Positions 1 to 64,000 of a DNA stretch of 64,000 nucleotides are shown here, in pieces. The notes beneath the pieces were generated by a model. That model was not told the origin of the DNA. It saw nothing but the letters and a program-made list of their open reading frames with translations, and searched no databases. The stretch lies in NCBI GenBank assembly GCA_965140415.1, contig OZ223209.1, forward strand, positions 5,056,001 to 5,120,000. Direction: 5' to 3'. How positions within the stretch are numbered: position 1 is the first letter of the stretch; each line of letters begins with the position of its first letter. The position numbers and the translations under genes are program-made. The DNA is from Myxococcota bacterium (lineage in GTDB: Bacteria > Myxococcota_A > SURF-8).

Positions 1-103
1 TTTCGTTGGCTACCGAACGCAGCAGCGATTGATCCAGGCCTTTGCGACGGATCTTTTTATTCCCGAGTGGAGAACCTTTTTTATCCGAAGGGGTGTCACC
101 CAT
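1..103 (-). CDS. 5' end of a hypothetical protein running off the window (MGDTPSDKKGSPLGNKKIRRKGLDQ...)
   Basis: ATG at 103-101 with a GAGGTG RBS upstream; frame stays open to the window edge. Confidence 0.6.
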   Translation of the reverse strand, partial: MGDTPSDKKGSPLGNKKIRRKGLDQSLLRSVANE

Positions 104-203
104 TTGCACCTCTCGTTCCCATTAAGTTAGGGGGATACTTTACCACAAGCCCTCATCTCCCGCAATGAAACGATTTCAATTGGCAGAGCAGCAATGTATG
201 CGT

Positions 204-1547
204 TTACTTGGAGGAATCGCGCAGGGGTCTGCTTCTCCACTGCCGCCAGGTTTCCAGCGCCGGTCTCGCCGTAAGGGTTTCATCGTATAAGCCGGTGTCG
301 CGCCAGATAGCCGCAATGGCATTTTGACCGATCGCCTCCCACAGGGCGTCGAAATCGACGATGGAAAACCAGGTGATAAAGGCAACGTCATACTTGTCGG
401 CTTCATTGAAAAGCGTATGCAGAAACTCGTTCTGCCACGCTGCCGAAGCGGCGAGATCGATACTATACTCATCGATCTTCAGATCTTCGGCAATCCAGGC
501 CGTTTCGGTAATGGCCAACGGTTTTCTATTGGCCATGTCCACCGCCTGCGAGAACCAACCCTCCGGCAGATTGTCGGGATTGCCCGCATTGGCATGTCCG
601 AAAAAGATGTAGGGATACATGCTGACGCCCAGTATGTCCGTGTACGGCAGCACTTCAGGAACGCGCTGCTTCATTTTCTGTGTTTGTTCTCCCGCCGGGT
701 GTTTCAACGCAATAGAGACCATCACCGGCAGATCGGGATAGACCTGCTTGATCGCCGGATAGACTCGCGAGGCAAACAGAACGAAGTCGCTGAAGGTCTG
801 ATCATCGGCGTGCATCAGATCGCTGCATTCGGTTCCATAGTTGACGGCCACCGGCTTGAAACGTGCGATCATGTCGATGGCCCAGGCGGAAAACGCATCG
901 GCGGCTTTCTGGTCTGCAAATCCTATCGTTCCCCAGTCGCCAAAGTCCGAGCGCGGCAGATTTTCCTGATCGTCCCAATACTCGGCCAGATCCGTGCGAT
1001 CCGAACTGAGGCTGTCCAGCGCCAGCACGATCGGAAAGCGGTCCTCCCGTTCCGGCGCGTAGCATTTGCCGTCTTCATCGGCCAGAAAGACATCGTCCGG
1101 ATAGGTTGCATGCAACCTATCACAGATCTCTTTTTCGATATTGTAATGGTAGGCGCTGCCTTCGTAGGCTTGCTGCCAGGGAACCCCTCCCATGAAATGT
1201 TGCGTGACAAGATCGCCATCCTGCCGAATGCGCTCATGGGTGTCGAGGATAGCCGAAAGCGTCAAGTTGTAGGGCCAGGTCGTGAAACTCAACTTGAAGC
1301 TTCGGGTGGCTGTTAGTATTTCCTGCTCGGAATCTACCTCGCTATCGCCATCGGACGGAAGCAGGTCCAAGTCACCATCTTCGCTTGTTTCCTGTTCTGT
1401 CTGTTCCATCTGTTCCGTGACATCCTCGTCCCCCAAATGGAATTCGGAAACCTCCGAACGTTCACAACCGAAAAACAGTCCAAGAAACAGAATCAGCGAC
1501 ATCGGAACGCAAATCACAGTTGAACAACAATTTTGATTTCTTTTCAC
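204..1547 (-). CDS. Lipoprotein, putative TIM-barrel glycoside hydrolase (GH-A clan-like)
   Basis: GTG start after AGGAG; lipobox-like FFGC; acidic DGD linker; NYGTE and AITET motifs resembling the acid/base and nucleophile Glu; C-terminal RDTGLYD. Confidence 0.7.
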   Translation of the reverse strand: MKRNQNCCSTVICVPMSLILFLGLFFGCERSEVSEFHLGDEDVTEQMEQTEQETSEDGDLDLLPSDGDSEVDSEQEILTATRSFKLSFTTWPYNLTLSAILDTHERIRQDGDLVTQHFMGGVPWQQAYEGSAYHYNIEKEICDRLHATYPDDVFLADEDGKCYAPEREDRFPIVLALDSLSSDRTDLAEYWDDQENLPRSDFGDWGTIGFADQKAADAFSAWAIDMIARFKPVAVNYGTECSDLMHADDQTFSDFVLFASRVYPAIKQVYPDLPVMVSIALKHPAGEQTQKMKQRVPEVLPYTDILGVSMYPYIFFGHANAGNPDNLPEGWFSQAVDMANRKPLAITETAWIAEDLKIDEYSIDLAASAAWQNEFLHTLFNEADKYDVAFITWFSIVDFDALWEAIGQNAIAAIWRDTGLYDETLTARPALETWRQWRSRPLRDSSK

Positions 1548-1599
1548 AGTTGCTCTCCTATCGAACGAGAGGCATTCCTGCCTGAACCTACCTTCCCTC

Positions 1600-2738
1600 T
1601 TATTCCGGCAGACCCGCCCAGTCCGGGAAAATCACATGCGCCATCTCATTGAAGATTTTATCCGCCAAGATAGGGCCCTGTTCGCAAACCAGATAGCCAT
1701 TGGCAAACACCACGATATCGACGTCACGTACGTGAAACATTACGGTCGTGTAACCGGGAATGGCTCCGGTGTGTCCAACCGCGTCTGGAAGACAACCCAG
1801 CCCCAGGCCATATCCGGCACCAGGAATCGACGCGTCCATATTATCGCAGATCAACCGATCCGTGTGCAACGGCTCCTGCAATAACCTGCTGTCCGTCAGT
1901 TCGTCCAGCCAGACCAGCAGATCGGATAAACTCGAAACAAAACCGCCCGCCGACCAGAATGCGGATGGATGCAGCCGGGTCATGTCTTCCGGTTTTGAAA
2001 GCTACAGGCATCCGTAAACGCCAGATATCCCTTTGCATAGTCGCCGGGAATCTCGGTGTCCGTCGGCAATGACGTATCCGATAACCCCAGCGGCTCCAGT
2101 ATGCGCTGTCGAACAAACGTCCCGTAGGACATTCCCGAGACCTGCTCCACGATCAGTCCCAGCGTGATGTAATTCGAGTTGCTGTAGCTTGCTCCCTCTC
2201 CGGGAGTGAATAGCAACTCGTTTGCATTGGCCACAGTCAACAATTGTTCGGGTTGCCAGGATTGACTGATATCCTCATAGAACTCGTCGAACCAGTCTTC
2301 GTTGGTGGCGTAATCGACGAGACCGCTGGAATGCTCCAGGAGCATCTTCACGGTAATATCGCTGCCGCGAGCGAGCAGTCCGGGAACCAGGCTCTCCACC
2401 GTATCCTCCAGCGACAGCTTCCCGTCCTGAACCAGCAGCAGAATCGCTTCCCCGGTAAAGGTTTTGGATACGCTACCGATGCGAAACAGCATCTCTACGG
2501 AAAGCGGAGTCTCCGTCTCCAGATCGGCCAAACCGTAGGCCGCCGTCCAACTGGAGCCGTCGTTAAATCGCACCAGCGCCATGGCTCCTGGAAAATCATA
2601 TAAAGCAGCGGCCTGTTCCATCGATTGCTGCAACTGTGAACCAAGACGCTCGGCCTCGGTCATCGATTCATCCGTATCGCAGGCGGTAAGTGAAACAAGC
2701 GCAAACCACATCGAGATGCCAATCAACAGTACTTTCAT
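1600..2738 (-). pseudogene. Serine hydrolase (beta-lactamase/PBP-like, AmpC family) lipoprotein split into two ORFs (1980-2738 and 1600-1983)
   Basis: SVSK (SxxK) and YSN motifs in the first ORF; PSAFWSAGG and GHTG motifs in the second; frames differ by -1 and overlap as ATGA. Confidence 0.75.
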
Positions 2739-3028
2739 GTTTTTCTTTTCCTCAACAGGTGAAAACCTTTCAGAGGCTCAAGCATACCCGTCTCTTCTAC
2801 TCAAGCCAAGAGATTCTCTCCCCGATTGCGGTTTGAATAAAGGCTGTCTCTAAAAAGGGCTATTCGTCGCGAGAACGCATCCTTTGCGAGACCGGGCGTT
2901 TTTCGCAATCCGCAGGCATATCCTGCAGATACGTCGAGTTTTGAGAGAAACGATCCGGGCCGGAAAGTGGCGTTCGTAGCAGAATATGGATATTTAGAGG
3001 TAGCCTAAACATTGTTGGTAGCTTCTTC

Positions 3029-3196
3029 TTCCCTTCCCCGACGGAGCCGCCTAGCATCATAAGGCTTGAATACCGGGGTGTAAGAGGGCGGCAGTCAAGG
3101 CCGGAGCGCAGCGACGTTCATATAGCCTTGACGGCTGCATGCGCCCCGGTACAAGCCGAGGATGATGCGAGGCAGGTGATGGAAGGTGGAAGGGAA
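3029..3196. repeat. Long imperfect inverted repeat (about 168-nt rod-like hairpin)
   Basis: Nested arms TTCCCTTCC/GGAAGGGAA, GCATCAT/ATGATGC, GGCTTG/CAAGCC, TACCGGGG/CCCCGGTA and GCGGCAGTCAAGGC/GCCTTGACGGCTGC. Confidence 0.85.
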
Positions 3197-3290
3197 CCCC
3201 TTCCTTGATGGTGGGCCTTGTGGATTTCAGCCTGTCCGTTCAGTTCCCCGGTTTTGAGAATAGAACCCGATTTTTTCATCTTCCCTCGCG

Positions 3291-3319
3291 TTGACAAGCG
3301 CCCTCGCTTCAGGTAGCGT
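3291..3319 (+). promoter_or_regulatory. Putative sigma70 promoter of the nucleotide-sugar dehydrogenase
   Basis: TTGACA-17 nt-TAGCGT. Confidence 0.55.
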
Positions 3320-3357
3320 CTGCAAATCGACTATAGGAGCGGGCGAGAGGAAAAATT

Positions 3358-4680
3358 ATGGCCATTGATATCGAGTTGAGAAAGAAAATCGAAACCCATA
3401 AAGCGAAAGTGGGTGTACTTGGGCTGGGCTACGTCGGCTTGCCGCTGGTGATGGCGTTTCACAACGTCGGCTTCCCGGTGCTCGGATTCGATTTGGACCG
3501 CAACAAGGTCGATCAATTAAAAGCTGGCAAAAGCTACTTGAAACACATCGACGATTCGGTAATCGAAGAATTGATGGATTCCGGCGCTTTCGATGCCACC
3601 GACGATTTCTCCCGGCTGGGCGAATGCGACGCCTTACTGATCTGCGTTCCAACCCCCTTAAGCGAAAATCGTGAGCCGGATCTGTCCTACGTGCTGGATA
3701 CGGCAAAACAAATCGCGGCAACCTTGCGACCGGGGCAGCTTGTAGCCCTGGAATCGACGACCTATCCCGGCACGACGGATGAAGAACTGCTTCCGATTTT
3801 AGAGCAGGGTGGCTTGCAGGTCGGAAAAGATTTCTTCCTGGCATTTTCTCCCGAGCGTGAAGACCCCGGCAATCCGGCTTTTTCCACGCGCTCCATCCCC
3901 AAAATCATGGGTGGCGTTACGAAAACCTGCGGCGATCTGACGGAAAGCCTGTATCGGCAGGCCATCGACCACATCGTTCGGGTTGGCAGTACACGGGAAG
4001 CGGAGATGACCAAACTGTTTGAAAACATTTTCCGCTCGGTCAATATCGCGCTTGTCAACGAATTGAAAATTCTGTGCGACCGCATGAACATCGACGTGTG
4101 GCAGGTCATCGAAGCCGCCAGCACCAAGCCTTTCGGGTTCATGCCGTTTTATCCCGGTCCCGGTTTGGGCGGTCACTGCATTCCCATCGACCCCTTCTAC
4201 CTGACCTGGAAAGCGCGCGAATACCAGATCACTACCCGTTTCATCGAACTGGCCGGCGAGATCAATGCCGCTATGCCGGAATATGTCATCCGGCGTACAA
4301 TGGAAGCGCTAAACGAGCGCAAGAAATCACTGAACGGCTCGAAGGTGCTGGTGCTGGGCGTCGCCTATAAACAAGATGTGGACGACATGCGCGAGTCGCC
4401 GTCATTGGTGCTGATCGATCTGCTGCGTGAAAAGGGGGCGAAGGTGGAGTACAACGACCCACATATTCCGAAATTGCCCCCGACGCGTAAATACGAATTC
4501 AACTTGAAAAGCAAAGCCTTGACCGAAAAGAAGCTGGCTTCGGTAGATGCAGTGCTTATCGCCACAGCCCATAGCGCCTACGACTACGATTTCATCGTGC
4601 GCCATGCGCCGCTGGTCATCGATACCCGAAACGCCACCCGGCGGGTCAAGCACGGCCATAAAAAAATCGTGCGGGCCTGA
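3358..4680 (+). CDS. UDP-N-acetylglucosamine/UDP-sugar 6-dehydrogenase (WbpA/WecC-like)
   Basis: GLGYVG Rossmann motif, ICVPTP, ESTTYPGTT, SPERED, GPGLGGHCIPIDP (catalytic Cys), D..RESP. Confidence 0.93.
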   Translation: MAIDIELRKKIETHKAKVGVLGLGYVGLPLVMAFHNVGFPVLGFDLDRNKVDQLKAGKSYLKHIDDSVIEELMDSGAFDATDDFSRLGECDALLICVPTPLSENREPDLSYVLDTAKQIAATLRPGQLVALESTTYPGTTDEELLPILEQGGLQVGKDFFLAFSPEREDPGNPAFSTRSIPKIMGGVTKTCGDLTESLYRQAIDHIVRVGSTREAEMTKLFENIFRSVNIALVNELKILCDRMNIDVWQVIEAASTKPFGFMPFYPGPGLGGHCIPIDPFYLTWKAREYQITTRFIELAGEINAAMPEYVIRRTMEALNERKKSLNGSKVLVLGVAYKQDVDDMRESPSLVLIDLLREKGAKVEYNDPHIPKLPPTRKYEFNLKSKALTEKKLASVDAVLIATAHSAYDYDFIVRHAPLVIDTRNATRRVKHGHKKIVRA

Positions 4681-4787
4681 AATCCGGTAATTGCTGCTTC
4701 TTTCTTTTTTCTTGCCTTGACACATCACCGGCGGGTATGACGGGAACGTTGAAACGACACGTTTTTCAGCCGAACAGGAGGCATATC

Positions 4788-5819
4788 ATGTCCGAAGCCA
4801 TCAAATGGGAAAATAATACGCTGTGGTTACTGGATCAAACCCTGTTGCCGCAGGAAGTCACCTATATTCGCTGTGATACGGTGGATATCGTATGCGAAGC
4901 GATCAAGCGCCTATCCGTGCGCGGCGCTCCGGCGATCGGCATTGCCACGGCTTTCGGCCTGGTGGTAGGCGTCCAAGAAGAATTGCAGGCCAGCCAAACG
5001 CCAAGCTTGGAGCATTACGAAGCGGTGGAAAAAGCGCTGACGGCAACCCGCCCAACCGCGGTGAATCTGGTTTGGGCCATCAAGCGCATGCGTCCCATTT
5101 TCGAAAGCCACCTGGGTAAAGATAGTCTACTGCAAGCTTTGATCGCAGAAGCGAAAACCATTCACGAAGAAGATATCGCCATGAACCGCGCCATGGGTAC
5201 CTTCGGAGCGGAATTGATCAAAGATGGCGACGGCATCCTGACGCATTGCAATGCGGGCGCACTGGCCACCGGCGGCTACGGAACCGCTTTGGGCGTCATT
5301 CGGGCGGCCTGGGAACAAGGGAAAAAGATTCATGTTTACGCGGATGAAACCCGTCCCTTGTTGCAGGGTGCACGCCTTACCGCATTCGAAATGAAAGAAG
5401 AAGGCATCCCCGTTACGCTGATTACGGATAATATGGCCGCCGTATTGATGCGCAGCGGGCGTGTGCAGGCGGTGGTTGTCGGTTCGGATCGCACGGTGCG
5501 AAACGGCGATGTCGCCAATAAAATCGGAACTTATGGCGTTGCCGTGCTCGCAAAACACCACGGCATTCCTTTTTATGCCGCCCTGCCAAGCTCCACCATC
5601 GATCTATCCATCGCAACCGGCAAAGACATCCCCATCGAAGAGCGCGCCCCCGAGGAAGTGCGCGGCTATCGGGACGATCAGTGGGCAGCGCAGGTGGATG
5701 TCTGGAATCCGGCGTTCGATGTCACTCCGAATGAGTTAGTAGCTGGAATCATTACGGAAAAAGGAGTCATCCGGCCCCCGTACGACGTGAACATTCCACG
5801 GATTATCGGAGGGGAATAG
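4788..5819 (+). CDS. mtnA: S-methyl-5-thioribose-1-phosphate isomerase
   Basis: LLDQ.LLP, VRGAPAIG, RPTAVNL, THCNAGALAT, ETRP..QGARLT, ANKIGTY, NPAFDVTP; AGGAGG RBS before ATG 4788. Confidence 0.95.
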   Translation: MSEAIKWENNTLWLLDQTLLPQEVTYIRCDTVDIVCEAIKRLSVRGAPAIGIATAFGLVVGVQEELQASQTPSLEHYEAVEKALTATRPTAVNLVWAIKRMRPIFESHLGKDSLLQALIAEAKTIHEEDIAMNRAMGTFGAELIKDGDGILTHCNAGALATGGYGTALGVIRAAWEQGKKIHVYADETRPLLQGARLTAFEMKEEGIPVTLITDNMAAVLMRSGRVQAVVVGSDRTVRNGDVANKIGTYGVAVLAKHHGIPFYAALPSSTIDLSIATGKDIPIEERAPEEVRGYRDDQWAAQVDVWNPAFDVTPNELVAGIITEKGVIRPPYDVNIPRIIGGE

Positions 5820-5851
5820 CGGATCGTCCAACGGGATAGCGAAACAAGATC

Positions 5852-5884
5852 GGGCCGGATGAGAAATCATCCGGCCCTCTTTTT
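5852..5884 (+). terminator. Rho-independent terminator between convergent mtnA and the rimJ-like gene
   Basis: GGGCCGGATGA-loop-TCATCCGGCCC followed by a T-tract. Confidence 0.85.
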
Positions 5885-5911
5885 ATAGAAGAGCGTTAAA
5901 ATAAAGCGACT

Positions 5912-6511
5912 TCAGCGCCAGATCTGCGGCGACTCCAACTCATCGTTGGTCAGCGACGTCAAGACATGGTCCTGCCACTCTCCATTAATGTATAGATACT
6001 TGCGAGCCGTGCCTTCTGCAATAAATCCTAGTTTTTTCAGAAGGTTACCGGAACGAGTATTGTGAGGAACGTGGTTGGCCATAATACGATGCAGTTTCAT
6101 GGTATCAAACACATAACGGATTGCGGGCTGGATAGCCTCGTACATCAGCTGCTGCCCTTGATAATCTTTATCTAGGTTGTAACCCATATAGCAAGACTGA
6201 AACGCCCCACGTACAATTTCCGTAAAGGTCAACGTTCCGATGATCGGTCGCTCGGGATCGTCCTTGGGGTACAGTCCCAACCAGATGAAATGATTCCGTT
6301 TAAACTCTCCAAGGGCTGCGGCAAGGAATTCCCGCCAGAAAGTTTCCGTATAGAAATCCGCCGCTCTCGGCGGCGACCACGGCGCTAAATGCTCCTTGTT
6401 GCGCTGGAAGAAATCCAGCATCCGCCCGGCATGTTGCGGTTCGGGAATCGTGACAATCAGTCGTTCGGTACGAAAAACAGGTCGCTCGATTGTGGAATAG
6501 GGGTAGCTCAT
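5912..6511 (-). CDS. rimJ: RimJ-like ribosomal-protein N-acetyltransferase (GNAT)
   Basis: TERL, IVRGAFQSCYMGY, LHRIMAN..P.N.RS..LL..LGF..EG.A..YL.ING.W.DH. Confidence 0.85.
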   Translation of the reverse strand: MSYPYSTIERPVFRTERLIVTIPEPQHAGRMLDFFQRNKEHLAPWSPPRAADFYTETFWREFLAAALGEFKRNHFIWLGLYPKDDPERPIIGTLTFTEIVRGAFQSCYMGYNLDKDYQGQQLMYEAIQPAIRYVFDTMKLHRIMANHVPHNTRSGNLLKKLGFIAEGTARKYLYINGEWQDHVLTSLTNDELESPQIWR

Positions 6512-7328
6512 CCGATTCCCTTGGCTAATCGGCTGGAAGTGAATGTTCCTCTTACTACCATTTTGCCTGCGCCGTAAGCAGACTGTTCTATTCCTATACG
6601 TTTTACTAGCGTGCTCTTTTTGTCAAGAGAATATAGCGGGAATCCACAGAACGAGACCCACTCAGGCATTTTGGCATCCTGGCATCATCTCTTTTCATTC
6701 TCACGATTTCCAATTGAAATGCCCTCGATCACTCGTTTTTGAGGTGAAAATGACCATGTGTTGCGGCAATTGCAACGCTTTTTTTAACTAGTAAGTCGCT
6801 CTCAAACTTTTGTTGTCCACTATTTCAGGACAAACATATCACATTGTATTTACAGCCTTTTTCTAGTACTCTGATTGTCATTCCACGTCATATTTCGATA
6901 AATTCAATCCAGATTACCCCAGAGTATACAAGTGTTGCAAAACATGTGTTGCGCAGCCATCCAGAATGCGTTGCGTCATAATGCTGGTAATTTTCACTAT
7001 GATATCATTGCCTTATAAACACTTCATACCTTACATTGTCGCAAGAGCGCATTATTTGCGCTTTTTTGGTCATTTTTCTGGGTGATTTTCTGAGTGAGGC
7101 TTCATCCATTTTCTTGGAATAGCCACTTTTATTTCTATAATTTGTGAAATCAAAACAACATCACCGCCTGTTGCTGTGCAACAGGTGCGCAGGTTTTACG
7201 TTTTACGTTTTGTCAAGAGTTTCAGTCACATGCCAGGATATTACCGATGCCAGCCAGCGTCCATTTATAACATTTTGGAATACCTGCCTGCTGTAGACGA
7301 GAATGGGGTGATTCTCATTGTGAAAAGT

Positions 7329-7344
7329 TGGCATGCAGATTGCT
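7329..7344 (+). promoter_or_regulatory. sigma54 (-24/-12) promoter
   Basis: TGGCATG-CAGA-TTGCT matches TGGCACG-N4-TTGCW with exact spacing. Confidence 0.75.
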
Positions 7345-7355
7345 TATTCTTCTAC

Positions 7356-7560
7356 TCGTTGTTTGTCGAAGGATCTCTGACAACGTAACCCATCCGCCAG
7401 TAGTAGTTGGCGGCTAGTGGAGATTTCGGGAAGCCGGAGTGGGAGTTGCTCAGGTTGATGCTCTGGTTGGTACTCAGGTTGTAGTTGGTTGTAATGTAGT
7501 TGCTCATTTTGATGTCATGTTCCCGTTTGCCTGGTCCGGCTTCCCTTTAAATTTCCTCTC
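7356..7560 (+). ncRNA. Candidate structured sRNA or 5' leader with a GUUG-repeat loop
   Basis: Begins at the expected sigma54 start site; hairpin CCGCCA/TGGCGG; 11-bp stem GGGAAGCCGGA (7428-7438)/TCCGGCTTCCC (7535-7545) enclosing seven GTTG repeats. Confidence 0.5.
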
Positions 7561-7585
7561 GACTCAACATAGGAGTAACGGCAAC

Positions 7586-7675
7586 ATGAAAGCAGTCTTC
7601 GAATTATTCTCAACGATTTTCAAAGAGAACATGAAATTCTGGTTCTCTTCGATCTTCGAAGAAAAGCGCGGTTAA
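7586..7675 (+). CDS. Small 29-aa Phe-rich amphipathic peptide MKAVFELFSTIFKENMKFWFSSIFEEKRG
   Basis: AGGAG RBS at 7571-7575; internal duplication whose nucleotide differences are partly synonymous. Confidence 0.55.
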   Translation: MKAVFELFSTIFKENMKFWFSSIFEEKRG

Positions 7676-8297
7676 AAGGCCTATCGGCATTTTCGGCTTT
7701 CTCTATGGATCTCCGAACTGAACTTCTAGCTTTCTTTCCTGGAAGAGTAATTTCTTCTGTACATCACATCCCAAGTGATACGCGTCAATTCTCAATCTAT
7801 CCCTCTGCTATAGAGAAAGCCGTAGATTTTTCTACGCAAGTGTAAAACCCCTTTAACACTTACATATAAATCGTGCGTTAAGGCACGATACACCCGATTC
7901 CCAATCGGGGTCGCCTTGGTTTTTCAAAAACCGGCGGCCTCGTCCTTTTCGCATTTTCTCTGTAATAACAATATATTAACTATATCTATGAGAAGCATGT
8001 GGGGTCTTGTCTGTTATTAAAGACCGCAAGATAGGTGCAAGCAATCTATAACTACTCTTCTGCCAGCCCCTCTTTTTTCAGACAAAATGTAAACCGCAAC
8101 TGTCAGAAAACAAATCCGAAAAAAGTGAAAATCTTCTAGTAGGAAAGAAAGCTTTTCAAGCCAACCTAAAATCTGTTACACTTCCCCCGCCAATTTACGT
8201 TGAGTGCCAATCGAATTCGACTTGCAGTTTAGGTGCGAAATTCACGCAATGCCTGCCAGTCGCATGAACCATGGAATGGATAAATGGAGATTTACCG

Positions 8298-9491
8298 ATG
8301 ATCCTACGGTTTGCTCACATGCTCTGCCTGTCTATACTGGTGTTATTATTAATGAATACATGGAGTTGGGCGCAGGAGAACTCGGAAGTCCTTCCGGCGC
8401 AAGCAGAAGAAACAGCAAAAGCCGCTGCCGATGCTCCCGAGACCGATGCTGCCACAACGACTGATTCCGGGACTGAAAATGCGGCTGCAACGGCTGATAC
8501 GCAAGAAAGCACCACGACCGAAACTACTGCGGCGGCGGAAGTGGAAGCCAGTCCGCAAAAGACCGAATCCAACACGGAAACGACCACAAACGCGCCGGTA
8601 AATACACCCGTTGATACACAAGAAGCACAGGACGTTTCCGAGGCTGGGACAAAGGCGACCGGTAAACAACCGCTAAAAGCACGTAACGACACGCAAACGA
8701 CCAGTGAACAAGCTCCGGTTGCCGGTCAGAATATGACCGAACCAGCCACAGAAACGACCGAAACCGCACCGGAAGCGGCGGAAACCACCAACACGGAAGC
8801 TACTCCCGTTGCTCCCGCAGCAGCCGAAGAAAGCTCTCCTTCCGAAACGACACCACCACCGGCAACCGCAGAAGCCACTAAAACGGAAGCAGCACCCGTA
8901 GCAGAAGAAGACGAGGATGAAGAGGACGAAGACGGTGAAGAAGAGGAAAAAGTTCCCGGCAGCCAGATTCGTTTTTCAATCGTCGGCGGTGGCCTGGTTC
9001 CCGTTAAAGGCGGCAAGGCGGGTTTCGCGGTCGGAGGTCATTTGGGATATGAATTCGGCGGCGACTTGAAGAATCTGAGTATTGAATTGTTTTTATACCA
9101 GGGTTGGAACGATAGCAACGAACTACTGGAAAAACCGGGCGAAAATCTGGATAAAACCCGCAAAGGGTTGAAGTTGCTGGCTTTCGCTCCGGGTGTACGC
9201 TATCGCGTGTATGGCGAGCGCTTCCGCGTGTATCTCTCCGGGCATATCGGTTTATCATACGCTACCTATACGCTGCCGGGGGATTCCGGTACTTCCAAAG
9301 AAGGCTTGGCGGCGGATCTGGGCGGCGGCATCGAGTATCAGCTTTCCGACATGTTCCACATCGATATCACTGCCGCCTACGCTTTCCATGCACTGAACAT
9401 TCCGATCATCGAAGGCAGTGCCAATAACAAAGGCAGCTACCTGCACGGTCTGTTCGTCGGCGCGGGAATCGGGTTGAAAACAGATCTGTAA
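8298..9491 (+). CDS. Outer-membrane beta-barrel protein with a long Thr/Ala/Glu-rich N-terminal region
   Basis: Signal peptide (SWA|Q); about 190 aa of low complexity ending in an acidic tract; C-terminal alternating beta-strands (GGGIEY, GLFVGAGIG). Confidence 0.75.
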   Translation: MILRFAHMLCLSILVLLLMNTWSWAQENSEVLPAQAEETAKAAADAPETDAATTTDSGTENAAATADTQESTTTETTAAAEVEASPQKTESNTETTTNAPVNTPVDTQEAQDVSEAGTKATGKQPLKARNDTQTTSEQAPVAGQNMTEPATETTETAPEAAETTNTEATPVAPAAAEESSPSETTPPPATAEATKTEAAPVAEEDEDEEDEDGEEEEKVPGSQIRFSIVGGGLVPVKGGKAGFAVGGHLGYEFGGDLKNLSIELFLYQGWNDSNELLEKPGENLDKTRKGLKLLAFAPGVRYRVYGERFRVYLSGHIGLSYATYTLPGDSGTSKEGLAADLGGGIEYQLSDMFHIDITAAYAFHALNIPIIEGSANNKGSYLHGLFVGAGIGLKTDL

Positions 9492-9504
9492 GAGGTTTTC
9501 TGCT

Positions 9505-10008
9505 ATGCATTGCGCGATCGTACACACGCTGAAGTTTGTCTTATTCGCTGCGATTCTGATTGTTTTTTCCGGGTTATTGGGTTGTGAGAAAGTGACTGTC
9601 GATCCCAAGCTGCACGATCTGGAAGTTCCCTACATCCCCGACATTCATAAGCCGGGAGCCGTGAAAGATCCGCCTGCCAGCTACCGCGAAGCCTCCTCGG
9701 CGAACAAGCTGTATCGGCAAATGGAATTGGCCATTGTGGCCGGGCGCACCGAAGAAGCCTTGTTTAAATTGAAGGATCATTTAGCCCAACCCAAACCGGC
9801 TTTGGTCGGACGCGGCTATTTTCTGCTGGCGATGGCTTACGTCCGTGCCGGAAAGAAAGATCAGGCGAAAGAAGTTGCCGAACGAGGACTACAGCTTTGC
9901 CCCTATTGCAGCCAACACAACAATCTTATGCAACTGCTAGACGATCTGAAGAAAAACAAGGCAGATTTCGAATTGCCCGATAGCGGAGATGAAGAAGATC
10001 AGCCGTAG
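9505..10008 (+). CDS. TPR-like lipoprotein
   Basis: Lipobox LLGC; helical repeat YFLLAMAYVRAGKKDQAKEV. Confidence 0.7.
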   Translation: MHCAIVHTLKFVLFAAILIVFSGLLGCEKVTVDPKLHDLEVPYIPDIHKPGAVKDPPASYREASSANKLYRQMELAIVAGRTEEALFKLKDHLAQPKPALVGRGYFLLAMAYVRAGKKDQAKEVAERGLQLCPYCSQHNNLMQLLDDLKKNKADFELPDSGDEEDQP

Positions 10009-11072
10009 AAGTCTTCATAAGCCTGGGCGCTGCCGCGCCAGCGTCGCAGATTCGATACCCAGCGCTCCTTTTCCCATTCCAATATTACATATGTCAACCG
10101 CACCTGGAAGCCGTAGGCTTGAATATCCATGTTGGTGACGCCATTCCAGCAACCGGCGTTCAAATATTCACCCTCGCCGGACCATTGCCGATACAAGGCG
10201 TGGTGCGTATGACCTAGAATGACCGTGCCGATTTTCTCCTTTTTCAACAAATGGCGTACCGCGCGCAATTCGGGAAAACTGCGCGTTTGATTAAGCAGCA
10301 TGGGAATTACCGGCCAGCCGAAACGGCGGTGTCCTACCTTGGCGAAAAAGATCGTGTACAAGTAGAAGAAAATCAGCTTGGTGATGGTTACGATGAAGAA
10401 GCTAAGATCGAAAATGGCCGACCATGTCAGGTAATGTCGAAAGGGCTTGACCTTGTCGATATAGGCACGTCGATTTTTCAATTTACAGACGAAGTGAATG
10501 TAGAAATAGGTGGCCCACGGAATGTTCAGAATGGGCTCCGGCAATCCTCTCGATAAAATCGGCAGCTTGGGGTCGACGTAATGTACCGGCTCGAAACGAT
10601 CTCCGTGCTCGATATGCACGTTGTCGAACACATAAGCGCGGTTGAAAATCTGCACGTTTTCACCCAAGCGTTCTTGCAGCAATTTCTTGGCTTCGGTCCA
10701 GATAAGCCCGGCATCGTGATTGCCTACTGTAAACGTTAAAGTTTTTCCGGGATTCTCAATAAAGGCGCGCAAAGCGTCGAAAACCATGGTGTGACCGTTT
10801 AAGATATCCTGAAGTTGACGAAGTACGATGTCCTCGGTGATGTCGGAGGGAATGCGTCCATCCACCTCTCCCTGGATCAGGTTGAAGAAATCCCCGTTGA
10901 TAATCAACTCGACTTCAGTGTTGGTGTAATCGCCGGAAGAATAATACTCCAGAAACTCCACGAAACGCTCGTCGAGCATGAAGTTTTCCATGATGTTGCG
11001 GGAGCCGTCGGGGTTGCGCCGCCCGGTTCCAAGATGGAAATCGGATACCACCAGCTTGATTCGTTCCGTCAT
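9999..11072 (-). CDS. Calcineurin-like metallophosphoesterase (LpxH-like)
   Basis: SDFHLG, NGDFF, GNHD, HGD and GHTH motifs. Confidence 0.85.
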   Translation of the reverse strand: MTERIKLVVSDFHLGTGRRNPDGSRNIMENFMLDERFVEFLEYYSSGDYTNTEVELIINGDFFNLIQGEVDGRIPSDITEDIVLRQLQDILNGHTMVFDALRAFIENPGKTLTFTVGNHDAGLIWTEAKKLLQERLGENVQIFNRAYVFDNVHIEHGDRFEPVHYVDPKLPILSRGLPEPILNIPWATYFYIHFVCKLKNRRAYIDKVKPFRHYLTWSAIFDLSFFIVTITKLIFFYLYTIFFAKVGHRRFGWPVIPMLLNQTRSFPELRAVRHLLKKEKIGTVILGHTHHALYRQWSGEGEYLNAGCWNGVTNMDIQAYGFQVRLTYVILEWEKERWVSNLRRWRGSAQAYEDFYG

Positions 11073-12232
11073 GGTGCGATTGTCTCTTCCGTTTCCTGCG
11101 AATTGGAATCTTCCATTCGTTCCGTGGCTTCTTCCAGTTCCTCCGACGTTTCCGAATCCAGATAGAAACGTGTATTCTGGTAGTAATCCCGCATGCGCCG
11201 CCAGAGGATGTTGATAACAGACGCCACCGGCACGGCAATCAGAATACCGGCGAATCCCAGTAATTCACCGCCGATCATCAAAGCCAGAATGACCGCCAGG
11301 GGCGACAGGCCAACTTTGTCTCCAACGACTTTCGGGGTAATAACAAACGATTCGAGCGTTTGCACGATCGTAAAGGTAATGCCGATGCCGATCAGCGGTC
11401 CATAACCCTGCCAGTCCAGTAACGCCAGTAACAGCGACAAACCCACGCCCACCGCCGAGCCAAGGTAAGGAATGAAGGCGACCATGCCTGCAATCAGGCC
11501 GATCAAAAAGCCCAGCGGAACGCCACTGATCGCAAAGCCCACGGCGTAAAGCATTCCCAGAATCAGGCAGACTGTCACCTGCCCGCGCACGAAGGAAGAG
11601 AGCACTTCGTCGATTTCCCGGAACAGATCGATGACCCAGTTTTTGTGCCGCAGCGGAACATAGTGCAGCGGATACAACTTCAAGGTGTCGAAATCGCGCA
11701 GGAAATAAAAGGTGAAGATTGGAATCATGGCGGCGGAAAACAGCGCCATGATGGCCCCAAAGGTGGAGGTGAAAGTGTTCTTTAAAAAGGTCGTTACCGG
11801 AGCCAGTTCGGCGGCGGTCAGGTTATGCAGCCAGTCTTTGGCGCGCAATCCGACCTTTTCCAGTAATGAGGGCAACTCCATACCGGTCCACTGCGTCAAT
11901 AGCGGCACCAGGCGCTTTTCGAGATTCGAAATAATTTCGGGCAATCGAGCGATGAACGACTCGGTTTCATCGACGATCAACGGGATGAAGATGAGCAGGA
12001 ACACAGCAAACACCAGCATGGCCGCAGCCAATAGCAGCACGATGCCGAGTGTGCGCGAGAATTTGCGCTCCTCCAAGCGATCCACCACCGGGTCGAGAAA
12101 ATAGGCGAGCAGAAAGGAAAACGCCACAGGGATCAGTACGTCGCGCAGCAGATACATCAACACGGTGGCCAGAAGTAACAGAACCACAACCAGTTTCATG
12201 TTCGGTGCCGGGCGACTTTGCGACTCGTTCAC
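11069..12232 (-). CDS. AI-2E family transporter
   Basis: Multi-TM; LAYFLDP, FIPYLG, P.VVGD.VGLSPL..I.AL..GG.L.G..G..IA.P. Confidence 0.92.
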   Translation of the reverse strand: MNESQSRPAPNMKLVVVLLLLATVLMYLLRDVLIPVAFSFLLAYFLDPVVDRLEERKFSRTLGIVLLLAAAMLVFAVFLLIFIPLIVDETESFIARLPEIISNLEKRLVPLLTQWTGMELPSLLEKVGLRAKDWLHNLTAAELAPVTTFLKNTFTSTFGAIMALFSAAMIPIFTFYFLRDFDTLKLYPLHYVPLRHKNWVIDLFREIDEVLSSFVRGQVTVCLILGMLYAVGFAISGVPLGFLIGLIAGMVAFIPYLGSAVGVGLSLLLALLDWQGYGPLIGIGITFTIVQTLESFVITPKVVGDKVGLSPLAVILALMIGGELLGFAGILIAVPVASVINILWRRMRDYYQNTRFYLDSETSEELEEATERMEDSNSQETEETIAP

Positions 12233-12301
12233 GATTCCCTCTCCCGTTCTATACTACGATATGCGAATGATAGCAGAAGATCCGCCAGCTAGACAAGTCT
12301 T

Positions 12302-13453
12302 TCAGCTTCCAGGCGTATTAGGACTTCCATCGAAGATCTGCCGAAGTTCTTCGATCATCCGTTTCATCTCCTCCGTCACTGGAGGTAACGACATCTCACC
12401 CGCCTCGCGCCACCAATCCGCACTTTCAGTGTACAGCCACACGATGCCGTCCCCCGCTTGCGAGACAGCGTTCAACTTGCAGCGAAGTTCTTCCACCGTC
12501 AGCGGCTTTCCCTTCTCCGGTCCGATAAAGTGCCGATCGTAAACGCCGAAGGCAATGGGCATTTTGCCAAGAAAGAGAGGAAGCTCCGCTTTACTTAAAA
12601 AGGGATAGCTCGGCGGCCATTGTACACGCATCTGCTGCGCGGCCAGCTTAAATTGTTCAGGCAAACGGAGTGCGTAACGTTCCCCGCCCTCGATCAACTG
12701 CCCCACCTGCGCCGTCATCGCCATGCCTGCCGCAAAGGGACCGATATACGGCCATGGCTCGCGATAGGCTCCCGTTTCATCTACCGAAATCCAAGGTCCG
12801 AGAAAGAGCAGCACCGGTGCGTCCGTCCAACCCGCTTGAATTGCCGCCATAGTTTGTTCGCCACGCGCTTTGTATTGCCGGGCGTAATCCTCGATACTGC
12901 GGTCATTTTGAACGACGTCGAAAGCGAACCAGTTACAGCCATACGGTTCGTTATCAAAAGCCAGCCCGTATAACCCCGCTTCCTTGGCAGCCAGGGAGAA
13001 AAGTCGCAGGTTATCGAAAATCACGCTCCAGTCTTCGAACACATCCGGGGGACAGGCATCCGTCTGCGGAGACGACGCAAACAGCAGCAGCAGATCGTGG
13101 CGTCCCTGTCCTAACCCTGCCTGCCGATACGGTTCCAATGCGGAACGAATTTCATCAATAGTTAAAGCTTGCTGCGAAAAGATGCGATCCCGAAGCGGCG
13201 AGTCGAGCAGGACACCGTCGAATGGAGCGGTGCGCAAGCGCTCGGAGTGACTCGCCGCCCAGGATACCGAAGGCATATCCCAGCCGTGCTTGAGCAGCAG
13301 AACGTTCCCTTTTGTAGGAGTGGATCGCAACACCGCTTTCTGCGAGGCACAGGCCATGCATAAACTAAAAACCGCCAGCAGAATGAAGATTCGACTGGCG
13401 GTATGGTGACTTGTTTCCAACTTGTTTATCGTCAGGGCAGTCCCGAACGGCAA
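12302..13453 (-). CDS. Hypothetical lipoprotein, possible TIM-barrel hydrolase
   Basis: Signal ending LCMAC; GWDMP, PFDGV and GLAFDNEPY motifs; start codon uncertain. Confidence 0.65.
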   Translation of the reverse strand: MPFGTALTINKLETSHHTASRIFILLAVFSLCMACASQKAVLRSTPTKGNVLLLKHGWDMPSVSWAASHSERLRTAPFDGVLLDSPLRDRIFSQQALTIDEIRSALEPYRQAGLGQGRHDLLLLFASSPQTDACPPDVFEDWSVIFDNLRLFSLAAKEAGLYGLAFDNEPYGCNWFAFDVVQNDRSIEDYARQYKARGEQTMAAIQAGWTDAPVLLFLGPWISVDETGAYREPWPYIGPFAAGMAMTAQVGQLIEGGERYALRLPEQFKLAAQQMRVQWPPSYPFLSKAELPLFLGKMPIAFGVYDRHFIGPEKGKPLTVEELRCKLNAVSQAGDGIVWLYTESADWWREAGEMSLPPVTEEMKRMIEELRQIFDGSPNTPGS

Positions 13454-13458
13454 GCGGC

Positions 13459-14226
13459 TTACCAGGAGAAGCCCAGATGCGGCATCAGTGAAGCGTAGAT
13501 GGCATCGCCATGATACTGTCGCTGATCCGAAACGGCATAACCGACCGACAGGCTGACTCCCAAAGTCAGATAGAAGGGGAAGCGGTAACGGTAACCGACT
13601 TCCAACATGGGCACCAGCAGATCAAAGTCTTTGCCGTCGCCCGATTCGTTGAATTTGACCAAACCCCATTCGTCAACGACTTCCGTAGACGCCATGGCGG
13701 CGGGAATCGGATCGGGGTCGCGATGCATGTGAATGAAGAAGAATCCCGGCCCGAAGTACAAACTGCCGGGGCCGTCGCCCAACGGGTACCAATGGAAGGC
13801 GAAACCCAGCCCGTAGCAGAAACCGACATCATCCGGGAAGGGCTGATACCAGGCCCACCAAGCCGTAACACCGAAATGCGGCGCGGCGATTTCCGCCTGG
13901 ATACCGACTTCGAGCAACAGATCTTTACCCAACAGGCCCACAGCGCTACGCTCGGAGATCAGCACCATGGATTTGCCGCCCGTTTCAATTTCTTCTGCCG
14001 GCTCTTCTTCTGCCGGCGCTTCGCCTTCCGGCGTGGCAGCGGGTTGCTCTTCGGGAGCAGCCGCAGGAGCCTCTTCCGGCTGTGGCGGCGGAGCGGTCTT
14101 TAATTCAGATGCGGCGACCGGTTCAGGGGAAACTGCTGTTGTTTCCGCCGGTTCCGGTTCGGCCCATGCCGACATAGTAAGCATCAGCAGTACGATTACA
14201 AGCGCTATTTGGCTGGTATGCTTCAT
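13459..14226 (-). CDS. Secreted/outer-membrane beta-barrel protein with a Pro/Glu/Ala-rich N-terminus
   Basis: Signal peptide (AWA|E); GYRYRF; terminal aromatic residue (LGFSW) typical of OM barrels. Confidence 0.7.
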   Translation of the reverse strand: MKHTSQIALVIVLLMLTMSAWAEPEPAETTAVSPEPVAASELKTAPPPQPEEAPAAAPEEQPAATPEGEAPAEEEPAEEIETGGKSMVLISERSAVGLLGKDLLLEVGIQAEIAAPHFGVTAWWAWYQPFPDDVGFCYGLGFAFHWYPLGDGPGSLYFGPGFFFIHMHRDPDPIPAAMASTEVVDEWGLVKFNESGDGKDFDLLVPMLEVGYRYRFPFYLTLGVSLSVGYAVSDQRQYHGDAIYASLMPHLGFSW

Positions 14227-14612
14227 ATTCAACCTCAGACTCCTCCGCTTCTCAACCCATCAAAAGCAAGGCTACAGATCGCGATGCGACTGCCTTACCA
14301 CCCTTTGTGCTTGGGACGTTCGGTTTGGTGCCACATAAAAAGGACTGACAAAAGTCCAATCAATGTATAGGCAAACACACCGATCATGTAAAATTCAACT
14401 GCTGTCATTTTCCCACCTTCCTCTAAACACAGGGGGGATCATAGCCAGATCACCACAAAATTGCAAATTTTTTAATTCTATCGTCTTTACAGCCCTTGGT
14501 AGACTTTGTTATGCTTGAAATGGCTAAGGAAAGCCGAGTGTCAACCCAGTCTTAAAATATCGGGAAAGAGTCTGCTCGTCAGGCTGTAACCCCCGCCAGC
14601 AGGAGCTGCCCC

Positions 14613-17600
14613 ATGTCGGGATTCTTGAAGGCTTGCACTATTGCGTGTCTCTTTATGTGGACAACTGTCTTTTCCACGGCGGTGACTGTTGCCGCACCGA
14701 ATATCGAGGCCCAAACCAATCTCCCGGAAGAAATTCTGGTCGATCAGCCGCTGAATATGGATTTCACCATCCAGCACGGCGCAAAGCATATCGACTATGC
14801 CCTAGTCTACTATCGTAACCTACTGCGCAGTTCATGGAAAACCGTGTTTATTCGGAAAGCGAATTCCGAACGCTGGAGCGCGACGATCCCCGGAGAGCAC
14901 GTCAGCCGTCCCGGCATCGAAATCTGGGCGGTGGCCTTCGACCGACGCGGAGGCAAGCATGCACTGCTGTCCTCCGATTCAGACCCCACGATGATTCCGG
15001 TTGTGGAACGCCTGAGTCGACCGGTTACCGCCACTCCCATTCCCGCATCGGAAGCGACGCCTTCCGGGCAGCAGGAAGAACCCGACGAATTTTCCATGAA
15101 CTGGGAGGAAGGTGTCGATTCGCAGGAGCCGATTGAACCCAAAACGCTTTCGGAGGCTCAGGAACCGGCGGAAGGAGAAGAACTTCAAAAAGCGGAAACG
15201 CTGGAACAGGCAGAGGAATTGTTGGGTCGCGAATTCCAGGGCGAGCCAGGTTTTAAGGATACGGACCTGTCCGAAGAGTTCGCCCTGTTCACCGCAGAAA
15301 CGGAAGCCAAGGTCAAATCGGCTTCCAAGGTAGAGCAGGAAATCTCCACCTCCCCTTCTTCGATCACCGTCATCACCGATGAAGATATCCGCAACTACGG
15401 CTCCACCAGTATTGCCGAGGTGCTGCGCACCGTTCCCGGCATGGATTTTCTGGAGATCAGCCATGCCGACAAAAACCTGAACGTGCGAGGTTTCAATCGT
15501 GAAGGCTCCAACAAAATGCTGGTGCTTATCGATGGTCGCTCAGTTTATGTGGACCTGTTCGGTATCACGTTCTGGGAAGCGCTGCCGATTCCGGTAGAGG
15601 AAATCGAGCGCATGGAAGTCATTCGCGGTCCGGCTTCCACTTTGTACGGAGCCAACGCCTTTTCCGGTGTGGTCAATATCTATACCAAGCGACCGGAAGA
15701 TATCAAGGGCCTGCTGTACGGTGTACATGCCGGACCTTACGGGCAAACGGCATCGGCAGTATTCGGCGATGTCAAAGATCGGCTAGGGTACAAACTTTCC
15801 GCCAGTTACCGGCGGCTGGCCTCCTATGACGACATGGACGACGACTCCATCGAATCGGTCAAAGGCAGCACCCTGATCGAATATGCCTTTGCCAAAGATC
15901 TGGGGCTTTCGATTTCCGGTGGTGCGGAAAAGGATCAGGCGAAGTCGATCTTTTCGTTGGTTGGTCCGGTTTCGGTCAGCACCACTCAGGCCTACACAAA
16001 ACTGAATGCCTGGTGGAAAGGCTTGGAATTCCAGTTCTTCTGGAGCTATCTGAATGTGGCGGCGGGCTTCGATCTGCCGATTCCACAGACAATCGCCGCC
16101 GATCCCAACTATTTCGTAGGCGAAGAGGACACCTCGATCCGCATCGATATCGACAAGCCGGACATGCCGCTGATCCACTCGACCAGCCATACTTTCGATT
16201 TGGACCTGCAATATAATATAGAATTGGGCGGCATCGACCGCATCACGGTCGGCGGTAATGCCCGTATCGTGCGCCTTGATTCTCCCGACGCCGAACAGGT
16301 GGTGGAGAGCGCCGCAGAGGCGACGGAAGCGGCGGTTTCCTCCGCACCGGAAGAAGGACTACGTACAAGGCGTTATACCTATTCGCTCTTTTTGCAAAAC
16401 GAGTTGTATCCGGTGGACTGGTTTATCATGAACGCCGGTATTCGCTACGAACTGCTCGACGTCAAAGAACACAAAATCTTAGACGATCCAACCAGCAGCG
16501 AAGTGGACAACATCCACTCCTGGTCCCCGCGCGGCAGCTTGATTTTCCTGCCACACAAAAATCACGCGCTGCGTATTTCAGGCGGTGTCAGTTTCCGTAA
16601 TCCGGCGTTTTTCGAATCCAACATGCAGGTGAATCTGGGCAAACTGATGATGACCGCCCGCACCTCCGAACTGGATTCCGTGATCCCATTCAACGACATT
16701 ACCGGCGAGGCGGATCTGGCCTACTCCGGAGAATCGTCGCTTTCACCTGAAAAGCTGTACGCCATCGAATTCGGCTATTCCGGGCGCTTCATCAAGCGCA
16801 TCGAGTTGAACGTGGATTTCTTTTACAACTGGTATCGGGATCTGATTTTATTCGACGGCAACCCGGAAAAGCTGTACTGGAATCTGAATCCCTTCTTTGC
16901 TCTGAATCCGGATGACTTCGAAGGCGGTGAGACCGGGCGCGCCTTTAAAACAGCCCAGAAATTGATGAATCCCTTCCGCTTCACAAACGACGTAGACGCC
17001 AATAACGTCGGTTTCGAACTGGCGCTGCGGGTACGCATGACAAGCTGGCTGCGCGGCTTCGCCAATTACAGCTTCCAGCATATCTGGGTATCCAACGCAG
17101 ATACGCTCAAGCAGAAATACGCTGACGACTACAATGCCTTTGTGGATCTACTGCCCACGACCATCGACGCCAACGGCATTCCCATCGCCATAGGCAATGC
17201 CGAAGCTTACAAGGAACATATCTCCCCCTCGGATATTGCGTTGGAGGACATCACCACGGTTCACAAGGAGAATCCGACGCACAAGTTCAATGTCGGACTG
17301 AATACGCACTACAAAGGTTTTTCCGCCAATCTGTTCGGACATTTCGTTTCCGCTACCGAACGGCGCAATTTTCTGACGCGACTGGCGTCCTCGCAGTTCT
17401 ATACCTTTAGCTGGACCGGCGGTGACGGCGGCTGGATTCGTTATAATGGCCGAGATGATGTGGCCGTTTACACCAAAGATCCTGAAAGCGGCGACACCAC
17501 CGTGTACGGCATCGACAAGATTTCGGAATATTTCATTTTGAACTTCAACGCCAGCTATGCGTTGTGGGATGGAAAAATGGAACTGGGTGTAGCCTTTTTC

Positions 17601-17816
17601 GACCTGCTGCAACTCCCCAGCCTGTGGAAATCGCAAAAGAACAACGGCTTTACCTTGGAAAAGAACCAGTGGGACGGAAAAATGAACTATTACACGGCAA
17701 ACGGCATTGCCTCGCCGCGCTACGTTCAGTATCCGCGCCAGTTGCTCTTTGGTGAAACCGTCGGCGGAGAAACCATTCCTACCCGCGTCTTTTTCTTTAT
17801 CCGAGGGAAGATTTAG
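14613..17816 (+). CDS. TonB-dependent receptor with an N-terminal Ig-like domain and acidic linker
   Basis: Plug motifs SPSSITVIT, L..VPG, VRGF, LVLIDG, IERMEVIRGPASTLYGANAFSGVVNI; beta-barrel C-terminus. Confidence 0.9.
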   Translation: MSGFLKACTIACLFMWTTVFSTAVTVAAPNIEAQTNLPEEILVDQPLNMDFTIQHGAKHIDYALVYYRNLLRSSWKTVFIRKANSERWSATIPGEHVSRPGIEIWAVAFDRRGGKHALLSSDSDPTMIPVVERLSRPVTATPIPASEATPSGQQEEPDEFSMNWEEGVDSQEPIEPKTLSEAQEPAEGEELQKAETLEQAEELLGREFQGEPGFKDTDLSEEFALFTAETEAKVKSASKVEQEISTSPSSITVITDEDIRNYGSTSIAEVLRTVPGMDFLEISHADKNLNVRGFNREGSNKMLVLIDGRSVYVDLFGITFWEALPIPVEEIERMEVIRGPASTLYGANAFSGVVNIYTKRPEDIKGLLYGVHAGPYGQTASAVFGDVKDRLGYKLSASYRRLASYDDMDDDSIESVKGSTLIEYAFAKDLGLSISGGAEKDQAKSIFSLVGPVSVSTTQAYTKLNAWWKGLEFQFFWSYLNVAAGFDLPIPQTIAADPNYFVGEEDTSIRIDIDKPDMPLIHSTSHTFDLDLQYNIELGGIDRITVGGNARIVRLDSPDAEQVVESAAEATEAAVSSAPEEGLRTRRYTYSLFLQNELYPVDWFIMNAGIRYELLDVKEHKILDDPTSSEVDNIHSWSPRGSLIFLPHKNHALRISGGVSFRNPAFFESNMQVNLGKLMMTARTSELDSVIPFNDITGEADLAYSGESSLSPEKLYAIEFGYSGRFIKRIELNVDFFYNWYRDLILFDGNPEKLYWNLNPFFALNPDDFEGGETGRAFKTAQKLMNPFRFTNDVDANNVGFELALRVRMTSWLRGFANYSFQHIWVSNADTLKQKYADDYNAFVDLLPTTIDANGIPIAIGNAEAYKEHISPSDIALEDITTVHKENPTHKFNVGLNTHYKGFSANLFGHFVSATERRNFLTRLASSQFYTFSWTGGDGGWIRYNGRDDVAVYTKDPESGDTTVYGIDKISEYFILNFNASYALWDGKMELGVAFFDLLQLPSLWKSQKNNGFTLEKNQWDGKMNYYTANGIASPRYVQYPRQLLFGETVGGETIPTRVFFFIRGKI

Positions 17817-17876
17817 AGACGGAATTCATCAAACATAAAATTCTTTCTAACCCATTGCGACTGCCATAAACAAACA

Positions 17877-17898
17877 CCGGGCGGGAAAACCCGCCCGG
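17877..17898 (-). terminator. Terminator hairpin between the convergent TonB receptor and Hsp20 genes
   Basis: CCGGGCGGG-AAAA-CCCGCCCGG, followed by TGTTTGTTT on the minus strand. Confidence 0.75.
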
Positions 17899-17943
17899 CA
17901 TTGTCATCAACTTGAGGAAGGAAGATGAGGGGGAACCGGAAAC

Positions 17944-18387
17944 TTAGGATACGACCGGAATCTGCTTGGGCAGTACGGCTTCGCGCTTGGGAATACGAAC
18001 TTCCAGGACACCATTGGTCAGTTTAGCACTGATTTCATCCGTGTTGACCGTTTCGCCCAGGCGGAAGGAACGTTGGAATTCGCCGCTGTAGCGTTCGGTG
18101 AAATGCACTTTTTCGCTTTCCTCATTGATTTCCGTTTTACGTTCGCCGGAGATGGTCAATACACCCTTTTCCACCGACATATTCACGTCGTCCTTGGTCA
18201 GACCGGGCAAATCCATTGTGAGCAGATAGCCGTTTTCGTTTTCGGTGATATCCACCGGCGCGCTCCACTGATTCGTGCAGCAGTTTTCAAGGTGCCGACG
18301 ACGTCCGCTGTAGAAGTCGTTGAGGAAATTGTTGGTAAAAGTACGACGGCTCGGATTCAGGTAGTTGCGAGTGATGAGGTAAGACAT
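17944..18387 (-). CDS. Hsp20/alpha-crystallin small heat-shock protein
   Basis: PVDITE, DLPG, LTISGER, ERYSGEFQRSF.L, A.L.NGVL.V.IPK. Confidence 0.95.
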   Translation of the reverse strand: MSYLITRNYLNPSRRTFTNNFLNDFYSGRRRHLENCCTNQWSAPVDITENENGYLLTMDLPGLTKDDVNMSVEKGVLTISGERKTEINEESEKVHFTERYSGEFQRSFRLGETVNTDEISAKLTNGVLEVRIPKREAVLPKQIPVVS

Positions 18388-18621
18388 GATGTTCTCCTTT
18401 ATGATAACTTTTGTTGTTTTTCACTAACCTGGCCGACTCTCTCTCGGCCTCTCTCATTTTCAGAACCGGTTCAGCGTTCCGTTAGGTAGAAACTAAGAAC
18501 GCTTTCTCCACTGTCAAGTCAGAGAAAAACTTTTTTGTAATGATTTTAGATTAGTTATTAATGGTAATGGAGAAAAGCAGATTGGACCAGACTTCGTTTT
18601 TTAACGAAATGACAAGAGAAT

Positions 18622-19842
18622 TTACTGGGATAAACCATCCCCATCCGGGTAAGGAATCGAATCTTCATCGGCAGGATAGGAGGCTTCTGCGTCCCTTTGT
18701 TCTTGATCGATATCATTGAAATCTCTATCGAAGTCGAGTTCCGAATCGCCATCGGGAATGAAATCGCCGTCTACCACGAGATCGCCATCAAGAACGAGGT
18801 CGCCGTCCACAATGACATCGCCATCTGAATCGAGATCACCATCGAGCATCACATCGCCATCCGGTGGCCATGGGTTTTCCGCTTCTTCTGCTTCTGCTTC
18901 AGCTTCTGCTTCAGCTTCGGATTGGTCCAAATCTCCGTCGGGTGGTTGCAATTCACCGGTGACGTTCAACTCATAAGCGCCGTGTGAGCGCTCCGTGTTT
19001 GTTTGATATCCGGCATCGACGACCAGGAAATATCTCCCGCGCTCCGTGGCGGTAAACGAAAGGGTTTCCGTTTTACCCGCCCAGTTGCGGTCGCTGCCTT
19101 CCAAGCACACGGCCAGATTGGAACATTCCGAAGCGATCAGCAGAGCCGGATCGTACTCTTCGCTTAACGGCGTCAGCTCCGCCCGCAACGAATCACCGCT
19201 GCGCATGTCGATGGCGTATACGTGATCTTCTCCCATCACGCCCCAATCGAAACAACTGGTCTGCACGCGGAAATCGTCACCGGCTTCGAAGGTATCGTCA
19301 CTGACGGAAAACGGCAGTTCGGTAATCCATCCATCCGCTTGGCAGGGTTTCCAGGCCGGGTTGCACAGGCAGTCGTCCATGCCCGTATCCGGGTCATAGC
19401 TGCAACCGGTCGCTAAACCGCCGTTGCGCTCGGCGCAGATGCTGTCACAGTTTCGAAGCACAAACTGTCCTTCTTCACAAACACACAATTCTAAGTCGAA
19501 ACAGACCGTTGGATCTTGCGCCTGGCAGGTACCCGAACACGAGAAGGGTTCGCCGTCCCAGTCGCCGGGAGGGTAGTTCCAATCCGCCATTTCGGCGTCG
19601 CCGTCTACCGGTGTTTCCGGGTTCGAATCCAGATCGCCATCCGACATGGGAGGCTCGATTTCCTGCTCTCGGCTATCGCCATCCACACTGTCGCCGTCAC
19701 TGGTGCTTTCGTTGTCATCGCCATTACAACCCATCAGCAATAGCATCGCCAGCAGCAAGAAACAGTACGCCACCCAGGCGGCATTACTTGCCTGTGCTGC
19801 TTGCCGGTGCAACGGCTGCTGGTGTTTATGCAACGGATGCAT
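18622..19842 (-). CDS. Lipoprotein with a Cys-rich region, PPC-like domain and DGD repeats
   Basis: Lipobox LMGC; DHVY, YDPALL, GRYFLVVD (PPC-like); seven tandem DGDxxx units at 18745-18861. Confidence 0.75.
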   Translation of the reverse strand: MHPLHKHQQPLHRQAAQASNAAWVAYCFLLLAMLLLMGCNGDDNESTSDGDSVDGDSREQEIEPPMSDGDLDSNPETPVDGDAEMADWNYPPGDWDGEPFSCSGTCQAQDPTVCFDLELCVCEEGQFVLRNCDSICAERNGGLATGCSYDPDTGMDDCLCNPAWKPCQADGWITELPFSVSDDTFEAGDDFRVQTSCFDWGVMGEDHVYAIDMRSGDSLRAELTPLSEEYDPALLIASECSNLAVCLEGSDRNWAGKTETLSFTATERGRYFLVVDAGYQTNTERSHGAYELNVTGELQPPDGDLDQSEAEAEAEAEAEEAENPWPPDGDVMLDGDLDSDGDVIVDGDLVLDGDLVVDGDFIPDGDSELDFDRDFNDIDQEQRDAEASYPADEDSIPYPDGDGLSQ

Positions 19843-19952
19843 GTCTTTCCGATTCCTCTTGCATGGCGATTATCACAAACCGCCTACCCTTCTCCATTTA
19901 CTGTAACAAGCTTTGTCACGGGCGGCAAGAGGATTGTCGAACAGCCTTCAGG

Positions 19953-20645
19953 CTAGAGCCAATGCAGGGTGAACATCAGTGTGTAATAGGCGCCGACCGC
20001 CAGGAAGATCAGGGCGGTGAGACGTCGCATCCAACGTTCGATTGTGGTTAACAGGTTGAAAGCGCGGGAGAGTCGCTGGGTGGCGAAAGCCAACAGCAGA
20101 GAAAAAGCAACGACCGGAAGCGCCGTTCCGATGCCATAGACCAACGGCAAAAGCAGGCTGAATTGATGCTGTAAAGCCAGTGGAATCAAACTACCGAAAA
20201 ACAAGGCTGCGGAAACCGGACAAAAAGCCAGCGCGAACAAAACACCCAGAAGCAATGCGCCCCAGACACCCCATCGATCGGCACGTTGTTGCATCTGCTC
20301 GGAAACTCCGGAACTGCCGAAAGATATCGGCAGAACGTCCAGCAGCAATAACCCGGCCAGAATCAAAATCGGCCCCAATAAACGATTCATGTTTTGTTGC
20401 AGAAAATTGGCAACGATTGGAATGGAGGATAAACCTGCAATTACCAAAGCCGCCACCACGACATAGGCGACCATACGTCCCACGGTATACAGCAGACCGC
20501 TTATCAGCACCAGCCGGGGACGTTCAACGCGTTTGCCGATGTAGCTGATGGCGGTAATATTCGTAGCCAATGGACAGGGACTGATCGACGTCAGAATGCC
20601 TAGCCACAAGGCGCTACCAAGGCCAACCCAGAAAGCAAGCATCAC
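19953..20645 (-). CDS. ArsG-like / CcdA-DsbD-type membrane protein
   Basis: LGILTSISPCPLATNI and ALAFCPVSA, two intramembrane Cys-Pro motifs; ATGA overlap with the upstream gene. Confidence 0.8.
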   Translation of the reverse strand: MMLAFWVGLGSALWLGILTSISPCPLATNITAISYIGKRVERPRLVLISGLLYTVGRMVAYVVVAALVIAGLSSIPIVANFLQQNMNRLLGPILILAGLLLLDVLPISFGSSGVSEQMQQRADRWGVWGALLLGVLFALAFCPVSAALFFGSLIPLALQHQFSLLLPLVYGIGTALPVVAFSLLLAFATQRLSRAFNLLTTIERWMRRLTALIFLAVGAYYTLMFTLHWL

Positions 20646-21154
20646 ACGCCATCCAGGTAGTTGCGGATTTCAGCAGCGACATAAGCGATGTAATCGGGCG
20701 GATGATGGACGTGCTCCCAGATTTTGTCGCAGTTTTTCCATTTTATCTGCTTGCCGTCTTTGATCGCGGAGAGCACCAGGGATTTGGTGAAAAGCTGATA
20801 ATCCTGGGTGAAATGCTTGTTTTCTTCCCGATCCGTATTGACGACCTTCCATTGCAGCTTTCCGCTTTTCAACTCCTCGGCAAAGGTTTCCTTGATCGTC
20901 TGATCTGCCAGTTGCTCCATGGTCGTGCAGGTCTTGCAGCGGTAATCCCCGTGGAAATAATACACGATTACCGTGTCGGGAATCGTAACGACTGCCGGCT
21001 TTGCAGCTTTGGTATTGCTCGTATCGGCGGCAGCCTTCTGCGGCGTTGCAGATGGCACCGGCTCCGGCGTGGCTTGCGTCTCCGCCTGACTGCAAGCCGT
21101 CGTAAACGATAACAAGACAAAACACAGAATAAAAAGTGTGAAAAGATACTTCAT
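20642..21154 (-). CDS. ArsF-like exported thioredoxin-fold lipoprotein
   Basis: Lipobox TTAC; VYYFHG..RCKTC motif. Confidence 0.78.
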   Translation of the reverse strand: MKYLFTLFILCFVLLSFTTACSQAETQATPEPVPSATPQKAAADTSNTKAAKPAVVTIPDTVIVYYFHGDYRCKTCTTMEQLADQTIKETFAEELKSGKLQWKVVNTDREENKHFTQDYQLFTKSLVLSAIKDGKQIKWKNCDKIWEHVHHPPDYIAYVAAEIRNYLDGV

Positions 21155-21167
21155 GGTGTTTCCTTGT

Positions 21168-21404
21168 TTATACCAGCAGTTTTTTCAACGCATCCATCGG
21201 CGGCAACTTGCCCACACTTTTAACTTCGCCGTCCACCACCAATCCCGGCGTCATCATCACGCCCTTGGCCACGATCTGCTGAATGTCCTCCACCTTGACG
21301 ACTTCCGCCTCGATACCCATTTCCCCCACCGCCTGCTGCGTCAGTTGAAACAGCTTCTTGCATTTGGCGCAACCCGTTCCAAGAATCTCGATCTTTTTCA
21401 TCAT
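21168..21404 (-). CDS. Small redox-active disulfide protein (MTH895/ArsE-like thioredoxin family)
   Basis: IEILGTGCAKC, GVMMTPGLVVDG.V. Confidence 0.9.
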   Translation of the reverse strand: MMKKIEILGTGCAKCKKLFQLTQQAVGEMGIEAEVVKVEDIQQIVAKGVMMTPGLVVDGEVKSVGKLPPMDALKKLLV

Positions 21405-21412
21405 TCATCCTT

Positions 21413-22633
21413 CTAGTTTGCTTTATTCGTTTGAAAAGGAGTCCGTAAGAAGGCAAAGGCCAGCACGATGGCAGCCAATGCGGCGCAGGCCGCACCCAGT
21501 CCCAATGCAACGGAAGCACCGTACTGTTGCCACAGAAAACCCGCCATGACCGAAGCAGGCAAGGCCGACACGCCGATGGCGAGATGGTAAGCGCCGAAAC
21601 CTTTCCCGCGCTGCCTCGACTTCACCAGATCCGCCGTCAGCGCTTTTTCCGGGCCTTCGGTCAGGCCGTAGTACAGTCCGTACAAAACAAACAGCGGCCA
21701 GACCTGCCAGGCTGCCTGTGAAGACGCAAACAGGAAATACACCACGGCGTACAACATCCAACCGGCAAGAATCACCGGCACACGTCCGAAGCGGTCGGAC
21801 AGCCCCCCGCAGGGAGTAGCCCAGATGGTTTTACTCAGATGCAGCACAACCCACATAATCGGAGCTAGATAATCCGGCACGCCGAGTTCGTGAGCGTGCA
21901 GGATCAGAAAGACATCGGTCGAATTTCCAAGCGTAAAGAGAATCATGGCCACAAGAAACACACCGAACTGTCGCCGCTCCTGCTTGGTGGTTTCCGGCTG
22001 CGAAGATTCGTCAGCTTCTTTACTCACTTCACGCTTCGGTACCACTTCCTTTACAGCAAACACGACAAACGCGATGGTTAGCAGGCTGGGTACCGCCGCC
22101 AGCAGGAAAATCGTTCGCAGGTCCAGTTGCAAACCGTACAGCAGCGCAAAAGCGATCAGCGGACCGACCACCGCCCCGGCGTGATCCATCGCCCGATGAA
22201 AACCGAAGGCGCGTCCGCGCATATCGGGCCGAACCGACTCCGCCAGCAGCACGTCTCTGGGTGCGGTGCGAAGCCCTTTGCCAACGCGATCCAGACCGCG
22301 CAGAGTAACCAGATGCCAGCCTGCCGTAATCAAACCAAAAAGCGGACGAGTAGCCGAAGCCAGCACGTAACCGGCCACCGCCAGCGGCTTCCGGCGTTGC
22401 AGGCGGTCGGACCACCAGCCGGAGAAATACTTCAACAATGCCGCAACCGCTTCCGCGATTCCTTCCATCACACCTAGAATCTGCGGACCCAGACCAAGCG
22501 TCTGCGTGACGAACAACGGCAGCAGCGGTACGATCATCTCGCTGGCACTGTCGTTGAAAAAACTGACTAGACCTAATGCCTTGACCTGGCGCGGCAGTTT
22601 CTCTTTGCTGTTCTTTTTCGCATTCAATGGCAA
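21413..22633 (-). CDS. MFS transporter
   Basis: About 12 TM segments; D..SEM..PLLP, DRVGKGLRTAPRD, GRAFGFHRAMD..GA..GP. Confidence 0.9.
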   Translation of the reverse strand: MPLNAKKNSKEKLPRQVKALGLVSFFNDSASEMIVPLLPLFVTQTLGLGPQILGVMEGIAEAVAALLKYFSGWWSDRLQRRKPLAVAGYVLASATRPLFGLITAGWHLVTLRGLDRVGKGLRTAPRDVLLAESVRPDMRGRAFGFHRAMDHAGAVVGPLIAFALLYGLQLDLRTIFLLAAVPSLLTIAFVVFAVKEVVPKREVSKEADESSQPETTKQERRQFGVFLVAMILFTLGNSTDVFLILHAHELGVPDYLAPIMWVVLHLSKTIWATPCGGLSDRFGRVPVILAGWMLYAVVYFLFASSQAAWQVWPLFVLYGLYYGLTEGPEKALTADLVKSRQRGKGFGAYHLAIGVSALPASVMAGFLWQQYGASVALGLGAACAALAAIVLAFAFLRTPFQTNKAN

Positions 22634-22636
22634 CTC

Positions 22637-23806
22637 CTAGCTAAATAGCGCACCGTAAAGCAACCCGCTAAGCGTAGACATCACAATAACCAACAACACG
22701 TAAACCACGGTCTTCTTCGTTCCCAATACACTGCGAATGACCAGCATGTTCGGCAATGACAGTGCCGGACCGGCCAGCAATAACGCCAGCGCCGGACCTT
22801 TACCCATTCCCGCGCCGAGTAAACCTTCCAAGATCGGGACTTCCGTTAAGGTGGCGAAATACATGAACGCCCCCACCACCGAGGCAAACAGGTTCGCCCA
22901 CAATGAATTGCCACCCACCAGGCCGCTGACCCACTGGGAAGGGATGACGCCCTCGTGTCCCGGTCGGCCCAGTAGAAAACCGGCGGCCAGCACACCAATG
23001 AACAGCAGAGGCAGCACCATCTTGGCGTATTCCCAGGAGGAAGCGCCCCATTCGCTCAGTTCGTCACGCGTGAACCAGCGCCACAACACACCCGCCAGCA
23101 TCAGCAGCAATATCCCGCTGATCCACCATTTGGCGGCATAAATCAATCCCCAGATTCCGGCATCACCGGCCTGTGGTTGTCCCCAGTTGGCGAACACGAG
23201 AATTCCGACCATCAGGAAGAAATATAGCAGATCCTGTGCGCCGCTGCGCGCGGTCTGCATGGCGGGCATTTCCGGTAACGACGCCGCTTTTTCCGCTTCT
23301 TCCTTGCGGAAAATAAAGGCCATGCACAAACCGATCACGACCGAGAAGACGATTGCGCCGATGGCTCGCGCCAGCCCCAGTTCCGTTCCCAGAACACGCG
23401 CCGTTAAAATGATCGCCAGCACGTTGATGGCCGGGCCGCTGTATAGAAAGGCCGTCGCCGGTCCAAGCCCCGCGCCACGCGCGTAGATTCCGGCAAACAA
23501 TGGCAGCACCGTGCAGGAACAAACCGCCAAAATCGTTCCGCTGCTGGCGGCAACACCGTAAGCCACCGTGCGCTTGGCCTGTGCACCCAGATATTTCATT
23601 ACCGAAGCCTGCGAAACGAAACTGGCAATGGCTCCGGCGATGAAGAAAGCCGGAATCAGGCAAAGAATCACATGTTCGCGTGCATACCATTTCGATAACG
23701 CCAGCGCCTCATGCAAGGCACCTAAAAATCGGGCGTTTTCGACCGGCAGAAACCAGAGCGCCGCAAACACGGCGAGAAAGAGTAGAAAGAGTTTGCGTTC
23801 CGACAT
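22637..23806 (-). CDS. ArsP-like (DUF318) permease
   Basis: HVILCLIPAFFIAG, LAVCSCTVLPLF, FLYSGPAINV, YFATLTEVP, LLAGPALSLP. Confidence 0.88.
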   Translation of the reverse strand: MSERKLFLLFLAVFAALWFLPVENARFLGALHEALALSKWYAREHVILCLIPAFFIAGAIASFVSQASVMKYLGAQAKRTVAYGVAASSGTILAVCSCTVLPLFAGIYARGAGLGPATAFLYSGPAINVLAIILTARVLGTELGLARAIGAIVFSVVIGLCMAFIFRKEEAEKAASLPEMPAMQTARSGAQDLLYFFLMVGILVFANWGQPQAGDAGIWGLIYAAKWWISGILLLMLAGVLWRWFTRDELSEWGASSWEYAKMVLPLLFIGVLAAGFLLGRPGHEGVIPSQWVSGLVGGNSLWANLFASVVGAFMYFATLTEVPILEGLLGAGMGKGPALALLLAGPALSLPNMLVIRSVLGTKKTVVYVLLVIVMSTLSGLLYGALFS

Positions 23807-23821
23807 TAGGATATCTCCACC

Positions 23822-24661
23822 CTAGCCTTTACGACCTACGAACTTGGCACTGTAGATCTTTCCTTCCAACGCTTGCGCCACCCCCGCCACCATTTCCTTG
23901 GGGATTGCGCCTCCCCCGCAGCAGGCAAAGGCATCACGCGGAATTTCGGACTGCGCCAGGCTTGTGAGCTGCGACAAGTCGTACATGAAGCGCTCGGCTA
24001 CTTCGACCTGCTGCAACCCCGCGTTTTTCAATCCTTCCAGATAGTGTTGCTCGCTGATGGCCCCGCCGATACAGGCGCTGTACAATGTCATGCTTTCGCG
24101 CACCCAACCGGGCAAATCTTCCACCACGATATCCGAAATGCTGATGCGTCCACCCGGTTTGAGTACACGCGCGATTTCGGCAAAGACTTTGTCTTTTTCC
24201 GGTGACAGGTTGATCACACAGTTGGAAATGACCCAATCGACGGAATTGTCCTCGACCGGAAGCTGTTCGATGATGCCCTTACGGATTTCAACCTGCCCGG
24301 CACCGGCCTTCTCGATGTTGGCACGAGCATGAGCGATCATTTCGTCGGTCATATCCACACCGATCACTTTTCCGGCTGATCCCACTTTTTCCGCCGCAAT
24401 CAACAAATCGATACCAGCACCACTACCCAGATCCAGCACCGTCTGACCCGGTTCAACCTCACTGAAAGCCAATGGATTACCACAACCGAAACTGTTTTGC
24501 ACCGCATCCTGGGGCAAGACATTCAATTGGTTCTTATCGTAGCCCGCAGTCTGCACCGACACGCCTTGAGGCAAGCCTGGACCGCAGCAGCCACAACCTT
24601 GTGTAACGCTATTGCCGTAAAAGCCGGAAACCTGTTTGCGAATATCGTCTTGCTCATTCAT
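23822..24661 (-). CDS. arsM: Arsenite S-adenosylmethionine methyltransferase
   Basis: SFGCGNP, VLDLGSGAGID, ISNCVINL, CIGGA, plus N- and C-terminal CC pairs; GGAGG RBS before ATG 24661. Confidence 0.88.
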   Translation of the reverse strand: MNEQDDIRKQVSGFYGNSVTQGCGCCGPGLPQGVSVQTAGYDKNQLNVLPQDAVQNSFGCGNPLAFSEVEPGQTVLDLGSGAGIDLLIAAEKVGSAGKVIGVDMTDEMIAHARANIEKAGAGQVEIRKGIIEQLPVEDNSVDWVISNCVINLSPEKDKVFAEIARVLKPGGRISISDIVVEDLPGWVRESMTLYSACIGGAISEQHYLEGLKNAGLQQVEVAERFMYDLSQLTSLAQSEIPRDAFACCGGGAIPKEMVAGVAQALEGKIYSAKFVGRKG

Positions 24662-24728
24662 AGCTGGATTCCTCCGATACATGCAACGTTGTCTTTTAAC
24701 TTGGTTTAGCTAACCTAAAACAAGCTTC

Positions 24729-25040
24729 CTATTCCTTACGCAATTGCAGCACCCGGTTGGTGCAACTGAACATATCCAGCACGCAAGGCGTCAGCAGGCG
24801 ATAGCGCACCGTGTTGCCATCTTTGCGGTTGTCCACGATTCCCGCCGCCAGCAATACGGATAAATGCTTGGAAACCGTCGATATATCCAATTCGACCGCA
24901 GCGGCCAGATCGCCGACGGAGCACTCGCATTCTTTGAGCCAGTCAACGATCATCAGCCGGGCTTCATTGGCCAGCGCTTTATGAATGCGCGCCTGCTGTT
25001 TGTAGTCTCCGCGCGATTTTTTTGGTGTACAGCATGTCAT
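24729..25040 (-). CDS. arsR: ArsR/SmtB family transcriptional regulator
   Basis: KALA...RL.IV, C.V.DL, STVSKHL..L..AGIV; N-terminal CC and C-terminal PC..F.C. Confidence 0.9.
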   Translation of the reverse strand: MTCCTPKKSRGDYKQQARIHKALANEARLMIVDWLKECECSVGDLAAAVELDISTVSKHLSVLLAAGIVDNRKDGNTVRYRLLTPCVLDMFSCTNRVLQLRKE

Positions 25041-25046
25041 GTCGCA

Positions 25047-25075
25047 AGTATTTGGCTATTTGGCCAATTAGTCAA
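25047..25075 (-). promoter_or_regulatory. arsR promoter with overlapping inverted-repeat operator; probably leaderless
   Basis: TTGACT-17 nt-AATACT ending 6 nt before the ATG; TTGGC-N6-GCCAA palindrome (25052-25067) in the spacer. Confidence 0.6.
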
Positions 25076-25385
25076 GTAAAAAAAGAATCGGTTTTGGTTT
25101 TTTTCTGACATTGCATGTGTGTTTCAGGTTGCCTTTCAATTTGTTTTCTGATAATACATATAGGTATACTTGGTTGACTGAAATCCAGCTCCTGCTCAAA
25201 CTCCTGCGATATTTACAATTCTTTCCTGATATCAAGCCCTTCCTGCCGATCTGATTCGCGTTCGAAATTTGCCGGATCAACTACAGCTTTTGCGAATCCC
25301 GATTTTCGATCCTCAACCAAGTCGATTGTCTCAGGTTCTTTCGCTTGCTGATTTCATGCAAGCTCACCACATTCAGGTGCAGCAA

Positions 25386-27194
25386 ATGAACAAATTGGAT
25401 AGCAAACTGGAAAGCTGGATTGCGGAACGATTGTTCGACACCGTACCGATGAGCATCGCCGTAATCGATCGCGACTTCAACCTGGTTGCCGCCAACAGCG
25501 CTTTCGAAGACCTTTTCGGGCATTGGCGCGGCAAGAAGTGCCACGCAGTGTATAAAAGCCGCGATTCGGTCTGCCCGCACTGCAAAGGCTCCCTTGCCTT
25601 CCAGGATAAGCAGCCGCAAGTCAATGAGGAAGTCGGCTATAATAAGGACGGCAAACCGACCCGCTACATCAAATACACCATCCCCATCTTCGACGAACAG
25701 GACGAAGTACCGTTTCTAGTTGAAATGTCTACGGATATCACCGAGGCGGACCAGACGAGGCGTGAACTGCAACTGCTGTTCGATCAGGTTCCATGCAACA
25801 TCACGGTGCTTGACCGGAATTTGAAAGTCGTGCGCACCAACAACAAGATTCATCAGACTTTCGGTGAGGCTATTGGCAAGTTCTGCTATCAGGTCTTTAA
25901 AAATCGTGAAACCGAATGCGAGGATTGCCCCGCGCGGCGCTCCTTTGAAGATGGCGGCATCCACAGTGCACAATCCATGGTCTGTAATGCGCGCGGGCAG
26001 CAAATGCACTTGCACGTCACCAGCGCGCCACTGGAAAGTGTGGACCGGCAGGTGGACCAAGTTGTTGAAATGGCTGTGGATATTACCGAAAATGTGGCGC
26101 TTCAGGATGAATTGCGCATTGCCCATTCCTTTTTGGAAACCTTAATCGCCGCCTCCATCGACGGAGTCATCGCCGTAGATGAGAACATGAACGTAACCGT
26201 TTTCAATGCCGCAGCCAGAAAGCTCTGCCAGGTGGCGGACAATCATTTCGTCACTTCCGCCGAGTTGGAACGCATGTTTCCCGAAGGCTTTCTAAATCAA
26301 GTCCATGCCGGAGTCGGACACGTTTATCTGCCTGATACCGAAATCCGTACCATGCGTGGCGAGGCGCTACCGGTTCGGTTGACGGGAGTTCAACTGCTGG
26401 ATAATGAACGTTACCTGGGAATGGCCTTCAGCATTCAGAACCTGACGCGCATCAAACAGTTGGAAAAAGCCAACCTGGACGCCGAACGACTGGCGGCGGT
26501 GGGACAAACGGTGGCGGGCCTGGCCCACGGCGTCAAGAACCTGATCGCCGGGCTGGAAGGCGGCATGTATATGCTCAATACCGGAATCAAGCTGGGGCAG
26601 TCGGAACGCATCGTGCAGGGCTGGGATATTCTGGATCGGAACATCGGGCGCATCGGGATGTTCGTAAAAGCCTTTCTGGGGTTCTCAAAAGGGCGCGAAA
26701 TCCAGGTGGAAAGCTGCGATCCGGCGTCAATTGCGGAAGAAGTCGTCCAGCTCTACTCGGCCAACGCCGAACGCGCCGGGATCGAATTGAACTACAAGGT
26801 GATCGGACAGGTTAAACCGGCCAATCTGGATAAAGAGGGCATTCACGAATGCCTGACAAATCTGGTCGGTAACGCCATCGACGCCTGTCAGATGAGCGAC
26901 AAAAGCGGCTGCCATGTAACGATACAGGTGCGAGATCGCGGCAATACGTTGATTTACGAGGTCACCGACGACGGCATCGGAATGGATTACGAAGTCAAAC
27001 GCAAAGTCTTCACCACGTTCTTTACCAGCAAGGGACTAGGCGGAACCGGCTTGGGACTATTGACCACGCGTAAAATCGTTCAGGAGCATGGCGGACGGAT
27101 CGATGTCGAAAGCGAGTTGAATCAGGGAACGACGTTTCGTATCGTGCTGCGGCGCGAACGTCTGCCCAAACCGATAAAACAGTCACCGCCGTAA
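25386..27194 (+). CDS. Cytoplasmic multi-PAS sensor histidine kinase
   Basis: Three PAS-like domains, two with Cys clusters; H-box AGLAHGVKN; N-box NLVGNAIDA; DDGIGM, FFTSK, GTGLGL; start uncertain (25356 or 25386). Confidence 0.92.
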   Translation: MNKLDSKLESWIAERLFDTVPMSIAVIDRDFNLVAANSAFEDLFGHWRGKKCHAVYKSRDSVCPHCKGSLAFQDKQPQVNEEVGYNKDGKPTRYIKYTIPIFDEQDEVPFLVEMSTDITEADQTRRELQLLFDQVPCNITVLDRNLKVVRTNNKIHQTFGEAIGKFCYQVFKNRETECEDCPARRSFEDGGIHSAQSMVCNARGQQMHLHVTSAPLESVDRQVDQVVEMAVDITENVALQDELRIAHSFLETLIAASIDGVIAVDENMNVTVFNAAARKLCQVADNHFVTSAELERMFPEGFLNQVHAGVGHVYLPDTEIRTMRGEALPVRLTGVQLLDNERYLGMAFSIQNLTRIKQLEKANLDAERLAAVGQTVAGLAHGVKNLIAGLEGGMYMLNTGIKLGQSERIVQGWDILDRNIGRIGMFVKAFLGFSKGREIQVESCDPASIAEEVVQLYSANAERAGIELNYKVIGQVKPANLDKEGIHECLTNLVGNAIDACQMSDKSGCHVTIQVRDRGNTLIYEVTDDGIGMDYEVKRKVFTTFFTSKGLGGTGLGLLTTRKIVQEHGGRIDVESELNQGTTFRIVLRRERLPKPIKQSPP

Positions 27195-27213
27195 CGCCAA
27201 GGAGTCGCATACC

Positions 27214-28959
27214 ATGGCGCGCGACAAGCAATGGATGTTATTTCTGGGGGCCGGGAGCAACAGCCTGCATCTGATGGCACAGGGGTTGGCGCAGACACAG
27301 CGATTAAATGGCCTGCAAGTCATCAGCGCCGCCATGACGCCCTCGGAACTGCATCCCATGGCCAACGAGGTGATGACACAGCTAGGGATCGAGTTGCAGC
27401 ATTTTCCCTTATTGACCCCTTTGGATATCGAGCTGTTCCATTTCGATCTTGTCATCACCCTGGGCGACTTCGACCGCTCCTGCCAACCGAATCTTCCCGG
27501 CATGCCGCCCCATATTCATTGGAATATTCCCGAGCCAAACGCCGATGACCCAGCCCAGCGCCTGCTTCAATTCCAGCAGGCACGAGATCGTTTGAAGGAT
27601 AAAATCTCTGCCTTGTACGATCAGGGCTTTTTCGAGGCCTTGTTTACCACGCGACGAAACCTGGATCTGATTCTCGACAACATGATCGAGGGCGTCATGG
27701 CTCACACCACCAATCGCCGCATTTTCTATTTCAACCAGGCCGCCGAACGCATCACCGGGCATCGTCGCGAAGATCTGTTAGGCAAAGACTGCCACGATGT
27801 GTTTCCGGGTCGTTTTTGCGGCGGGCAGTGCGACTTCTGCGAAGGCGGGCAAACAGAGCGGGGAAAAGTAAACCGTAAAGAAGTGATGTTCACCTGTCCA
27901 AACGGAGAACGACGCTTATTGGAAATGGCGACCATGCCGCTTTCCGGCCTGGGAGGAATGAATGTCGGCGCGTTGATTTCCTTTAAAGACAACACCGAAC
28001 TGGCGGCACTGAAACTTCGGCTGAAGCATCATCATTCGCTGGGAGGTCTGATCGGCAAAGACCCGAAAATGCTGGCGCTTTTCGATCAGATCCGCGAAGT
28101 CGGAAAGGTCAACGTCCCGGTATTGATCGAAGGCGAAAGCGGCACAGGAAAAGAACTGGTAGCCAACGCCATCCACGATATCGGAGAGCGGGCAAACAAA
28201 CCTTTTGTGGCCATCAACTGCGGCGCCCTACCGGAAGGCATCTTGGAAAGCGAATTGTTCGGGCACGTGCGCGGAGCGTTTTCCGGCGCGGTGCAGAATA
28301 AAAAAGGTCGCTTTGAACTAGCCGACGGCGGCACGATCTTTCTGGATGAAGTCGGGGAACTGTCACCCGCCATGCAGGTAAAACTGCTTCGGGTGTTGCA
28401 GGAGCAACGATTCGAGCGCGTCGGTGGAGAACATTCGATTTCCGTGGACGTGCGCGTGATCAGCGCCACCAATCAGAAACTGCGCCGCATGATGGAAACC
28501 CGTCGCTTCCGGCGCGACTTGTTTTATCGGCTTTGCGTTGTGCCGATTACGCTGCCGCCGCTACGCGAGCGCCGCTTGGACATCCCGATGCTCGTCGAAC
28601 ATTTTTTGGAGCGCATCGCGACCGAAACCGAGCGCAGCATCCTGCGACCTTCCACCGAAGCGCTGGACCTGTTGACTCAATATCCCTGGCCTGGAAACGT
28701 GCGCGAATTACGCAACTCGATTGAATACGCCTATGTCAAGTGCCATGGCGACACCATCCACCCGGAGCATCTGCCACCGGAAATCACGCAGCAACATCAA
28801 CGCCCGGTCGTCAAGCCCGGTCCTGCTTTGAAATATGACAAGGAAGAGATCATACTGGCCCTGGCGCAGGCCGAAGGCAACAAGCAACAGGCAGCCAAGC
28901 GACTCGGCATCGGTCGCGCAACCCTGTATCGCTACTTGAAAACCTTTCGCCTTAGCTGA
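27214..28959 (+). CDS. sigma54-dependent activator (bEBP): ArsC/LMW-PTP-like domain + PAS + AAA+ + Fis HTH
   Basis: GESGTGKE, ESELFGH..GAFSGA, FLDEV, RRDLFYRL, WPGNVREL, AAKRLGIGRATLYR; N-terminus resembles thioredoxin-type ArsC. Confidence 0.93.
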   Translation: MARDKQWMLFLGAGSNSLHLMAQGLAQTQRLNGLQVISAAMTPSELHPMANEVMTQLGIELQHFPLLTPLDIELFHFDLVITLGDFDRSCQPNLPGMPPHIHWNIPEPNADDPAQRLLQFQQARDRLKDKISALYDQGFFEALFTTRRNLDLILDNMIEGVMAHTTNRRIFYFNQAAERITGHRREDLLGKDCHDVFPGRFCGGQCDFCEGGQTERGKVNRKEVMFTCPNGERRLLEMATMPLSGLGGMNVGALISFKDNTELAALKLRLKHHHSLGGLIGKDPKMLALFDQIREVGKVNVPVLIEGESGTGKELVANAIHDIGERANKPFVAINCGALPEGILESELFGHVRGAFSGAVQNKKGRFELADGGTIFLDEVGELSPAMQVKLLRVLQEQRFERVGGEHSISVDVRVISATNQKLRRMMETRRFRRDLFYRLCVVPITLPPLRERRLDIPMLVEHFLERIATETERSILRPSTEALDLLTQYPWPGNVRELRNSIEYAYVKCHGDTIHPEHLPPEITQQHQRPVVKPGPALKYDKEEIILALAQAEGNKQQAAKRLGIGRATLYRYLKTFRLS

Positions 28960-28982
28960 TTTCATCCGATTCCCAACCCGAC

Positions 28983-29138
28983 TGTCTCAAGTCTCACATT
29001 CTCTGCAATTGAAGCAACATGAGACAGTTTGAGACACTACGCCAAATGCGAAAATCCTCCTGATTTAATAAGTCTGTCACTTGCAGATATTTATAGAACA
29101 ACTTGAGACAGCCGTGCTCCATCTTGAGAATCCGAGAC
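28983..29138. promoter_or_regulatory. Putative bEBP upstream activating sequences (TGTCTCA/TGAGACA repeats)
   Basis: TGTCTCA 28983, GTCTCA 28991, TGAGACA 29020, 29030 and 29104, GAGAC 29134; about 80-230 bp upstream of a sigma54 site. Confidence 0.65.
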
Positions 29139-29214
29139 GCTTTTATTGTCAGCGTTCTGCACACAAATATGAGTTTTCAACCTGTTTCCAGCTACATACG
29201 TAATTTATAAAAAC

Positions 29215-29230
29215 TGGTACGGCACTTGCT
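29215..29230 (+). promoter_or_regulatory. sigma54 (-24/-12) promoter
   Basis: TGGTACG-GCAC-TTGCT upstream of the operon starting at 29269. Confidence 0.8.
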
Positions 29231-29268
29231 TTTACAAAGCCTGTCTCAGACGCAAAGGAATTGCCATC

Positions 29269-29523
29269 ATGTTTGCGGACCCCATAAATGAAGCTCTGAT
29301 GGATGTGCTCCGGCTCTGTCGGCAGATGCTGCAACTGGCCGAGCGTGGGGATGCGCTTCGCCGCGATGCGGGCTGCGGCGTGGTTTTTGGAACGCTGCGC
29401 GACGATGCCTACAAGGTGCGGCGGCTGGCGGAACGGGAGCTTGAAAAGCACGGTCATGCGAACCGGTCCATGGAACCGGCTCTTAACGATAAGCCCAACG
29501 ACACTAGAAAAAAGGAAGAGTAG
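29269..29523 (+). CDS. Small helical hypothetical protein with a D.GCG motif
   Basis: AAGGA RBS; first gene after the sigma54 promoter; GD..R.DAGCGVVFGTLRD.AY. Confidence 0.75.
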   Translation: MFADPINEALMDVLRLCRQMLQLAERGDALRRDAGCGVVFGTLRDDAYKVRRLAERELEKHGHANRSMEPALNDKPNDTRKKEE

Positions 29524-29528
29524 CAGCC

Positions 29529-29909
29529 ATGAGCGAAAAGAAAAAAGTACTTCTGGTGGATGACGAACAGGATCTGCTGACCTTTTTATCCGCCCTGTTC
29601 ACCGATCACGGCTATCAGCCGGTCACGGCGCTGGATGGGTTGGAGTGCGTGCAAAAGGCGCGCAGTGAAAAACCAGATTTGATCACCCTGGATATGACGA
29701 TGCCCAAGCAATCCGGAGTCAAGACCTTTCGCGAATTGAAAGACGACCCGGAACTCAAAGACATTCCGGTGATCGTCATCACGGCTATCGGCGAGAACAT
29801 GGGCGACTTTTTAAAGGGTCGCCGCCAGATTCCGCCGCCGGAAGGCTTCATGTCCAAACCGATCGATCAGAAGGAACTGATGGAAATGGCCAAGCAGTTG
29901 CTGGGCTGA
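29529..29909 (+). CDS. Single-domain response regulator (DivK/DVU0259-like)
   Basis: VLLVDDE, KPDLITLDMTMP, IPVIVIT, SKP. Confidence 0.92.
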   Translation: MSEKKKVLLVDDEQDLLTFLSALFTDHGYQPVTALDGLECVQKARSEKPDLITLDMTMPKQSGVKTFRELKDDPELKDIPVIVITAIGENMGDFLKGRRQIPPPEGFMSKPIDQKELMEMAKQLLG

Positions 29910-29964
29910 AACCACCGGATTTACATGCGCTTAGACCGCGCATGGTTGAAACAGGAGAAACCGC

Positions 29965-30927
29965 ATGTCCGTTCTCGTATACGTCATTGCTTACCTTGCC
30001 ATTGCCGTCTTCGGTATCGCCGTCGTCGTGCGCTTCGTCGATTACCTGAAAAAGCCCATTCACGTTCGCTGGGAACTGTATCCCGTGGCCCACGAAGGCA
30101 AACGCGCTGAATACGGCGGCGGCTATCTGGAAGAAGTGGACTGGTGGCAGAAGAAACGCGAAGTCTCGCACATCGGCGAGTTGAAAGTCATGATTCCCGA
30201 GATTCTGCTTTTAAAAGCGGTCTGGGAACACAATCGCCCGCTGTGGTTCGTGACCTATCCCTTTCACCTGGGACTGTATCTACTGATGGCCTTTATCGGC
30301 CTGTTGGGACTGGGTGCGATTTTGCAACTGGCCGGTGTATCGCTGGGTTCGGGAGCGGCTCCCGGCACGGTCATCACCAATCTGGCCGGACTGCTCGGAC
30401 CGCTGGGGTTCATTATCGCACTCATCGGCGCACTGGGACTGTTTTTCAGACGCCTGACCAATGAAGACATGCGAGCGTATTCCGGTTTCGGTCACTTCTT
30501 CAACCTGGCTGCCTTTATTCTGGCGACGGGACTGGCTATCGCCGTGTGGTTGTCGGTAGAGAACTACGCCGCACAGATGATGGGCTTTATGGCCGGGCTG
30601 TTAACCTTTGGCACGGCGGCAAGCGCAAAAGCTGTTGGAACTCAGCCGTTGTTCGCCGCGCACCTGATTGTCGCCTTTGTACTGATGGCTTACATCCCGC
30701 TTACGCACATGTCGCATTTCTTCATGAAATACTTCCTTTACCACGATATCCGCTGGGGAGATGAGCCCAATATCAATACGCCTCATACCGATGCCAAAAT
30801 TCAAACCGTGTTGAATTACCCGGTGTCCTGGGCGGCTGGCCATATCGCCGGACATGGTCGCACCACCTGGGCGGAGGTCGCCACGTTCAATCCTGCACGC
30901 GATGTCGAAGAAGGGAAGGAGAAATAA
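29965..30927 (+). CDS. DsrM/HdrE/NarI-like membrane b-type cytochrome
   Basis: Multi-TM; RWELYPV.HE motif; candidate heme-ligating His in PFHLG, AHLIV and THMSHF. Confidence 0.8.
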   Translation: MSVLVYVIAYLAIAVFGIAVVVRFVDYLKKPIHVRWELYPVAHEGKRAEYGGGYLEEVDWWQKKREVSHIGELKVMIPEILLLKAVWEHNRPLWFVTYPFHLGLYLLMAFIGLLGLGAILQLAGVSLGSGAAPGTVITNLAGLLGPLGFIIALIGALGLFFRRLTNEDMRAYSGFGHFFNLAAFILATGLAIAVWLSVENYAAQMMGFMAGLLTFGTAASAKAVGTQPLFAAHLIVAFVLMAYIPLTHMSHFFMKYFLYHDIRWGDEPNINTPHTDAKIQTVLNYPVSWAAGHIAGHGRTTWAEVATFNPARDVEEGKEK

Positions 30928-30928
30928 C

Positions 30929-32542
30929 ATGACCTCCAAATCCAGAAAAGCCAAGTTGAGCGATGTAAGCAAAGGCAATGAACCCTTAACCCACGTCGCC
31001 GTAGAAGATCTGATGCCTTTACCGGGCATGGAGGCGGAAAAAGACTGGACGCCGCTGAAAGACAACGTCAAACAGGACTATGCCTGTTTGCTGGACGACA
31101 CCTCCATTCTTCCGATTCCGCGTCCCAAAACGCCGGAAGAAGAGCAGGAAATGGTCCGGAAGTTTCTTTCCGGCATGGAAAAGCTGTTCACCAAGGAAAA
31201 CAACTGGACCTTCCTGGCTCAGCTAACCACAACGATGGAGCACTGCGCCAAATGCAACACCTGCTCGGATGCCTGTCATCTGTATGAGGCCAGCGGCAAA
31301 AACGAAGTCTACCGCCCGACCTTCCGCACGGAGGTTTTCCGGCGCATCTACAAAAAGTACGTCAAGAAAGAAACGATGGCAGACTGGCGCAACGGTCCCA
31401 TCGATCTGACCTGGCAGGCCGTGGCACGATTGGGTGAAATGGCCTACCGCTGCAACCTATGCCGTCGTTGTGCGCAAACCTGCCCCATCGGGGCGGACAA
31501 CGGCCTGGTGGCGCGCGAAATCCGCAAGATCTTCAGCCAGGAAATGGGCATTCAAACGCCGGAACTGCACGAAAAAGGCTCGATGCTGCAATTGAAAACC
31601 GGCTCCTCCACCAACATGAACTCTCTTGTCGTAAAGGACAACATGGAGTTCATCGACGAGGATATCAATGAAATCAGCGGCTTCAAGTACGAAACGCCTT
31701 GGGATGTGGAGGGCGCGGACATCCTGCTGATCCACAACGCCGGTGAAATTCTGGCCTGGCCGGAGAACGTCGGCGCGTTCGGCATCATTTTCGAAGCGGC
31801 AGGCTTGTCCTGGACGTTAAGCAGCGACTTAGCCGCCTACGACAGCATCAACTACGGTGTTTTCTACGACGACGTTCAGTTCGCCCGCACGGCGATCCTA
31901 CAGGCGCAGGCAGCGGAGAAACTGGGAGTAAAGAAAATCGTGCTCGGCGAATGCGGCCACGCACACAAGGCATTGACCGTCATTGCCGACCGCGTGCTGC
32001 CTGAAGGCTTGAAAATCCCGCGCGAAAGCTGCTTCCCGCTATTGCGTGACATCGTTTTTAACGAGGGCGGAAAGTACAATGATATCAAGTTCGATCCGTC
32101 CCGCAACGACTTCCCGGTGACCGTACACGACCCCTGCAACCTGACGCGCCTGATGGGCATCATCAAGCCGCAACGCGACGTCTTGCATAAACTCTGTCCA
32201 CAGTTCAGAGAGATGACGCCGCACGGGGCGCACAACTACTGTTGTGGCGGCGGCAGCGGCTTTGCCATCATGGGGCGCAACAACATTCACGACTGGCGCT
32301 TCAAGGTTGCCGGTCGCAAGAAACTGGAACAGATTCTGAATGCCTTCTCCGATTGTCGTGGTCCTGAAACTAAGAAGTACGTATGTGCTCCATGCTCAAA
32401 CTGCAAAGGACAGATTCGCGATATCTTCGAAAATTACGGACTGTTCGAAAAGGAAAGTCTGATTTACGCCGGTTTGGTCGAACTCATCGTCAATGCGATG
32501 GTCGATGTCAATCCGGGCTTTATCAAATGGGAGCAGATGTAG
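30929..32542 (+). CDS. DsrK/HdrD-like Fe-S protein (two ferredoxin motifs plus CCG domain)
   Basis: CAKCNTCSDAC, CNLCRRCAQTC, GECGH, HDPCN, CCGGG, PCSNC; AAGGAG RBS before ATG 30929. Confidence 0.88.
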   Translation: MTSKSRKAKLSDVSKGNEPLTHVAVEDLMPLPGMEAEKDWTPLKDNVKQDYACLLDDTSILPIPRPKTPEEEQEMVRKFLSGMEKLFTKENNWTFLAQLTTTMEHCAKCNTCSDACHLYEASGKNEVYRPTFRTEVFRRIYKKYVKKETMADWRNGPIDLTWQAVARLGEMAYRCNLCRRCAQTCPIGADNGLVAREIRKIFSQEMGIQTPELHEKGSMLQLKTGSSTNMNSLVVKDNMEFIDEDINEISGFKYETPWDVEGADILLIHNAGEILAWPENVGAFGIIFEAAGLSWTLSSDLAAYDSINYGVFYDDVQFARTAILQAQAAEKLGVKKIVLGECGHAHKALTVIADRVLPEGLKIPRESCFPLLRDIVFNEGGKYNDIKFDPSRNDFPVTVHDPCNLTRLMGIIKPQRDVLHKLCPQFREMTPHGAHNYCCGGGSGFAIMGRNNIHDWRFKVAGRKKLEQILNAFSDCRGPETKKYVCAPCSNCKGQIRDIFENYGLFEKESLIYAGLVELIVNAMVDVNPGFIKWEQM

Positions 32543-32617
32543 CTGCCCTTCGAGGCATCGAAGTGCAGCTTGACGCTCCCCGAAGCAGCGAAAACCTTTG
32601 GATACAAGGAGGCAGTG

Positions 32618-33136
32618 ATGGCAACGGCGGCGGAAAAAAACATTCTGGTGGTCGAGGATGAGCCGGATGTGCAACTGGTGCTTTCCACGGCCTTACAGGA
32701 CGCGGGATTCTCCGTTCGCACGGCGAGTAACGGTCACGAGGCGTACAATCAGGTCAAGTTTGAAGTTCCCGATCTGATTACGCTGGATCTGGTGATGCCC
32801 GGCATGAGTGGTGCGTTGTTTTACAGCAAACTGCGCAAAAATACCAATTGGGGCAACATCCCCGTGATCGTCATTTCTGCTCACGCAAAAGATGAGTTCG
32901 GGCGCAAGGATTTCGAAGACATGATGCGCGGACGCGAATTCGAGCCACCGCAGGCGTTTCTGGAAAAACCGGTGGATACCGCCGACCTGATTCGGAAAGT
33001 GGCCGAGCTGTTGGAAGTGGAAGCCACCGAAATTCTGGCCGGACCCGAAGCGCAAACACGCGAAGAAATCCTCTCGAAACTCAATGGAGTGGATCTGGAT
33101 ACGCTCAAAAAGGTGCGCGAAGTACTAAACCGCTGA
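32618..33136 (+). CDS. Response regulator receiver protein with a short C-terminal extension
   Basis: ILVVEDE, PDLITLDLVMP, IPVIVISA, EKP; AGGAGG RBS. Confidence 0.9.
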   Translation: MATAAEKNILVVEDEPDVQLVLSTALQDAGFSVRTASNGHEAYNQVKFEVPDLITLDLVMPGMSGALFYSKLRKNTNWGNIPVIVISAHAKDEFGRKDFEDMMRGREFEPPQAFLEKPVDTADLIRKVAELLEVEATEILAGPEAQTREEILSKLNGVDLDTLKKVREVLNR

Positions 33137-33199
33137 CTTGTTTAATACTTCCCTGCCCGATCCGTGACGGCAAGAACCGACCTGGGAGTGATTGCCCAT

Positions 33200-33231
33200 G
33201 CCTGCGCCCCCGTATTTTCGGAGGCGCAGGC
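33200..33231 (+). terminator. GC-rich hairpin after the operon (possible terminator)
   Basis: GCCTGCGCC...GGCGCAGGC; no clear U-tract. Confidence 0.4.
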
Positions 33232-33491
33232 GCCGTCTATTCTTCAAGTAACGTTTTACAGGTCTATAAAGAATCCTTACATTTCTTCGAGTAACCCCGC
33301 ATTTTTCCTTGCCCCATAACCAGTGCTACGAGTAGAATCCTCTCTGGCTTGGTGTCAACACTGCAACGATGTAAAATGAAAACGATTCTTTTCTATATTT
33401 GCCGCCGGGCCGATCATCTTCCGAATGCCAATGGGAAAAATGATTTGCCGCCTCGTTTTTCTCTCTCCTTCTTTATTTGAAAGGATCACCT

Positions 33492-36422
33492 ATGTTTTCA
33501 CATCGCCTACCTCTGATCGTTTGCGCACTGACATTGTTCTGGTTTTTAGCGCTGCCCGGTTGCAGCAGTGACAGCGATCCGGGAATCCTGTTTTCTGGAG
33601 ACATTGAACAGGCGGACACGTCCGTGGATGGCGATACGACCGATGCGGAAGCGGAACTTCCTGTAGAAGACGGTGACACTCAAGAAGGCGAGCAAGCTGC
33701 CGACGGCGACAGCACCGACGGGGATAGCGTCGTCGATGGAGATCTTCCCATTGATGGCGACACGGCAGATGGAGACGCGAGCGACGGCGACCTGATCTGG
33801 ATCGACGGTGATTTCTGGCCGGACGGCGATGATGTCGATGGAGATGATACCGATGGCGATGAAGAATTACAACGCCCCCGCCGTGGCTGGGTAGAGGAAC
33901 TGCCGGCCGAAAGCGCAAGTTGTGAAGATGCCTGCAAAACCATGGCGGATTGCGGTCACTTCGAAGGTCGTCACAGCGCAATCGATGACGAGGCGGATTG
34001 TTTACAGCGTTGCCAAAACGCAGATAGCCTTCCTTTCGGCGGTCCGACCTATTCAGACGACTATTTCAAGCGTTGCGCCTCGCAGACCGACTGCAACGAC
34101 AACCAGTATTGCAGCGACTGGCTGGCCGATCCGCGTGTGGATTATTCCTGCGAAGTCGTTTGTCTGTGCATGGAAGGCTATATGAACGAAACCGGAATAC
34201 GCACCGATTTCAGCATGTTAAACGACACTGCGTATACTCCGCAGGGCTTGACTCCAGCGACCGACGTGCAGGTCTTCGACAACCGCTCTTCGTTGGATAT
34301 CGAAGCGGCGCTGGACGCCTTCGACGTTCCCGCTCGCCTGTACGCCAAAGGGCATTTCGTTCAGATCCGCGCCACGCAACTGGCCGATCCGCAAGGCATA
34401 TTGGCCCTAGCCCAGAACATGGAACCGCTGCCGACCTTCCGCGACGCCAACGGACGCATTCTGGCTGCCACCGACCGCCTGATCGTGACCCCCAAGACCG
34501 GACGTCATACGTTACAAGCTAGCAGCTTTGCTGCACTGGGTCTGCAAAAAGCCAAGCAACTGAGCTGGTCGCCCTCCGGTATGTGGATCGCTCAGGCCGA
34601 CTCTCCGCGCGAAGCACTGCGCATCGCCGCCCAGCTTAACCAACGCAACGACATCACGGCGGAAATCGACTACGTCCGGTTCTACAAACGGCACTATATT
34701 CCCAACGATCCGCTTTTCGATTACCAGTGGCATCTGCGCAATACCGGCATGACGCAGCAGGTCGCCCACAATGATGCACGCGTGTGGGAAGCCTGGGATC
34801 TGGAAAAAGGCGAGCAGAGCGTGGTATTGGGCATCAACGACGATGGCTGCGACCTGAACCACCCGGATCTCGTCGGAAATATGGAACCGGCACTGGACTT
34901 CCCCGATGACTGGGAAGCGCAAGCACTGGCGGGAAGTTTTGGCTGGCACGGTTCGAGCGTAGCCGGTGTGACTGCCGCAAAGGGTGACAACTCTATAGGT
35001 GTCAGCGGTGTCTGTCCCAATTGCCGCCTGCGTTGCAGTAACGCCTTTGAATACCCTTCGGAAGACGATCCCATCGGCTCCAGCGACAGCATCACCGCCA
35101 GCAAATTCGTGTTACAGGCCGACGCAGGAACGGCAGCGGTCAACAATAGCTGGGGCTACGACATGGGCGATCCGCTCGTCTGGGGTGACGCCCCTGCTTT
35201 GATTCCCTTGGCCGGTGTCATTCGCGACGCCTTCGCCTATGCTGAAAGCGACGGCCGAGATGGCAAAGGCATGGTGATTCTTTTCTCCGCCGGAAATGAG
35301 AATACGGATCTGGCCGGAAATGAAATGCTGAATGTCGACACCATTGTGACCGTCGGCGCAACCGACGATCAGGGCTTGAAGAGCTACTATTCCAGCTTCG
35401 GCGCGACCGTGGATATAACCGCTCCCAGTAACGGCGGCATTACGGGTATCGTCACCACCGCCGCACGCGGCAGCGGCGATAACGGCCAGGACGACTACAC
35501 CTTCTCCTTCGGCGGCACCAGTTCCAGTTGTCCCTTCACCACCGGCGTGGTCGGTTTGATCCTTTCCGCCAACCCCGATTTGACCGCAGCCCAGGTACGC
35601 GACATTCTGAAAAAGAGCGCGCGCAAAATCGATCCGGCTCATGGCAAGTGGGATGAAAACGGCCACAGCAAGTATTACGGCTACGGCATGGTGGATGCCT
35701 ATGTCGCCGTCAGCATGGCACTGGATGCACAAAGCTGCACCGAACGTGAAGACTGCCTCTCCCCCACCGACCGCTGCACGAGCATTGGCCGGGACGGCGC
35801 CTGCGAGCGGGCGGCCTGTGATGAATGCACCGACAACAGCCAGTGCGCCTCCGGCGCGTGTCAGGCGTTACCGGAATTGCAGAAACAGCTTTGCGTGGAA
35901 AGCATGACCGAACAGGGAGCCTGCCCGGCAGAGCATTACGAAGTCAACGGCTATTGCCTGCCGCAACGCGGTGCTTGCGGTTCCTGCGACAGCACGGAAG
36001 ACGAAGTCTGCAACGGTCGCGACGACGACTGCAACGGCGTCGTCGATGACGGCGGCGTATGTGGCGATTACGAGCAGTTATGCCACGACGACCGCGATTG
36101 CCCCAGCGGCACGATCTGTCTGGCCTTGCAATGCTATCCCACCTGTACGAACGATGCGGATTGCGCTTCGGATCAATATGAAATGGACTGCCTGTATCCC
36201 TCCGGTCGTTTCGGTGGCGAGTTGCCAAGCTCTCAGGTGTGTATGCGTGTCGGCTTCGGGATGGAATGCGATGCCATGTGCGGCTTGATGCTTTCGGATA
36301 ACGACGATCAGAACATGCTGGATATCCAAGCCTGCATCGAGGATCAGGTCATCAACAACCAGGTCAACTGCATGGGATTGTTCCAGCAATGCATGTCCCT
36401 GCTCGGTGGGCGCAGCGAGTAG
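33492..36422 (+). CDS. S8 (subtilisin-like) serine protease lipoprotein with a DGD linker and Cys-rich domains
   Basis: Lipobox LPGC; catalytic triad motifs INDDG, HGSSVAG, GTSSSCP; AGNE; C-terminal CNGRDDDCNGVVDD. Confidence 0.9.
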   Translation: MFSHRLPLIVCALTLFWFLALPGCSSDSDPGILFSGDIEQADTSVDGDTTDAEAELPVEDGDTQEGEQAADGDSTDGDSVVDGDLPIDGDTADGDASDGDLIWIDGDFWPDGDDVDGDDTDGDEELQRPRRGWVEELPAESASCEDACKTMADCGHFEGRHSAIDDEADCLQRCQNADSLPFGGPTYSDDYFKRCASQTDCNDNQYCSDWLADPRVDYSCEVVCLCMEGYMNETGIRTDFSMLNDTAYTPQGLTPATDVQVFDNRSSLDIEAALDAFDVPARLYAKGHFVQIRATQLADPQGILALAQNMEPLPTFRDANGRILAATDRLIVTPKTGRHTLQASSFAALGLQKAKQLSWSPSGMWIAQADSPREALRIAAQLNQRNDITAEIDYVRFYKRHYIPNDPLFDYQWHLRNTGMTQQVAHNDARVWEAWDLEKGEQSVVLGINDDGCDLNHPDLVGNMEPALDFPDDWEAQALAGSFGWHGSSVAGVTAAKGDNSIGVSGVCPNCRLRCSNAFEYPSEDDPIGSSDSITASKFVLQADAGTAAVNNSWGYDMGDPLVWGDAPALIPLAGVIRDAFAYAESDGRDGKGMVILFSAGNENTDLAGNEMLNVDTIVTVGATDDQGLKSYYSSFGATVDITAPSNGGITGIVTTAARGSGDNGQDDYTFSFGGTSSSCPFTTGVVGLILSANPDLTAAQVRDILKKSARKIDPAHGKWDENGHSKYYGYGMVDAYVAVSMALDAQSCTEREDCLSPTDRCTSIGRDGACERAACDECTDNSQCASGACQALPELQKQLCVESMTEQGACPAEHYEVNGYCLPQRGACGSCDSTEDEVCNGRDDDCNGVVDDGGVCGDYEQLCHDDRDCPSGTICLALQCYPTCTNDADCASDQYEMDCLYPSGRFGGELPSSQVCMRVGFGMECDAMCGLMLSDNDDQNMLDIQACIEDQVINNQVNCMGLFQQCMSLLGGRSE

Positions 36423-36440
36423 ACGACAACCTTTCGATGA

Positions 36441-36475
36441 ATGGGTGGTAAGGGCTAAGCCACAGGCTTGCCCTT
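36441..36475. repeat. REP-like palindrome, family B
   Basis: TGGGTGG...AAGCCACAGGCTTGCCC; similar copy at 43161-43200. Confidence 0.55.
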
Positions 36476-36500
36476 GTTCGAAAACCCCTTTAATGTACCT

Positions 36501-36568
36501 GTAGCGGCGGAGCGTAAGCCCGCCGTTTTTTAATGACGTTTCTCGGCGGGCTCACGCCTCGCCGTTAC
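36501..36568. repeat. GTAG-type REP doublet (REPIN-like), family A
   Basis: GTAGCGGCGGAGCGTAAGCCCGCCG plus inverted copy CGGCGGGCTCACGCCTCGCCGTTAC; second copy at 59131. Confidence 0.75.
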
Positions 36569-36697
36569 GAAGAAGCATCAGTAGTATATGGGTGAAAACT
36601 CTTATAGGAACCCGCATATCCGGAAAAGGGCACTCCATTTGCGGCATATCGACGATATACGCAATGGAAGAGAGGGGAAGTGTAACGTTTGAGGATG

Positions 36698-37291
36698 TCA
36701 GTTGTAGAGTATCGCCAATATCAACCCGATCACAACCAGCAGTCCTATCGCTAAAATCGCAATCGACCACCAGCCGCTATCCCCCCAATGAAGCAGGTTC
36801 AGCAGACGTCCGCCATTGTCCGAGATGTTTTCATCCTGGAGAAAGCGAATCGCTTTGGAACTCTCAAAGTCCTTCGCCGCCTTGCTTCCCTCTTTGAAAG
36901 GTGACCATTTGTCTTTGATCGTATTTACCTTTCCGTTAAAGGCCTGTTTTGACTTCGATAAATAGCGATGCACCTCACCACCCAACTGCTTAGGGGTTCT
37001 TTTCGCAAGATGATCGCCGTTCCCTTTCTTGAAATCGGGACGCTCTTGAATCGGCACCTTGGGAAGGGGGAGGGTCAACGTTGATGAGAAGGTATGTTCG
37101 CTTCGAGCAGCAAATAGCAAGTGTAACCCGGTAAAGTGAATGGCTGCGCTCCACTTTCCCATTGTCCGATCATATACTTCATCATCGGGTCACAGGCCAC
37201 CGTCTGAAACCAGTTTCTTCAAGGCTTTCAGGGTTTTAGCCCCGTAGTACTCTCCCCCGCGACGAATGATGTAGTTCCATCGTTGTATCAT
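36698..37291 (-). pseudogene. GYF_2 (DUF4339)-like membrane-anchored protein interrupted by an in-frame TGA (37190-37192)
   Basis: MIQRWNYIIRRGGEYYGAKTLKALKKLVSDGGL*PDDEVYDRTMGKWSAA continues in frame into ORF 36698-37162, which ends in a TM helix. Confidence 0.6.
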
Positions 37292-37724
37292 CTTGTTTGC
37301 CTTGAAGCGGTTCAGTTTATAAAGAACGGTGACGTATTTAAAAGAGGCGAAAATCGAATAAAATATTTCATGGCATGTCAATTCTCCGCCGATACGAAGA
37401 ATCACTACTAATACTTAACATAGCTTATCAGAATTAAAATCGAATGTCACCCAATTTCTTACAAAGAGTAAAATTTCGTACGAATTTCAAACGGTCACGA
37501 CGATAAGCCATAGACCGAGATAACATTCAATCCTGCACTTCCCGTTGATCTTAATGGCCAAGACAAAAGCCGAAAAAGATCTTAAAAAAAATCAAACAGA
37601 TTTTCAATTTCCTGTGATGCCCCCGGCTTCTCTTTTTCAATCTCTTGGACATTTGCTGACAATCGGGTATCATGACCGCACGAATTCGTAAAAATCTAAC
37701 AAGATGACCGGCAGGAGAAGCGAT

Positions 37725-40436
37725 ATGAGCGCAAAACTGGCGTGGTGTATCGGGTGGCTCGTGGTGATACTTGTGCTGTGTATAGCCTGCGGCGATGGAA
37801 ACGACGCCGAAAGCGACGGTGATTTCAGCGGCGATGGCGATCAGGAAGTCGATGGCGACACCGAGGGCGAAACCACCGCCTGCACGCAGGATTTCGACTG
37901 CAAGGATGGTGAACTCTGCGAGGAAGGCTATTGCATCCAGGCAGCGGATCTACGCTACAATCTGGACGCAGGCACCAGCCTGCTCGTCTATCGCAACGAC
38001 ACAGGCCGGGTGAATCTCTACACAACAGACGGTAGCTGGATCGTGCAGGCTGCCGACGCGCGCATGCTGCTCGATGCTACCGATGAAACCGCTACGGTGC
38101 TTACGGTTGCCTCCAGTTCCCAGCGCACGGTCGAGCGAGTCGAGGCGGAGCAGGACAGTCTTGGACTGGCCGACCGGCTCATCATTCGGGCAAGCGGACA
38201 ACAGGAAGGCGTCACGCTCATCTGGACGCTGAGCGCTTATGCGGAACAGGGCTTCTATACGGCACAACTGGAATTGCAGAACGACAGCAGCCAGACCGTA
38301 CAACTGGCCAAGGGTTCGGCCTTTGAAGTTCGCGCCGAAAAGCAGGGCGGCGTCTTTTTGGGCGAACATCCCACCACGCACCGCATCCTGGAGAATGGCT
38401 CCTATACCTACCTGGATTTTTACGTCGCCATCGAACCGGGCGACGTGCAGGCAAATCCGCTCACCTCCGTCGGTATTCCCGGTAACTTCGAGGGCTACTC
38501 GGTGTCGAACCTGGATCACGGCGTGATGGATCTGCAAAGCGATGCCATCTGGGTGGCGGGCGCATTGAGCTTCGAGCATTCGCTGCCGGTTATCAATCTA
38601 TCCTACGACGCAGGCGCGGCGCTCGTTTCTCCCGATGGACGCACCGGTTTCAGCTACTTCTCGGCGGAAGCGGCCTATGAACCGCTGAACAAACCGATTG
38701 AAAGTGGAGCAAGCTTTGCAACGGAAACCTTTTACCTGCATCCTTCGGAAAGCAATTTCTTCCAAGGCATGGAAAACTGGGCAAGCGCCGTCAAGCATTT
38801 CAACGATATCGTATTATGGACGGAAAAAGACGAAAACAACCGCGTCCCAAACGGCTGGAACTCCTGGTCCACCTCGGGCAGCACCGGCGGCTACGGTACG
38901 GATATCAATGAAACGGTGATTCTGGAAAACCTGCAAATTATGGCCGACGAATTCCGCGACTGGGGCATGGACTGGTTCCAGATCGACGACGGCTACGAGC
39001 CGGCCTACGGCGACTGGTGGTGGCGCGAAGACCGCTTCCCGCATGGCGCAGCCTGGATGGCGCAGCAGATCCGCGACAAGGGTTTCCGTCCCGGCTTGTG
39101 GATGGCTCCCATGACGCACGACGATCGCTCGCAAACGCTGGCCGAACATCCGGACTGGTTCGCCGGACCCGATTTCTTCCCGCCCGCCTATAACGTGCTC
39201 GATCTCACCAACCCGGAAGTCAAAGACTACCTGGCCGATCTGTTCAACACCTTCCGCAATGAATGGGGCTTCGAGTGGTTCAAAATGGACTTTTCCTATC
39301 ATGCCCTGTTCGGCGGCGAATTTCACGATCCCTCGCAAACCCGCGAAGAGGCATACCGGGGAGCCTGTCGCATCATCCGCGAAGCCATCGGCGACGACAC
39401 CTTCTTCCTGGCCGTCTCCGCACTGGGACCGCACATGGGCCTGATTGACGCCAACCGCCTGACGCTGGACAACATGCCGGTGTGGGACATGGAACCGGAT
39501 CAGACCGACTCGGGCAAGGGCGGGCAGCAGGGTTTCAAACCGACGGTGCGCTCCGCCGCGCGCCGCTATTACCTGCACGAACGGGTATGGATCAACCACT
39601 CCGACTTGATCGTGTTCCGCAGCAACACGCGCGACGAAACCTGGCCTCGGGTGACCTTGGATGAATCGCAGGCATTCTGCTCCTATGTAGGCATGACCGG
39701 CGGCATCGTCAAACTGGGTGACCGCCTGGTGGATTTGCAAGGCGATCACATCAACTCGGTTAGAAAGCTGTTGCCGATTTACAGTAAGGGCGGGCGACCG
39801 CTGGACATGATACAACTGGAGGTACCGGAGTTCTGGCATCTGCGCGTCGATCAAACCGATGGCGGATTCGAGCAGGGCTACGATCTGGTGGCGTTATTCC
39901 ATTGGGGCAAGAACTGGGATCAGACAGTCAGTCCCTACGCTCTGATTCCGGACACCGACACGCCGCGCCATCACGCATTCAAGCTTTCCGACATCGGTAT
40001 GGATGCAAGTAAAACCTATCTGGCCTACGAATTCTGGACCGGCGAATTCCTGGGCGAAGTCGACGATGAATTTGAATTGGACGTTCCCTCGCATACGGGG
40101 CGCGTGGTGGCGTTACGCGAAAAGCTGGACCGACCGCAGTTCCTTGGTTGGAACCGACACCTGACCATGGGCGCGGTGTTACTGGGCGCAGTGGATTGGG
40201 ACGAAAACGCACAAACCTTGACATTGCACGCTCCCATCGTTCCGGGAACGGAGAAAGCCCCATTTACCTACGAACTGGCGTTTTATCTCCCGGAAGGAAC
40301 CAGCTACGCCGACTATACCGCCAGTGGCGACAGCGACGCCTCGGTTCAGGCCGAGCAGCAAGGACGTGTACTGCGCGTTCAATATGAACCGAGCAAAATC
40401 CACGATCTGGAGTTGGAACTGTCTTTTACAAAATGA
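37725..40436 (+). CDS. GH36/GH27-like alpha-galactosidase lipoprotein
   Basis: Lipobox CIAC; GWNSW, FQIDDGY, RPGLWMAP, LDLTNP, WFKMDF; AGGAG RBS. Confidence 0.88.
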   Translation: MSAKLAWCIGWLVVILVLCIACGDGNDAESDGDFSGDGDQEVDGDTEGETTACTQDFDCKDGELCEEGYCIQAADLRYNLDAGTSLLVYRNDTGRVNLYTTDGSWIVQAADARMLLDATDETATVLTVASSSQRTVERVEAEQDSLGLADRLIIRASGQQEGVTLIWTLSAYAEQGFYTAQLELQNDSSQTVQLAKGSAFEVRAEKQGGVFLGEHPTTHRILENGSYTYLDFYVAIEPGDVQANPLTSVGIPGNFEGYSVSNLDHGVMDLQSDAIWVAGALSFEHSLPVINLSYDAGAALVSPDGRTGFSYFSAEAAYEPLNKPIESGASFATETFYLHPSESNFFQGMENWASAVKHFNDIVLWTEKDENNRVPNGWNSWSTSGSTGGYGTDINETVILENLQIMADEFRDWGMDWFQIDDGYEPAYGDWWWREDRFPHGAAWMAQQIRDKGFRPGLWMAPMTHDDRSQTLAEHPDWFAGPDFFPPAYNVLDLTNPEVKDYLADLFNTFRNEWGFEWFKMDFSYHALFGGEFHDPSQTREEAYRGACRIIREAIGDDTFFLAVSALGPHMGLIDANRLTLDNMPVWDMEPDQTDSGKGGQQGFKPTVRSAARRYYLHERVWINHSDLIVFRSNTRDETWPRVTLDESQAFCSYVGMTGGIVKLGDRLVDLQGDHINSVRKLLPIYSKGGRPLDMIQLEVPEFWHLRVDQTDGGFEQGYDLVALFHWGKNWDQTVSPYALIPDTDTPRHHAFKLSDIGMDASKTYLAYEFWTGEFLGEVDDEFELDVPSHTGRVVALREKLDRPQFLGWNRHLTMGAVLLGAVDWDENAQTLTLHAPIVPGTEKAPFTYELAFYLPEGTSYADYTASGDSDASVQAEQQGRVLRVQYEPSKIHDLELELSFTK

Positions 40437-40521
40437 ACAATCCAAAGGTTGCGTCTTTTTTCATGGAACCCTATACTTTGCAGCGATTTAGTATTCAGAT
40501 ACTTGCAGCATAGAGGTTCTC

Positions 40522-41217
40522 ATGACGCATTCTCGGCAGTACCCGATTCAGGGTGTAATCTTCGATCTGGACGGCACCCTGATCGACAGCGAACCCAATT
40601 ATTACGAAGCCGACCGGCAGTGGTTCGAAAGCTTCGGTGTAACGCTTACCCCCGAAATGAAGCGCCCTTACGTGGGCATGGGCAATCAAGCCATGGTGCG
40701 GATGGTGCGCGAGCAGTACGGATTGGAAGAGCCGGAAGCGGAACTTCTGAAATGGAAACGAAAGCGCTATCTTGAGCTGGCCAGAAAGAATACCGTTGCC
40801 TTTCCCGAAATGGTCAAACTGGTGCGCAGCCTGCAACAGCAAGAACTCCCCCTGGCGGTTGCCAGCGGCTCGGCTTTGGAAATCATCGAAGAACTGTTGA
40901 CCCTTACCGACCTGCGCGATGCCTTCGGCGTGCTGCTTTCCGCCGAACAGGTTCCGCGTCACAAACCGCAACCGGATATTTTTTTAAAGAGCGCCCGTCG
41001 CATGGGCATCGAGCCGAAGCATCTGGCAGTTGTAGAGGATTCAAAACCGGGCGTTCAAGCGGGTCTACGTGCGGGCATGCGCGTGCTGGCGGTTCCTAGT
41101 TTTCCCGAGCCGCCGCTCGATCCCGCCTTTTTCAAGGCGGACTGGCTGGTGGAGGGAGGCATGTCCGATTTCAAGGCCGAATCAGCCCTTGGTTGGTTGT
41201 GCAACATGAAACCCTAA
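40522..41217 (+). CDS. HAD-family phosphatase (beta-PGM/CbbY-like)
   Basis: IFDLDGTLIDSE, AVASGS, KPQPDIF, VEDS..GV.A. Confidence 0.92.
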   Translation: MTHSRQYPIQGVIFDLDGTLIDSEPNYYEADRQWFESFGVTLTPEMKRPYVGMGNQAMVRMVREQYGLEEPEAELLKWKRKRYLELARKNTVAFPEMVKLVRSLQQQELPLAVASGSALEIIEELLTLTDLRDAFGVLLSAEQVPRHKPQPDIFLKSARRMGIEPKHLAVVEDSKPGVQAGLRAGMRVLAVPSFPEPPLDPAFFKADWLVEGGMSDFKAESALGWLCNMKP

Positions 41218-41376
41218 ATTGCGCCATGCTGCGAAAAGCTGTAAAAGCGGTCTTTACGCAGCGGAAGAACGTGCTAGAATACAAATATTCACCTACGTTT
41301 CACAACAGGCAGACATACAGGGTTGGGCATGATGCCAATCTGTAAACTTGATTGTTTAAGAAAGAAAGGCAGAAAA

Positions 41377-41976
41377 ATGCATATAACAAAAGGATTGCTG
41401 CTACTGGCTTTGCTGCTAACCTTCGGTTTTTCAAGCGGTTGCGGCACGTTGTACTATTATTCAACCAAAGTGCAGGAAACAAAAGATCAGGCTGCCTTGC
41501 AGAAGGCTCCAGTTTATTACGTGAAACACATCAGCTTCGATCAGATTCCCAAACCGGAGGATTACGAGTCGGAACAACAGTGGCGCGAGGAAATCGATCA
41601 CTTGATGCCGGAATACGAAGAGGAAGTGAGCGCCTGGGCCAAAGAAGCGAACCTGGTTGGTAAAGTGATTCCCTTGAAAAAGGATCAGAAAGCGGACAAA
41701 GGTGTCCTGGTGGAAGCCGAAGTCAAAAACATTCGTCGCGAATGGAGCGGATTTTCAGGCGGATTCGATTATCTGACTTCCGACATTCGTTTTACCGACG
41801 TTCAAAGCGGCGAAGTGCTCTTTACCGCCGAAGTGGAAACGACCTCGCTTCGCTATGGTCCGATCGGTTGGCGTGCGAATGCGTTTTCAGGAAGGTTGGC
41901 TTTCAATACCTGGAATGTCGTAAGAGCGATTTTCAGCGCGATTCAAAACGGCAAGATCGATCCGTTACAGTATTAG
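41377..41976 (+). CDS. Hypothetical lipoprotein
   Basis: Hydrophobic signal ending SSGC; typical codon usage. Confidence 0.7.
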   Translation: MHITKGLLLLALLLTFGFSSGCGTLYYYSTKVQETKDQAALQKAPVYYVKHISFDQIPKPEDYESEQQWREEIDHLMPEYEEEVSAWAKEANLVGKVIPLKKDQKADKGVLVEAEVKNIRREWSGFSGGFDYLTSDIRFTDVQSGEVLFTAEVETTSLRYGPIGWRANAFSGRLAFNTWNVVRAIFSAIQNGKIDPLQY

Positions 41977-42059
41977 GCGACCTTCTTTCGGACATACTTG
42001 TTTCGGCCAATTCCGGTTTCATAGAAAACCAGTTCAGTGACAACGATAATAAAGAAAGA

Positions 42060-43115
42060 ATGCAGATGACCACTCTATTGGAAACTCCCGAACGACTGGT
42101 GCAGAACGGACAAATCGTGAGCTACGGTCTGTTCAAAGAACCCTTTCACGATTTGAATATTCTGGATACGCAGATTTTTCCGGGTAAAACGCTTCCGCAG
42201 TTTCTGCGCAAGCTGCGCATCAAGGAGTGGCAGCACATCGCGGTAATCACTCCCGATGTCTTCGTGGGCTTCGTCATCAGCACCACGCATTACATGGGCA
42301 TGAGCTTCTGCTACGTGGTGGATCGCCACAGCGGCGAGATCGTGGAGCATCACCGCGAAACGGCCCCCTGGAAGGCCAAGGTGTCGCGTGAACTGTGGCA
42401 GGACGACTGCCGCTTCCATGTGAGTGGCTACAACCTGGACATCCGCAACCGCCTGGAGTTGGGGCGTCACCGGGTGGAAATCGACATTCCGGCGGCCAAG
42501 GGCAAACCCGCTATCCGTGCCGAAATCGAGATGTCCGAAGATATCACTAGCCGTCAACCCCTGATCGTCGTGCTGCCGATTTCGGAAAACCGCCCATTGC
42601 ACACGCACAAGATGGTCTGCCCGGTTTCCGGCTGGGTGGAGTTGGGCGAGCGTCGCTGGGACTTGCAACCGGAACGTGATCTGGCCATGCTGGACGTGCA
42701 GAAAACCTACTATCCCTACTCTACGCTCTGGTGCTGGGCCACCTTTGCCGGTTACGATCAGCAGGGCCACCAGTTGGCCATCAACCTGGTGCAGAACATG
42801 ATCGAAAACGACGACACCTACAACGAAAACGTCATGTGGGTAGACGGGCAACTTTCCCAGTTCGGTGGCGCGCGCTTTACGGTGGACAAGCAGAAAATGA
42901 TGGACCCCTGGCACATCATCACGACCGACGAACGCTGCCAGTTGACCTTCACACCCCAGGGCAGCCGCTCCGAAAAGATCAACATGGGTCTGATCCTGAG
43001 CGACTATCACCAGCCCTACGGCACGTTTACCGGTCATATCATCGACGATGATGGCGTCCGCTACGAGGTGGAAGATCTCTTCGGCGTTACCGAGTATCAC
43101 ATCGCCAAGTTCTGA
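42060..43115 (+). CDS. DUF2804-like protein
   Basis: RIKEWQH, H+HK..CPV.G, W.WA, NEN..WVDG, DPW.I, YHQPYGTFTG, GVTEYH.AKF. Confidence 0.78.
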   Translation: MQMTTLLETPERLVQNGQIVSYGLFKEPFHDLNILDTQIFPGKTLPQFLRKLRIKEWQHIAVITPDVFVGFVISTTHYMGMSFCYVVDRHSGEIVEHHRETAPWKAKVSRELWQDDCRFHVSGYNLDIRNRLELGRHRVEIDIPAAKGKPAIRAEIEMSEDITSRQPLIVVLPISENRPLHTHKMVCPVSGWVELGERRWDLQPERDLAMLDVQKTYYPYSTLWCWATFAGYDQQGHQLAINLVQNMIENDDTYNENVMWVDGQLSQFGGARFTVDKQKMMDPWHIITTDERCQLTFTPQGSRSEKINMGLILSDYHQPYGTFTGHIIDDDGVRYEVEDLFGVTEYHIAKF

Positions 43116-43160
43116 GTCATCACATTTGGGATCGTTCAAGGCTCTTGCCTTGAGCTATCG

Positions 43161-43255
43161 ACTGGGTGGCATCATGGACCAAGCCATAGGCTTGCCCGTG
43201 TTTAAGGGCTACATGGGCAAGCTTCGTTTCTCTTCGCTTCGCCCATATCACCCAT
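43161..43255. repeat. REP-like inverted doublet, family B
   Basis: TGGGTGG...AAGCCATAGGCTTGCCCGTG followed by inverted CATGGGCAAGC...GCCCATATCACCCAT. Confidence 0.55.
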
Positions 43256-43368
43256 CCGTTCTGAAAATTCCGTTCTGAAAATTCACCCTTGACCTGAGAC
43301 AGCACCATATGGTAAGCATCATACATACTTATGAGTGCTTGATTTTGCCATAAATGGGAGGGACTGTC

Positions 43369-44091
43369 ATGGCACAGAAACAGGTTTCATTGTCCGATTC
43401 CGTTGGTGAAGGCGGCGCGAACAAGCGCGCGGACGTGCGCAAGGTGCAGCAATATCTCAACCGGGCGGGCGTAACGCCGAAACTGGAAGAGGACGGCTAC
43501 ATCGGTCCGATGACGCTGGCAGCGATTCGTCAGTTCCAGGCTGGATTCATGAAAAAGCCGGATGGGCGCGTCGACGTCGGTGGCAAAAGCTGGTCGCGTC
43601 TGATTCAGGCAAGCCAGCCGCAACAGGAAACCTCATCCCCCGTTTCCCAGCAATGGAGCGGCGACAGCGCACGTTGGAGCCAGCAGAAGAAACTAGACAG
43701 CCTGCATCCCGAATTCAGGCTGAAGGTGGAAAACATGCTGGCGGCGCTTAAAGAACAGGGCTTCAAGCCCAAGGTGTTTTACGGCTGGCGCTCGCAGAAA
43801 GTGCAGGCCAGGCTGCTTAAAGAAGGTAAATCTCGCGTGAGTTTCTCCTTTCATAACGCCCAGTTACCCACAGGCCGACCCAACAGCTACGCCGTAGATA
43901 TCATCGATAGCCGCTGGGGCTGGAACGAAGAAGCCGAGCAAAACGGCTTCTGGGATGCCATGGGGCGCGTGGCGAAACAGCAGGGCTTGTATTGGGGTGG
44001 AAACTGGAAAAGCTTCAAGGATGTCGCGCACGTACAGTACGTCGCCAACAGCCGCCTGAAAGAGATCAAAAAAGAATCCGGGCTGGCTTGA
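43369..44091 (+). CDS. Peptidoglycan-binding domain plus M15-family metallopeptidase (endolysin-like)
   Basis: DVRKVQ..L...DG.IGP.T..AIR.FQ; RS...Q..L, S.H, AVD, WGG.W..F.D..H. Confidence 0.85.
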   Translation: MAQKQVSLSDSVGEGGANKRADVRKVQQYLNRAGVTPKLEEDGYIGPMTLAAIRQFQAGFMKKPDGRVDVGGKSWSRLIQASQPQQETSSPVSQQWSGDSARWSQQKKLDSLHPEFRLKVENMLAALKEQGFKPKVFYGWRSQKVQARLLKEGKSRVSFSFHNAQLPTGRPNSYAVDIIDSRWGWNEEAEQNGFWDAMGRVAKQQGLYWGGNWKSFKDVAHVQYVANSRLKEIKKESGLA

Positions 44092-44142
44092 ACCAACCCG
44101 GACTTCATTTCGATACAATAACTTTCGTCGAAGCCTGTTGTA

Positions 44143-45735
44143 TCAGGCTTCGGCGGCTTCTTCTTCGCCATTGGCCTTAGGATCGCCACCCGAATTCAAC
44201 TTGAACAGTTTCCTAAACACCAGTAGACCAAGCGGCGTTGCCAGCGCCATGCCGCCAATCCAGATCCAAATCAAGGAATGATCCGGGTAAGAAGTCATTG
44301 CCTTACCCGCCTCATCAAGCGGCGTGTAAGCCTTCAATAGCAGTCCAGACATCGGCCCGACGACGAATTTCGCTGCAAACCAGGGCAAAACCGACAGCGC
44401 GATATATGTTCCCTCTTTGCCCTTGGGCGCGATTTCCGCCGTGAACTGCATCAGGCGCGGCGACCAGATCGCCTCGCCGACGGTGAATACCATAATGAAA
44501 ACAATCAACGGCCAGTATTCCGGTACCGGAGGATTGGCGGCCAGTTCCGTCATATTATCGGCCATACCCAGCCACTTGACGAAGACCAGCTCGCCCCAGA
44601 CCGACTGCGTCAGGTGTTCGAACTTCGAACTGGGAATGACAGCCAGGAAACAGGAAAGCGACGACACCAGCGAACCGATAATCAGCATCTTGTAGGAACT
44701 GACCTTCTTGGTTATGGAAGCCACCAGCGGCACCAGAAAGACGATCAGAACTGGGTTCAACACACCGTAAATCGAACCGATTTTCGCCCCTTCGCCCAAC
44801 ACGCGGATACCGTATTTGGGGAAGGTATAGTGGAAGTGGAAGAAAATGAAACGCACGAACAGGGTCGTGGTCAACATGCCCAAAAAGATCCAGAAATACT
44901 TTTCTCGGGCGACATTGGAGATCATCTTGCCGGTATCGATGGCCGCCTGTTTGATGGCCTGCATGCCACTGCCGTAATCGGGCGTGGGCTTGACGACCGG
45001 GCCTTCTTCCGTCATCTCCACACCGTCGCGGATAAAGAGAATCACGAACAGGCTACCCAGCGTAAAAACAAAGCCGAAAACGAAAAAGAGCTGGTAGGTC
45101 GAGAAATGCATACCGAACAGTTCGGTACCGAAGTTCTCGTTGATGATCTTGCCCATGGCGTCGCGCTCGGCAAAGGTATCACGGACCCAGTCGAAGAAGA
45201 CGCCACCGATGGCGTACGCGATATTCATGACCACATAGAACAGGCCGAAGCCCAGCGCCGCGCCCTCTTTGGTGGTGTAACGCTTGATGGCCACCGAAAC
45301 CAGCGGGCCGACGATGGCGAAACCGATGGCCAGCGGAATGAAGCCCAGCCCGAAGATCAGCCAGGGATTCGTCACGAATGACATGAAGAAGCGCGAAATC
45401 AGTAGGAATATGATACTGATAAACAGTGTGCGCTTGATGCCGATGGTGTCCACCAGCGCGCCTGCGACCATGGCCATGACCGAGAGCAGAATCGACCAGG
45501 CCGAAATATAACTGCCTGCGGCCACATCTCCCAGGCCGCAATCGCGCGAAAGCCACAGGATGATCGCCATGTTCATGGCGGCATACGCGGTGTATTCGAT
45601 CACCTTGTACAGGAACAGGAACCACATGTCGCGCGGGGATTCCTTCAATCCGCGTGCGTATTTCCAAATGATGTAGATCAGGGCGAGGCCGCCGCCGATT
45701 AACAGGGTGTAAGTAATAAAATCCGCCGTACTCAT
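44143..45735 (-). CDS. MFS transporter (peptide/POT-like)
   Basis: Many TM segments; GFGLFY..MN, NPVLI, GEAIWSPR, AP.G.EGTY. Confidence 0.85.
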   Translation of the reverse strand: MSTADFITYTLLIGGGLALIYIIWKYARGLKESPRDMWFLFLYKVIEYTAYAAMNMAIILWLSRDCGLGDVAAGSYISAWSILLSVMAMVAGALVDTIGIKRTLFISIIFLLISRFFMSFVTNPWLIFGLGFIPLAIGFAIVGPLVSVAIKRYTTKEGAALGFGLFYVVMNIAYAIGGVFFDWVRDTFAERDAMGKIINENFGTELFGMHFSTYQLFFVFGFVFTLGSLFVILFIRDGVEMTEEGPVVKPTPDYGSGMQAIKQAAIDTGKMISNVAREKYFWIFLGMLTTTLFVRFIFFHFHYTFPKYGIRVLGEGAKIGSIYGVLNPVLIVFLVPLVASITKKVSSYKMLIIGSLVSSLSCFLAVIPSSKFEHLTQSVWGELVFVKWLGMADNMTELAANPPVPEYWPLIVFIMVFTVGEAIWSPRLMQFTAEIAPKGKEGTYIALSVLPWFAAKFVVGPMSGLLLKAYTPLDEAGKAMTSYPDHSLIWIWIGGMALATPLGLLVFRKLFKLNSGGDPKANGEEEAAEA

Positions 45736-45992
45736 GAATGCTCCTTTTCCGGTTTCCGTTGTTGTCGAACGTGGAATAACAGAGGCTTAACAATTTCGTT
45801 CATATCTTGGTAGTAGAAAACCGTCCAGGATGCAAGATTTTCTTTTCGGGGGGTGGGGGGTGGCAACTTCCATCCACCAATTTCCTCAATAAAAAAACGA
45901 GCTTGACCGGATTGTGGCGGCGTGATAAACGGAGTGTTTAACGTCATGTATCGTTAAATAGATAACAGTCTGTTAGAAGGAAGGAATCTATC

Positions 45993-46958
45993 GTGACTTT
46001 TCAGGAACTTGTTTTGGCCCTTCAGAATTACTGGGCCGAGCACGGCTGCTTGATCTTGCAGCCGCACGACGTGGAAACAGGCGCGGGCACCTTCAACCCG
46101 CACACCCTGATGCGTTGTCTGGGACCGGAACCGTGGAACGCGGCATACGTCGAACCCTGCCGCCGTCCCACCGATGGCCGCTACGGCGAAAACCCCAACC
46201 GGCTGCAACGCTACTACCAGTTTCAGGTGGTGCTCAAACCCAACCCGGAAAACGTGCAGGATCTGTACCTACAGAGCCTGAAAGCCTTCGGCATCGATCC
46301 GCGTCACCACGATATCCGCTTCGTGGAGGACGACTGGGAGTCGCCGACCTTGGGCGCGTGGGGTCTGGGCTGGGAAGTCTGGATCGACGGCATGGAAATC
46401 ACGCAGTTCACCTACTTCCAGCAGGCGGGCAGCATCGATGTCAAACCGGTGACGGCGGAGTTGACCTACGGCATCGAGCGCATCGCGATGTACCTGCAAA
46501 ACGTGGACAACGTTTACGATCTGGAATGGAGCAACGGCATCAGCTACGGCGACGTGCACCATCAGGACGAAGTGGACTGGAGCAAGTACAACTTCGAGTC
46601 CTCCGACCCCGCCCTGCACTTCTCGCTGTTCGATCAGTTCGAAGCCGAGGCAACGCGGCTGTGCGATCAGGGTCTGCCGGTTCCGGCATACGACTACTGC
46701 CTGAAATGCTCGCACGCCTTCAACATGCTCGACGCCAAGGGCGCGATTTCCGTGACCGAGCGGCAGCACTACATCGCCCGCGTACGCAAACTGGCGCGGC
46801 TGTGCGCCGAAGGCTACGTCGTGCAGCGGCACAAGATGGGCTATCCATTGTTAAAACACGTGCAGGACTACGACACCAACCCGTTGGTGCACCATTGGAC
46901 GCGCGTGGTCGAAACCATCGAAAAGCGCCGCAACCGGTCGCAGAAGAAAAACAAATAA
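45993..46958 (+). CDS. glyQ: Glycine-tRNA ligase alpha subunit
   Basis: [53 protein letters not shown]. Confidence 0.97.
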
Positions 46959-46979
46959 TACGCTGTCAGTGAGGATATT

Positions 46980-49043
46980 ATGGCGGAATTGATATTTGAA
47001 ATCGGATGCGAGGAACTCCCGGCGGGAGCGATTGCACCGGCCTTAAACGCAATGGCTTCTTTTCTCGCGGATGAACTGAACGCCGCCGGGCTGCATCACG
47101 GCGACCCGCAGATGTTCGGCACTCCGCGCAGACTGGGCGCGGTGATCCGCTCGCTGGATGAAAGACAGGAAGACCGCGAGGAACAGGTGGTCGGACCCAA
47201 GGAAGCCATCGCCTTCGACGAGCAGGGTCAGCCGACCAAAGTAGCGCAGGGTTTTGCGCGCGGTCATGGCTTGGATGTAGCAGAACTGGAAATCGTCGAT
47301 ACCCCCAAAGGGCGCTGCATCGGCGGCACCAAGCAGATCAAAGGCAAGCCGACGGCGGCCCTGCTTGAGGAGTTGCTGCCTAAACTGCTGCCGCGCATTC
47401 CCTTCCGTAAATCGATGCGCTGGAATATCCACGACGAAACCTTCGCACGGCCCATCCACTGGATTCTGGCGGTGCTGGACGGCAAGGTGATCCCGATTCA
47501 TTATGCCGGTGTGGATAGCGGGAACAAAAGCTACGGGCATCGTTTCCTGGCCCCGGAAGCCTTCAAGGTGCACGACGCCGAGTTGTTCTTCCGGCATCTG
47601 GATCAAGCCTATGTGGTCGCCGATATCAACGACCGCCGGGATCTGATCGAGAAAATGGCCAGCAAATTGGCAACCGAAGCGGGCGGGAAGCTCATCGAAG
47701 ACGACAGTCTGCTGGATGAAATCGCCAATATCGTAGAGTATCCGACCGGCTTGATCGGCACCTTCGACGAAGACTACCTGCAATTACCGAAGGAAATTCC
47801 GGTTCTGTCGATGCGCAGCCACCAGAAGTACTTTGCACTGCAAGACGAAAAGGGTCGGCTTTTACCCAAATTCATCGTTTTCCAGAACGGCAAAACCGAA
47901 GATCCCAAAATGGTGGTGGCCGGAAACGAGCGCGTGCTGGCGGCAAGATTGTCGGATGCGCGCTTCTTCTTCAACGAAGATCGCAAGCAACCGCTTGAAA
48001 GCTTTGTGGAAGGATTGAAAAAGGTCACGTTCCAGGAAAAACTGGGCAGCATCCATGAAAAGGTGGAACGCATCGGCGAACACGTGCGCTTCCTGGCTCC
48101 GTTCATCAAAGCCGAAGCGTTGGAAAACGCATTGCGTGCCGCACACTTGTGCAAAGCCGATCTGCAAAGCGCAGTGGTGGTGGAATTCCCGGATTTGCAG
48201 GGAGTGATGGGTCGCGTGTATGGCCTGCTCGATTCGGAAGACCAGTCGGTCGCGGAAGCGCTGGAGCAGCATTACTGGCCGCGCTTCGCCGATGACGAAC
48301 TGCCCACCAGGCATGTGGCGGCCATCGTGGCGCTGGCGGACAAGCTGGACACCATCGCCGGTTGCTTCGGCGTGGGCCTGATTCCCAGCGGTGCAGCGGA
48401 CCCTTACGCTTTGCGACGCCTGGCGCTGGGTATCATCCGTATTCTGAGCGATCGCGGTTATAACGTGCCACTGGCAAGCTGGATCGATTTCGCCGTCAAC
48501 GCCTATGGCGACAAACTGAACCGCGATACGGCTCAGACCAAGAGCGACATTCGGGAGTTCATCCTGGGACGCTATCGCAACCTGCGTAACCGCAACGTTC
48601 CCACCGATTTGGTAGACTGCGTCCTTTCCGCCAATTTCGAAATGCTGCCCGAACTGGACGGCAAACTGGCGGCCCTGCAACAGTTCAGCAAACAGCCGGA
48701 AAGCCGCGCTTGTGCGGCGGCATTCAAGCGCGTGATGAACATCCTGAAAGAGCGTCCCGATAGCGTCGTCGATCCGGATCTGTTCGGTTTCGATGCCGAG
48801 CATGAATTGTGGAACGCGGCACAGGACGTAAGCCAGCGTGTCGGCTCCGCCCTGAAAAAAGGCGAATATCTTTCCGCGTTGGAAATCCTGGCCGAGTTGA
48901 AACAGCCGGTGGATCGCTTTTTCGATGACGTACTGGTAATGGACAAGGACGAGGCGGTGCGCAACAATCGTCTCTCCCTGCTCGGATACCTGGCGGATCT
49001 CTTTACAGGCATTGCGGATTTCCGCAAGATTCAAACGGACTAG
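46980..49043 (+). CDS. glyS: Glycine-tRNA ligase beta subunit
   Basis: FEIGCEELP, TPRRL, KSMRW, RPIHW, GNERVL.ARL.DA, EFP.LQG.MG, DPYALRR, VRNNRL. Confidence 0.96.
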   Translation: MAELIFEIGCEELPAGAIAPALNAMASFLADELNAAGLHHGDPQMFGTPRRLGAVIRSLDERQEDREEQVVGPKEAIAFDEQGQPTKVAQGFARGHGLDVAELEIVDTPKGRCIGGTKQIKGKPTAALLEELLPKLLPRIPFRKSMRWNIHDETFARPIHWILAVLDGKVIPIHYAGVDSGNKSYGHRFLAPEAFKVHDAELFFRHLDQAYVVADINDRRDLIEKMASKLATEAGGKLIEDDSLLDEIANIVEYPTGLIGTFDEDYLQLPKEIPVLSMRSHQKYFALQDEKGRLLPKFIVFQNGKTEDPKMVVAGNERVLAARLSDARFFFNEDRKQPLESFVEGLKKVTFQEKLGSIHEKVERIGEHVRFLAPFIKAEALENALRAAHLCKADLQSAVVVEFPDLQGVMGRVYGLLDSEDQSVAEALEQHYWPRFADDELPTRHVAAIVALADKLDTIAGCFGVGLIPSGAADPYALRRLALGIIRILSDRGYNVPLASWIDFAVNAYGDKLNRDTAQTKSDIREFILGRYRNLRNRNVPTDLVDCVLSANFEMLPELDGKLAALQQFSKQPESRACAAAFKRVMNILKERPDSVVDPDLFGFDAEHELWNAAQDVSQRVGSALKKGEYLSALEILAELKQPVDRFFDDVLVMDKDEAVRNNRLSLLGYLADLFTGIADFRKIQTD

Positions 49044-49055
49044 ATTTGAACAACC

Positions 49056-49090
49056 AGCCTGCCTGTCACCGGGCAGGCTTTTTAATTTTT
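49056..49090 (+). terminator. Rho-independent terminator after glyS
   Basis: AGCCTGCC-loop-GGCAGGCT followed by TTTTTAATTTTTT. Confidence 0.8.
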
Positions 49091-49122
49091 TGACAAGACG
49101 CATTATTTACGAGGAGTAACCC

Positions 49123-51279
49123 ATGAAACGCTGGCAGGCATGGATGATCGGTGTTATTGCGATTTCGTTGTTCGCAATCGGCTGTTCGGAAGGCGACGAC
49201 GAGACCATCACGCCCGACGGCGATCTGGACGCCTCGGAAAATGTGGAGTTGGAAACCGACGGCGATGGTGAAGCGGAAGAGGATGTCGTTAACGACACGC
49301 CCGAACCGGACAATCGCGTCGTGTACGAGATTCACGGTCCGACCTCAGCCAATCGTCCCAGACCGGCCAATCGGCTCCCCTTCCCATACAATTTCTTCAC
49401 CGAGCCTAACCCACAGCGTCTAACCGGCTTGCAGGTCAAACTCAGTCCGCCGCCGACCGCCGCGATTATGGAGATCAACACCAACCTGATCGACACCGGC
49501 CTGTACTTCATGAACGCCACCACCTACACCGACGGCATGAACGCGCTGGACGGCTTTTCGACCTTCGCCTACTTGATGTTCGAAGTCACGCCGGAACTGG
49601 ATACCAGCCTGCTGCCGCAGACGCCGGAGGAGTCCGTTACCGACGATAGCCTGATCTGGCTCGTCAATCTGCAAGCCGACTCGGATGATTTCGGTCAGCG
49701 GATTCCCGTCTGGGTGGAACAGGCGGAAGGTTTTGAATTCGACAAGGACGACCACGACATCCACGAGCATCTGTTCTGGTACGTGCGCATGCGCCCAACG
49801 CAGCCACTGATGGACCAGACCCGCTATGCGCTGGTGGTACGCAAAGGCTTGAAGACGACGCAGGGCGACCTACTGGAACCGGCGCGACACTTCCTGTTCG
49901 TTTCCGATCAGGCACCTATCGCCAATGTAACCGAACTGCAACAACCGTTATTGGAAAACGAGCGCACGCGCATGGCGGAAGTCTTTACAACGTTGGAATC
50001 GGACGACATCGGCATCGATCGCGAAGACCTGCTTTTGGCGGTGGATTTCACCACGCAGACGGTGGTGCACGATCTGGAAAACATCCGCGACCGCATGGCG
50101 GCAGGAGAATTCGTCACTCCCGTACCGGATTTCGATGTCGATGACGACGGCAGCCCGGATCTCTACGACAACTCGACCTATCCCTCCGAGTTTCCCGGCG
50201 CGACGGTGGATATGACCGATATCGGCGCGTATCTGCACGGCACCATCCAGGCGCCCGACTTCCGCCTGCCACGCATTGTGGAATGGAACGAGTCGCGCCA
50301 GCGCGCTTTCGATTACGATGAAAACCAGAATCCGAAAGTTCAAGATACGCTGGAGATCCCATTCGTTCTGTATTTGCCGAAAGAACCGTCGGCGCAACCC
50401 TGCCCGGTAATCATCGTGCAACACGGAATTAGTAGCAAAAAGGAAGACCTGCGCCGCATTTCCACGATCTTCGCCAAGTATGGCTGGGCCACCTTGACGG
50501 CGGACTTCGTTTATCACGGCGAACGCAGCGATGGCAACATGGCAGCACTCTCCTTTATCGACATCGTTTATCCGCTTAAAGCCCGTTCCAGTTGGATGCA
50601 GGCGACCAGCGATCACCTGCAAATCATTACCATGCTGCGCAACTGGGATCTGGATCTGTACCCGCAAGGCGGCGACGGCACGGTGGATCTGGACAGCAGC
50701 CGGGTGGCCTATATCGGGCAATCGTTGGGCGGCATCGTCGGTGGTATCACCTCGGCGGTTTCCAAGGATCTGGGTGCCTCGATCATCAACGTCGGCGGCG
50801 GCGGTTTGATGGATTTTGTGGCACAGTTCTTGTCCGACTACGGCATCAACACCTACTATCCCGACTATTACATGACCCAGTATTCCACGGTGGCACAGAC
50901 CATTCTGGATGCGGGCGACTCGGTAAACTATGCGCGTTTCCATGTAAATCCGCCGCAGGATTACGCCTCCAAGTGGGTTTTATTACAGGAATCGATCGAC
51001 GACGAAACGGTGCCCAATCCGGTGTCGGAAAACTACGCCCGCGCCGCGAACATGCTGCAACTGAACCCCGCAGTGCGCCCGGTCTACGGACTGACACCGG
51101 CAGACGGTCCCACAACGAATAACGCCTTTATCCAGTTCGACCCGGCCAATCACAATTCGCTATTGGGTCATACCTACCCCGAAACCACCGCGCGCATCCA
51201 GGCGCAGATCGTGCATTTCTTCCAGACCTTTTTCGACAACGGGCAGGCGGAAGTCATCGTACCGGAAACGACGGAGTGA
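49123..51279 (+). CDS. Lipoprotein alpha/beta hydrolase (lipase-like) with an N-terminal Ig-like region
   Basis: Lipobox AIGC; DGD linker; LDGFST, QHGISS, nucleophile GQSLG, DETVPN. Confidence 0.8.
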   Translation: MKRWQAWMIGVIAISLFAIGCSEGDDETITPDGDLDASENVELETDGDGEAEEDVVNDTPEPDNRVVYEIHGPTSANRPRPANRLPFPYNFFTEPNPQRLTGLQVKLSPPPTAAIMEINTNLIDTGLYFMNATTYTDGMNALDGFSTFAYLMFEVTPELDTSLLPQTPEESVTDDSLIWLVNLQADSDDFGQRIPVWVEQAEGFEFDKDDHDIHEHLFWYVRMRPTQPLMDQTRYALVVRKGLKTTQGDLLEPARHFLFVSDQAPIANVTELQQPLLENERTRMAEVFTTLESDDIGIDREDLLLAVDFTTQTVVHDLENIRDRMAAGEFVTPVPDFDVDDDGSPDLYDNSTYPSEFPGATVDMTDIGAYLHGTIQAPDFRLPRIVEWNESRQRAFDYDENQNPKVQDTLEIPFVLYLPKEPSAQPCPVIIVQHGISSKKEDLRRISTIFAKYGWATLTADFVYHGERSDGNMAALSFIDIVYPLKARSSWMQATSDHLQIITMLRNWDLDLYPQGGDGTVDLDSSRVAYIGQSLGGIVGGITSAVSKDLGASIINVGGGGLMDFVAQFLSDYGINTYYPDYYMTQYSTVAQTILDAGDSVNYARFHVNPPQDYASKWVLLQESIDDETVPNPVSENYARAANMLQLNPAVRPVYGLTPADGPTTNNAFIQFDPANHNSLLGHTYPETTARIQAQIVHFFQTFFDNGQAEVIVPETTE

Positions 51280-51577
51280 AGAAAGCGCTCGAATATCTGA
51301 TAACGTAAAAAGTTGGGAAGGGGAATGGTCCACCGTGATTTTTTCAATCGCGTTCAGGTATCCTTTTGAGCCAGAACATGAAAATCCGTTGACTCCTTCC
51401 GGCCCAATTGATATACACAATTAAATACAATTGTACTCAAATCAATGTCTCGTGAACATACCAAAACAATCTCATCGAATGATTTTTATGTACAATCGGC
51501 GAATTCACATCCGGCAAGAGCATCAAGCCATACGGACAACGAAAACATGTTCATGTGACAGGAAAGAAGAGAACTCC

Positions 51578-52483
51578 ATGCTAAAAAACAGTTGTTTTCT
51601 GCTTGCTTTAATGATTTTTCTACCAATTCTCTTTTCCTGCAACGATGGTGGTGATACAGCCGATGGCGATGTGACAGATGATGATTTAGAACCAGACAAA
51701 GATGTTGAAATGGACAGTTCTGAATTAGATATTGATTCGGATATGGATGTCAACTCCGATATTGCTGAAGAGGAAAAAGAACAATATCGGATGACTTATA
51801 CTGGGCATTTGGATTACAAAGGTGAAGCTTCATTCTTTATACCGGAAATCAGATTTGATGATATGCCAATCATCCAGGGGTTAGTCTATTCGGAAAATTA
51901 CGCAGTCACAGGTTATGTCGAGATTGGAAACATTGTCCCGAACGAGGGTGAATTTCAATTTTCCTCTGGTGTTTCTAATGCCAATTCGGAATTCATCCTG
52001 GTAATTAGCAAAAATCCATCAAGAAAAACTTACCATGGAACACTTGATGGTAATGGGGAAGCATCAGTTTTAGTTTCAGAAATTAACCAGATAGACATGC
52101 CAACCATTCAAGGCTATGTGTACTCGGAAAACTACTCCACAGCTGGTTACGTGACAATCGGCAACATCGTGCCGGGTAATGGTGAATTTCGGTTCTTCGC
52201 TGGTATTTCAAATGCAAATTCCGATTACATTCTTGTAGTCGACGATTCGGAGATGCGGTCCATCTACACAGGAAACCTTGATGGTAACGGGGACGCAAAT
52301 ATCCATGTGCCAGAAATTCGTCTTGATAACATGCCTATTGTTCAAGGGTTTGTGTGGACTGAAAACTACTCTGTTCCAGGATATGTCACTTTAGGAAGCA
52401 TCATACCTTCCGATAATAATTTCAGATTCTCGGCAGGCGGTGTTAACTCAAACGTTGCTTATATCCTCGTCATCAATCCATAG
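51578..52483 (+). CDS. AT-rich lipoprotein with three tandem 78-aa repeats
   Basis: Lipobox LFSC; unit Y.G.LD..G.A....EI....MP..QG.V.+ENY...GYV..G.I.P....F.F..G..N.N..+ILV at exact 234-nt spacing. Confidence 0.8.
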   Translation: MLKNSCFLLALMIFLPILFSCNDGGDTADGDVTDDDLEPDKDVEMDSSELDIDSDMDVNSDIAEEEKEQYRMTYTGHLDYKGEASFFIPEIRFDDMPIIQGLVYSENYAVTGYVEIGNIVPNEGEFQFSSGVSNANSEFILVISKNPSRKTYHGTLDGNGEASVLVSEINQIDMPTIQGYVYSENYSTAGYVTIGNIVPGNGEFRFFAGISNANSDYILVVDDSEMRSIYTGNLDGNGDANIHVPEIRLDNMPIVQGFVWTENYSVPGYVTLGSIIPSDNNFRFSAGGVNSNVAYILVINP

Positions 52484-52727
52484 ATCATTCAATTACTACA
52501 ACTTCTCTGTTGAAACCGACCCGACGAATCAAGTTGGTCTACCCGAACTAAAATTGTCGCCTAACATATTGACATCGAATCCATATCACATTTCAGCACA
52601 TCCAGCAACTTAATCATCTGACCCATGTGTTTGAGTAGCGTTTTCTGGCCAGCTACGACGATAAGAATCATTGCAGCTTAAATCAAGACACTTTAGACAA
52701 CCAACGTTTCTTCCTTCTTCCCCTATC

Positions 52728-54149
52728 CTACTTCTTTCTGCGTTGTCCGCTACGTCCCTTGCGGGGTGGACGGCGTCGGCGCGTGGAGGCTTCCAATATC
52801 GCCTCGTGGTCGTCGTTCTTGCCACTCTTGCGGCAGAACAGCTTGATGGGCGTGCCTTCGAAACCGTATGCTTCGCGCAGGCGATTGACAAGATAACGCT
52901 CGTAAGAAAAGTACAGTCGCTGCGGATCGTTGACGGAAAGCATAAAGGTCGGCGGCTGTGCATCGACCTGGCTGATGTAATATACCTTCAACGCCTTGCC
53001 CTTGATGATCGGCGGCGGCGTTCGGCGTAACGTCGGTTCCAGCCAGCGGTTCAACTCACCGGTGGAGATGCGGCGTTTATGCTGCTCCACCACCAGATCG
53101 ACACGCTTCAAAATGGTTTCCACGCGCTGGCCTTCCTTGGCGGAAACGAAAATGATCGGCGCATAGGGGATGAACTTGAGCCGGTCGCGAATGTCCTTGG
53201 CCATTTCACCGGCGGTGTAAGTGTCTTTTTCCACCAGATCCCATTTGTTGACCACAACCACCGAGGCCAGCCCCTTGTTATGGGCAAAACCGGCGATCTT
53301 GGTATCCTGATCGGTCACACCCTCGCGGGCATCCAGCATGATCAACGCCACGTCCGCGCGATCCATGGCCTTCAACGCCTTGACGATCGTGCGTTTTTCC
53401 TGCACCTGGTTGATGTTCTTCTTGCGCCGGATTCCGGCGGTGTCGATCAGGCGATAGTCCTTGCCGTCTCTCGTGATGACCGAGTCGATGGCATCGCGGG
53501 TCGTGCCGGGAATGTTGGTGACGATGTGCCGGTTTTTACCGGTGAAGCGATTGATCAGGGTGGATTTTCCGACGTTGGGCTTGCCGATGACGGCGATGCG
53601 GGCATGATCGGTATTGGGAGCGGAATCGATGGGAATGCTGGGATGCTCCCGTTCCACATCCGCTTCCAGATCGCCCACGCCCAGGCCATGCTCGGCGGAA
53701 ATCGGCAGAATCGGCTCTACGCCCATCCGGTAGAAGTCGGCCACATTATCCTGCTGCCGGGGACCATCGACCTTATTGACAAGGTAATACACCGGCTTGG
53801 CCGTCTTGCGCAGATGATGCACCAGTTCCTCATCCGCATGCACCAGCCCCTCGCGACCATCCATCACGGCGAAAATAATGTCCGCCTCTTCAATGGCCAG
53901 CAGGCTCTGCTCGCGCATGGATACCAGCAGATCGTCGCTGGTTTCCGGCTCGAAGCCGCCCGTGTCGATGACCGTGTATTCGTAATCGTAGAACTTCGCC
54001 CGGCCATAATGACGGTCCACCGTCATGCCGGGTTGATCGTCCACAATGGCCTGTCGTCGCCTGACCAGGCGGTTAAACAACGTGGACTTACCCACATTGG
54101 GGCGACCCACCAGGGCAATAGAAAGATGTCGTACTTGTATAGCCGTCAT
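52728..54149 (-). CDS. der: Ribosome biogenesis GTPase Der (EngA)
   Basis: Two G domains (GRPNVGKSTLFNRL, DTGG, NKVD; GKPNVGKS, DTAGIRR, NKWD) plus KH-like PPTF..YERYL.N.LR. Confidence 0.97.
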   Translation of the reverse strand: MTAIQVRHLSIALVGRPNVGKSTLFNRLVRRRQAIVDDQPGMTVDRHYGRAKFYDYEYTVIDTGGFEPETSDDLLVSMREQSLLAIEEADIIFAVMDGREGLVHADEELVHHLRKTAKPVYYLVNKVDGPRQQDNVADFYRMGVEPILPISAEHGLGVGDLEADVEREHPSIPIDSAPNTDHARIAVIGKPNVGKSTLINRFTGKNRHIVTNIPGTTRDAIDSVITRDGKDYRLIDTAGIRRKKNINQVQEKRTIVKALKAMDRADVALIMLDAREGVTDQDTKIAGFAHNKGLASVVVVNKWDLVEKDTYTAGEMAKDIRDRLKFIPYAPIIFVSAKEGQRVETILKRVDLVVEQHKRRISTGELNRWLEPTLRRTPPPIIKGKALKVYYISQVDAQPPTFMLSVNDPQRLYFSYERYLVNRLREAYGFEGTPIKLFCRKSGKNDDHEAILEASTRRRRPPRKGRSGQRRKK

Positions 54150-54155
54150 GGTTGC

Positions 54156-55082
54156 CTACTTGTATCCTAGTTCGTCCAGAGAATGCGGATCGTCCGTCCA
54201 GTTCTTGCGCACACGCACAAACAATTTAAGCCCGACTTCGGACTCGAAAAAGCGCTCCAGATCCTTGCGCGCCTTCTCGCCAATCTTCTTCAGCGTCGCT
54301 CCGCCCTTGCCGATAACGATGCCCTTCTGGCTTTCGCGTTCGATCACCAGATCCGCATCGATATGATAGCGCGTGCCGCCGTCCAATTCCAAAAACCGCT
54401 GAATGAATACGCCCAGCGAATACGGAACTTCGTCGCGCAGCACCAGCATCGTTTTCTCGCGCACGATCTCACTGGCCAGAAAACGCATGGTGCGATCTGT
54501 GACCATATCTTCCGGGTAATAGGGCGGCCCCTCCGGCATCAACTCGCGCGTGGATGTCACCAACTGCTCGACCCCGTCGCCGGTGCGCGCCGAAACCAGG
54601 TGTATCTGGTCGAATTCGAACATGTTGCGCTGCCGGTCGATAAACGGCAGCAACGCCTCTTTGCTCTCCAGATCGACTTTGTTGATCACCAGGAAAACGG
54701 GACGTCCAGCCTTGGCCAGTTCTTCCAGAATTCGCCGGTTGCCCTCGCCCATATCCTCGCGTTTCGTGAACTTGGGACCGACTTCCATCATGAAATAAAC
54801 GACATCGCCTTCCTGCATGGTTGCAATGGCGGTGTCGATCATGTAACGGTTCAGCTTTCCCTTGGCCTGATGAATGCCGGGGGTGTCGAGGTAAACGATC
54901 TGGCCGTCGTCGAAGTGGCGCACGCCCACAATGCGCTGGCGCGTGGTCTGCGGCTTATGCGTGGTAATGGCGATCCGCTCCCCCAGAATACGGTTCATCA
55001 AGGTGCTTTTTCCCACGTTGGGCCGCCCGATGATGGCCACAAAGCCCGAGCGGTAGTGGATGGGTTCTGCGTTTTCTGTCAT
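54156..55082 (-). CDS. era: GTPase Era
   Basis: SGFVAIIGRPNVGKSTL, KPQTTR, DTPG, NKVD, EVPYS, QKGIVIGKGG; ATG 55082 after AAGGA. Confidence 0.96.
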   Translation of the reverse strand: MTENAEPIHYRSGFVAIIGRPNVGKSTLMNRILGERIAITTHKPQTTRQRIVGVRHFDDGQIVYLDTPGIHQAKGKLNRYMIDTAIATMQEGDVVYFMMEVGPKFTKREDMGEGNRRILEELAKAGRPVFLVINKVDLESKEALLPFIDRQRNMFEFDQIHLVSARTGDGVEQLVTSTRELMPEGPPYYPEDMVTDRTMRFLASEIVREKTMLVLRDEVPYSLGVFIQRFLELDGGTRYHIDADLVIERESQKGIVIGKGGATLKKIGEKARKDLERFFESEVGLKLFVRVRKNWTDDPHSLDELGYK

Positions 55083-55305
55083 ATCCGTTTCCTTTAACTG
55101 GCCACGACTGCAACAACGGACTCCGTCCGTTGGTCGCCGCCTATGAAAGTCGTTTACGGTTGTAGCCGCACCGGCCCGAATTTGCAAGCAATGGATTGGG
55201 AAAAACGTCCTGATTTGACTTTCCATTTTGCACACCTCATGCTATAAGGCTAGCCTTACGGAAGCCGAATAGGGAAGACAACCTCTTGACAGTACAGAAC
55301 AAACG

Positions 55306-56229
55306 ATGGCGCTTGAACGAACGGAAATAAACGCGAAACGGCTGTTGGCCGCCGCCTTGGCGCTGGTATTATTGGCACTGGTTTTGTGGTCGATACTGTT
55401 CTATCGCAACCTGAATGCCGCCACCCCCGAATTCGAGGAATGGCAGGCGGCGGCGCAAGCGATTCAGCAGGAAATGCAAGCAGGCGACGCAGTAGCCATT
55501 ACTCCCTTCTGGGCGACGATGGGTGAGCGGGCTTTCGTCGAAGCGGGGCTGTCCTATCAGTATCTCCGCTGGATTGCCCAGGAAGACTGGCCCGGCGTGA
55601 AACGATTGTGGGTGGTGGAAGGCTACGACCGCTTCGTGGATCGGGACGAACTGCTGGCTAAAGGGGCGGTTTTACAGGAAACCAGAAGTATCGGTCCATT
55701 GAACGTACAGCGTTTCGAATTGCCCTCGCCGGGCGGACCGGTGTTCGACTTTTACGATCACCTGAGCGAAGCCCAGGTCTATACCAAACGCAACGGAAAG
55801 CGGGACGAGTGCTCCTCCTGGAACGAAAAGGAACGGAAATTTTCCTGTTCGTTGCGGCAGCAGTGGCACTATGTCGGCCAACTCACCCAGGAAATCGGCG
55901 ACGCCGTGCGCCACACCATCTGGTGTCATCCGGTGCGCGGAAAAGAGATTCACATCCGTTTCGAGCAGGTGCCGATCAGGCAAAAGCTGGTCATTCACAG
56001 CGGCTTGACCGATTACGCCGTCGCCGATAAAAACGGCGGCAAGGTATTTATCGACGCATGGGTGGACGGCAAACGCATCGGGCAGGCCGTGCAGGAAAAC
56101 GTGGACGGCTGGCATCGACACGCCTTCGAGTTGAAAAATCCGACTGGGAAGCCGCATACGGTGGAATTCGTCGTCACCACCCCGCGCGACGGGCGACGGC
56201 ATTTTTCCTTTAACGCCTACGGGCAATAA
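55306..56229 (+). CDS. Membrane-anchored hypothetical protein
   Basis: N-terminal TM helix and a beta-rich periplasmic part; 8 nt upstream of the GT-C gene. Confidence 0.7.
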   Translation: MALERTEINAKRLLAAALALVLLALVLWSILFYRNLNAATPEFEEWQAAAQAIQQEMQAGDAVAITPFWATMGERAFVEAGLSYQYLRWIAQEDWPGVKRLWVVEGYDRFVDRDELLAKGAVLQETRSIGPLNVQRFELPSPGGPVFDFYDHLSEAQVYTKRNGKRDECSSWNEKERKFSCSLRQQWHYVGQLTQEIGDAVRHTIWCHPVRGKEIHIRFEQVPIRQKLVIHSGLTDYAVADKNGGKVFIDAWVDGKRIGQAVQENVDGWHRHAFELKNPTGKPHTVEFVVTTPRDGRRHFSFNAYGQ

Positions 56230-56237
56230 TCGACCGA

Positions 56238-58322
56238 GTGACACGGGACGCGAAACACGCGATGACAGAATATTACAAGGACAAACCGAAACGCCTGCTG
56301 CTACTGATCGTAGCGCTGCTGCTGTTGGCGGGGCACTTTACCTGGATCGCCTCGACCTGGCAGGGTATGGGCTACACCAAGGACGAAGGCTACTACTTCA
56401 GCGCCTCCAAGGACAATTTCGGCTGGTACCGCAACTTCGCCGCCTCCATCGTAGACGGCGAACCGCTACGCGCCTTCGAGCCCAGAGTCATCGACCGCTA
56501 CTGGCGTAACAACCACGAACACCCCCCGTTCTGCAAAGCGGTGCAGGGTTTCCACCATATGATCTGGTACGAAAAGCTTGGCTGGTTGAATTTCGGCAAC
56601 AGCCATCGCATGGCGACCTGGAGTTTCTCCGCATTGCTGGTGGTATTCATGCTGCTGCTGGCAACCGAATGGATGAGCTTGGGCTGGGCGATCTTCTCGC
56701 TGATGCTGCTATTCACCCTGCCGCGTGTCTTTTTCCACAATCATTTGAACACCTTCGACATGCCGGTCACAGCCATGTGGTTTGTCATTGCCTATGCCTT
56801 CCGGCGTTCGATGGAGTCCGTTCGCTGGGGCTGGATTACGGGTGTATTGCTGGGAGTGGGTCTGGCGACGAAAAACAATGCCTACTTCCTGCCGGTGCTC
56901 TTTGCCATCATGTATCTGTATTCCGATTACCGGAAGGAATTCTTCCGTTCGCTATGGAATGCTCCACGCAGCCTGATCCGCGCCCGCTGGTATACCCTGC
57001 TGATCGGCGCGATTCTGCTTTTCGCGCCACTTGCCGCCTGGCTGATCGATGCGGATTCGTTTAACACGGTGCTGCTGCTGGATCTAATCGCCGTCAACCT
57101 GTTGATCGCCTATCACTATCTCAGGCCAAATCCGACCATCCCCCGACACCTGGCTCCGATCTGGCCTTCGATCTTTACTGCACCGTTCACCTTTTTCCTG
57201 CTGTGGCCCTGGATCTGGCATTCGACCTGGCCGCGATTGGGCGTTTATTTCAATCGCCACCTGCATCCCCCGGCATGGGAAACCTATTACCTGCACGACA
57301 TCATCGTCAATCCGCCGCCCTTCCCCTGGCATTATCCCTTTGTGATGTCGGCCTATACGATTCCGGCGGCTGTCTTGTTCCTGATCCTGGTCGGCTTCGT
57401 ATTGCTATTGGCCAATGGACGTGTAGCGGATGTCAAACACAACCTGTGGCGGCAGATGACCGGACGCGAGCCTTTAAAGGAGCGCAGTCCCTTATTGACC
57501 CGCTACGAAGCGAAAACGCAGCCAGCCGTCATCGATGCCAAGTGGGACCAGTTGTTCATTCTCGTAAACATCCTGCTGCCGATCTTGATCATCGCCAATC
57601 CCAAAACGCCGATTTACGGTGGCACCAAGCACTGGATGAACGCCGCGCCATATTATTGTATCGCCGCTACGTTGGCATTGCGCTGGATCGTCAACACGCT
57701 GGCCAATGGCATGCAACTGAAGACCAACGCCAAAACGGCCCTGACCGTCGTTCTAGCGGCGCTCTGCCTGATTCCCGGCCTGCTTGGAATTCGCAACACG
57801 CATCCCAATACCCTGTCGTATTACAACGAAATCATGGGTGGAAGCATCGCCGCTCCGGAAGTCGGCGTGCAGCGCACTTTCTGGGCCGTTTCCACAAGAC
57901 AGACGCTGGAGTATATCAACAAGCACACCCCGGAAAACGGCAGCTTGTGGTTCAACAACACACCGTGGGACAGCTTCAGGGCTTATCAGACGGACGGCTT
58001 CCTGCGGCAGGATATCCGCCGCGCGAGAAACGAGCGGGAAGCCGATTTCGCGGTGATGAATCACTGGCGTTACTACACCGACGGCCTGTACAAAATCCGC
58101 GATGACTACAACGCCAAATATGGAGCTGCGTTTAGTGAAATCAACGGCTTACCGTTAACGGTCGTAGTCAAGAACAACAATAAGATCAGCCGACAGGATC
58201 GCAGGAACCAGCGAAAGAGCAGGAAGAGCGATCCCGCCGAAAAACGAAACAGCAAACCGACTTCGCCACCCAAACCGGAAGGTAAACGCGCTCCCACCGT
58301 TCCGCTGACACCGCGCCCATAG
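56238..58322 (+). CDS. GT-C glycosyltransferase (ArnT/PMT-like, GT39/GT83-type)
   Basis: DEGYY after TM1, EHPP, FD.P, ATK, WPW.W, many TM segments, LSYYN. Confidence 0.8.
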   Translation: MTRDAKHAMTEYYKDKPKRLLLLIVALLLLAGHFTWIASTWQGMGYTKDEGYYFSASKDNFGWYRNFAASIVDGEPLRAFEPRVIDRYWRNNHEHPPFCKAVQGFHHMIWYEKLGWLNFGNSHRMATWSFSALLVVFMLLLATEWMSLGWAIFSLMLLFTLPRVFFHNHLNTFDMPVTAMWFVIAYAFRRSMESVRWGWITGVLLGVGLATKNNAYFLPVLFAIMYLYSDYRKEFFRSLWNAPRSLIRARWYTLLIGAILLFAPLAAWLIDADSFNTVLLLDLIAVNLLIAYHYLRPNPTIPRHLAPIWPSIFTAPFTFFLLWPWIWHSTWPRLGVYFNRHLHPPAWETYYLHDIIVNPPPFPWHYPFVMSAYTIPAAVLFLILVGFVLLLANGRVADVKHNLWRQMTGREPLKERSPLLTRYEAKTQPAVIDAKWDQLFILVNILLPILIIANPKTPIYGGTKHWMNAAPYYCIAATLALRWIVNTLANGMQLKTNAKTALTVVLAALCLIPGLLGIRNTHPNTLSYYNEIMGGSIAAPEVGVQRTFWAVSTRQTLEYINKHTPENGSLWFNNTPWDSFRAYQTDGFLRQDIRRARNEREADFAVMNHWRYYTDGLYKIRDDYNAKYGAAFSEINGLPLTVVVKNNNKISRQDRRNQRKSRKSDPAEKRNSKPTSPPKPEGKRAPTVPLTPRP

Positions 58323-58378
58323 AAAAGGCCAACGTCACACGCAACAAGCCGTTATCATAAAGTATTACAGGATTTCCT

Positions 58379-59086
58379 ATGCCCAGACGCCCTCGTGTAA
58401 AACCCAGCCAGCCCCGGCGCCCCTTTTACGATGAAGAAGGATACGACAAAACCAACCCGTACCTGGACCGTGTGCTGGAACGTTACCCCGAACGTCTGAT
58501 CCATCCCACCCAAGCGCTGGCCAGAAAAGGTCACTGGCGCGAGTGGAGCGAGGGACGTCCGATTCATGTCGAGATCGGTCCCGGAAAAGGCCGGTTTATA
58601 ACAGAGTACGCACTCGCACACCCGGAAGCGGCGGTCATCGGAATCGAAATTCGCTTTCAACGCTTCTATCGGGTAAGCAAACGCCTGCATGAAGCCGGTG
58701 CGTTCAACGGATACATGATGCGCTTCGACGCCAATTACCTGGATTTCATCTTCGCCCCCGGTGAACTGGATCACGTATTCCTGCAATTCCCCGATCCCTG
58801 GGCGGGAAAGAACCGCCATCGCTACCTGAAGATGCTGGATGATACCTTTGCCGCCAAGCTGCACCACCTGCTTGCACCGGGCGGGGTATTCGAAGTCAAA
58901 ACGGATCATCAAGAACGCTTTGGGGAGTATGTGAAAACCATGCAGAACAGCGCTTTCGATCTGGTTTGCCACACGCGCGATCTGGTCCACTCCGATATCG
59001 CTCACGATAATATCGAAACGATCTTCGAAGAAAAGTTCCGCGAACGCGGTCTGCCTGCCTGTTACTTGAAAGCGGTAAAACCGTAA
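58379..59086 (+). CDS. trmB: tRNA (guanine-N7)-methyltransferase
   Basis: VEIGPGKG, IGIE, FPDPW, KTD, T.FE. Confidence 0.9.
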   Translation: MPRRPRVKPSQPRRPFYDEEGYDKTNPYLDRVLERYPERLIHPTQALARKGHWREWSEGRPIHVEIGPGKGRFITEYALAHPEAAVIGIEIRFQRFYRVSKRLHEAGAFNGYMMRFDANYLDFIFAPGELDHVFLQFPDPWAGKNRHRYLKMLDDTFAAKLHHLLAPGGVFEVKTDHQERFGEYVKTMQNSAFDLVCHTRDLVHSDIAHDNIETIFEEKFRERGLPACYLKAVKP

Positions 59087-59130
59087 CGTTTCCCCTGCTG
59101 TCGGTCTATGCAGAGTCTATTTTAGTTTTT

Positions 59131-59193
59131 ATAGCGGCGGAGCGTAAGTCCGCCGTTTTCAAGATGTTTTTCGGCGGGTTTATGCCTCGCTGT
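59131..59193. repeat. Degenerate copy of REP doublet family A
   Basis: ATAGCGGCGGAGCGTAAGTCCGCCG...CGGCGGGTTTATGCCTCGCTGT aligns with 36501-36568. Confidence 0.7.
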
Positions 59194-59472
59194 CTGTTTT
59201 CTACATTGATGAAATCAAGCGAAAACGGTTATAGACGGTCCCTCGCAGCTAATAGAAATAACAGAAGAAACCCGAAAATCTGTCAGTCCAAGCTATGCAG
59301 AAAAGTTTCCATTGCAGCCGCTGCTGTGCAAGTTCTGCATATTATTTTCATGCTTTTGCAGATCCTGAATAGCCATTCAACTAGACACTTGTGTTCAGCA
59401 AGAAGATATATACTTGATATTTCTATGGATTCCACCGATCCACGTTAAACCTCATCAAAACAAACCTACACT

Positions 59473-59488
59473 TGGCACAATGCTTGCT
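59473..59488 (+). promoter_or_regulatory. sigma54 (-24/-12) promoter
   Basis: TGGCACA-ATGC-TTGCT, about 40 nt upstream of a GGAGG-preceded ATG. Confidence 0.8.
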
Positions 59489-59528
59489 ACTTTATTTACT
59501 CAATCTCGCTGCTATTGTGGAGGCACAA

Positions 59529-59717
59529 ATGGCCCAGAACACCAGTTGTGAAGCACAGAAGAAAGAGCATAGCCAATTTGTTCCGGGCTTGAACACTGAA
59601 GTTGAAAAGGTGGTATGCATTGAATGCCAGCGCAAAGTCGATCCGAAACACACGGTAATCGTTTCCGCCAAAGGCGGCGTGCGCTACCATTTGTGTATGA
59701 AGCATGTAGCTAAGTAG
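59529..59717 (+). CDS. Small 62-aa putative Zn-binding protein (CIEC...C..H)
   Basis: GGAGG RBS, CxxC and CxxH motifs, own sigma54 promoter. Confidence 0.7.
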   Translation: MAQNTSCEAQKKEHSQFVPGLNTEVEKVVCIECQRKVDPKHTVIVSAKGGVRYHLCMKHVAK

Positions 59718-59752
59718 ACACTCACTAGAGACTCTCCATCAAGCGCAATAGC

Positions 59753-59781
59753 TTGACTTGGTTCCTGCCCTCTGCTATTAT
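59753..59781 (+). promoter_or_regulatory. Putative sigma70 promoter
   Basis: TTGACT-17 nt-TATTAT with a TG extended -10. Confidence 0.55.
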
Positions 59782-59835
59782 GACGGCCCAAGCAGAGGGT
59801 AGGGGCCCCCTCCCTCATTGGGGAGGAAAATCAAG

Positions 59836-60462
59836 ATGTTACAACAAATTTCAGTTACAATTTTAGCGGTTTTGCTGGGTGGAATCCTGTTGCTGTCCTG
59901 TAGCAGAGTTCAGCCCCAGGCATCGCGTGCGTTCACCTACGATCCGCAGGTTCAGGCCAAGGTGTATTTTCCTCACCAGGTCGGTAACAGTTGGACCTAC
60001 GATGTGGAAGAATTTACGCCCAACAGCGATGAGCCGATGCGTAGCGCGTTGATTACGCGCGTAGAATCGGAAGACGGCGAATCCTTTACGCTGAGCACCG
60101 GCGATCAGCAGGTGCGGCATTGCGTCGCCGCCGACGGCATCCTTCGACTGCCCAGCAACAACTACTTGATTCATCAACCGATCGAACCGGGACAATCCTG
60201 GGAGATTCTAAATAATGGCATCTCCGGAACGGCCAGCATTCTATCCGTCGATGAAAAAGCCATCACCAACGCGGGCGTCTTTTCCGATTGCCTGCTGATC
60301 GAGGAACGCTATCCCGAAGCCGCCATGACCATTCGCTATACCTTCGCTCCGAATATTGGTCTGGTGCGTGTGGAGAACTTCGCCGAGTTGGAGGGAGAGT
60401 CCTTTATGCTGCTGCGTCTCGCCTTGCGGATCTATCGCGTGCAGCGCCCTGACAAGAGGTAA
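59836..60462 (+). CDS. Hypothetical lipoprotein
   Basis: Lipobox LLSC; YFP..VGNSWTY, AG.F.DC, FAP.IGLV motifs. Confidence 0.75.
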   Translation: MLQQISVTILAVLLGGILLLSCSRVQPQASRAFTYDPQVQAKVYFPHQVGNSWTYDVEEFTPNSDEPMRSALITRVESEDGESFTLSTGDQQVRHCVAADGILRLPSNNYLIHQPIEPGQSWEILNNGISGTASILSVDEKAITNAGVFSDCLLIEERYPEAAMTIRYTFAPNIGLVRVENFAELEGESFMLLRLALRIYRVQRPDKR

Positions 60463-60464
60463 TC

Positions 60465-63400
60465 ATGAGCCGTATTCCGAATCGCCTCGCCGCGTTGCTG
60501 TTTCTTCTAACTCTATTCTGTTTGAATGGCTGCGGGATGTTTCTGGAAAACGACTGTCCCCCCGGCTGGTTGATGAACGCTACCGGCGACTGCATCGATC
60601 CAAGCTCGCTGATTCCCGATGGTGACGGCCCGGAAACCTTGCATCCCTGCCCCGAAGGCTATTTCTTAAACGGCATGGGCTACTGCCAACAAAAACCGGA
60701 TCTCGATAAAGACAATGCAGACCTCCCCGACCGGGATCCATCCGAGTTTCCAGACGGCGACGAAGACTTCGGTCATGACGAGCCGGTGATAGACGGCGAC
60801 AGCCCGGTGCATACCACCCCCTGCGATTCTGATGCCGATTGTCCCTTCGGCAATTTGTGTCATACAGACATCGATGGCGGCATCTGCTGGCCCTCCTGCC
60901 GGGAAAACTGGGAATGCAAAGTCTGGCTGAACGACGGCTTCTGCAATTCCGAACAGCGCTGCATTCACAAACCTGCGGATGGTCCCTGCGATGATGACGC
61001 GCAATGCCCCTTCGGCGAAGTCTGCCACGACCAGGTCGAAGGCGGTCTATGCCATCCGCTCTGTTATCGTGAAGGCGACTGCGACCAGATCGCCATCGAA
61101 TACTTCTGCAACAGCGAAAACCGCTGCGCGCCCGATCCCGGCGAAGAACCCTGCGAGCGCGACTCCGACTGCGGCCTGGATGAAGTCTGCCACCTACAGA
61201 TCGGCGAAGGCGAATGCCACCCGGAATGCTTTGTAAGCTATGAGTGCAACAACTACGGAGTGGATGAATACATCTGCAACGCGGCTCAGCAATGCATTCC
61301 CGATCCTGGCGACGACGGCTGCGAAGACGATTACGTGTGCGAGTTCGGCAATGTCTGCCATCCCGAAGTAGACGGCGGCGCAGGCCGTTGCCTGGCAACC
61401 TGCACCGACCGGGCCTTTTGTCAGGCCATCGAATCCAGCCTGTTCTGCAATGCCTACGCACGCTGTACCTATCCTCCCGCCGGAGCAGGCTGCGTGGAAA
61501 CAGCGGACTGTCCCATCAATTCCGTCTGCCATCCCGAAGCCGGTACGGACGGCACCTGCGCGCCTCCCTGCGACAGCCACTCGGATTGTGAACTGATCGA
61601 TTCGAATCTCGCCTGTAACGCGTTAGGGCGCTGCATACCGGATCTGGTAACCGATGGCGATATCGTGGTCGACGGCGACCATCAACCCGACGGCGATCTG
61701 GACGACGTTCCCGATGGCGATCTGGATCTGGAACCGGAGCAGGAAGAAGATACGACTTCCGGCTGCGTCCGGCTGGGTCAGGGTTCGGTGTATACCATCA
61801 ATATCAAAACGGCCTGGCTAACGGTTTTGGCCACCAAGGATGGGCAGAATTACATCGATCCCACCGGCCAGAGCGGCATTTACATTCGCGACAACACCAG
61901 CGGCATGCAGGTCAAGGTGATTTCCAATTTCAGCGACGGCGGCACCCTGCCACCGGTGGAAATCGTACAAGGCGACTACAACCTGATCGCGCAGAACCGC
62001 TACAGTCAACGGCAAACGGTGGTGAACAACACCATCATCAACCGCGACCGCACGATCGAAGTCCCCTTCCCCTTCCACACCATTACGCTGCATTTAAAGA
62101 AAAACGGGCAGCCTTTCCCGCTGCTGGATCAAGCCTATCGCGGCTCGCTGTATATGGTCGACCGCTCGACCCGGCGAAAGCATTTCATTGCCGAAACAGG
62201 TGGCGACACTCGCGATTTCAATATCGATGTCTTCAGCGGCAGCTATGACATCCTGTTCGAAGGTTACCTGGCCAATCAACCGAACTCCTTCCAGATCGAC
62301 ACCCTGATCGATAACGAAAGCGTTACCGAAGACCGCGAATTGATCCTGGATCTGGAAACGGTCACGCTGTCCGGGTCGATCACCATCAACGGTCAGGCAC
62401 CACCCGCCGATGAAGACGGACGCGGCGAAGTCTGGCTGATCAACGCCGTCAAAGGGAACCGTTTCCCCTTCTGGCCGCTGGGAACCACCGGATCGGTGCT
62501 GTTCGAACGCGAACTACTGGCAGACACCTATTTCATCGCTTATTCCCCGCAAGGTAACGACGGCGAATCCTACCTCTGGCGCGAGCAGCAACCCAAGTCC
62601 TGGTTGAGCAACGCGACCTCGGTGCTTATGGATATCCCGCGCGTACACGTACAGGGACAGATCCTCGCCGCCGGGCAACCGCTCTCGAACATGGATCACG
62701 TCAACCTGGATCGCGGACAGGTTTATTTAGTCGATCAAACCAGCAGCGAACAACTGCTGCTGGCGGATCTGGGACGACAGGGGGATATCGATTTCGATCT
62801 GGATATCGGCCCGGGTCTGTACAGCTACCGCTTCGAGGGCCGCCTGCTGGACAACGAATACTTCGTAGGCCGTAGCTATCCGCCTATTACGCACAAGGTC
62901 GTCTGGAAAACCGACGTGGAGATCAATGAAGACGCCACTCTCTCCGTCGATCTCCCCCTGTTGCGCATTCATGGCCAGCTCACCAAAAACGGAGAAGCCT
63001 TGAGCAACGGTCCGTACGCCGCAGGAGAGTACGTCACGGTGCGCAGACAAAGCACCTATGAAGACCTCCCGATTCTGCATTTCGGCGATTTCACCGGTCC
63101 CAGCTATGAAGCCTTGCTGTTCCCCGCAACCTACGACATGCGCTACGCGGGATCGAGCCTGATGGGCTCCTTCCAGAATTTCTACGTGTACGACGAGTTC
63201 ATGCTCACCGACACCCAGCTTGAATTCGACATCGATTTCACCTCGAAGCTATTGGGACTGACCATCGAGCAGGGGGAAGCGGAAGGCACTTTAAGCGACC
63301 TGATCGACGACGGCGTTTTCAGCTACGCCGAAGTTCAAGTCGTGGACCACACCATCAACAACCGCACCACTGGGTCAACGCTGTTGCAGAACGGACGTTT

Positions 63401-63797
63401 CCAGATGGAGCGTGCGCCGGGAGACTATTCGTTCATATTGCGGGTGATGAAAGACGCCAGTTATCAAGACATCCCGGTCATCAAGCACTACGAATTGACC
63501 GACCACGACGAACTGTCCACCGAACTCGATTTCGTCAGCTTTGCGGTGCACGTGCTGAAAAACGGAGAACCGCTGCCCGATGCGGAAAACAACATGTCCA
63601 GAGGCGACATCGTGCTGCGCGTAACCAACGACTATCTGTTCGTGACCAATTTCGACCTGGGAAAAACGGGGGATGTCAACGAGCTTCTGACCACCGTTCC
63701 GGGCGAATACAGTGCGAACGTCTCCATCGGCTACAGCGACGCCTTCCAGTTCCCACAGTGGGTGTACCTGGAATGCGTGGAGGTTGTCGGTCCCTAA
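60465..63797 (+). CDS. Large surface lipoprotein: five 8-Cys repeats, DGD linkers and tandem beta-sandwich repeats
   Basis: Lipobox LNGC; five C...C...CH...C..C...C...CN...C units; recurring NG.P...RG...L...G.Y modules. Confidence 0.8.
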   Translation: MSRIPNRLAALLFLLTLFCLNGCGMFLENDCPPGWLMNATGDCIDPSSLIPDGDGPETLHPCPEGYFLNGMGYCQQKPDLDKDNADLPDRDPSEFPDGDEDFGHDEPVIDGDSPVHTTPCDSDADCPFGNLCHTDIDGGICWPSCRENWECKVWLNDGFCNSEQRCIHKPADGPCDDDAQCPFGEVCHDQVEGGLCHPLCYREGDCDQIAIEYFCNSENRCAPDPGEEPCERDSDCGLDEVCHLQIGEGECHPECFVSYECNNYGVDEYICNAAQQCIPDPGDDGCEDDYVCEFGNVCHPEVDGGAGRCLATCTDRAFCQAIESSLFCNAYARCTYPPAGAGCVETADCPINSVCHPEAGTDGTCAPPCDSHSDCELIDSNLACNALGRCIPDLVTDGDIVVDGDHQPDGDLDDVPDGDLDLEPEQEEDTTSGCVRLGQGSVYTINIKTAWLTVLATKDGQNYIDPTGQSGIYIRDNTSGMQVKVISNFSDGGTLPPVEIVQGDYNLIAQNRYSQRQTVVNNTIINRDRTIEVPFPFHTITLHLKKNGQPFPLLDQAYRGSLYMVDRSTRRKHFIAETGGDTRDFNIDVFSGSYDILFEGYLANQPNSFQIDTLIDNESVTEDRELILDLETVTLSGSITINGQAPPADEDGRGEVWLINAVKGNRFPFWPLGTTGSVLFERELLADTYFIAYSPQGNDGESYLWREQQPKSWLSNATSVLMDIPRVHVQGQILAAGQPLSNMDHVNLDRGQVYLVDQTSSEQLLLADLGRQGDIDFDLDIGPGLYSYRFEGRLLDNEYFVGRSYPPITHKVVWKTDVEINEDATLSVDLPLLRIHGQLTKNGEALSNGPYAAGEYVTVRRQSTYEDLPILHFGDFTGPSYEALLFPATYDMRYAGSSLMGSFQNFYVYDEFMLTDTQLEFDIDFTSKLLGLTIEQGEAEGTLSDLIDDGVFSYAEVQVVDHTINNRTTGSTLLQNGRFQMERAPGDYSFILRVMKDASYQDIPVIKHYELTDHDELSTELDFVSFAVHVLKNGEPLPDAENNMSRGDIVLRVTNDYLFVTNFDLGKTGDVNELLTTVPGEYSANVSIGYSDAFQFPQWVYLECVEVVGP

Positions 63798-63829
63798 TGG
63801 CGGTGTAAGAAAAGCGGGAGACAAACATC

Positions 63830-64000
63830 ATGCCCGAAAACGCGGAACGCATCGAAGAGTTGCAACAGAAAATCTCGCAGTTGCGGGTGGAATTGCAGGA
63901 TCAGCAGAAAAGCCTGCCCGCGCATTCAATCCGCCCTCATCAACTGATGGCCATCGAGGAAATGGAAGACGAGTTACGGGAGTTGGAAGCGGAGCTTGTA
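63830..64000 (+). CDS. Partial small coiled-coil protein (LPAHSIRPHQL motif), truncated by the window end
   Basis: GGAG RBS, ATG 63830, heptad pattern, frame open to the end. Confidence 0.65.
   Translation, partial: MPENAERIEELQQKISQLRVELQDQQKSLPAHSIRPHQLMAIEEMEDELRELEAELV

Follow-up and report, generated by a model that had tools for sequence, protein, structure and literature searches.

The question raised by this locus, seven genes within a 64,000-nt window of a Myxococcota genome (contig OZ223209.1), is which redox reaction its cytochrome b/CCG protein pair serves and why a kinase, an activator and two receivers accompany it. The answer favored here, with a probability of roughly 60%, is an accessory DsrMK-type membrane complex, dsrM2K2, equipped with its own control circuit and standing beside canonical dsrAB, dsrC and dsrMKJO. 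A preliminary description had read the block as a self-contained, sigma-54-driven module, and the seven genes, the promoter and the repeated TGTCTCA/TGAGACA sites (Table 1) all proved real and retained in other genomes, where the order small protein-receiver-cytochrome b-CCG protein-receiver was found again.

Table 1. Features of the dsrM2K2 locus (positions within the window).
Feature	Position	Strand	Remarks
Lone TGTCTCA site	25327..25333	+	59 nt before kinase ATG
PAS histidine kinase gene	25386..27194	+	ORF opens at 25269 (TTG); ATG at 25386 is the probable start
bEBP gene	27214..28959	+	PAS, Sigma54_activat, HTH_8
Enhancer region	28983..29110	.	four exact heptamers (28983, 29020, 29030, 29104) plus degenerate copies
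Sigma-54 promoter	29215..29230	+	TGGTACGGCACTTGCT, TGGTAC-N5-TTGCT; right -24/-12 spacing
Fifth TGTCTCA site	29242..29248	+	3' of promoter, 27 nt before small gene ATG
Small protein gene	29269..29523	+	84 aa; helical hairpin, outside known families
Receiver 1 gene	29529..29909	+	single domain
DsrM2 gene	29965..30927	+	NarI/DsrM-family cytochrome b; Nitrate_red_gam 43.1 bits
DsrK2 gene	30929..32542	+	Fe-S/CCG protein; two 4Fe-4S motifs, one CCG motif
Receiver 2 gene	32618..33136	+	ORF opens at 32570; conserved Met at 32618

The pair is the named, uncharacterised DsrMK paralogue dsrM2K2 and not an orphan enzyme; the earlier view that it differs from canonical DsrMK was upheld. Among the NCBIfam models, DsrK2 matched DsrK best (314 bits, cut-off 400; TmcB 179, HmcF 178) and DsrM2 reached 20 bits against the DsrM cut-off of 300, both below the NCBI equivalog level. 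In a tree of the CCG subunit (70 rows), the window's DsrK2 fell into a 24-row clade (SH-aLRT 99) within a 43-row DsrK branch (SH-aLRT 99), sister to but apart from the 12-row clade of canonical DsrK (99) and separate from an 18-row Hmc/Tmc/HdrD-like branch. Common clade membership does not settle the substrate of DsrM2K2. Joining the clade to core DsrK was rejected by the AU test (delta lnL 138.5). It includes A. fulgidus AAB90694.1 (row P0006), a DsrK paralogue whose correspondence to an A. fulgidus locus tag is assumed here. The same tree places the CCG subunit outside the Hmc/Tmc branch.

DsrK2 carries two ferredoxin-type 4Fe-4S motifs, the GECGH cysteine (Cys342) and a single complete CCG motif (C403, C438, C439, C489, C492), with all 14 cluster and catalytic cysteines invariant in 81 of 81 sequences. 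The GECGH cysteine also occurs in Hmc/Tmc-like alignment rows and is therefore not DsrK-specific, and the last CCG position is Cys in DsrK2 (CSNCKG) compared to Asp in the genome's canonical DsrK (CAIDKA). An hhalign comparison (96.9%, 223 columns) shows DsrM2 to be homologous to the DsrM of the same genome. H101 and H251 of DsrM2 align with NarI H56 and H205, and the position of NarI H66 is not a histidine; 2 of 79 DsrM2 sequences have a histidine at the NarI H187 position, and 59 have Q or Y there. Since only the H101/H251 pair is retained, DsrM2 probably binds one heme through a NarI H56/H205-type ligand pair, as judged from low-identity alignments in which the conserved H33, H43, H177, H260 and H293 could also ligate a cofactor; H33, H43, H260 and H293 accompany the strongly conserved cytoplasmic loops. 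No mention of a single-heme DsrM2 was found in the accessible portions of the dsrM2K2 paralogue literature.

The substrate had previously been regarded as unknown and possibly outside sulfate reduction, a view not borne out here. The window itself contains no dsr gene and no ORF with more than one CXXCH, in agreement with the absence of dsr and c-type cytochrome genes described before. However, a full dsr pathway is encoded elsewhere in the genome, with dsrA, dsrC and dsrMKJO at 1.29-1.46 Mb (the window spans 5.056-5.120 Mb) and dsrAB likewise outside the window, whereas the two subunits fall outside canonical DsrMK. Orthologues turned up only where the genome carries dsrA. In a phylum sample of 301 genomes they were present in 12, which are 12 of the 15 dsrA-positive and none of the 286 dsrA-negative ones; together with five of five orthologue genomes from outside the phylum, their loci being assigned to Planctomycetota (2), Desulfovibrionaceae, Spirochaetales and Acidobacteria, all 17 tested were dsrA-positive, these counts including kin and not being independent samples. 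Three dsrA-positive genomes of the sample have no orthologue, so it is dispensable. In one acidobacterial locus (L091), the genes immediately upstream of the pair show the dsrMK + dsrOP domain pattern (NarI-type cytochrome b, a weakly DsrK-like Fe-S protein, Fer4_11, NrfD). Because orthologues are confined to dsrA-positive genomes, the likely substrate of DsrM2K2 is DsrC-trisulfide or disulfide, inside dissimilatory sulfur metabolism.

The cytochrome b gene adjoins the DsrK2 gene in all 69 loci with enough flank, and a receiver lies directly 3' of DsrK2 in 35 of the 41 loci of the non-Desulfovibrionaceae group. In comparison, among 34 loci flanked by 5 kb on each side, an orthologue of the bEBP was present in only 14 and of the kinase in 16. 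Genomes labelled Desulfovibrionaceae have the pair by itself amid housekeeping genes with no signalling partner, neither receivers nor small protein (0/25 and 0/22), from which it follows that the control circuit is an add-on to the enzyme and not a part of it. The kinase and receivers of the acidobacterial loci are encoded between this pair and a further CCG protein, to which they may belong instead.

The promoter pattern TGGYAYN5TTGCW is found at three places in the window where 0.25 would be expected; 22 of 31 orthologous loci have a TGG-N9-TGC promoter upstream, and rpoN is encoded in this genome. Over the whole 64 kb, the TGTCTCA/TGAGACA heptamer is no more frequent than by chance (7 sites, 5.8 expected); its placement is clustered, with five of the seven sites within the 266 bases 28983-29248 and one more at 25327, a possible autoregulation site of the kinase gene. 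The four enhancer heptamers lie 105-232 nt upstream of the -24 element, and the fifth site recurs 24 to 42 nt (mostly about 27 nt) before the small gene in 11 of 31 loci. Upstream of the orthologous small gene, 53 heptamers were counted in 9,611 nt compared to 27 in the remaining 369,517 nt of those loci, a 75-fold enrichment, with at least one upstream heptamer in 24 of 31 loci.

As described earlier, the bEBP has no receiver domain (no Response_reg match). It consists of an ArsC/LMW-PTP-like domain (residues 1-140), a Cys-triad PAS domain (150-262), an AAA+ domain with GAFSGA and Walker motifs (Sigma54_activat, 235.6 bits) and HTH_8. The N-terminal profile matched the whole ArsC fold (1jl3, E 4.7e-16; 1jf8, E 3.4e-12), with the Cys10, Arg16 and Cys82 positions occupied by Gly (Ser/Ala in some), Leu and Gly and with the C89 position and a PPH..HW..DP stretch retained; to judge from these residues, this previously unannotated domain is catalytically dead. 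Pfam LMWPc scored 16.1 bits on the window's bEBP, below its 23.2 cut-off, and was absent from the precomputed annotation of its relatives (0/43). The PAS triad C193, C202 and C206, joined by a fourth C209, follows the OrpR spacing C-x8-C-x3-C, the +2 residue being acidic, and lines up with the corresponding triad of another bEBP, encoded next to the orp-like cluster of this genome (42% identity). The kinase is soluble, with three PAS domains, H-box His420 and HATPase_c; the cysteines of PAS1 (Cys91/102/105) and PAS2 (Cys176/206/217/220) are kept in 13/13 and 12/13 orthologues. The cysteine sets of these two N-terminal PAS domains are similar to that of the activator's PAS.

Receiver 1 has conserved D12, D55, T85 and K110; receiver 2 has D30, D73 and K133 (ORF numbering) and extends into a 45-residue tail that closes with the conserved helix D-x-x-T-L-K-K-I/V-R. 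Within NCBIfam, both score highest with DVU0259_DivK (99 and 84 bits), short of its cut-off of 160. In P0058 and P0207, a receiver and a related CCG protein form one polypeptide, and the window's genome encodes a paralogous operon HK-REC-flavoprotein-MvhD/Fer4-CCG. The 84-aa protein, with the core motif MLELADxGDxxRxDxGCGVVYGxLRDxAYKIR, matched no Pfam or NCBIfam family and is predicted to form a helical hairpin (helices 5-29 and 34-64, pLDDT 81.5). The GCG motif noted previously is present here, but its cysteine is found in 25 of 32 aligned sequences and replaced by Ser in 7; the lack of conservation argues against a dedicated dithiol carrier.

In the working model, DsrM2, a membrane cytochrome b, and DsrK2, with two cubane clusters plus a single catalytic cluster of the CCG type, would link the menaquinone pool by electron transfer to a sulfur-bridged dithiol in the cytoplasm, most likely the DsrC trisulfide/disulfide reduced by canonical DsrMKJOP. 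With a ligand pair equivalent to that of the cytoplasm-side heme of NarI, a one-heme DsrM2 might be less electrogenic than DsrM, or non-electrogenic. The adjacent receiver-less bEBP would bind the TGTCTCA/TGAGACA enhancer and activate the sigma-54 promoter of the operon; by analogy with OrpR, it may be active only while its Cys-triad PAS holds an Fe-S cluster, i.e. at low redox potential, and the dead ArsC-like domain could add a second input. The kinase might phosphorylate both single-domain receivers made from the induced operon, which could in turn contact and modulate DsrK2 and/or the bEBP and the small hairpin protein. Feedback on transcription, proposed earlier, is a possibility too. On this view the locus holds a spare version, conserved and under its own switch, of the membrane complex for the last step of sulfite reduction in sulfate reducers, and its putative redox-sensing control and apparent loss of one heme offer a handle on why spare dsrMK copies persist.

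A quinol:disulfide oxidoreductase with a non-DsrC substrate, working outside sulfate reduction, for example in thiol or arsenic-thiol detoxification with the ArsC-like domain as sensor, is unlikely. It would fit the scores below the DsrK and DsrM cut-offs, the distinct clade, the ArsC-like domain on the activator and an ArsR/methyltransferase/ArsP/MFS operon directly upstream on the opposite strand, as well as a count in the accessible part of PMC10504309, where no DsrAB was identified for 7 of the 74 assemblies of bacteria in the basal dsrMK-only clade. Yet the ars neighbourhood is not conserved (one weak ArsP match, 25%, among 80 loci), the ArsC-like domain lacks its catalytic equivalents, the small protein is no dedicated carrier, and the orthologue-bearing genomes tested are all dsrA-positive.

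Two further readings are each still less probable. Oxidation of DsrC-bound or another persulfide or thiol with menaquinone, induced on need in sulfur disproportionation or sulfide oxidation, appears improbable: DsrMK(JOP) runs in both directions in nature (accessible parts of PMC10504309 and PMC6018796), the CSNCKG/CAIDKA difference lies at the active site and a separate regulator suggests a conditional role, but direction is not readable from sequence and the OrpR analogy predicts induction at low, not high, potential. There is an equally slim chance that a one-heme DsrM2K2 senses how far the quinone pool or DsrC is reduced and signals by contact to the receivers, kinase and bEBP, tuning sulfur respiration. 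The flanking of the pair by receivers within one operon, the CCG-receiver fusions, the lost second-heme ligands and the repeated kinase-receiver-CCG design in this genome are consistent with such a role. However, invariant catalytic and cluster cysteines and 61-86% identity across phyla fit a strongly selected enzyme, the Desulfovibrionaceae-labelled pair has no signalling partner, and the extra A. fulgidus dsrMK copies are reported to be constitutive and highly expressed (PMC3949148, as far as accessible).

Compared with known systems, the N-terminal profile of the bEBP matches the whole fold of the thioredoxin-coupled ArsC of Bacillus subtilis (1jl3) and Staphylococcus aureus (1jf8), with Cys10/Arg16/Cys82 replaced and the domain fused to a transcription activator. 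Hmc and Tmc complexes also have nearby regulators (hmc-rrf1-rrf2; a DVU0259-type receiver near tmc) and share with this module a CCG Fe-S subunit and NarI-type cytochrome b with single-domain receivers, best matched by DVU0259_DivK; unlike them, the module has no multiheme cytochrome c, its CCG subunit belongs to the DsrK branch and its receivers stay below the DVU0259 cut-off. OrpR (DVU2106), an Fe-S PAS sigma-54 activator of Desulfovibrio vulgaris (PMC8359166), has the same PAS, AAA+ and HTH arrangement without a receiver and the same triad with the acidic +2 residue, whereas the window's bEBP, for which cluster binding is predicted by analogy, has the extra 140-residue dead ArsC-like domain, C209, a different target operon and a different enhancer motif.

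DsrMKJOP, a menadiol:DsrC-trisulfide oxidoreductase (Barbosa 2024, PMC10861901, accessible part), likewise combines a NarI-type cytochrome b with a cytoplasmic subunit bearing two 4Fe-4S motifs, the GECGH Cys and one CCG motif and is tied to dsrAB genomes, but the module lacks DsrJOP, forms a separate clade with sub-cut-off scores, and in DsrM2 the second TM2 His and first TM5 His of DsrM are not conserved. The closest counterparts are the dsrM2K2 or dsrMK-only copies of sulfate reducers already in print (Hausmann 2018, PMC6018796; Neukirchen 2023, PMC10504309) and the extra dsrMK copies of A. fulgidus, the AF0543-0547 set (PMC3949148, PMC10861901), all as covered by the accessible parts of these papers. 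The locus shares with the dsrM2K2 paralogues the two-gene unit of cytochrome b and DsrK-like protein without dsrJOP, the co-occurrence with full dsrMKJO(P) and reductive dsrAB, and a clade in common with the A. fulgidus paralogue; as in AF0543, AF0544 and AF0547, the last CCG position is Cys and not Asp (PMC10861901, same part). A control circuit around dsrM2K2 was not found in the literature searched, and it is in this that the locus departs from the printed examples: an own sigma-54 operon with two receivers and a small protein, together with a PAS kinase and bEBP.

The cytochrome b and the Fe-S/CCG protein of the module (DsrM2 and DsrK2, together the pair) are best read as a DsrMK paralogue of the dsrM2K2 type, to which we assign a probability of roughly 0.85. 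The nearest NCBIfam family of DsrK2 is DsrK (NF045796), matched with 314.1 bits (312.4 in the genome search) and without reaching the equivalog cut-off of 400; the canonical DsrK copy of the same genome scores 733.2 bits, and the values of DsrK2 for TmcB and HmcF are 179 (cut-off 735) and 178 (cut-off 750), respectively. DsrM2 gave 20.5 bits with the DsrM equivalog NF038037 (cut-off 300, the genome's own DsrM 501.6) and 43.1 bits with Pfam Nitrate_red_gam. By hhalign (96.9%) it is nevertheless a homologue of the genome's DsrM, and its family profile matches Escherichia coli NarI at E 5e-5; by these profiles, DsrM2 shares the homologous five-helix core of the DsrM/NarI/HdrE cytochromes. No close solved structure was found for DsrM2 or DsrK2. 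The representative proteins P0052 and P0093 are DsrM-DsrK fusions, and a search for much longer fused DsrK2 forms (941-2685 aa) returned none, which is weak evidence.

The phylogenetic tree comprised 70 rows, namely 15 for the window's protein and its orthologues, 6 genome paralogues and 49 full-length representatives that came from an exhaustive HMMER search and took their labels from NCBIfam scores, with about 100 fragments among the 150 matches listed excluded. The DsrK branch (43 rows, SH-aLRT 99) holds a canonical 12-row clade (99), to which all rows exceeding the DsrK cut-off belong, and a 30-row group (92) that includes the 24-row clade of the window's protein (99). This clade is sister to canonical DsrK and not inside it, and HmcF, TmcB and the other CCG paralogues of the genome form a separate 18-row branch. 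Forcing the clade onto three core DsrK rows, a group named post hoc from the tree, cost 138.5 log-likelihood units (p-AU 1.9e-70). Scores below the equivalog cut-offs and a clade of its own agree with the preliminary description, which had set the pair apart from canonical DsrMK. The window's clade also contains an Archaeoglobus fulgidus protein (P0006, AAB90694.1 / O29707; 48% identical), which, by locus numbering, is presumably one of AF0543-0547.

Regarding the cofactor sites, the four histidines that ligate the two hemes of NarI, H56/H205 on the cytoplasmic and H66/H187 on the periplasmic side, are only partly kept in the DsrM2 family. H101 of DsrM2 aligns with H56 (His in 73 of 79 orthologues, the rest being gaps) and H251 with H205 (76 of 79). 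The H66 column has no His among the orthologues, and the H187 column has His in two of the 79, including the window's DsrM2, with 59 showing Q or Y. Because conservation is limited to the equivalents of H56 and H205, we infer that DsrM2 binds a single heme and that the outer heme is missing, which would make quinol oxidation less electrogenic or non-electrogenic. Five further histidines (H33, H43, H177, H260 and H293) are nearly invariant in conserved loops predicted to be cytoplasmic, and might ligate something else. DsrK2 has two cubane motifs of the CX2CX2CX3C(P) type (C106/109/112/116 and C175/178/181/185) as well as C342 (GECGH) and the CCG motif residues C403, C438/439 and C489/492, all of them invariant in 81 of 81 sequences. 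The GECGH cysteine, singled out in DsrK in the available text of PMC10861901, was rejected as a DsrK-specific mark, the Hmc/Tmc-like rows of the alignment carrying the same Cys. The last CCG residue is Cys in DsrK2 (CSNCKG) and Asp in the canonical DsrK of the genome (CAIDKA), the same Asp/Cys contrast as the accessible part of that paper gives for AF0502 versus the three A. fulgidus paralogues (PMC10861901).

The suggestion that the pair might work outside sulfate reduction was not supported by a search of the genome for dsrAB and dsrC. The genome holds eight DsrK-like matches, the best of which (733 bits), at 1.29 Mb, shares a gene row with DsrM (501.6 bits), DsrJ (171.8) and DsrO (309). At 1.45 Mb are dsrA (580.9 bits), next to a dsrB-like gene, and the single dsrC. 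Across 301 genomes sampled evenly from the phylum, with an orthologue called at E <= 1e-100 and dsrA above its cut-off, the orthologue occurred in 12 genomes and dsrA in 15. All 12 were among the 15, leaving three dsrA-positive genomes without the orthologue and none of the 286 dsrA-negative genomes with it; this co-occurrence is given without a statistic, and kin genomes are not independent. Five further genomes, reached via loci labelled Planctomycetota (2), Desulfovibrionaceae, Spirochaetales and Acidobacteria, were all dsrA-positive. Such a pattern speaks against a role outside dissimilatory sulfur metabolism. As dsrC is present in a single copy, the substrate is not a dedicated second DsrC. 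Sulfur bound to DsrC itself appears the more probable substrate of the pair. With dsrA in only 15 of the sampled genomes, this one belongs to a minority dsr-bearing lineage in a phylum mostly without the pathway; its nearest public MAGs carry the Myxococcota label.

The seven genes of the module all lie on the + strand and span 25.3-33.1 kb of the window, the five from 29269 to 33136 being closely spaced. Their coordinates are compiled in the table below together with those of the flanking genes.

Coordinates of the module and of its neighbours in the window (nt)
Feature	Position	Strand	Remark
DsbD_2 membrane protein	19953-20645	-	ars-like operon
Unassigned 170-aa ORF	20642-21154	-	ars-like operon
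MFS transporter	21413-22633	-	ars-like operon
ArsP permease	22637-23806	-	ars-like operon
SAM methyltransferase	23822-24682	-	ars-like operon
ArsR-type repressor	24729-25040	-	ars-like operon
Histidine kinase, soluble, three PAS domains	ORF 25269-27194	+	probable ATG 25386
Sigma-54 activator (bEBP)	27214-28959	+	starts 19 nt past kinase gene
Small 84-aa protein	29269-29523	+	after 309-nt gap behind bEBP gene
Receiver 1, single domain	29529-29909	+
DsrM2, NarI-family cytochrome b	29965-30927	+
DsrK2, Fe-S/CCG protein	30929-32542	+	ATG one base beyond DsrM2 stop
Receiver 2	ORF from 32570, end 33136	+	conserved Met 32618
Subtilase, 981 aa	33477-36422	+	Peptidase_S8, 125.8 bits; 340 nt past receiver 2

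Conservation was surveyed with one genome per species. The CCG protein had 262 relatives, and the analysis covered their 80 best loci (61-85% identical). The cytochrome b gene adjoins the DsrK2 gene in 69 of 69 loci having at least 1 kb upstream. Among the 47 loci without a Desulfovibrionaceae, Planctomycetota or Acidobacteriota label, a receiver gene follows 3' of the CCG gene in 35 of the 41 with enough flank, and the small gene and the upstream receiver were found in 26/34 and 24/34 loci, respectively. A kinase orthologue is present in 16 and a bEBP orthologue in 14 of the 34 loci with 5 kb on each side, up- or downstream of the operon. The block is accordingly conserved in other genomes, as had been anticipated for a self-contained module; a Desulfosudis oleivorans MAG (L018) is among those whose locus has it. 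Loci labelled Desulfovibrionaceae, mostly Mailhella, carry the pair alone among housekeeping genes (receiver 0/25, small gene 0/22). Since they keep the pair without the circuit and the cytochrome b is always adjacent, the pair is an ancient core and the control circuit a conserved add-on of one large group. At one of these loci (L073:8836-9579 and L073:4189-5766), the stand-alone pair is flanked by a gene of the TauE/SafE sulfite-exporter family and by one for a fusion of uroporphyrinogen-III methyltransferase and synthase, of the siroheme or cobalamin route; the neighbours differ at other Mailhella loci. The subtilase gene next to the module is absent beside it in all 80 related loci.

The promoter region ahead of the small gene contains both elements previously reported for it, a sigma-54 promoter and repeated heptamers TGTCTCA/TGAGACA. 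The promoter TGGTACGGCACTTGCT lies at 29215-29230. Over the window the pattern TGGYAYN5TTGCW has three matches against 0.25 expected, a number reached by none of 100 shuffles; the other two exact matches are at 7329-7344 and 59473-59488 on the + strand. A TGG-N9-TGC element stands 26-85 nt before the start of the small gene in 22 of 31 orthologous loci, and rpoN was found in the genome. Over the whole window the heptamer is not over-represented (7 found, 5.8 expected). Five of the seven copies cluster within 28983-29248, and a sixth lies 59 nt ahead of the kinase ATG. DNA upstream of the 31 orthologous small genes held 53 heptamers in 9,611 nt, compared with 27 in 369,517 nt for the rest of the same loci, a 75-fold higher density, with at least one copy in 24 of the 31 loci. 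The copy approximately 27 nt ahead of the small-gene ATG, downstream of the promoter, recurs in 11/31 loci at -24 to -42. Scans for sigma-70 promoters and terminators between 24900 and 33700 remained at chance level (8 vs 5.0 expected and 15 vs 11.4, respectively).

A Pfam domain search of the bEBP found PAS, Sigma54_activat (235.6 bits), AAA lid and HTH_8 domains, and it lacks a receiver domain, as already noted in the preliminary description. Its contact loop and Walker motifs are intact (GAFSGA at 354, GESGTGK at 307, DEVG at 378), and activation of the operon by this adjacent bEBP via the heptamer sites is likely. In the PAS domain, 21 of 22 orthologues share C193, C202, C206 and C209, and D195 as well; the spacing is C-x8-C-x3-C, with the Asp two residues past the first Cys. 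According to the available part of PMC8359166, the 4Fe-4S PAS domain of OrpR needs C52, C61, C65 and D/E54 for redox sensing; the triad of the bEBP has the same spacing and acidic residue, and an Fe-S cluster is predicted for it. In the kinase, C91/C102/C105 of PAS1 are kept in 13/13 orthologues and C176/C206/C217/C220 of PAS2 in 12/13. Redox sensing by Fe-S PAS domains is slightly favoured by these patterns. Another bEBP of the same genome, 42% identical and with the triad aligned, belongs to an orp-like cluster (C1:2853078-2859471, locus L095:12078-18471), in which CGGC, NUBPL/MinD-type Fe-S ATPases and Nitro_FeMo-Co proteins are encoded behind this OrpR-like PAS-bEBP; a sigma-54-like element occurs there on the minus strand near L095:17006.

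Pfam at E <= 0.01 assigned nothing to residues 1-140 of the bEBP. These have the ArsC/LMW-phosphatase fold, the profile of 21 orthologues matching Bacillus subtilis ArsC over the whole domain (E 4.7e-16), with weak LMWPc matches in 17/21 members. The domain has 43 database relatives, all of them bEBPs of about 580 aa built in the same way, and LMWPc is missing from every one of their precomputed annotations. Compared with the thioredoxin-coupled ArsC/LMW-PTP enzymes, the fold is shared, whereas the CX5R nucleophile and the Cys82/Cys89 relay are lacking: the positions of Cys10 (the P-loop Cys), Arg16 and Cys82 are Gly, Leu and Gly, and the Cys89 equivalent (C90, 21/22) is kept along with an invariant GMPPHxHW stretch. 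Because the catalytic Cys10, Arg16 and Cys82 are replaced, the domain is classed, on its residues, as a putative pseudoenzyme with a sensor function. An ars-like operon (19953-25040) is encoded divergently from the kinase gene; this adjacency is not conserved in other loci, and we regard it as chance.

The acidic pocket, phospho-acceptor Asp, Thr/Ser and Lys are intact in both receivers, whose best NCBIfam family is DVU0259_DivK (NF045717; 99.1 and 83.6 bits, below the cut-off of 160). They had been described as output-less; receiver 2 is not quite so, because its 45-residue tail ends in a conserved helix. Lone receivers are tied to CCG enzymes by the receiver gene 3' of DsrK2, by a CCG protein from the Hmc/Tmc-like branch that carries a full receiver as a fused domain (P0058/P0207, residues 460-580) and by a paralogous operon of the same genome (C1:2844575-2853003, L095:3029-12007). 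In this operon, at 2.845-2.851 Mb, genes for a PAS kinase (38.5% identical) and a lone receiver precede those for a Pyr_redox_2 flavoprotein, a Fer4 + FlpD/MvhD protein and a CCG protein; a PocR-domain protein is also encoded, and a divergent PAS-bEBP has the same Cys triad. Another Hmc/Tmc-like CCG protein is fused to a C-terminal DsrC-like domain (P0071, 449-537). The acidobacterial locus L091:921-12649 (also L079, L081) starts with an RsbRD_N protein, a NarI-type cytochrome b, an Fe-S protein of weak DsrK likeness, Fer4_11 and NrfD, that is, the dsrMK + dsrOP domain pattern. The dsrM2K2 orthologues come directly after these, with a PAS kinase, two receivers and another CCG protein behind them. 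Its layout is compatible with a kinase and receivers serving the neighbouring CCG protein; that additional CCG protein weakens the gene order as evidence that, where there is no bEBP, the receivers work for the pair. Phosphorylation of the receivers by the kinase seems fairly probable, while we doubt that their action extends beyond transcription to the enzyme.

The small protein is modelled as a confident helical hairpin (pLDDT 81.5) with invariant D28, G41, R44, D45, Y48 and R51. It was considered as a DsrC-like dithiol substrate and rejected, as neither Cys is conserved, the Cys of the GCG motif being Ser in 7/32 sequences. Foldseek of the model against the PDB gave nothing at E <= 0.001 and only generic helical hairpins, Pfam at E <= 10 on 26 orthologues no credible family, and a protein atlas only unnamed Thermodesulfobacteriota clusters at 0.88-0.89. 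At two unrelated loci of the 31 (L034:5377-6015, L050:48-680), the small protein and receiver 1 stand in one frame, either as real fusions or through a lost stop or read-through in low-coverage assemblies, a weak hint that the two work together.

In the mechanism we propose, the Fe-S-loaded bEBP would, at low redox potential, open the sigma-54 promoter from the heptamer sites. The induced operon would yield a second DsrMK, probably with one heme, linking menaquinol to DsrC-trisulfide or a disulfide, and would also make the two receivers and the hairpin protein. The kinase would phosphorylate the receivers, which would then adjust the enzyme or its activator. A more far-reaching version, which we consider quite improbable, has phosphorylation directly controlling the respiratory enzyme: the phosphorylated lone receivers would dock on DsrK2 (receiver 2 via its C-terminal helix, receiver 1 with the hairpin protein) and switch on or off a DsrM2K2 bypass, one-heme and non-electrogenic, through which DsrC-trisulfide would be reduced. 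Under an over-reduced quinone pool the cell could thus give up energy yield for rate, and the dead ArsC-like domain would read a sulfur or oxyanion signal.

This locus bears on the question why sulfate reducers have several DsrMK copies, one DsrMK paralogue class being, to judge from its own promoter and its own sensors, conditionally expressed. If the single heme is real, this paralogue would differ from DsrM in energy coupling, which has a bearing on the debate over the thermodynamics of DsrC reduction by menaquinol. The literature covered, which leaves most subscription journals and supplements outside, yielded no description of four features: the sigma-54/bEBP/kinase/receiver circuit dedicated to the pair, the pseudo-ArsC domain of the activator, the hairpin protein and the loss of heme ligands. 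This gene neighbourhood may already appear in the supplementary trees and tables of PMC10504309. Beyond the enzyme, the module adds a second family of OrpR-like, putatively Fe-S-binding PAS regulators and an unannotated pseudo-ArsC sensor domain, and it is a further example of the PAS kinases and lone receivers that recur, so far unstudied, with HdrD-like enzymes.

The enzyme pair itself is an already known, named but uncharacterised paralogue, and Pereira 2011 is reportedly the source that other papers cite for 'dsrMK paralogs'. It differs from HmcEF and TmcCB: DsrK2 scores far below the HmcF and TmcB cut-offs, it stands on a separate tree branch, and a partner multiheme cytochrome c is absent from the window, which has no ORF with more than one CXXCH. 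HdrD of HdrED has two complete CCG motifs in the accessible text of PMC10861901, whereas DsrK2 has one, only C342 being left of the other. Among DsrMK-type complexes only DsrMKJOP has been assayed, as far as the available portion of the same paper goes (PMC10861901). Extra dsrMK copies at AF0543-AF0547 are recorded for A. fulgidus in the available parts of PMC3949148 and PMC10861901, and paralogues termed 'dsrM2, dsrK2' are called 'not uncommon in SRM' in that of PMC6018796. A basal DsrK clade in the accessible text of PMC10504309 unites archaeal sequences with deltaproteobacterial and clostridial dsrMK-only copies, whose deltaproteobacterial owners also carry dsrMKJOP. The window's pair consists of adjacent genes with no dsrJOP beside them, in a genome with dsrMKJO and dsrAB elsewhere, and DsrK2 groups with an archaeal DsrK paralogue and not with the bacterial DsrK of dsrMKJOP; the pair fits the published dsrMK-only / dsrM2K2 description.

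Follow-up and report, generated by a model that had tools for sequence, protein, structure and literature searches.

The window, the 64,000-nt stretch of DNA that was analyzed, encodes a histidine kinase, a sigma54 enhancer-binding protein (EBP, hereafter the activator) and a DsrMK-like operon (Table 1). arsR, arsM, arsP and further genes, with no arsC among them, lie divergently upstream of the activator. The activator gene has an AAGGAG ribosome-binding site 8 nt 5' of its ATG. An AAA+ domain with Walker motifs, a GAFTGA-type loop and a C-terminal HTH, the marks of a sigma54 EBP, were all found. The translation contains Walker A (GESGTGKE), Walker B (IFLDEVGE) and a loop reading GAFSGA, in which Ser replaces the Thr of the GAFTGA type. 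The genome encodes rpoN (DNA-binding domain, 223.6 bits). Rfam gave no matches in 24900-33600 at E <= 0.1.

Table 1. Features of the activator locus, in positions of the window.
Feature	Position	Strand	Basis
Histidine kinase, three PAS domains	25386..27194	+	Pfam; directly upstream of activator
Activator, sigma54 EBP (ArsC-like, PAS, AAA+, HTH_8)	27214..28959	+	ORF, 581 aa; Pfam
ArsC/LMWP-fold pseudo-enzyme domain, N-terminal, residues 1-137	27214..27624	+	Sequence/profile homology; predicted fold
Degenerate P-loop GAGSNSLH, residues 12-19, replacing CX5R(S/T)	27247..27270	+	pI258 ArsC alignment
Former redox loop, residues 84-103: G84 (was Cys82), C90, P92-x-LPGMPPH-x-HW	27463..27522	+	Invariant columns
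PAS domain, residues 150-264	27661..28005	+	Pfam PAS_9 E 1.3e-10, PAS E 2.8e-10
Cys motif C193-x8-C202-x3-C206-x2-C209, D195 at C+2	27790..27840	+	Translation
Sigma54-interaction AAA+ domain, residues 279-445	28048..28548	+	PF00158 E 3.2e-70, 235.6 bits
Fis-type HTH_8 DNA-binding domain, residues 542-576	28837..28941	+	PF02954 E 1.8e-10, 40.8 bits
Candidate upstream activating sequences, four TGAGACA/TGTCTCA heptamers	28983, 29020, 29030, 29104 (span 28983..29110)		Motif count
Predicted sigma54-type promoter TGGTACGGCACTTGCT (GG-N10-GC)	29215..29230	+	16-mer score
Fifth heptamer, TGTCTCA	29242..29248		Just 3' of -12 element
Small conserved ORF, 84 aa	29269..29523	+	Six orthologues, 49-61% identity
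Single-domain response regulator RR1	29529..29909	+	PF00072 E 2.9e-20; syntenic
DsrM/NarI-like membrane cytochrome b	29965..30927	+	PF02665 E 4.9e-11; weak DsrM/NarI NCBIfam matches
DsrK/HdrD-like Fe-S protein, CCG domain	30929..32542	+	NF045796 DsrK E 1.1e-93
Response regulator RR2, short extensions	32570..33136	+	PF00072 E 1.3e-22; syntenic

The kinase ORF opens at a TTG at 25269, and alignment with its orthologues begins near the ATG at 25386. Two of the three kinase PAS domains carry a C-x10-C-x2-C motif. These Cys columns, and the H-box AHG[IV]KN, are present in 10/10 orthologues. Related loci were gathered from genome searches and from a metagenome scan with the N-terminal alignment, and the kinase lies immediately 5' of the activator in 13/15 of them.

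The small ORF that opens the operon has the conserved core MLELAD-GD--R-DAGCG-VFG-LRD-AYK-R-LAE-E and was assigned to zero families by Pfam and NCBIfam. The DsrK-like protein scored 314 bits with NF045796, under the cut-off of 400, and its CCG domain matched at E 7.1e-7. Since the true DsrK (733 bits) is encoded elsewhere in the genome, the operon gene is a paralogue. Its orthologues are 76-88% identical.

The complete set of small ORF, response regulator, DsrM, DsrK and response regulator adjoins the activator in five loci (L093-L096 and L124), and parts of it are visible at the contig ends in L122 and L125. In L120, L121 and L123 the operon does not follow the activator within the 3.5-7.7 kb covered on its downstream side. 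G002 has its DsrMK pair on a different contig, where the small ORF, the response regulators and the heptamer cluster are all missing. Among 61 genomes, a DsrK-like orthologue of at least 78% identity was found in 6/6 genomes that have the activator with a catalytically dead ArsC-like domain, and no orthologue at E <= 1e-120 was found in 53/55 genomes that do not. The conserved linkage of the activator is to a histidine kinase and to a DsrMK-like operon with a predicted sigma54 promoter.

A generic scan of the whole window for TGGCAC-N5-TTGC, allowing 2 mismatches, did not exceed chance (62 vs 72.8 expected), and a stricter 16-mer score replaced it. With this score the predicted promoter at 29215 was the only site reaching at least 10 of 12 in 20000-34000. 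Equivalent sites were found in G001, G004, G006, G009 and L124, 35-44 nt 5' of the small ORF. Sigma70-like sites (8 vs 5.5 expected) and terminator-like sites (15 vs 11.5 expected) were at chance level. The TGAGACA/TGTCTCA heptamer occurs seven times in the window, with 5/7 copies within 28983-29248, and 191 times in the 5.98 Mb genome. The five sites at the 29215 promoter form the genome's only cluster of at least three heptamers in 300 bp, and among 53 sigma54-like sites scoring at least 11 in the genome, only this one has at least two heptamers nearby. The fifth heptamer lies +27/+28 from the GG in 4/6 loci, and similar motifs occur upstream in the orthologous loci. Their position and co-conservation suggest that the TGAGACA repeats are candidate binding sites of the activator.

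The activators that share the dead domain were compared as a family of 43 protein clusters, 38 of which include the N-terminus, and 16 loci. The sequence-only reading had described a CX8CX3C motif in the PAS domain. C193, C202 and C206 are indeed there; the description was incomplete, as a fourth residue, C209, extends the motif to C-x8-C-x3-C-x2-C. Every one of the 43 clusters and 16 loci has all four, and D195 at C+2 is likewise invariant. OrpR of Desulfovibrio vulgaris Hildenborough is described, in the available text of its paper, as a sigma54 activator whose PAS domain contains a [4Fe-4S] cluster and exerts negative gating of activation; the residues given there are C52, C61 and C65, three conserved Cys only, and the C+2 position is acidic (PMC8359166). 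The OrpR-type spacing proposed earlier for the activator holds on these published positions, including the acidic residue. By analogy with OrpR, the four Cys of the PAS domain probably ligate a redox-labile [4Fe-4S] cluster. By their number they could equally bind structural zinc, or they could form disulfides; the protein would then sense through thiols or zinc, or would not sense redox state. Four Cys within 17 residues are also a common zinc-site pattern, OrpR has only three of them, and the partner kinase bears Cys triads of a different kind. Against this stand the identity of the spacing to that of the OrpR cluster ligands and the presence of a DsrMKJOP-type DsrK in the organism, which fits an anaerobe, a setting where such clusters are stable. 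We consider the zinc or disulfide alternative unlikely.

The N-terminal domain fell under the family cut-offs of the domain databases. On residues 1-145, Pfam LMWPc (PF01451) gave 16.2 vs 23.2 bits (E 0.012), and NCBIfam TIGR02691 (arsC_pI258_fam) matched the domain at E 2.5e-12 with 47.2 bits, far under the cut-off of 174.3. phmmer against PDB sequences produced 15 matches to the domain, all of them arsenate reductases or LMWP-family proteins, with S. aureus pI258 ArsC at the top (1rxe, E 1.6e-8, residues 4-131). A profile built from the dead family alone found B. subtilis ArsC at E 2.7e-16, and when the domain family was aligned by hhalign with 43 representatives of stand-alone ArsC the result was 99.96% (E 8.2e-39, 135 columns). 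The AlphaFold2 model of the domain has a pLDDT of 94.6, from an alignment that included canonical ArsCs and so favors the ArsC fold. When this model was used in Foldseek, the top 23 rows were arsenate reductases only, and the best match was B. subtilis ArsC (1jl3_A; TM 0.80/0.84, rmsd 2.4 A). An ArsC/LMW-PTP pattern had been recognized earlier by eye in the first ~135 aa, with a fold comparison proposed as the check, and the PDB, profile, hhalign and Foldseek matches all agree with it. By homology and modeled fold, the N-terminal domain genuinely shares both fold and ancestry with thioredoxin-coupled ArsC.

Residues were mapped through the phmmer alignment to pI258 ArsC. Three of the four substitutions named in the sequence-only reading were confirmed: the P-loop Cys10 is Gly12, the second Cys, Cys82, is Gly84, and the acid Asp105 is Glu107. 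The fourth was wrong, as the P-loop Arg16 is not His but Leu18, while His19 aligns with Ser17. In the 38 clusters that include the N-terminus, position 12 is Gly in 24, Ser in 6 and Ala in 8, and position 18 is Leu in 34, Val in 3 and Phe in 1. Neither Cys12 nor Arg18 occurs in any of them or in the 16 loci (0/16), so the P-loop degeneration is conserved across the dead family, a point that the earlier reading had left to be checked. An acidic residue, Glu or Asp, occupies position 13 in 33/38 members. Gly84 is found in 43/43 clusters and 16/16 loci. The Asp105 position is Asp in 37 and Glu in 6 of the 43 clusters, and in the 16 loci it is Asp or Glu in 11/16 and another residue in 5/16. Because Cys10, Arg16 and Cys82 are lost, the domain cannot be an arsenate reductase or phosphatase. 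Judged by its residues it is a catalytically dead ArsC-fold pseudo-enzyme, and this part of the earlier proposal of a repurposed pseudo-enzyme is upheld by homology and family-wide residue loss.

The former redox loop is the best-conserved block of the domain (G-D-F-D-x-x-C-x-P-x-LPGMPPH-x-HW), with H100 in 16/16 loci, H102 in 15/16 and W103 in 16/16. Cys90 falls at the Cys89 position in the phmmer alignment and one residue earlier in the ungapped hhalign alignment. This residue near or at the Cys89 position was overlooked in the first reading. A Cys89-like Cys is present in 43/43 clusters and 13/16 loci; with Gly at the Cys82 position, the Cys82-Cys89 disulfide relay is absent. Cys90 is replaced by Ser in L127 and L128 and by Val in G002. 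As Cys90 is not universal, a Cys90 thiol switch cannot be the whole mechanism.

A catalytically dead domain might be vestigial, a remnant, spacer or folding unit in a protein whose PAS domain does all the sensing. The catalytic residues are gone, the ArsC-like domain is the least conserved part of the protein (43-51% identity across related loci; PAS and AAA+ parts, 64-75%), and PAS-only EBPs in the same tree (G215, G236 and G121) have lost the domain entirely. However, its dN/dS values, 0.105 for G006 vs G009 and 0.066 for L120 vs L121, are near those of the PAS and AAA+ parts (0.014-0.093), and no frameshifts or truncations were found in the domain across 16 loci. The 12-residue stretch P-x-LPGMPPH-x-HW is invariant or nearly so in the 43 clusters and 16 loci, which exceeds the needs of a spacer, and conservation extends to the helix joining the domain to the PAS domain. 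Vestigiality is therefore improbable.

Decay of this one allele, with homologues keeping CX5R, had also been raised, on the assumption that such homologues would belong to the same family. Relatives with intact CX5R on the same PAS-AAA+ core, not noticed in the first reading, do exist (P0083, P0090, P0195-P0198, P0206, P0208, P0209, P0211 and the G003 protein), and P0090, P0103 and the G003 protein also show Cys82, Cys89 and Asp. They fall on separate branches of the tree, and the dead state is conserved. In a quick, unrooted tree with SH-aLRT support only, from which one long-branch outgroup row in a wrong reading frame was left out, all 13 dead rows form a single branch (SH-aLRT 100). As the tree is unrooted, the direction from live to dead is taken from the catalytic ancestry of the fold. 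From the sequences compared, the dead state is fixed, monophyletic and under purifying selection. With losses throughout a monophyletic family and purifying selection on the domain, the allele is not decaying.

The activator has no REC domain and follows a kinase, and the pseudo-ArsC domain could stand in for the missing receiver as a docking or phosphotransfer site for the kinase or for phosphorylated single-domain regulators. The domain has a flavodoxin-like alpha/beta fold, with an acidic cluster at the strand ends (E/D13, D85, D87, D104 and D/E107). The Asp residues are also found in canonical ArsC and are therefore ancestral, and the kinase has obvious partners in the REC-only proteins encoded in the operon or just upstream. 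Compared by hhalign with the REC domains of the operon, the domain family reached a probability of 6.2%, and likeness to REC was rejected at the sequence level. A kinase-coupled input is quite improbable on these grounds. The kinase and DsrMK-like linkage itself had been overlooked in the first reading.

The ars genes had been taken as the setting of the activator, an ars operon with no arsC of its own. arsR, arsM and arsP are present and arsC is absent, as claimed, 2.2 kb from the activator gene; functional weight cannot be given to this setting, as matches to the window's ArsR, ArsM, ArsP, MFS, ArsF-like and DsbD_2 proteins were found at 0/15 related loci, and the expected conservation of the ars neighborhood fails. 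The wider ArsC-PAS-EBP relatives adjoin redox and Fe-S genes (multihaem cytochrome, rubrerythrin, ODP, SufBD) and never ars genes in the neighborhoods examined; the one neighborhood seen for an intact relative, G003, likewise has no ars genes and contains a multihaem cytochrome and an Fe-S protein. The only ArsC-like gene of the genome that scores well (TIGR02691, 138.7 bits, cut-off 174.3) is ~2.1 Mb away. An in-frame TGA in this match was considered as a selenocysteine codon and rejected, as it is the stop ending a 139-aa ORF. That the dead domain senses arsenate, arsenite or another oxyanion for the ars island, an idea encouraged by the proximity of these genes, by descent of the fold from an arsenate-binding enzyme and by one TGTCTCA heptamer at 25327 in the arsR/kinase intergenic region, is very improbable given the absence of ars genes at related loci, the loss of the P-loop Arg and Cys everywhere, a position 13 acid unfavorable for anions, an ArsR of the island's own and zero sigma54-like sites scoring at least 10 in 20000-29000.

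The explanation that we favor, and hold to be moderately probable, is that the activator is a redox-sensing regulator of the DsrMK-paralogue operon with a non-catalytic ArsC-fold input domain. It would be a one-component sigma54 EBP with two stacked sensory domains. The PAS [4Fe-4S] cluster would gate the AAA+ ATPase, and the activator, bound at the TGAGACA repeats, would most likely switch on the adjacent operon (small ORF, response regulator, DsrM-like, DsrK-like, response regulator), whose products appear to be paralogous to DsrMK, a menaquinol-linked disulfide-reductase module. The upstream Cys-PAS kinase would phosphorylate RR1 and RR2, the single-domain regulators of the operon. The role that we infer for the pseudo-ArsC domain is a non-catalytic input through its conserved loop surface, either by docking of a partner or by reading a thiol/disulfide state through Cys90, with the signal traveling along the conserved helix to the PAS domain.

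A more specific form of this role may be suggested, to which we give only a small chance. In the 2ipa complex, thioredoxin is joined to ArsC by a mixed disulfide at Cys89. The activator domain might be a thiol-relay receiver, a dead domain in which only the thioredoxin-facing loop is kept, with Cys90 and the LPGMPPH-x-HW surface reversibly engaging a partner in a mixed disulfide or a complex. In combination, this receiver and the Fe-S PAS domain would make a two-input gate on the sigma54 activator, reading thiol pool and redox potential. The partner could be thioredoxin, the small Cys-bearing protein of the first ORF in the operon or the disulfide on which the DsrK-like enzyme acts. If true, bEBP sensors would gain a new class with a pseudo-enzyme as its source, and the role of DsrMK paralogues would have a first handle.

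The sensory domains of sigma54 activators form a short, well-catalogued list from which the ArsC/LMW-phosphatase fold is absent. The introduction of the OrpR paper names RR, PAS, XylR-N, V4R and GAF domains of bEBPs and not this fold (PMC8359166). A literature search found no paper tying the fold to a bEBP, and neither an ArsC-like EBP domain nor a sigma54-controlled DsrMK paralogue is described in the available main text of the papers on the D. vulgaris sigma54 regulome (PMC4641369), D. alaskensis G20 (PMC4045070) and PexR (PMC12754779). Live, partly degenerate, dead and domain-less versions on one PAS-AAA+ core offer a natural series from enzyme to signaling module. The predicted target, a DsrMK paralogue accompanied by a kinase of its own and by two receiver proteins, is an uncharacterized redox module of sulfate reducers, and with a defined activator and a predicted promoter and binding motif the conditions that induce the operon become testable. 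The arsenic reading, tempting and unsupported, is corrected.

The activator domain matches thioredoxin-coupled ArsC (pI258 and B. subtilis; PDB 1jf8, 1jl3, 2ipa) over its full length in homology and fold, keeping the DLVxTL strand, the HW strand and the C-terminal helix. Unlike these enzymes it lacks Cys10, Arg16 and Cys82, has a redox loop remodeled to LPGMPPH-x-HW, falls under the NCBIfam and Pfam cut-offs and is fused to a transcription activator. Regulators and transporters are often fused to ArsC/LMWP (ArsR-ArsC, ACR3-ArsC, aquaporin-ArsC, PhoU-ArsC, kinase-ArsC); in those fusions LMWPc is recognized by Pfam and the partners are mostly arsenic-related. In the activator the partners are redox-related and the domain is dead. 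The closest architecture is that of the intact LMWPc-PAS-Sigma54_activat-HTH_8 relatives, named only "sigma 54-interacting transcriptional regulator" in the source databases. They share the four domains and the linker helix with the dead family, and mostly the same Cys-PAS motif, but their LMWPc domain is recognized by Pfam and they branch apart. OrpR, compared through its published residue positions only, shares the PAS-AAA+-HTH core, the C-x8-C-x3-C spacing, the acidic C+2 and, as far as its available text describes, a sulfate-reducer background. Its PAS domain is described there as N-terminal (PMC8359166), and OrpR would thus be without an ArsC-like domain. The fourth invariant Cys belongs to the dead-ArsC activator family, whose predicted target is a DsrMK-like operon rather than the orp genes.

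The activator ORF is preceded, at 8 nt, by a strong ribosome-binding site (AAGGAG). Pfam identified PAS, Sigma54_activat, AAA lid and HTH_8 domains, and the translation contains Walker A (GESGTGKE), GAFSGA loop and Walker B motifs. Together with the rpoN gene found in the same genome, these features classify the protein, on sequence grounds, as an intact sigma54 enhancer-binding protein that has no receiver domain.

Coordinates of features in the window, the activator and related contigs
Feature	Sequence	Position	Strand	Remarks
ars island	window	19953-25040	-	organoarsenical type
Three-PAS histidine kinase	window	25386-27194	+	
sigma54 activator ORF	window	27214..28959	+	581 aa
PAS domain	activator	residues 150-264		Pfam
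Sigma54_activat	activator	residues 279-445		Pfam, 235.6 bits
AAA lid	activator			Pfam
HTH_8	activator	residues 542-576		Pfam
Heptamers (5/7 of those in the window)	window	28983-29248		
sigma54-like site TGGTACGGCACTTGCT	window	29215		
Small ORF	window	29269-29523	+	
Subtilase gene	window	33477-36422	+	981 aa
Integrase and Y2_Tnp pairs	L094 (G006)	178-2952, 18056-19961		inverted
DUF1571 gene	L120	4986-6110	opposite to activator	
DUF1571 gene	L121	729-1907	opposite to activator	
DUF1571 gene	L123	7786-8919	opposite to activator	
Region of the intact-CX5R ArsC-PAS-EBP	L116 (G003)	459-3800		

Residues 1-145, used as a query, retrieved 43 clusters of ~580 aa with the architecture of the activator. 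A second sample, which partly overlaps the first, comprised 16 loci: the window itself, 5 from genomes and 10 from contigs of metagenomes. The Pfam LMWPc model scored residues 1-145 at 16.2 bits, under the 23.2 cut-off, and precomputed annotation placed PF01451 in 0/43 family members. With phmmer, 15 PDB sequences were matched, every one an arsenate reductase or LMWP protein, the best being pI258 ArsC (E 1.6e-8, residues 4-131). TIGR02691 matched at E 2.5e-12, yet with 47 bits where 174 are required. A profile built from the dead family only (members with a catalytically disabled ArsC-like domain) matched B. subtilis ArsC full-length at E 2.7e-16; of its 16 matches, one was the arginine phosphatase YwlE and the other 15 were arsenate reductases or members of the LMWP family. 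Aligned by hhalign to 43 stand-alone ArsC representatives, the domain family gave 99.96% (E 8.2e-39). An AlphaFold2 model (pLDDT 94.6, pTM 0.90) has the strand-helix order expected for the ArsC fold; it matched B. subtilis ArsC 1jl3_A with TM 0.80/0.84 and arsenate reductases made up all of the first 23 structure matches listed, a fold match to be read knowing that canonical ArsCs were among the sequences in the model's alignment. The sequence-only reading had seen a thioredoxin-coupled ArsC/LMW-PTP pattern here and proposed profile and fold comparisons of residues 1-140; phmmer, TIGR02691, the family profile, hhalign and the model all agree, and homology of residues 1-145 to thioredoxin-coupled ArsC is solid.

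The phmmer alignment pairs pI258 Cys10 with Gly12, Cys82 with Gly84 and Asp105 with Glu107, just as that reading had assigned the lost P-loop Cys, second Cys and acid. Its replacement of the P-loop Arg by His was misplaced: Arg16 pairs with Leu18, and His19 with Ser17. It had also overlooked Cys90, which two alignments put at the Cys89 position or one residue earlier. Judged by these residues, the N-terminal domain is incapable of either the ArsC or the phosphatase reaction.

Position 12 is Gly, Ser or Ala (24, 6 and 8 of the 38 cluster rows with an N-terminus; 7, 5 and 4 of the 16 loci) and position 18 is Leu, Val or Phe (34, 3 and 1; 13, 2 and 1). The proposed homologue survey thus found a conserved P-loop degeneration, with neither Cys12 nor Arg18 in either set. 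Gly84 is invariant (43/43 clusters, 16/16 loci). Cys90 is present in 43/43 clusters and 13/16 loci, the exceptions having Ser (L127, L128) or Val (G002, a dead-family member with Arg at His102). Position 107 is Asp in 37 and Glu in 6 of the 43 clusters. His100 and Trp103 are found in 16/16 loci and His102 in 15/16, and conservation within the domain peaks at the former redox loop, G-D-F-D-x-x-C-x-P-x-LPGMPPH-x-HW. By the Nei-Gojobori method the domain has a dN/dS of 0.105 (G006 versus G009) and 0.066 (L120 versus L121), against 0.014-0.093 for the PAS and AAA+ parts, all approximate figures with dS at 0.9-1.3, near saturation. A single decaying allele was rejected, as the degeneration is kept across both samples and the domain is under selection.

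Same-architecture proteins with an intact CX5R, and an LMWPc domain recognised by Pfam, include P0083, in which Trp takes the Cys89 position, and P0090, P0103, P0061, P0063 and a G003 protein (CGTNSCRS ... SLC ... C ... DDP), which also keep Cys82 and Cys89. Ten LMWPc-PAS-Sigma54 clusters were found with P0090, several with intact CX5R (P0195-P0198, P0206, P0208, P0209, P0211). The ArsC-like domain is partly degenerate in G012, G008, G211 and G381 and wholly absent in G215, G236 and G121. In a quick 33-row ML tree (SH-aLRT support only, midpoint root), 13/13 dead-family rows fall on one branch (SH-aLRT 100, length 0.69), so the dead state arose once for this family. The tree being unrooted, it is the catalytic ancestry of the fold that points to a live ancestor. 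On a contig of 5.7 kb, genes for a multihaem cytochrome c and a Fer4 membrane protein lie directly 5' of that for the G003 protein, the sole intact-CX5R ArsC-PAS-EBP that the phylum sample yielded.

A three-PAS histidine kinase lies immediately 5' of the activator in 13/15 loci. Its C-x10-C-x2-C triads, kept in PAS1 of 10/10 and PAS2 of 9/9 orthologues, suggest metal or Fe-S sensing of the kinase's own. A second conserved neighbour, downstream, is an operon of a small ORF, a REC-only response regulator (RR), a NarI/DsrM-like cytochrome b, a DsrK/HdrD-like CCG protein and a second RR. It is whole and adjoins the activator in G001, G004, G006, G009 and L124, whereas in L122 and L125 the contig ends cut it short. 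In L120, L121 and L123 it does not adjoin the activator, across the 3.5-7.7 kb of downstream sequence covered. G002 (L097/L129) looks like a rewired variant: its DsrM/DsrK pair is on a separate contig, without the small ORF, RRs or heptamer cluster. The DsrK-like protein scored 314 bits on the DsrK model (cut-off 400), a true DsrK (733 bits) is encoded at 1.29 Mb, and by sequence the former is classed as a paralogue. Orthologues with at least 78% identity occur in 6/6 dead-activator genomes, and matches at E <= 1e-120 in only 2/55 genomes without the activator, though these 61 genomes are kin and the co-occurrence is not an independent statistic.

The small ORF, the first gene past the sigma54 promoter, encodes 68-84 aa in its orthologues and has no family match in Pfam or NCBIfam. 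Its conserved core is MLELAD-GD--R-DAGCG-VFG-LRD-AYK, the Cys of which is missing in L125; the product could be a feedback modulator. Immediately 3' of the operon is a subtilase gene, whose product begins with a long, repetitive stretch rich in Asp and carries Cys-rich repeats towards its C-terminus. In G006 the kinase/activator/DsrMK-like module may be mobile; it is flanked by inverted pairs of integrase and IS91-like (Y2_Tnp) transposase genes, and both Y2_Tnp copies have identical Pfam scores. Where the operon is not adjacent (L120, L121 and L123), a DUF1571 gene lies upstream, adjoining the activator in L123 and past an RR-kinase pair in L121.

Within 20000-34000, only one site, TGGTACGGCACTTGCT at 29215, matches the sigma54 consensus at 10/12 or better. 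GG-N10-GC sites 35-44 nt 5' of the small ORF also occur in G001, G004, G006, G009 and L124. TGTCTCA/TGAGACA heptamers, often as inverted pairs, occupy two upstream zones (about -100 to -120 and about -190 to -240), and a further copy stands at +27/+28 from the GG in 4/6 loci. The 5.98 Mb genome holds 191 heptamers and a single cluster of at least 3 per 300 bp, at this promoter; of 53 sigma54-like sites scoring at least 11, only this one has at least 2 heptamers nearby. The heptamers are probably bound by the activator, and their distribution points to a small, local regulon.

Upstream of the activator and divergent from it are, in order, arsR, an arsenite methyltransferase (NF008823, 281.7 bits, cut-off 263), an ArsP-type permease, an MFS transporter, an ArsF-family nitroreductase subunit (114.7 bits, cut-off 60) and a DsbD_2 protein. 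The island resembles arsEFG-type roxarsone/nitarsone detoxification sets. None of the six genes is arsC; the sole well-scoring ArsC-like gene of the genome (TIGR02691, 138.7 bits, cut-off 174.3) lies ~2.1 Mb off. The arsC-less operon beside the activator had been noted correctly, but the adjacency is not conserved: tblastn of the six proteins found no match in 15 related loci. The arsenic reading does not stand.

The ArsC-fold domain would instead give a non-catalytic input through its conserved loop and a conserved helix to the PAS domain; in the model this helix corresponds to H113-136 and H139-144, and the linker is conserved in alignments. ArsC Cys89 is the residue that forms the thioredoxin mixed disulfide, which makes a thiol-relay role attractive for the retained Cys at or next to that position. 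Cys90 is missing in 3/16 loci, and the common function must therefore rest on the invariant LPGMPPH-x-HW surface. The oxyanion sensor proposed earlier is unlikely, given the loss of the P-loop Arg and an acidic residue at position 13 in 33/38 members. Sequence comparison lends no support to a receiver-like role (hhalign probability 6.2%). As for the kinase, its targets may be the two REC proteins encoded in the operon.

The PAS motif, C193-H-D-V-F-P-G-R-F-C202-G-G-Q-C206-D-F-C209, keeps all four Cys in 43/43 clusters and 16/16 loci. In OrpR (PMC8359166), the PAS cysteines C52, C61 and C65 form a C-x8-C-x3-C motif with a conserved Asp/Glu at position 54, redox sensing via a [4Fe-4S]2+ cluster requires all three, and the PAS domain has a negative role. 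The activator has identical spacing, as the sequence-only reading had recognised, with Asp195 at C+2; unlike OrpR, it adds a fourth Cys, C209, available as a ligand. By analogy, its PAS domain probably carries an Fe-S cluster and would gate the ATPase.

PAS Fe-S sensors on sigma54 activators are already known from OrpR (PMC8359166), and ArsC fused to regulators and transporters is common in databases. LMWPc-PAS-sigma54 proteins are detectable with Pfam and carry generic names only, and full-text searches of open-access papers and preprints found none tying an ArsC/LMWP domain to a bEBP. What is new is that an OrpR-like activator bears a pseudo-enzyme conserved as a sensory domain and is linked to a DsrMK paralogue, itself uncharacterised.
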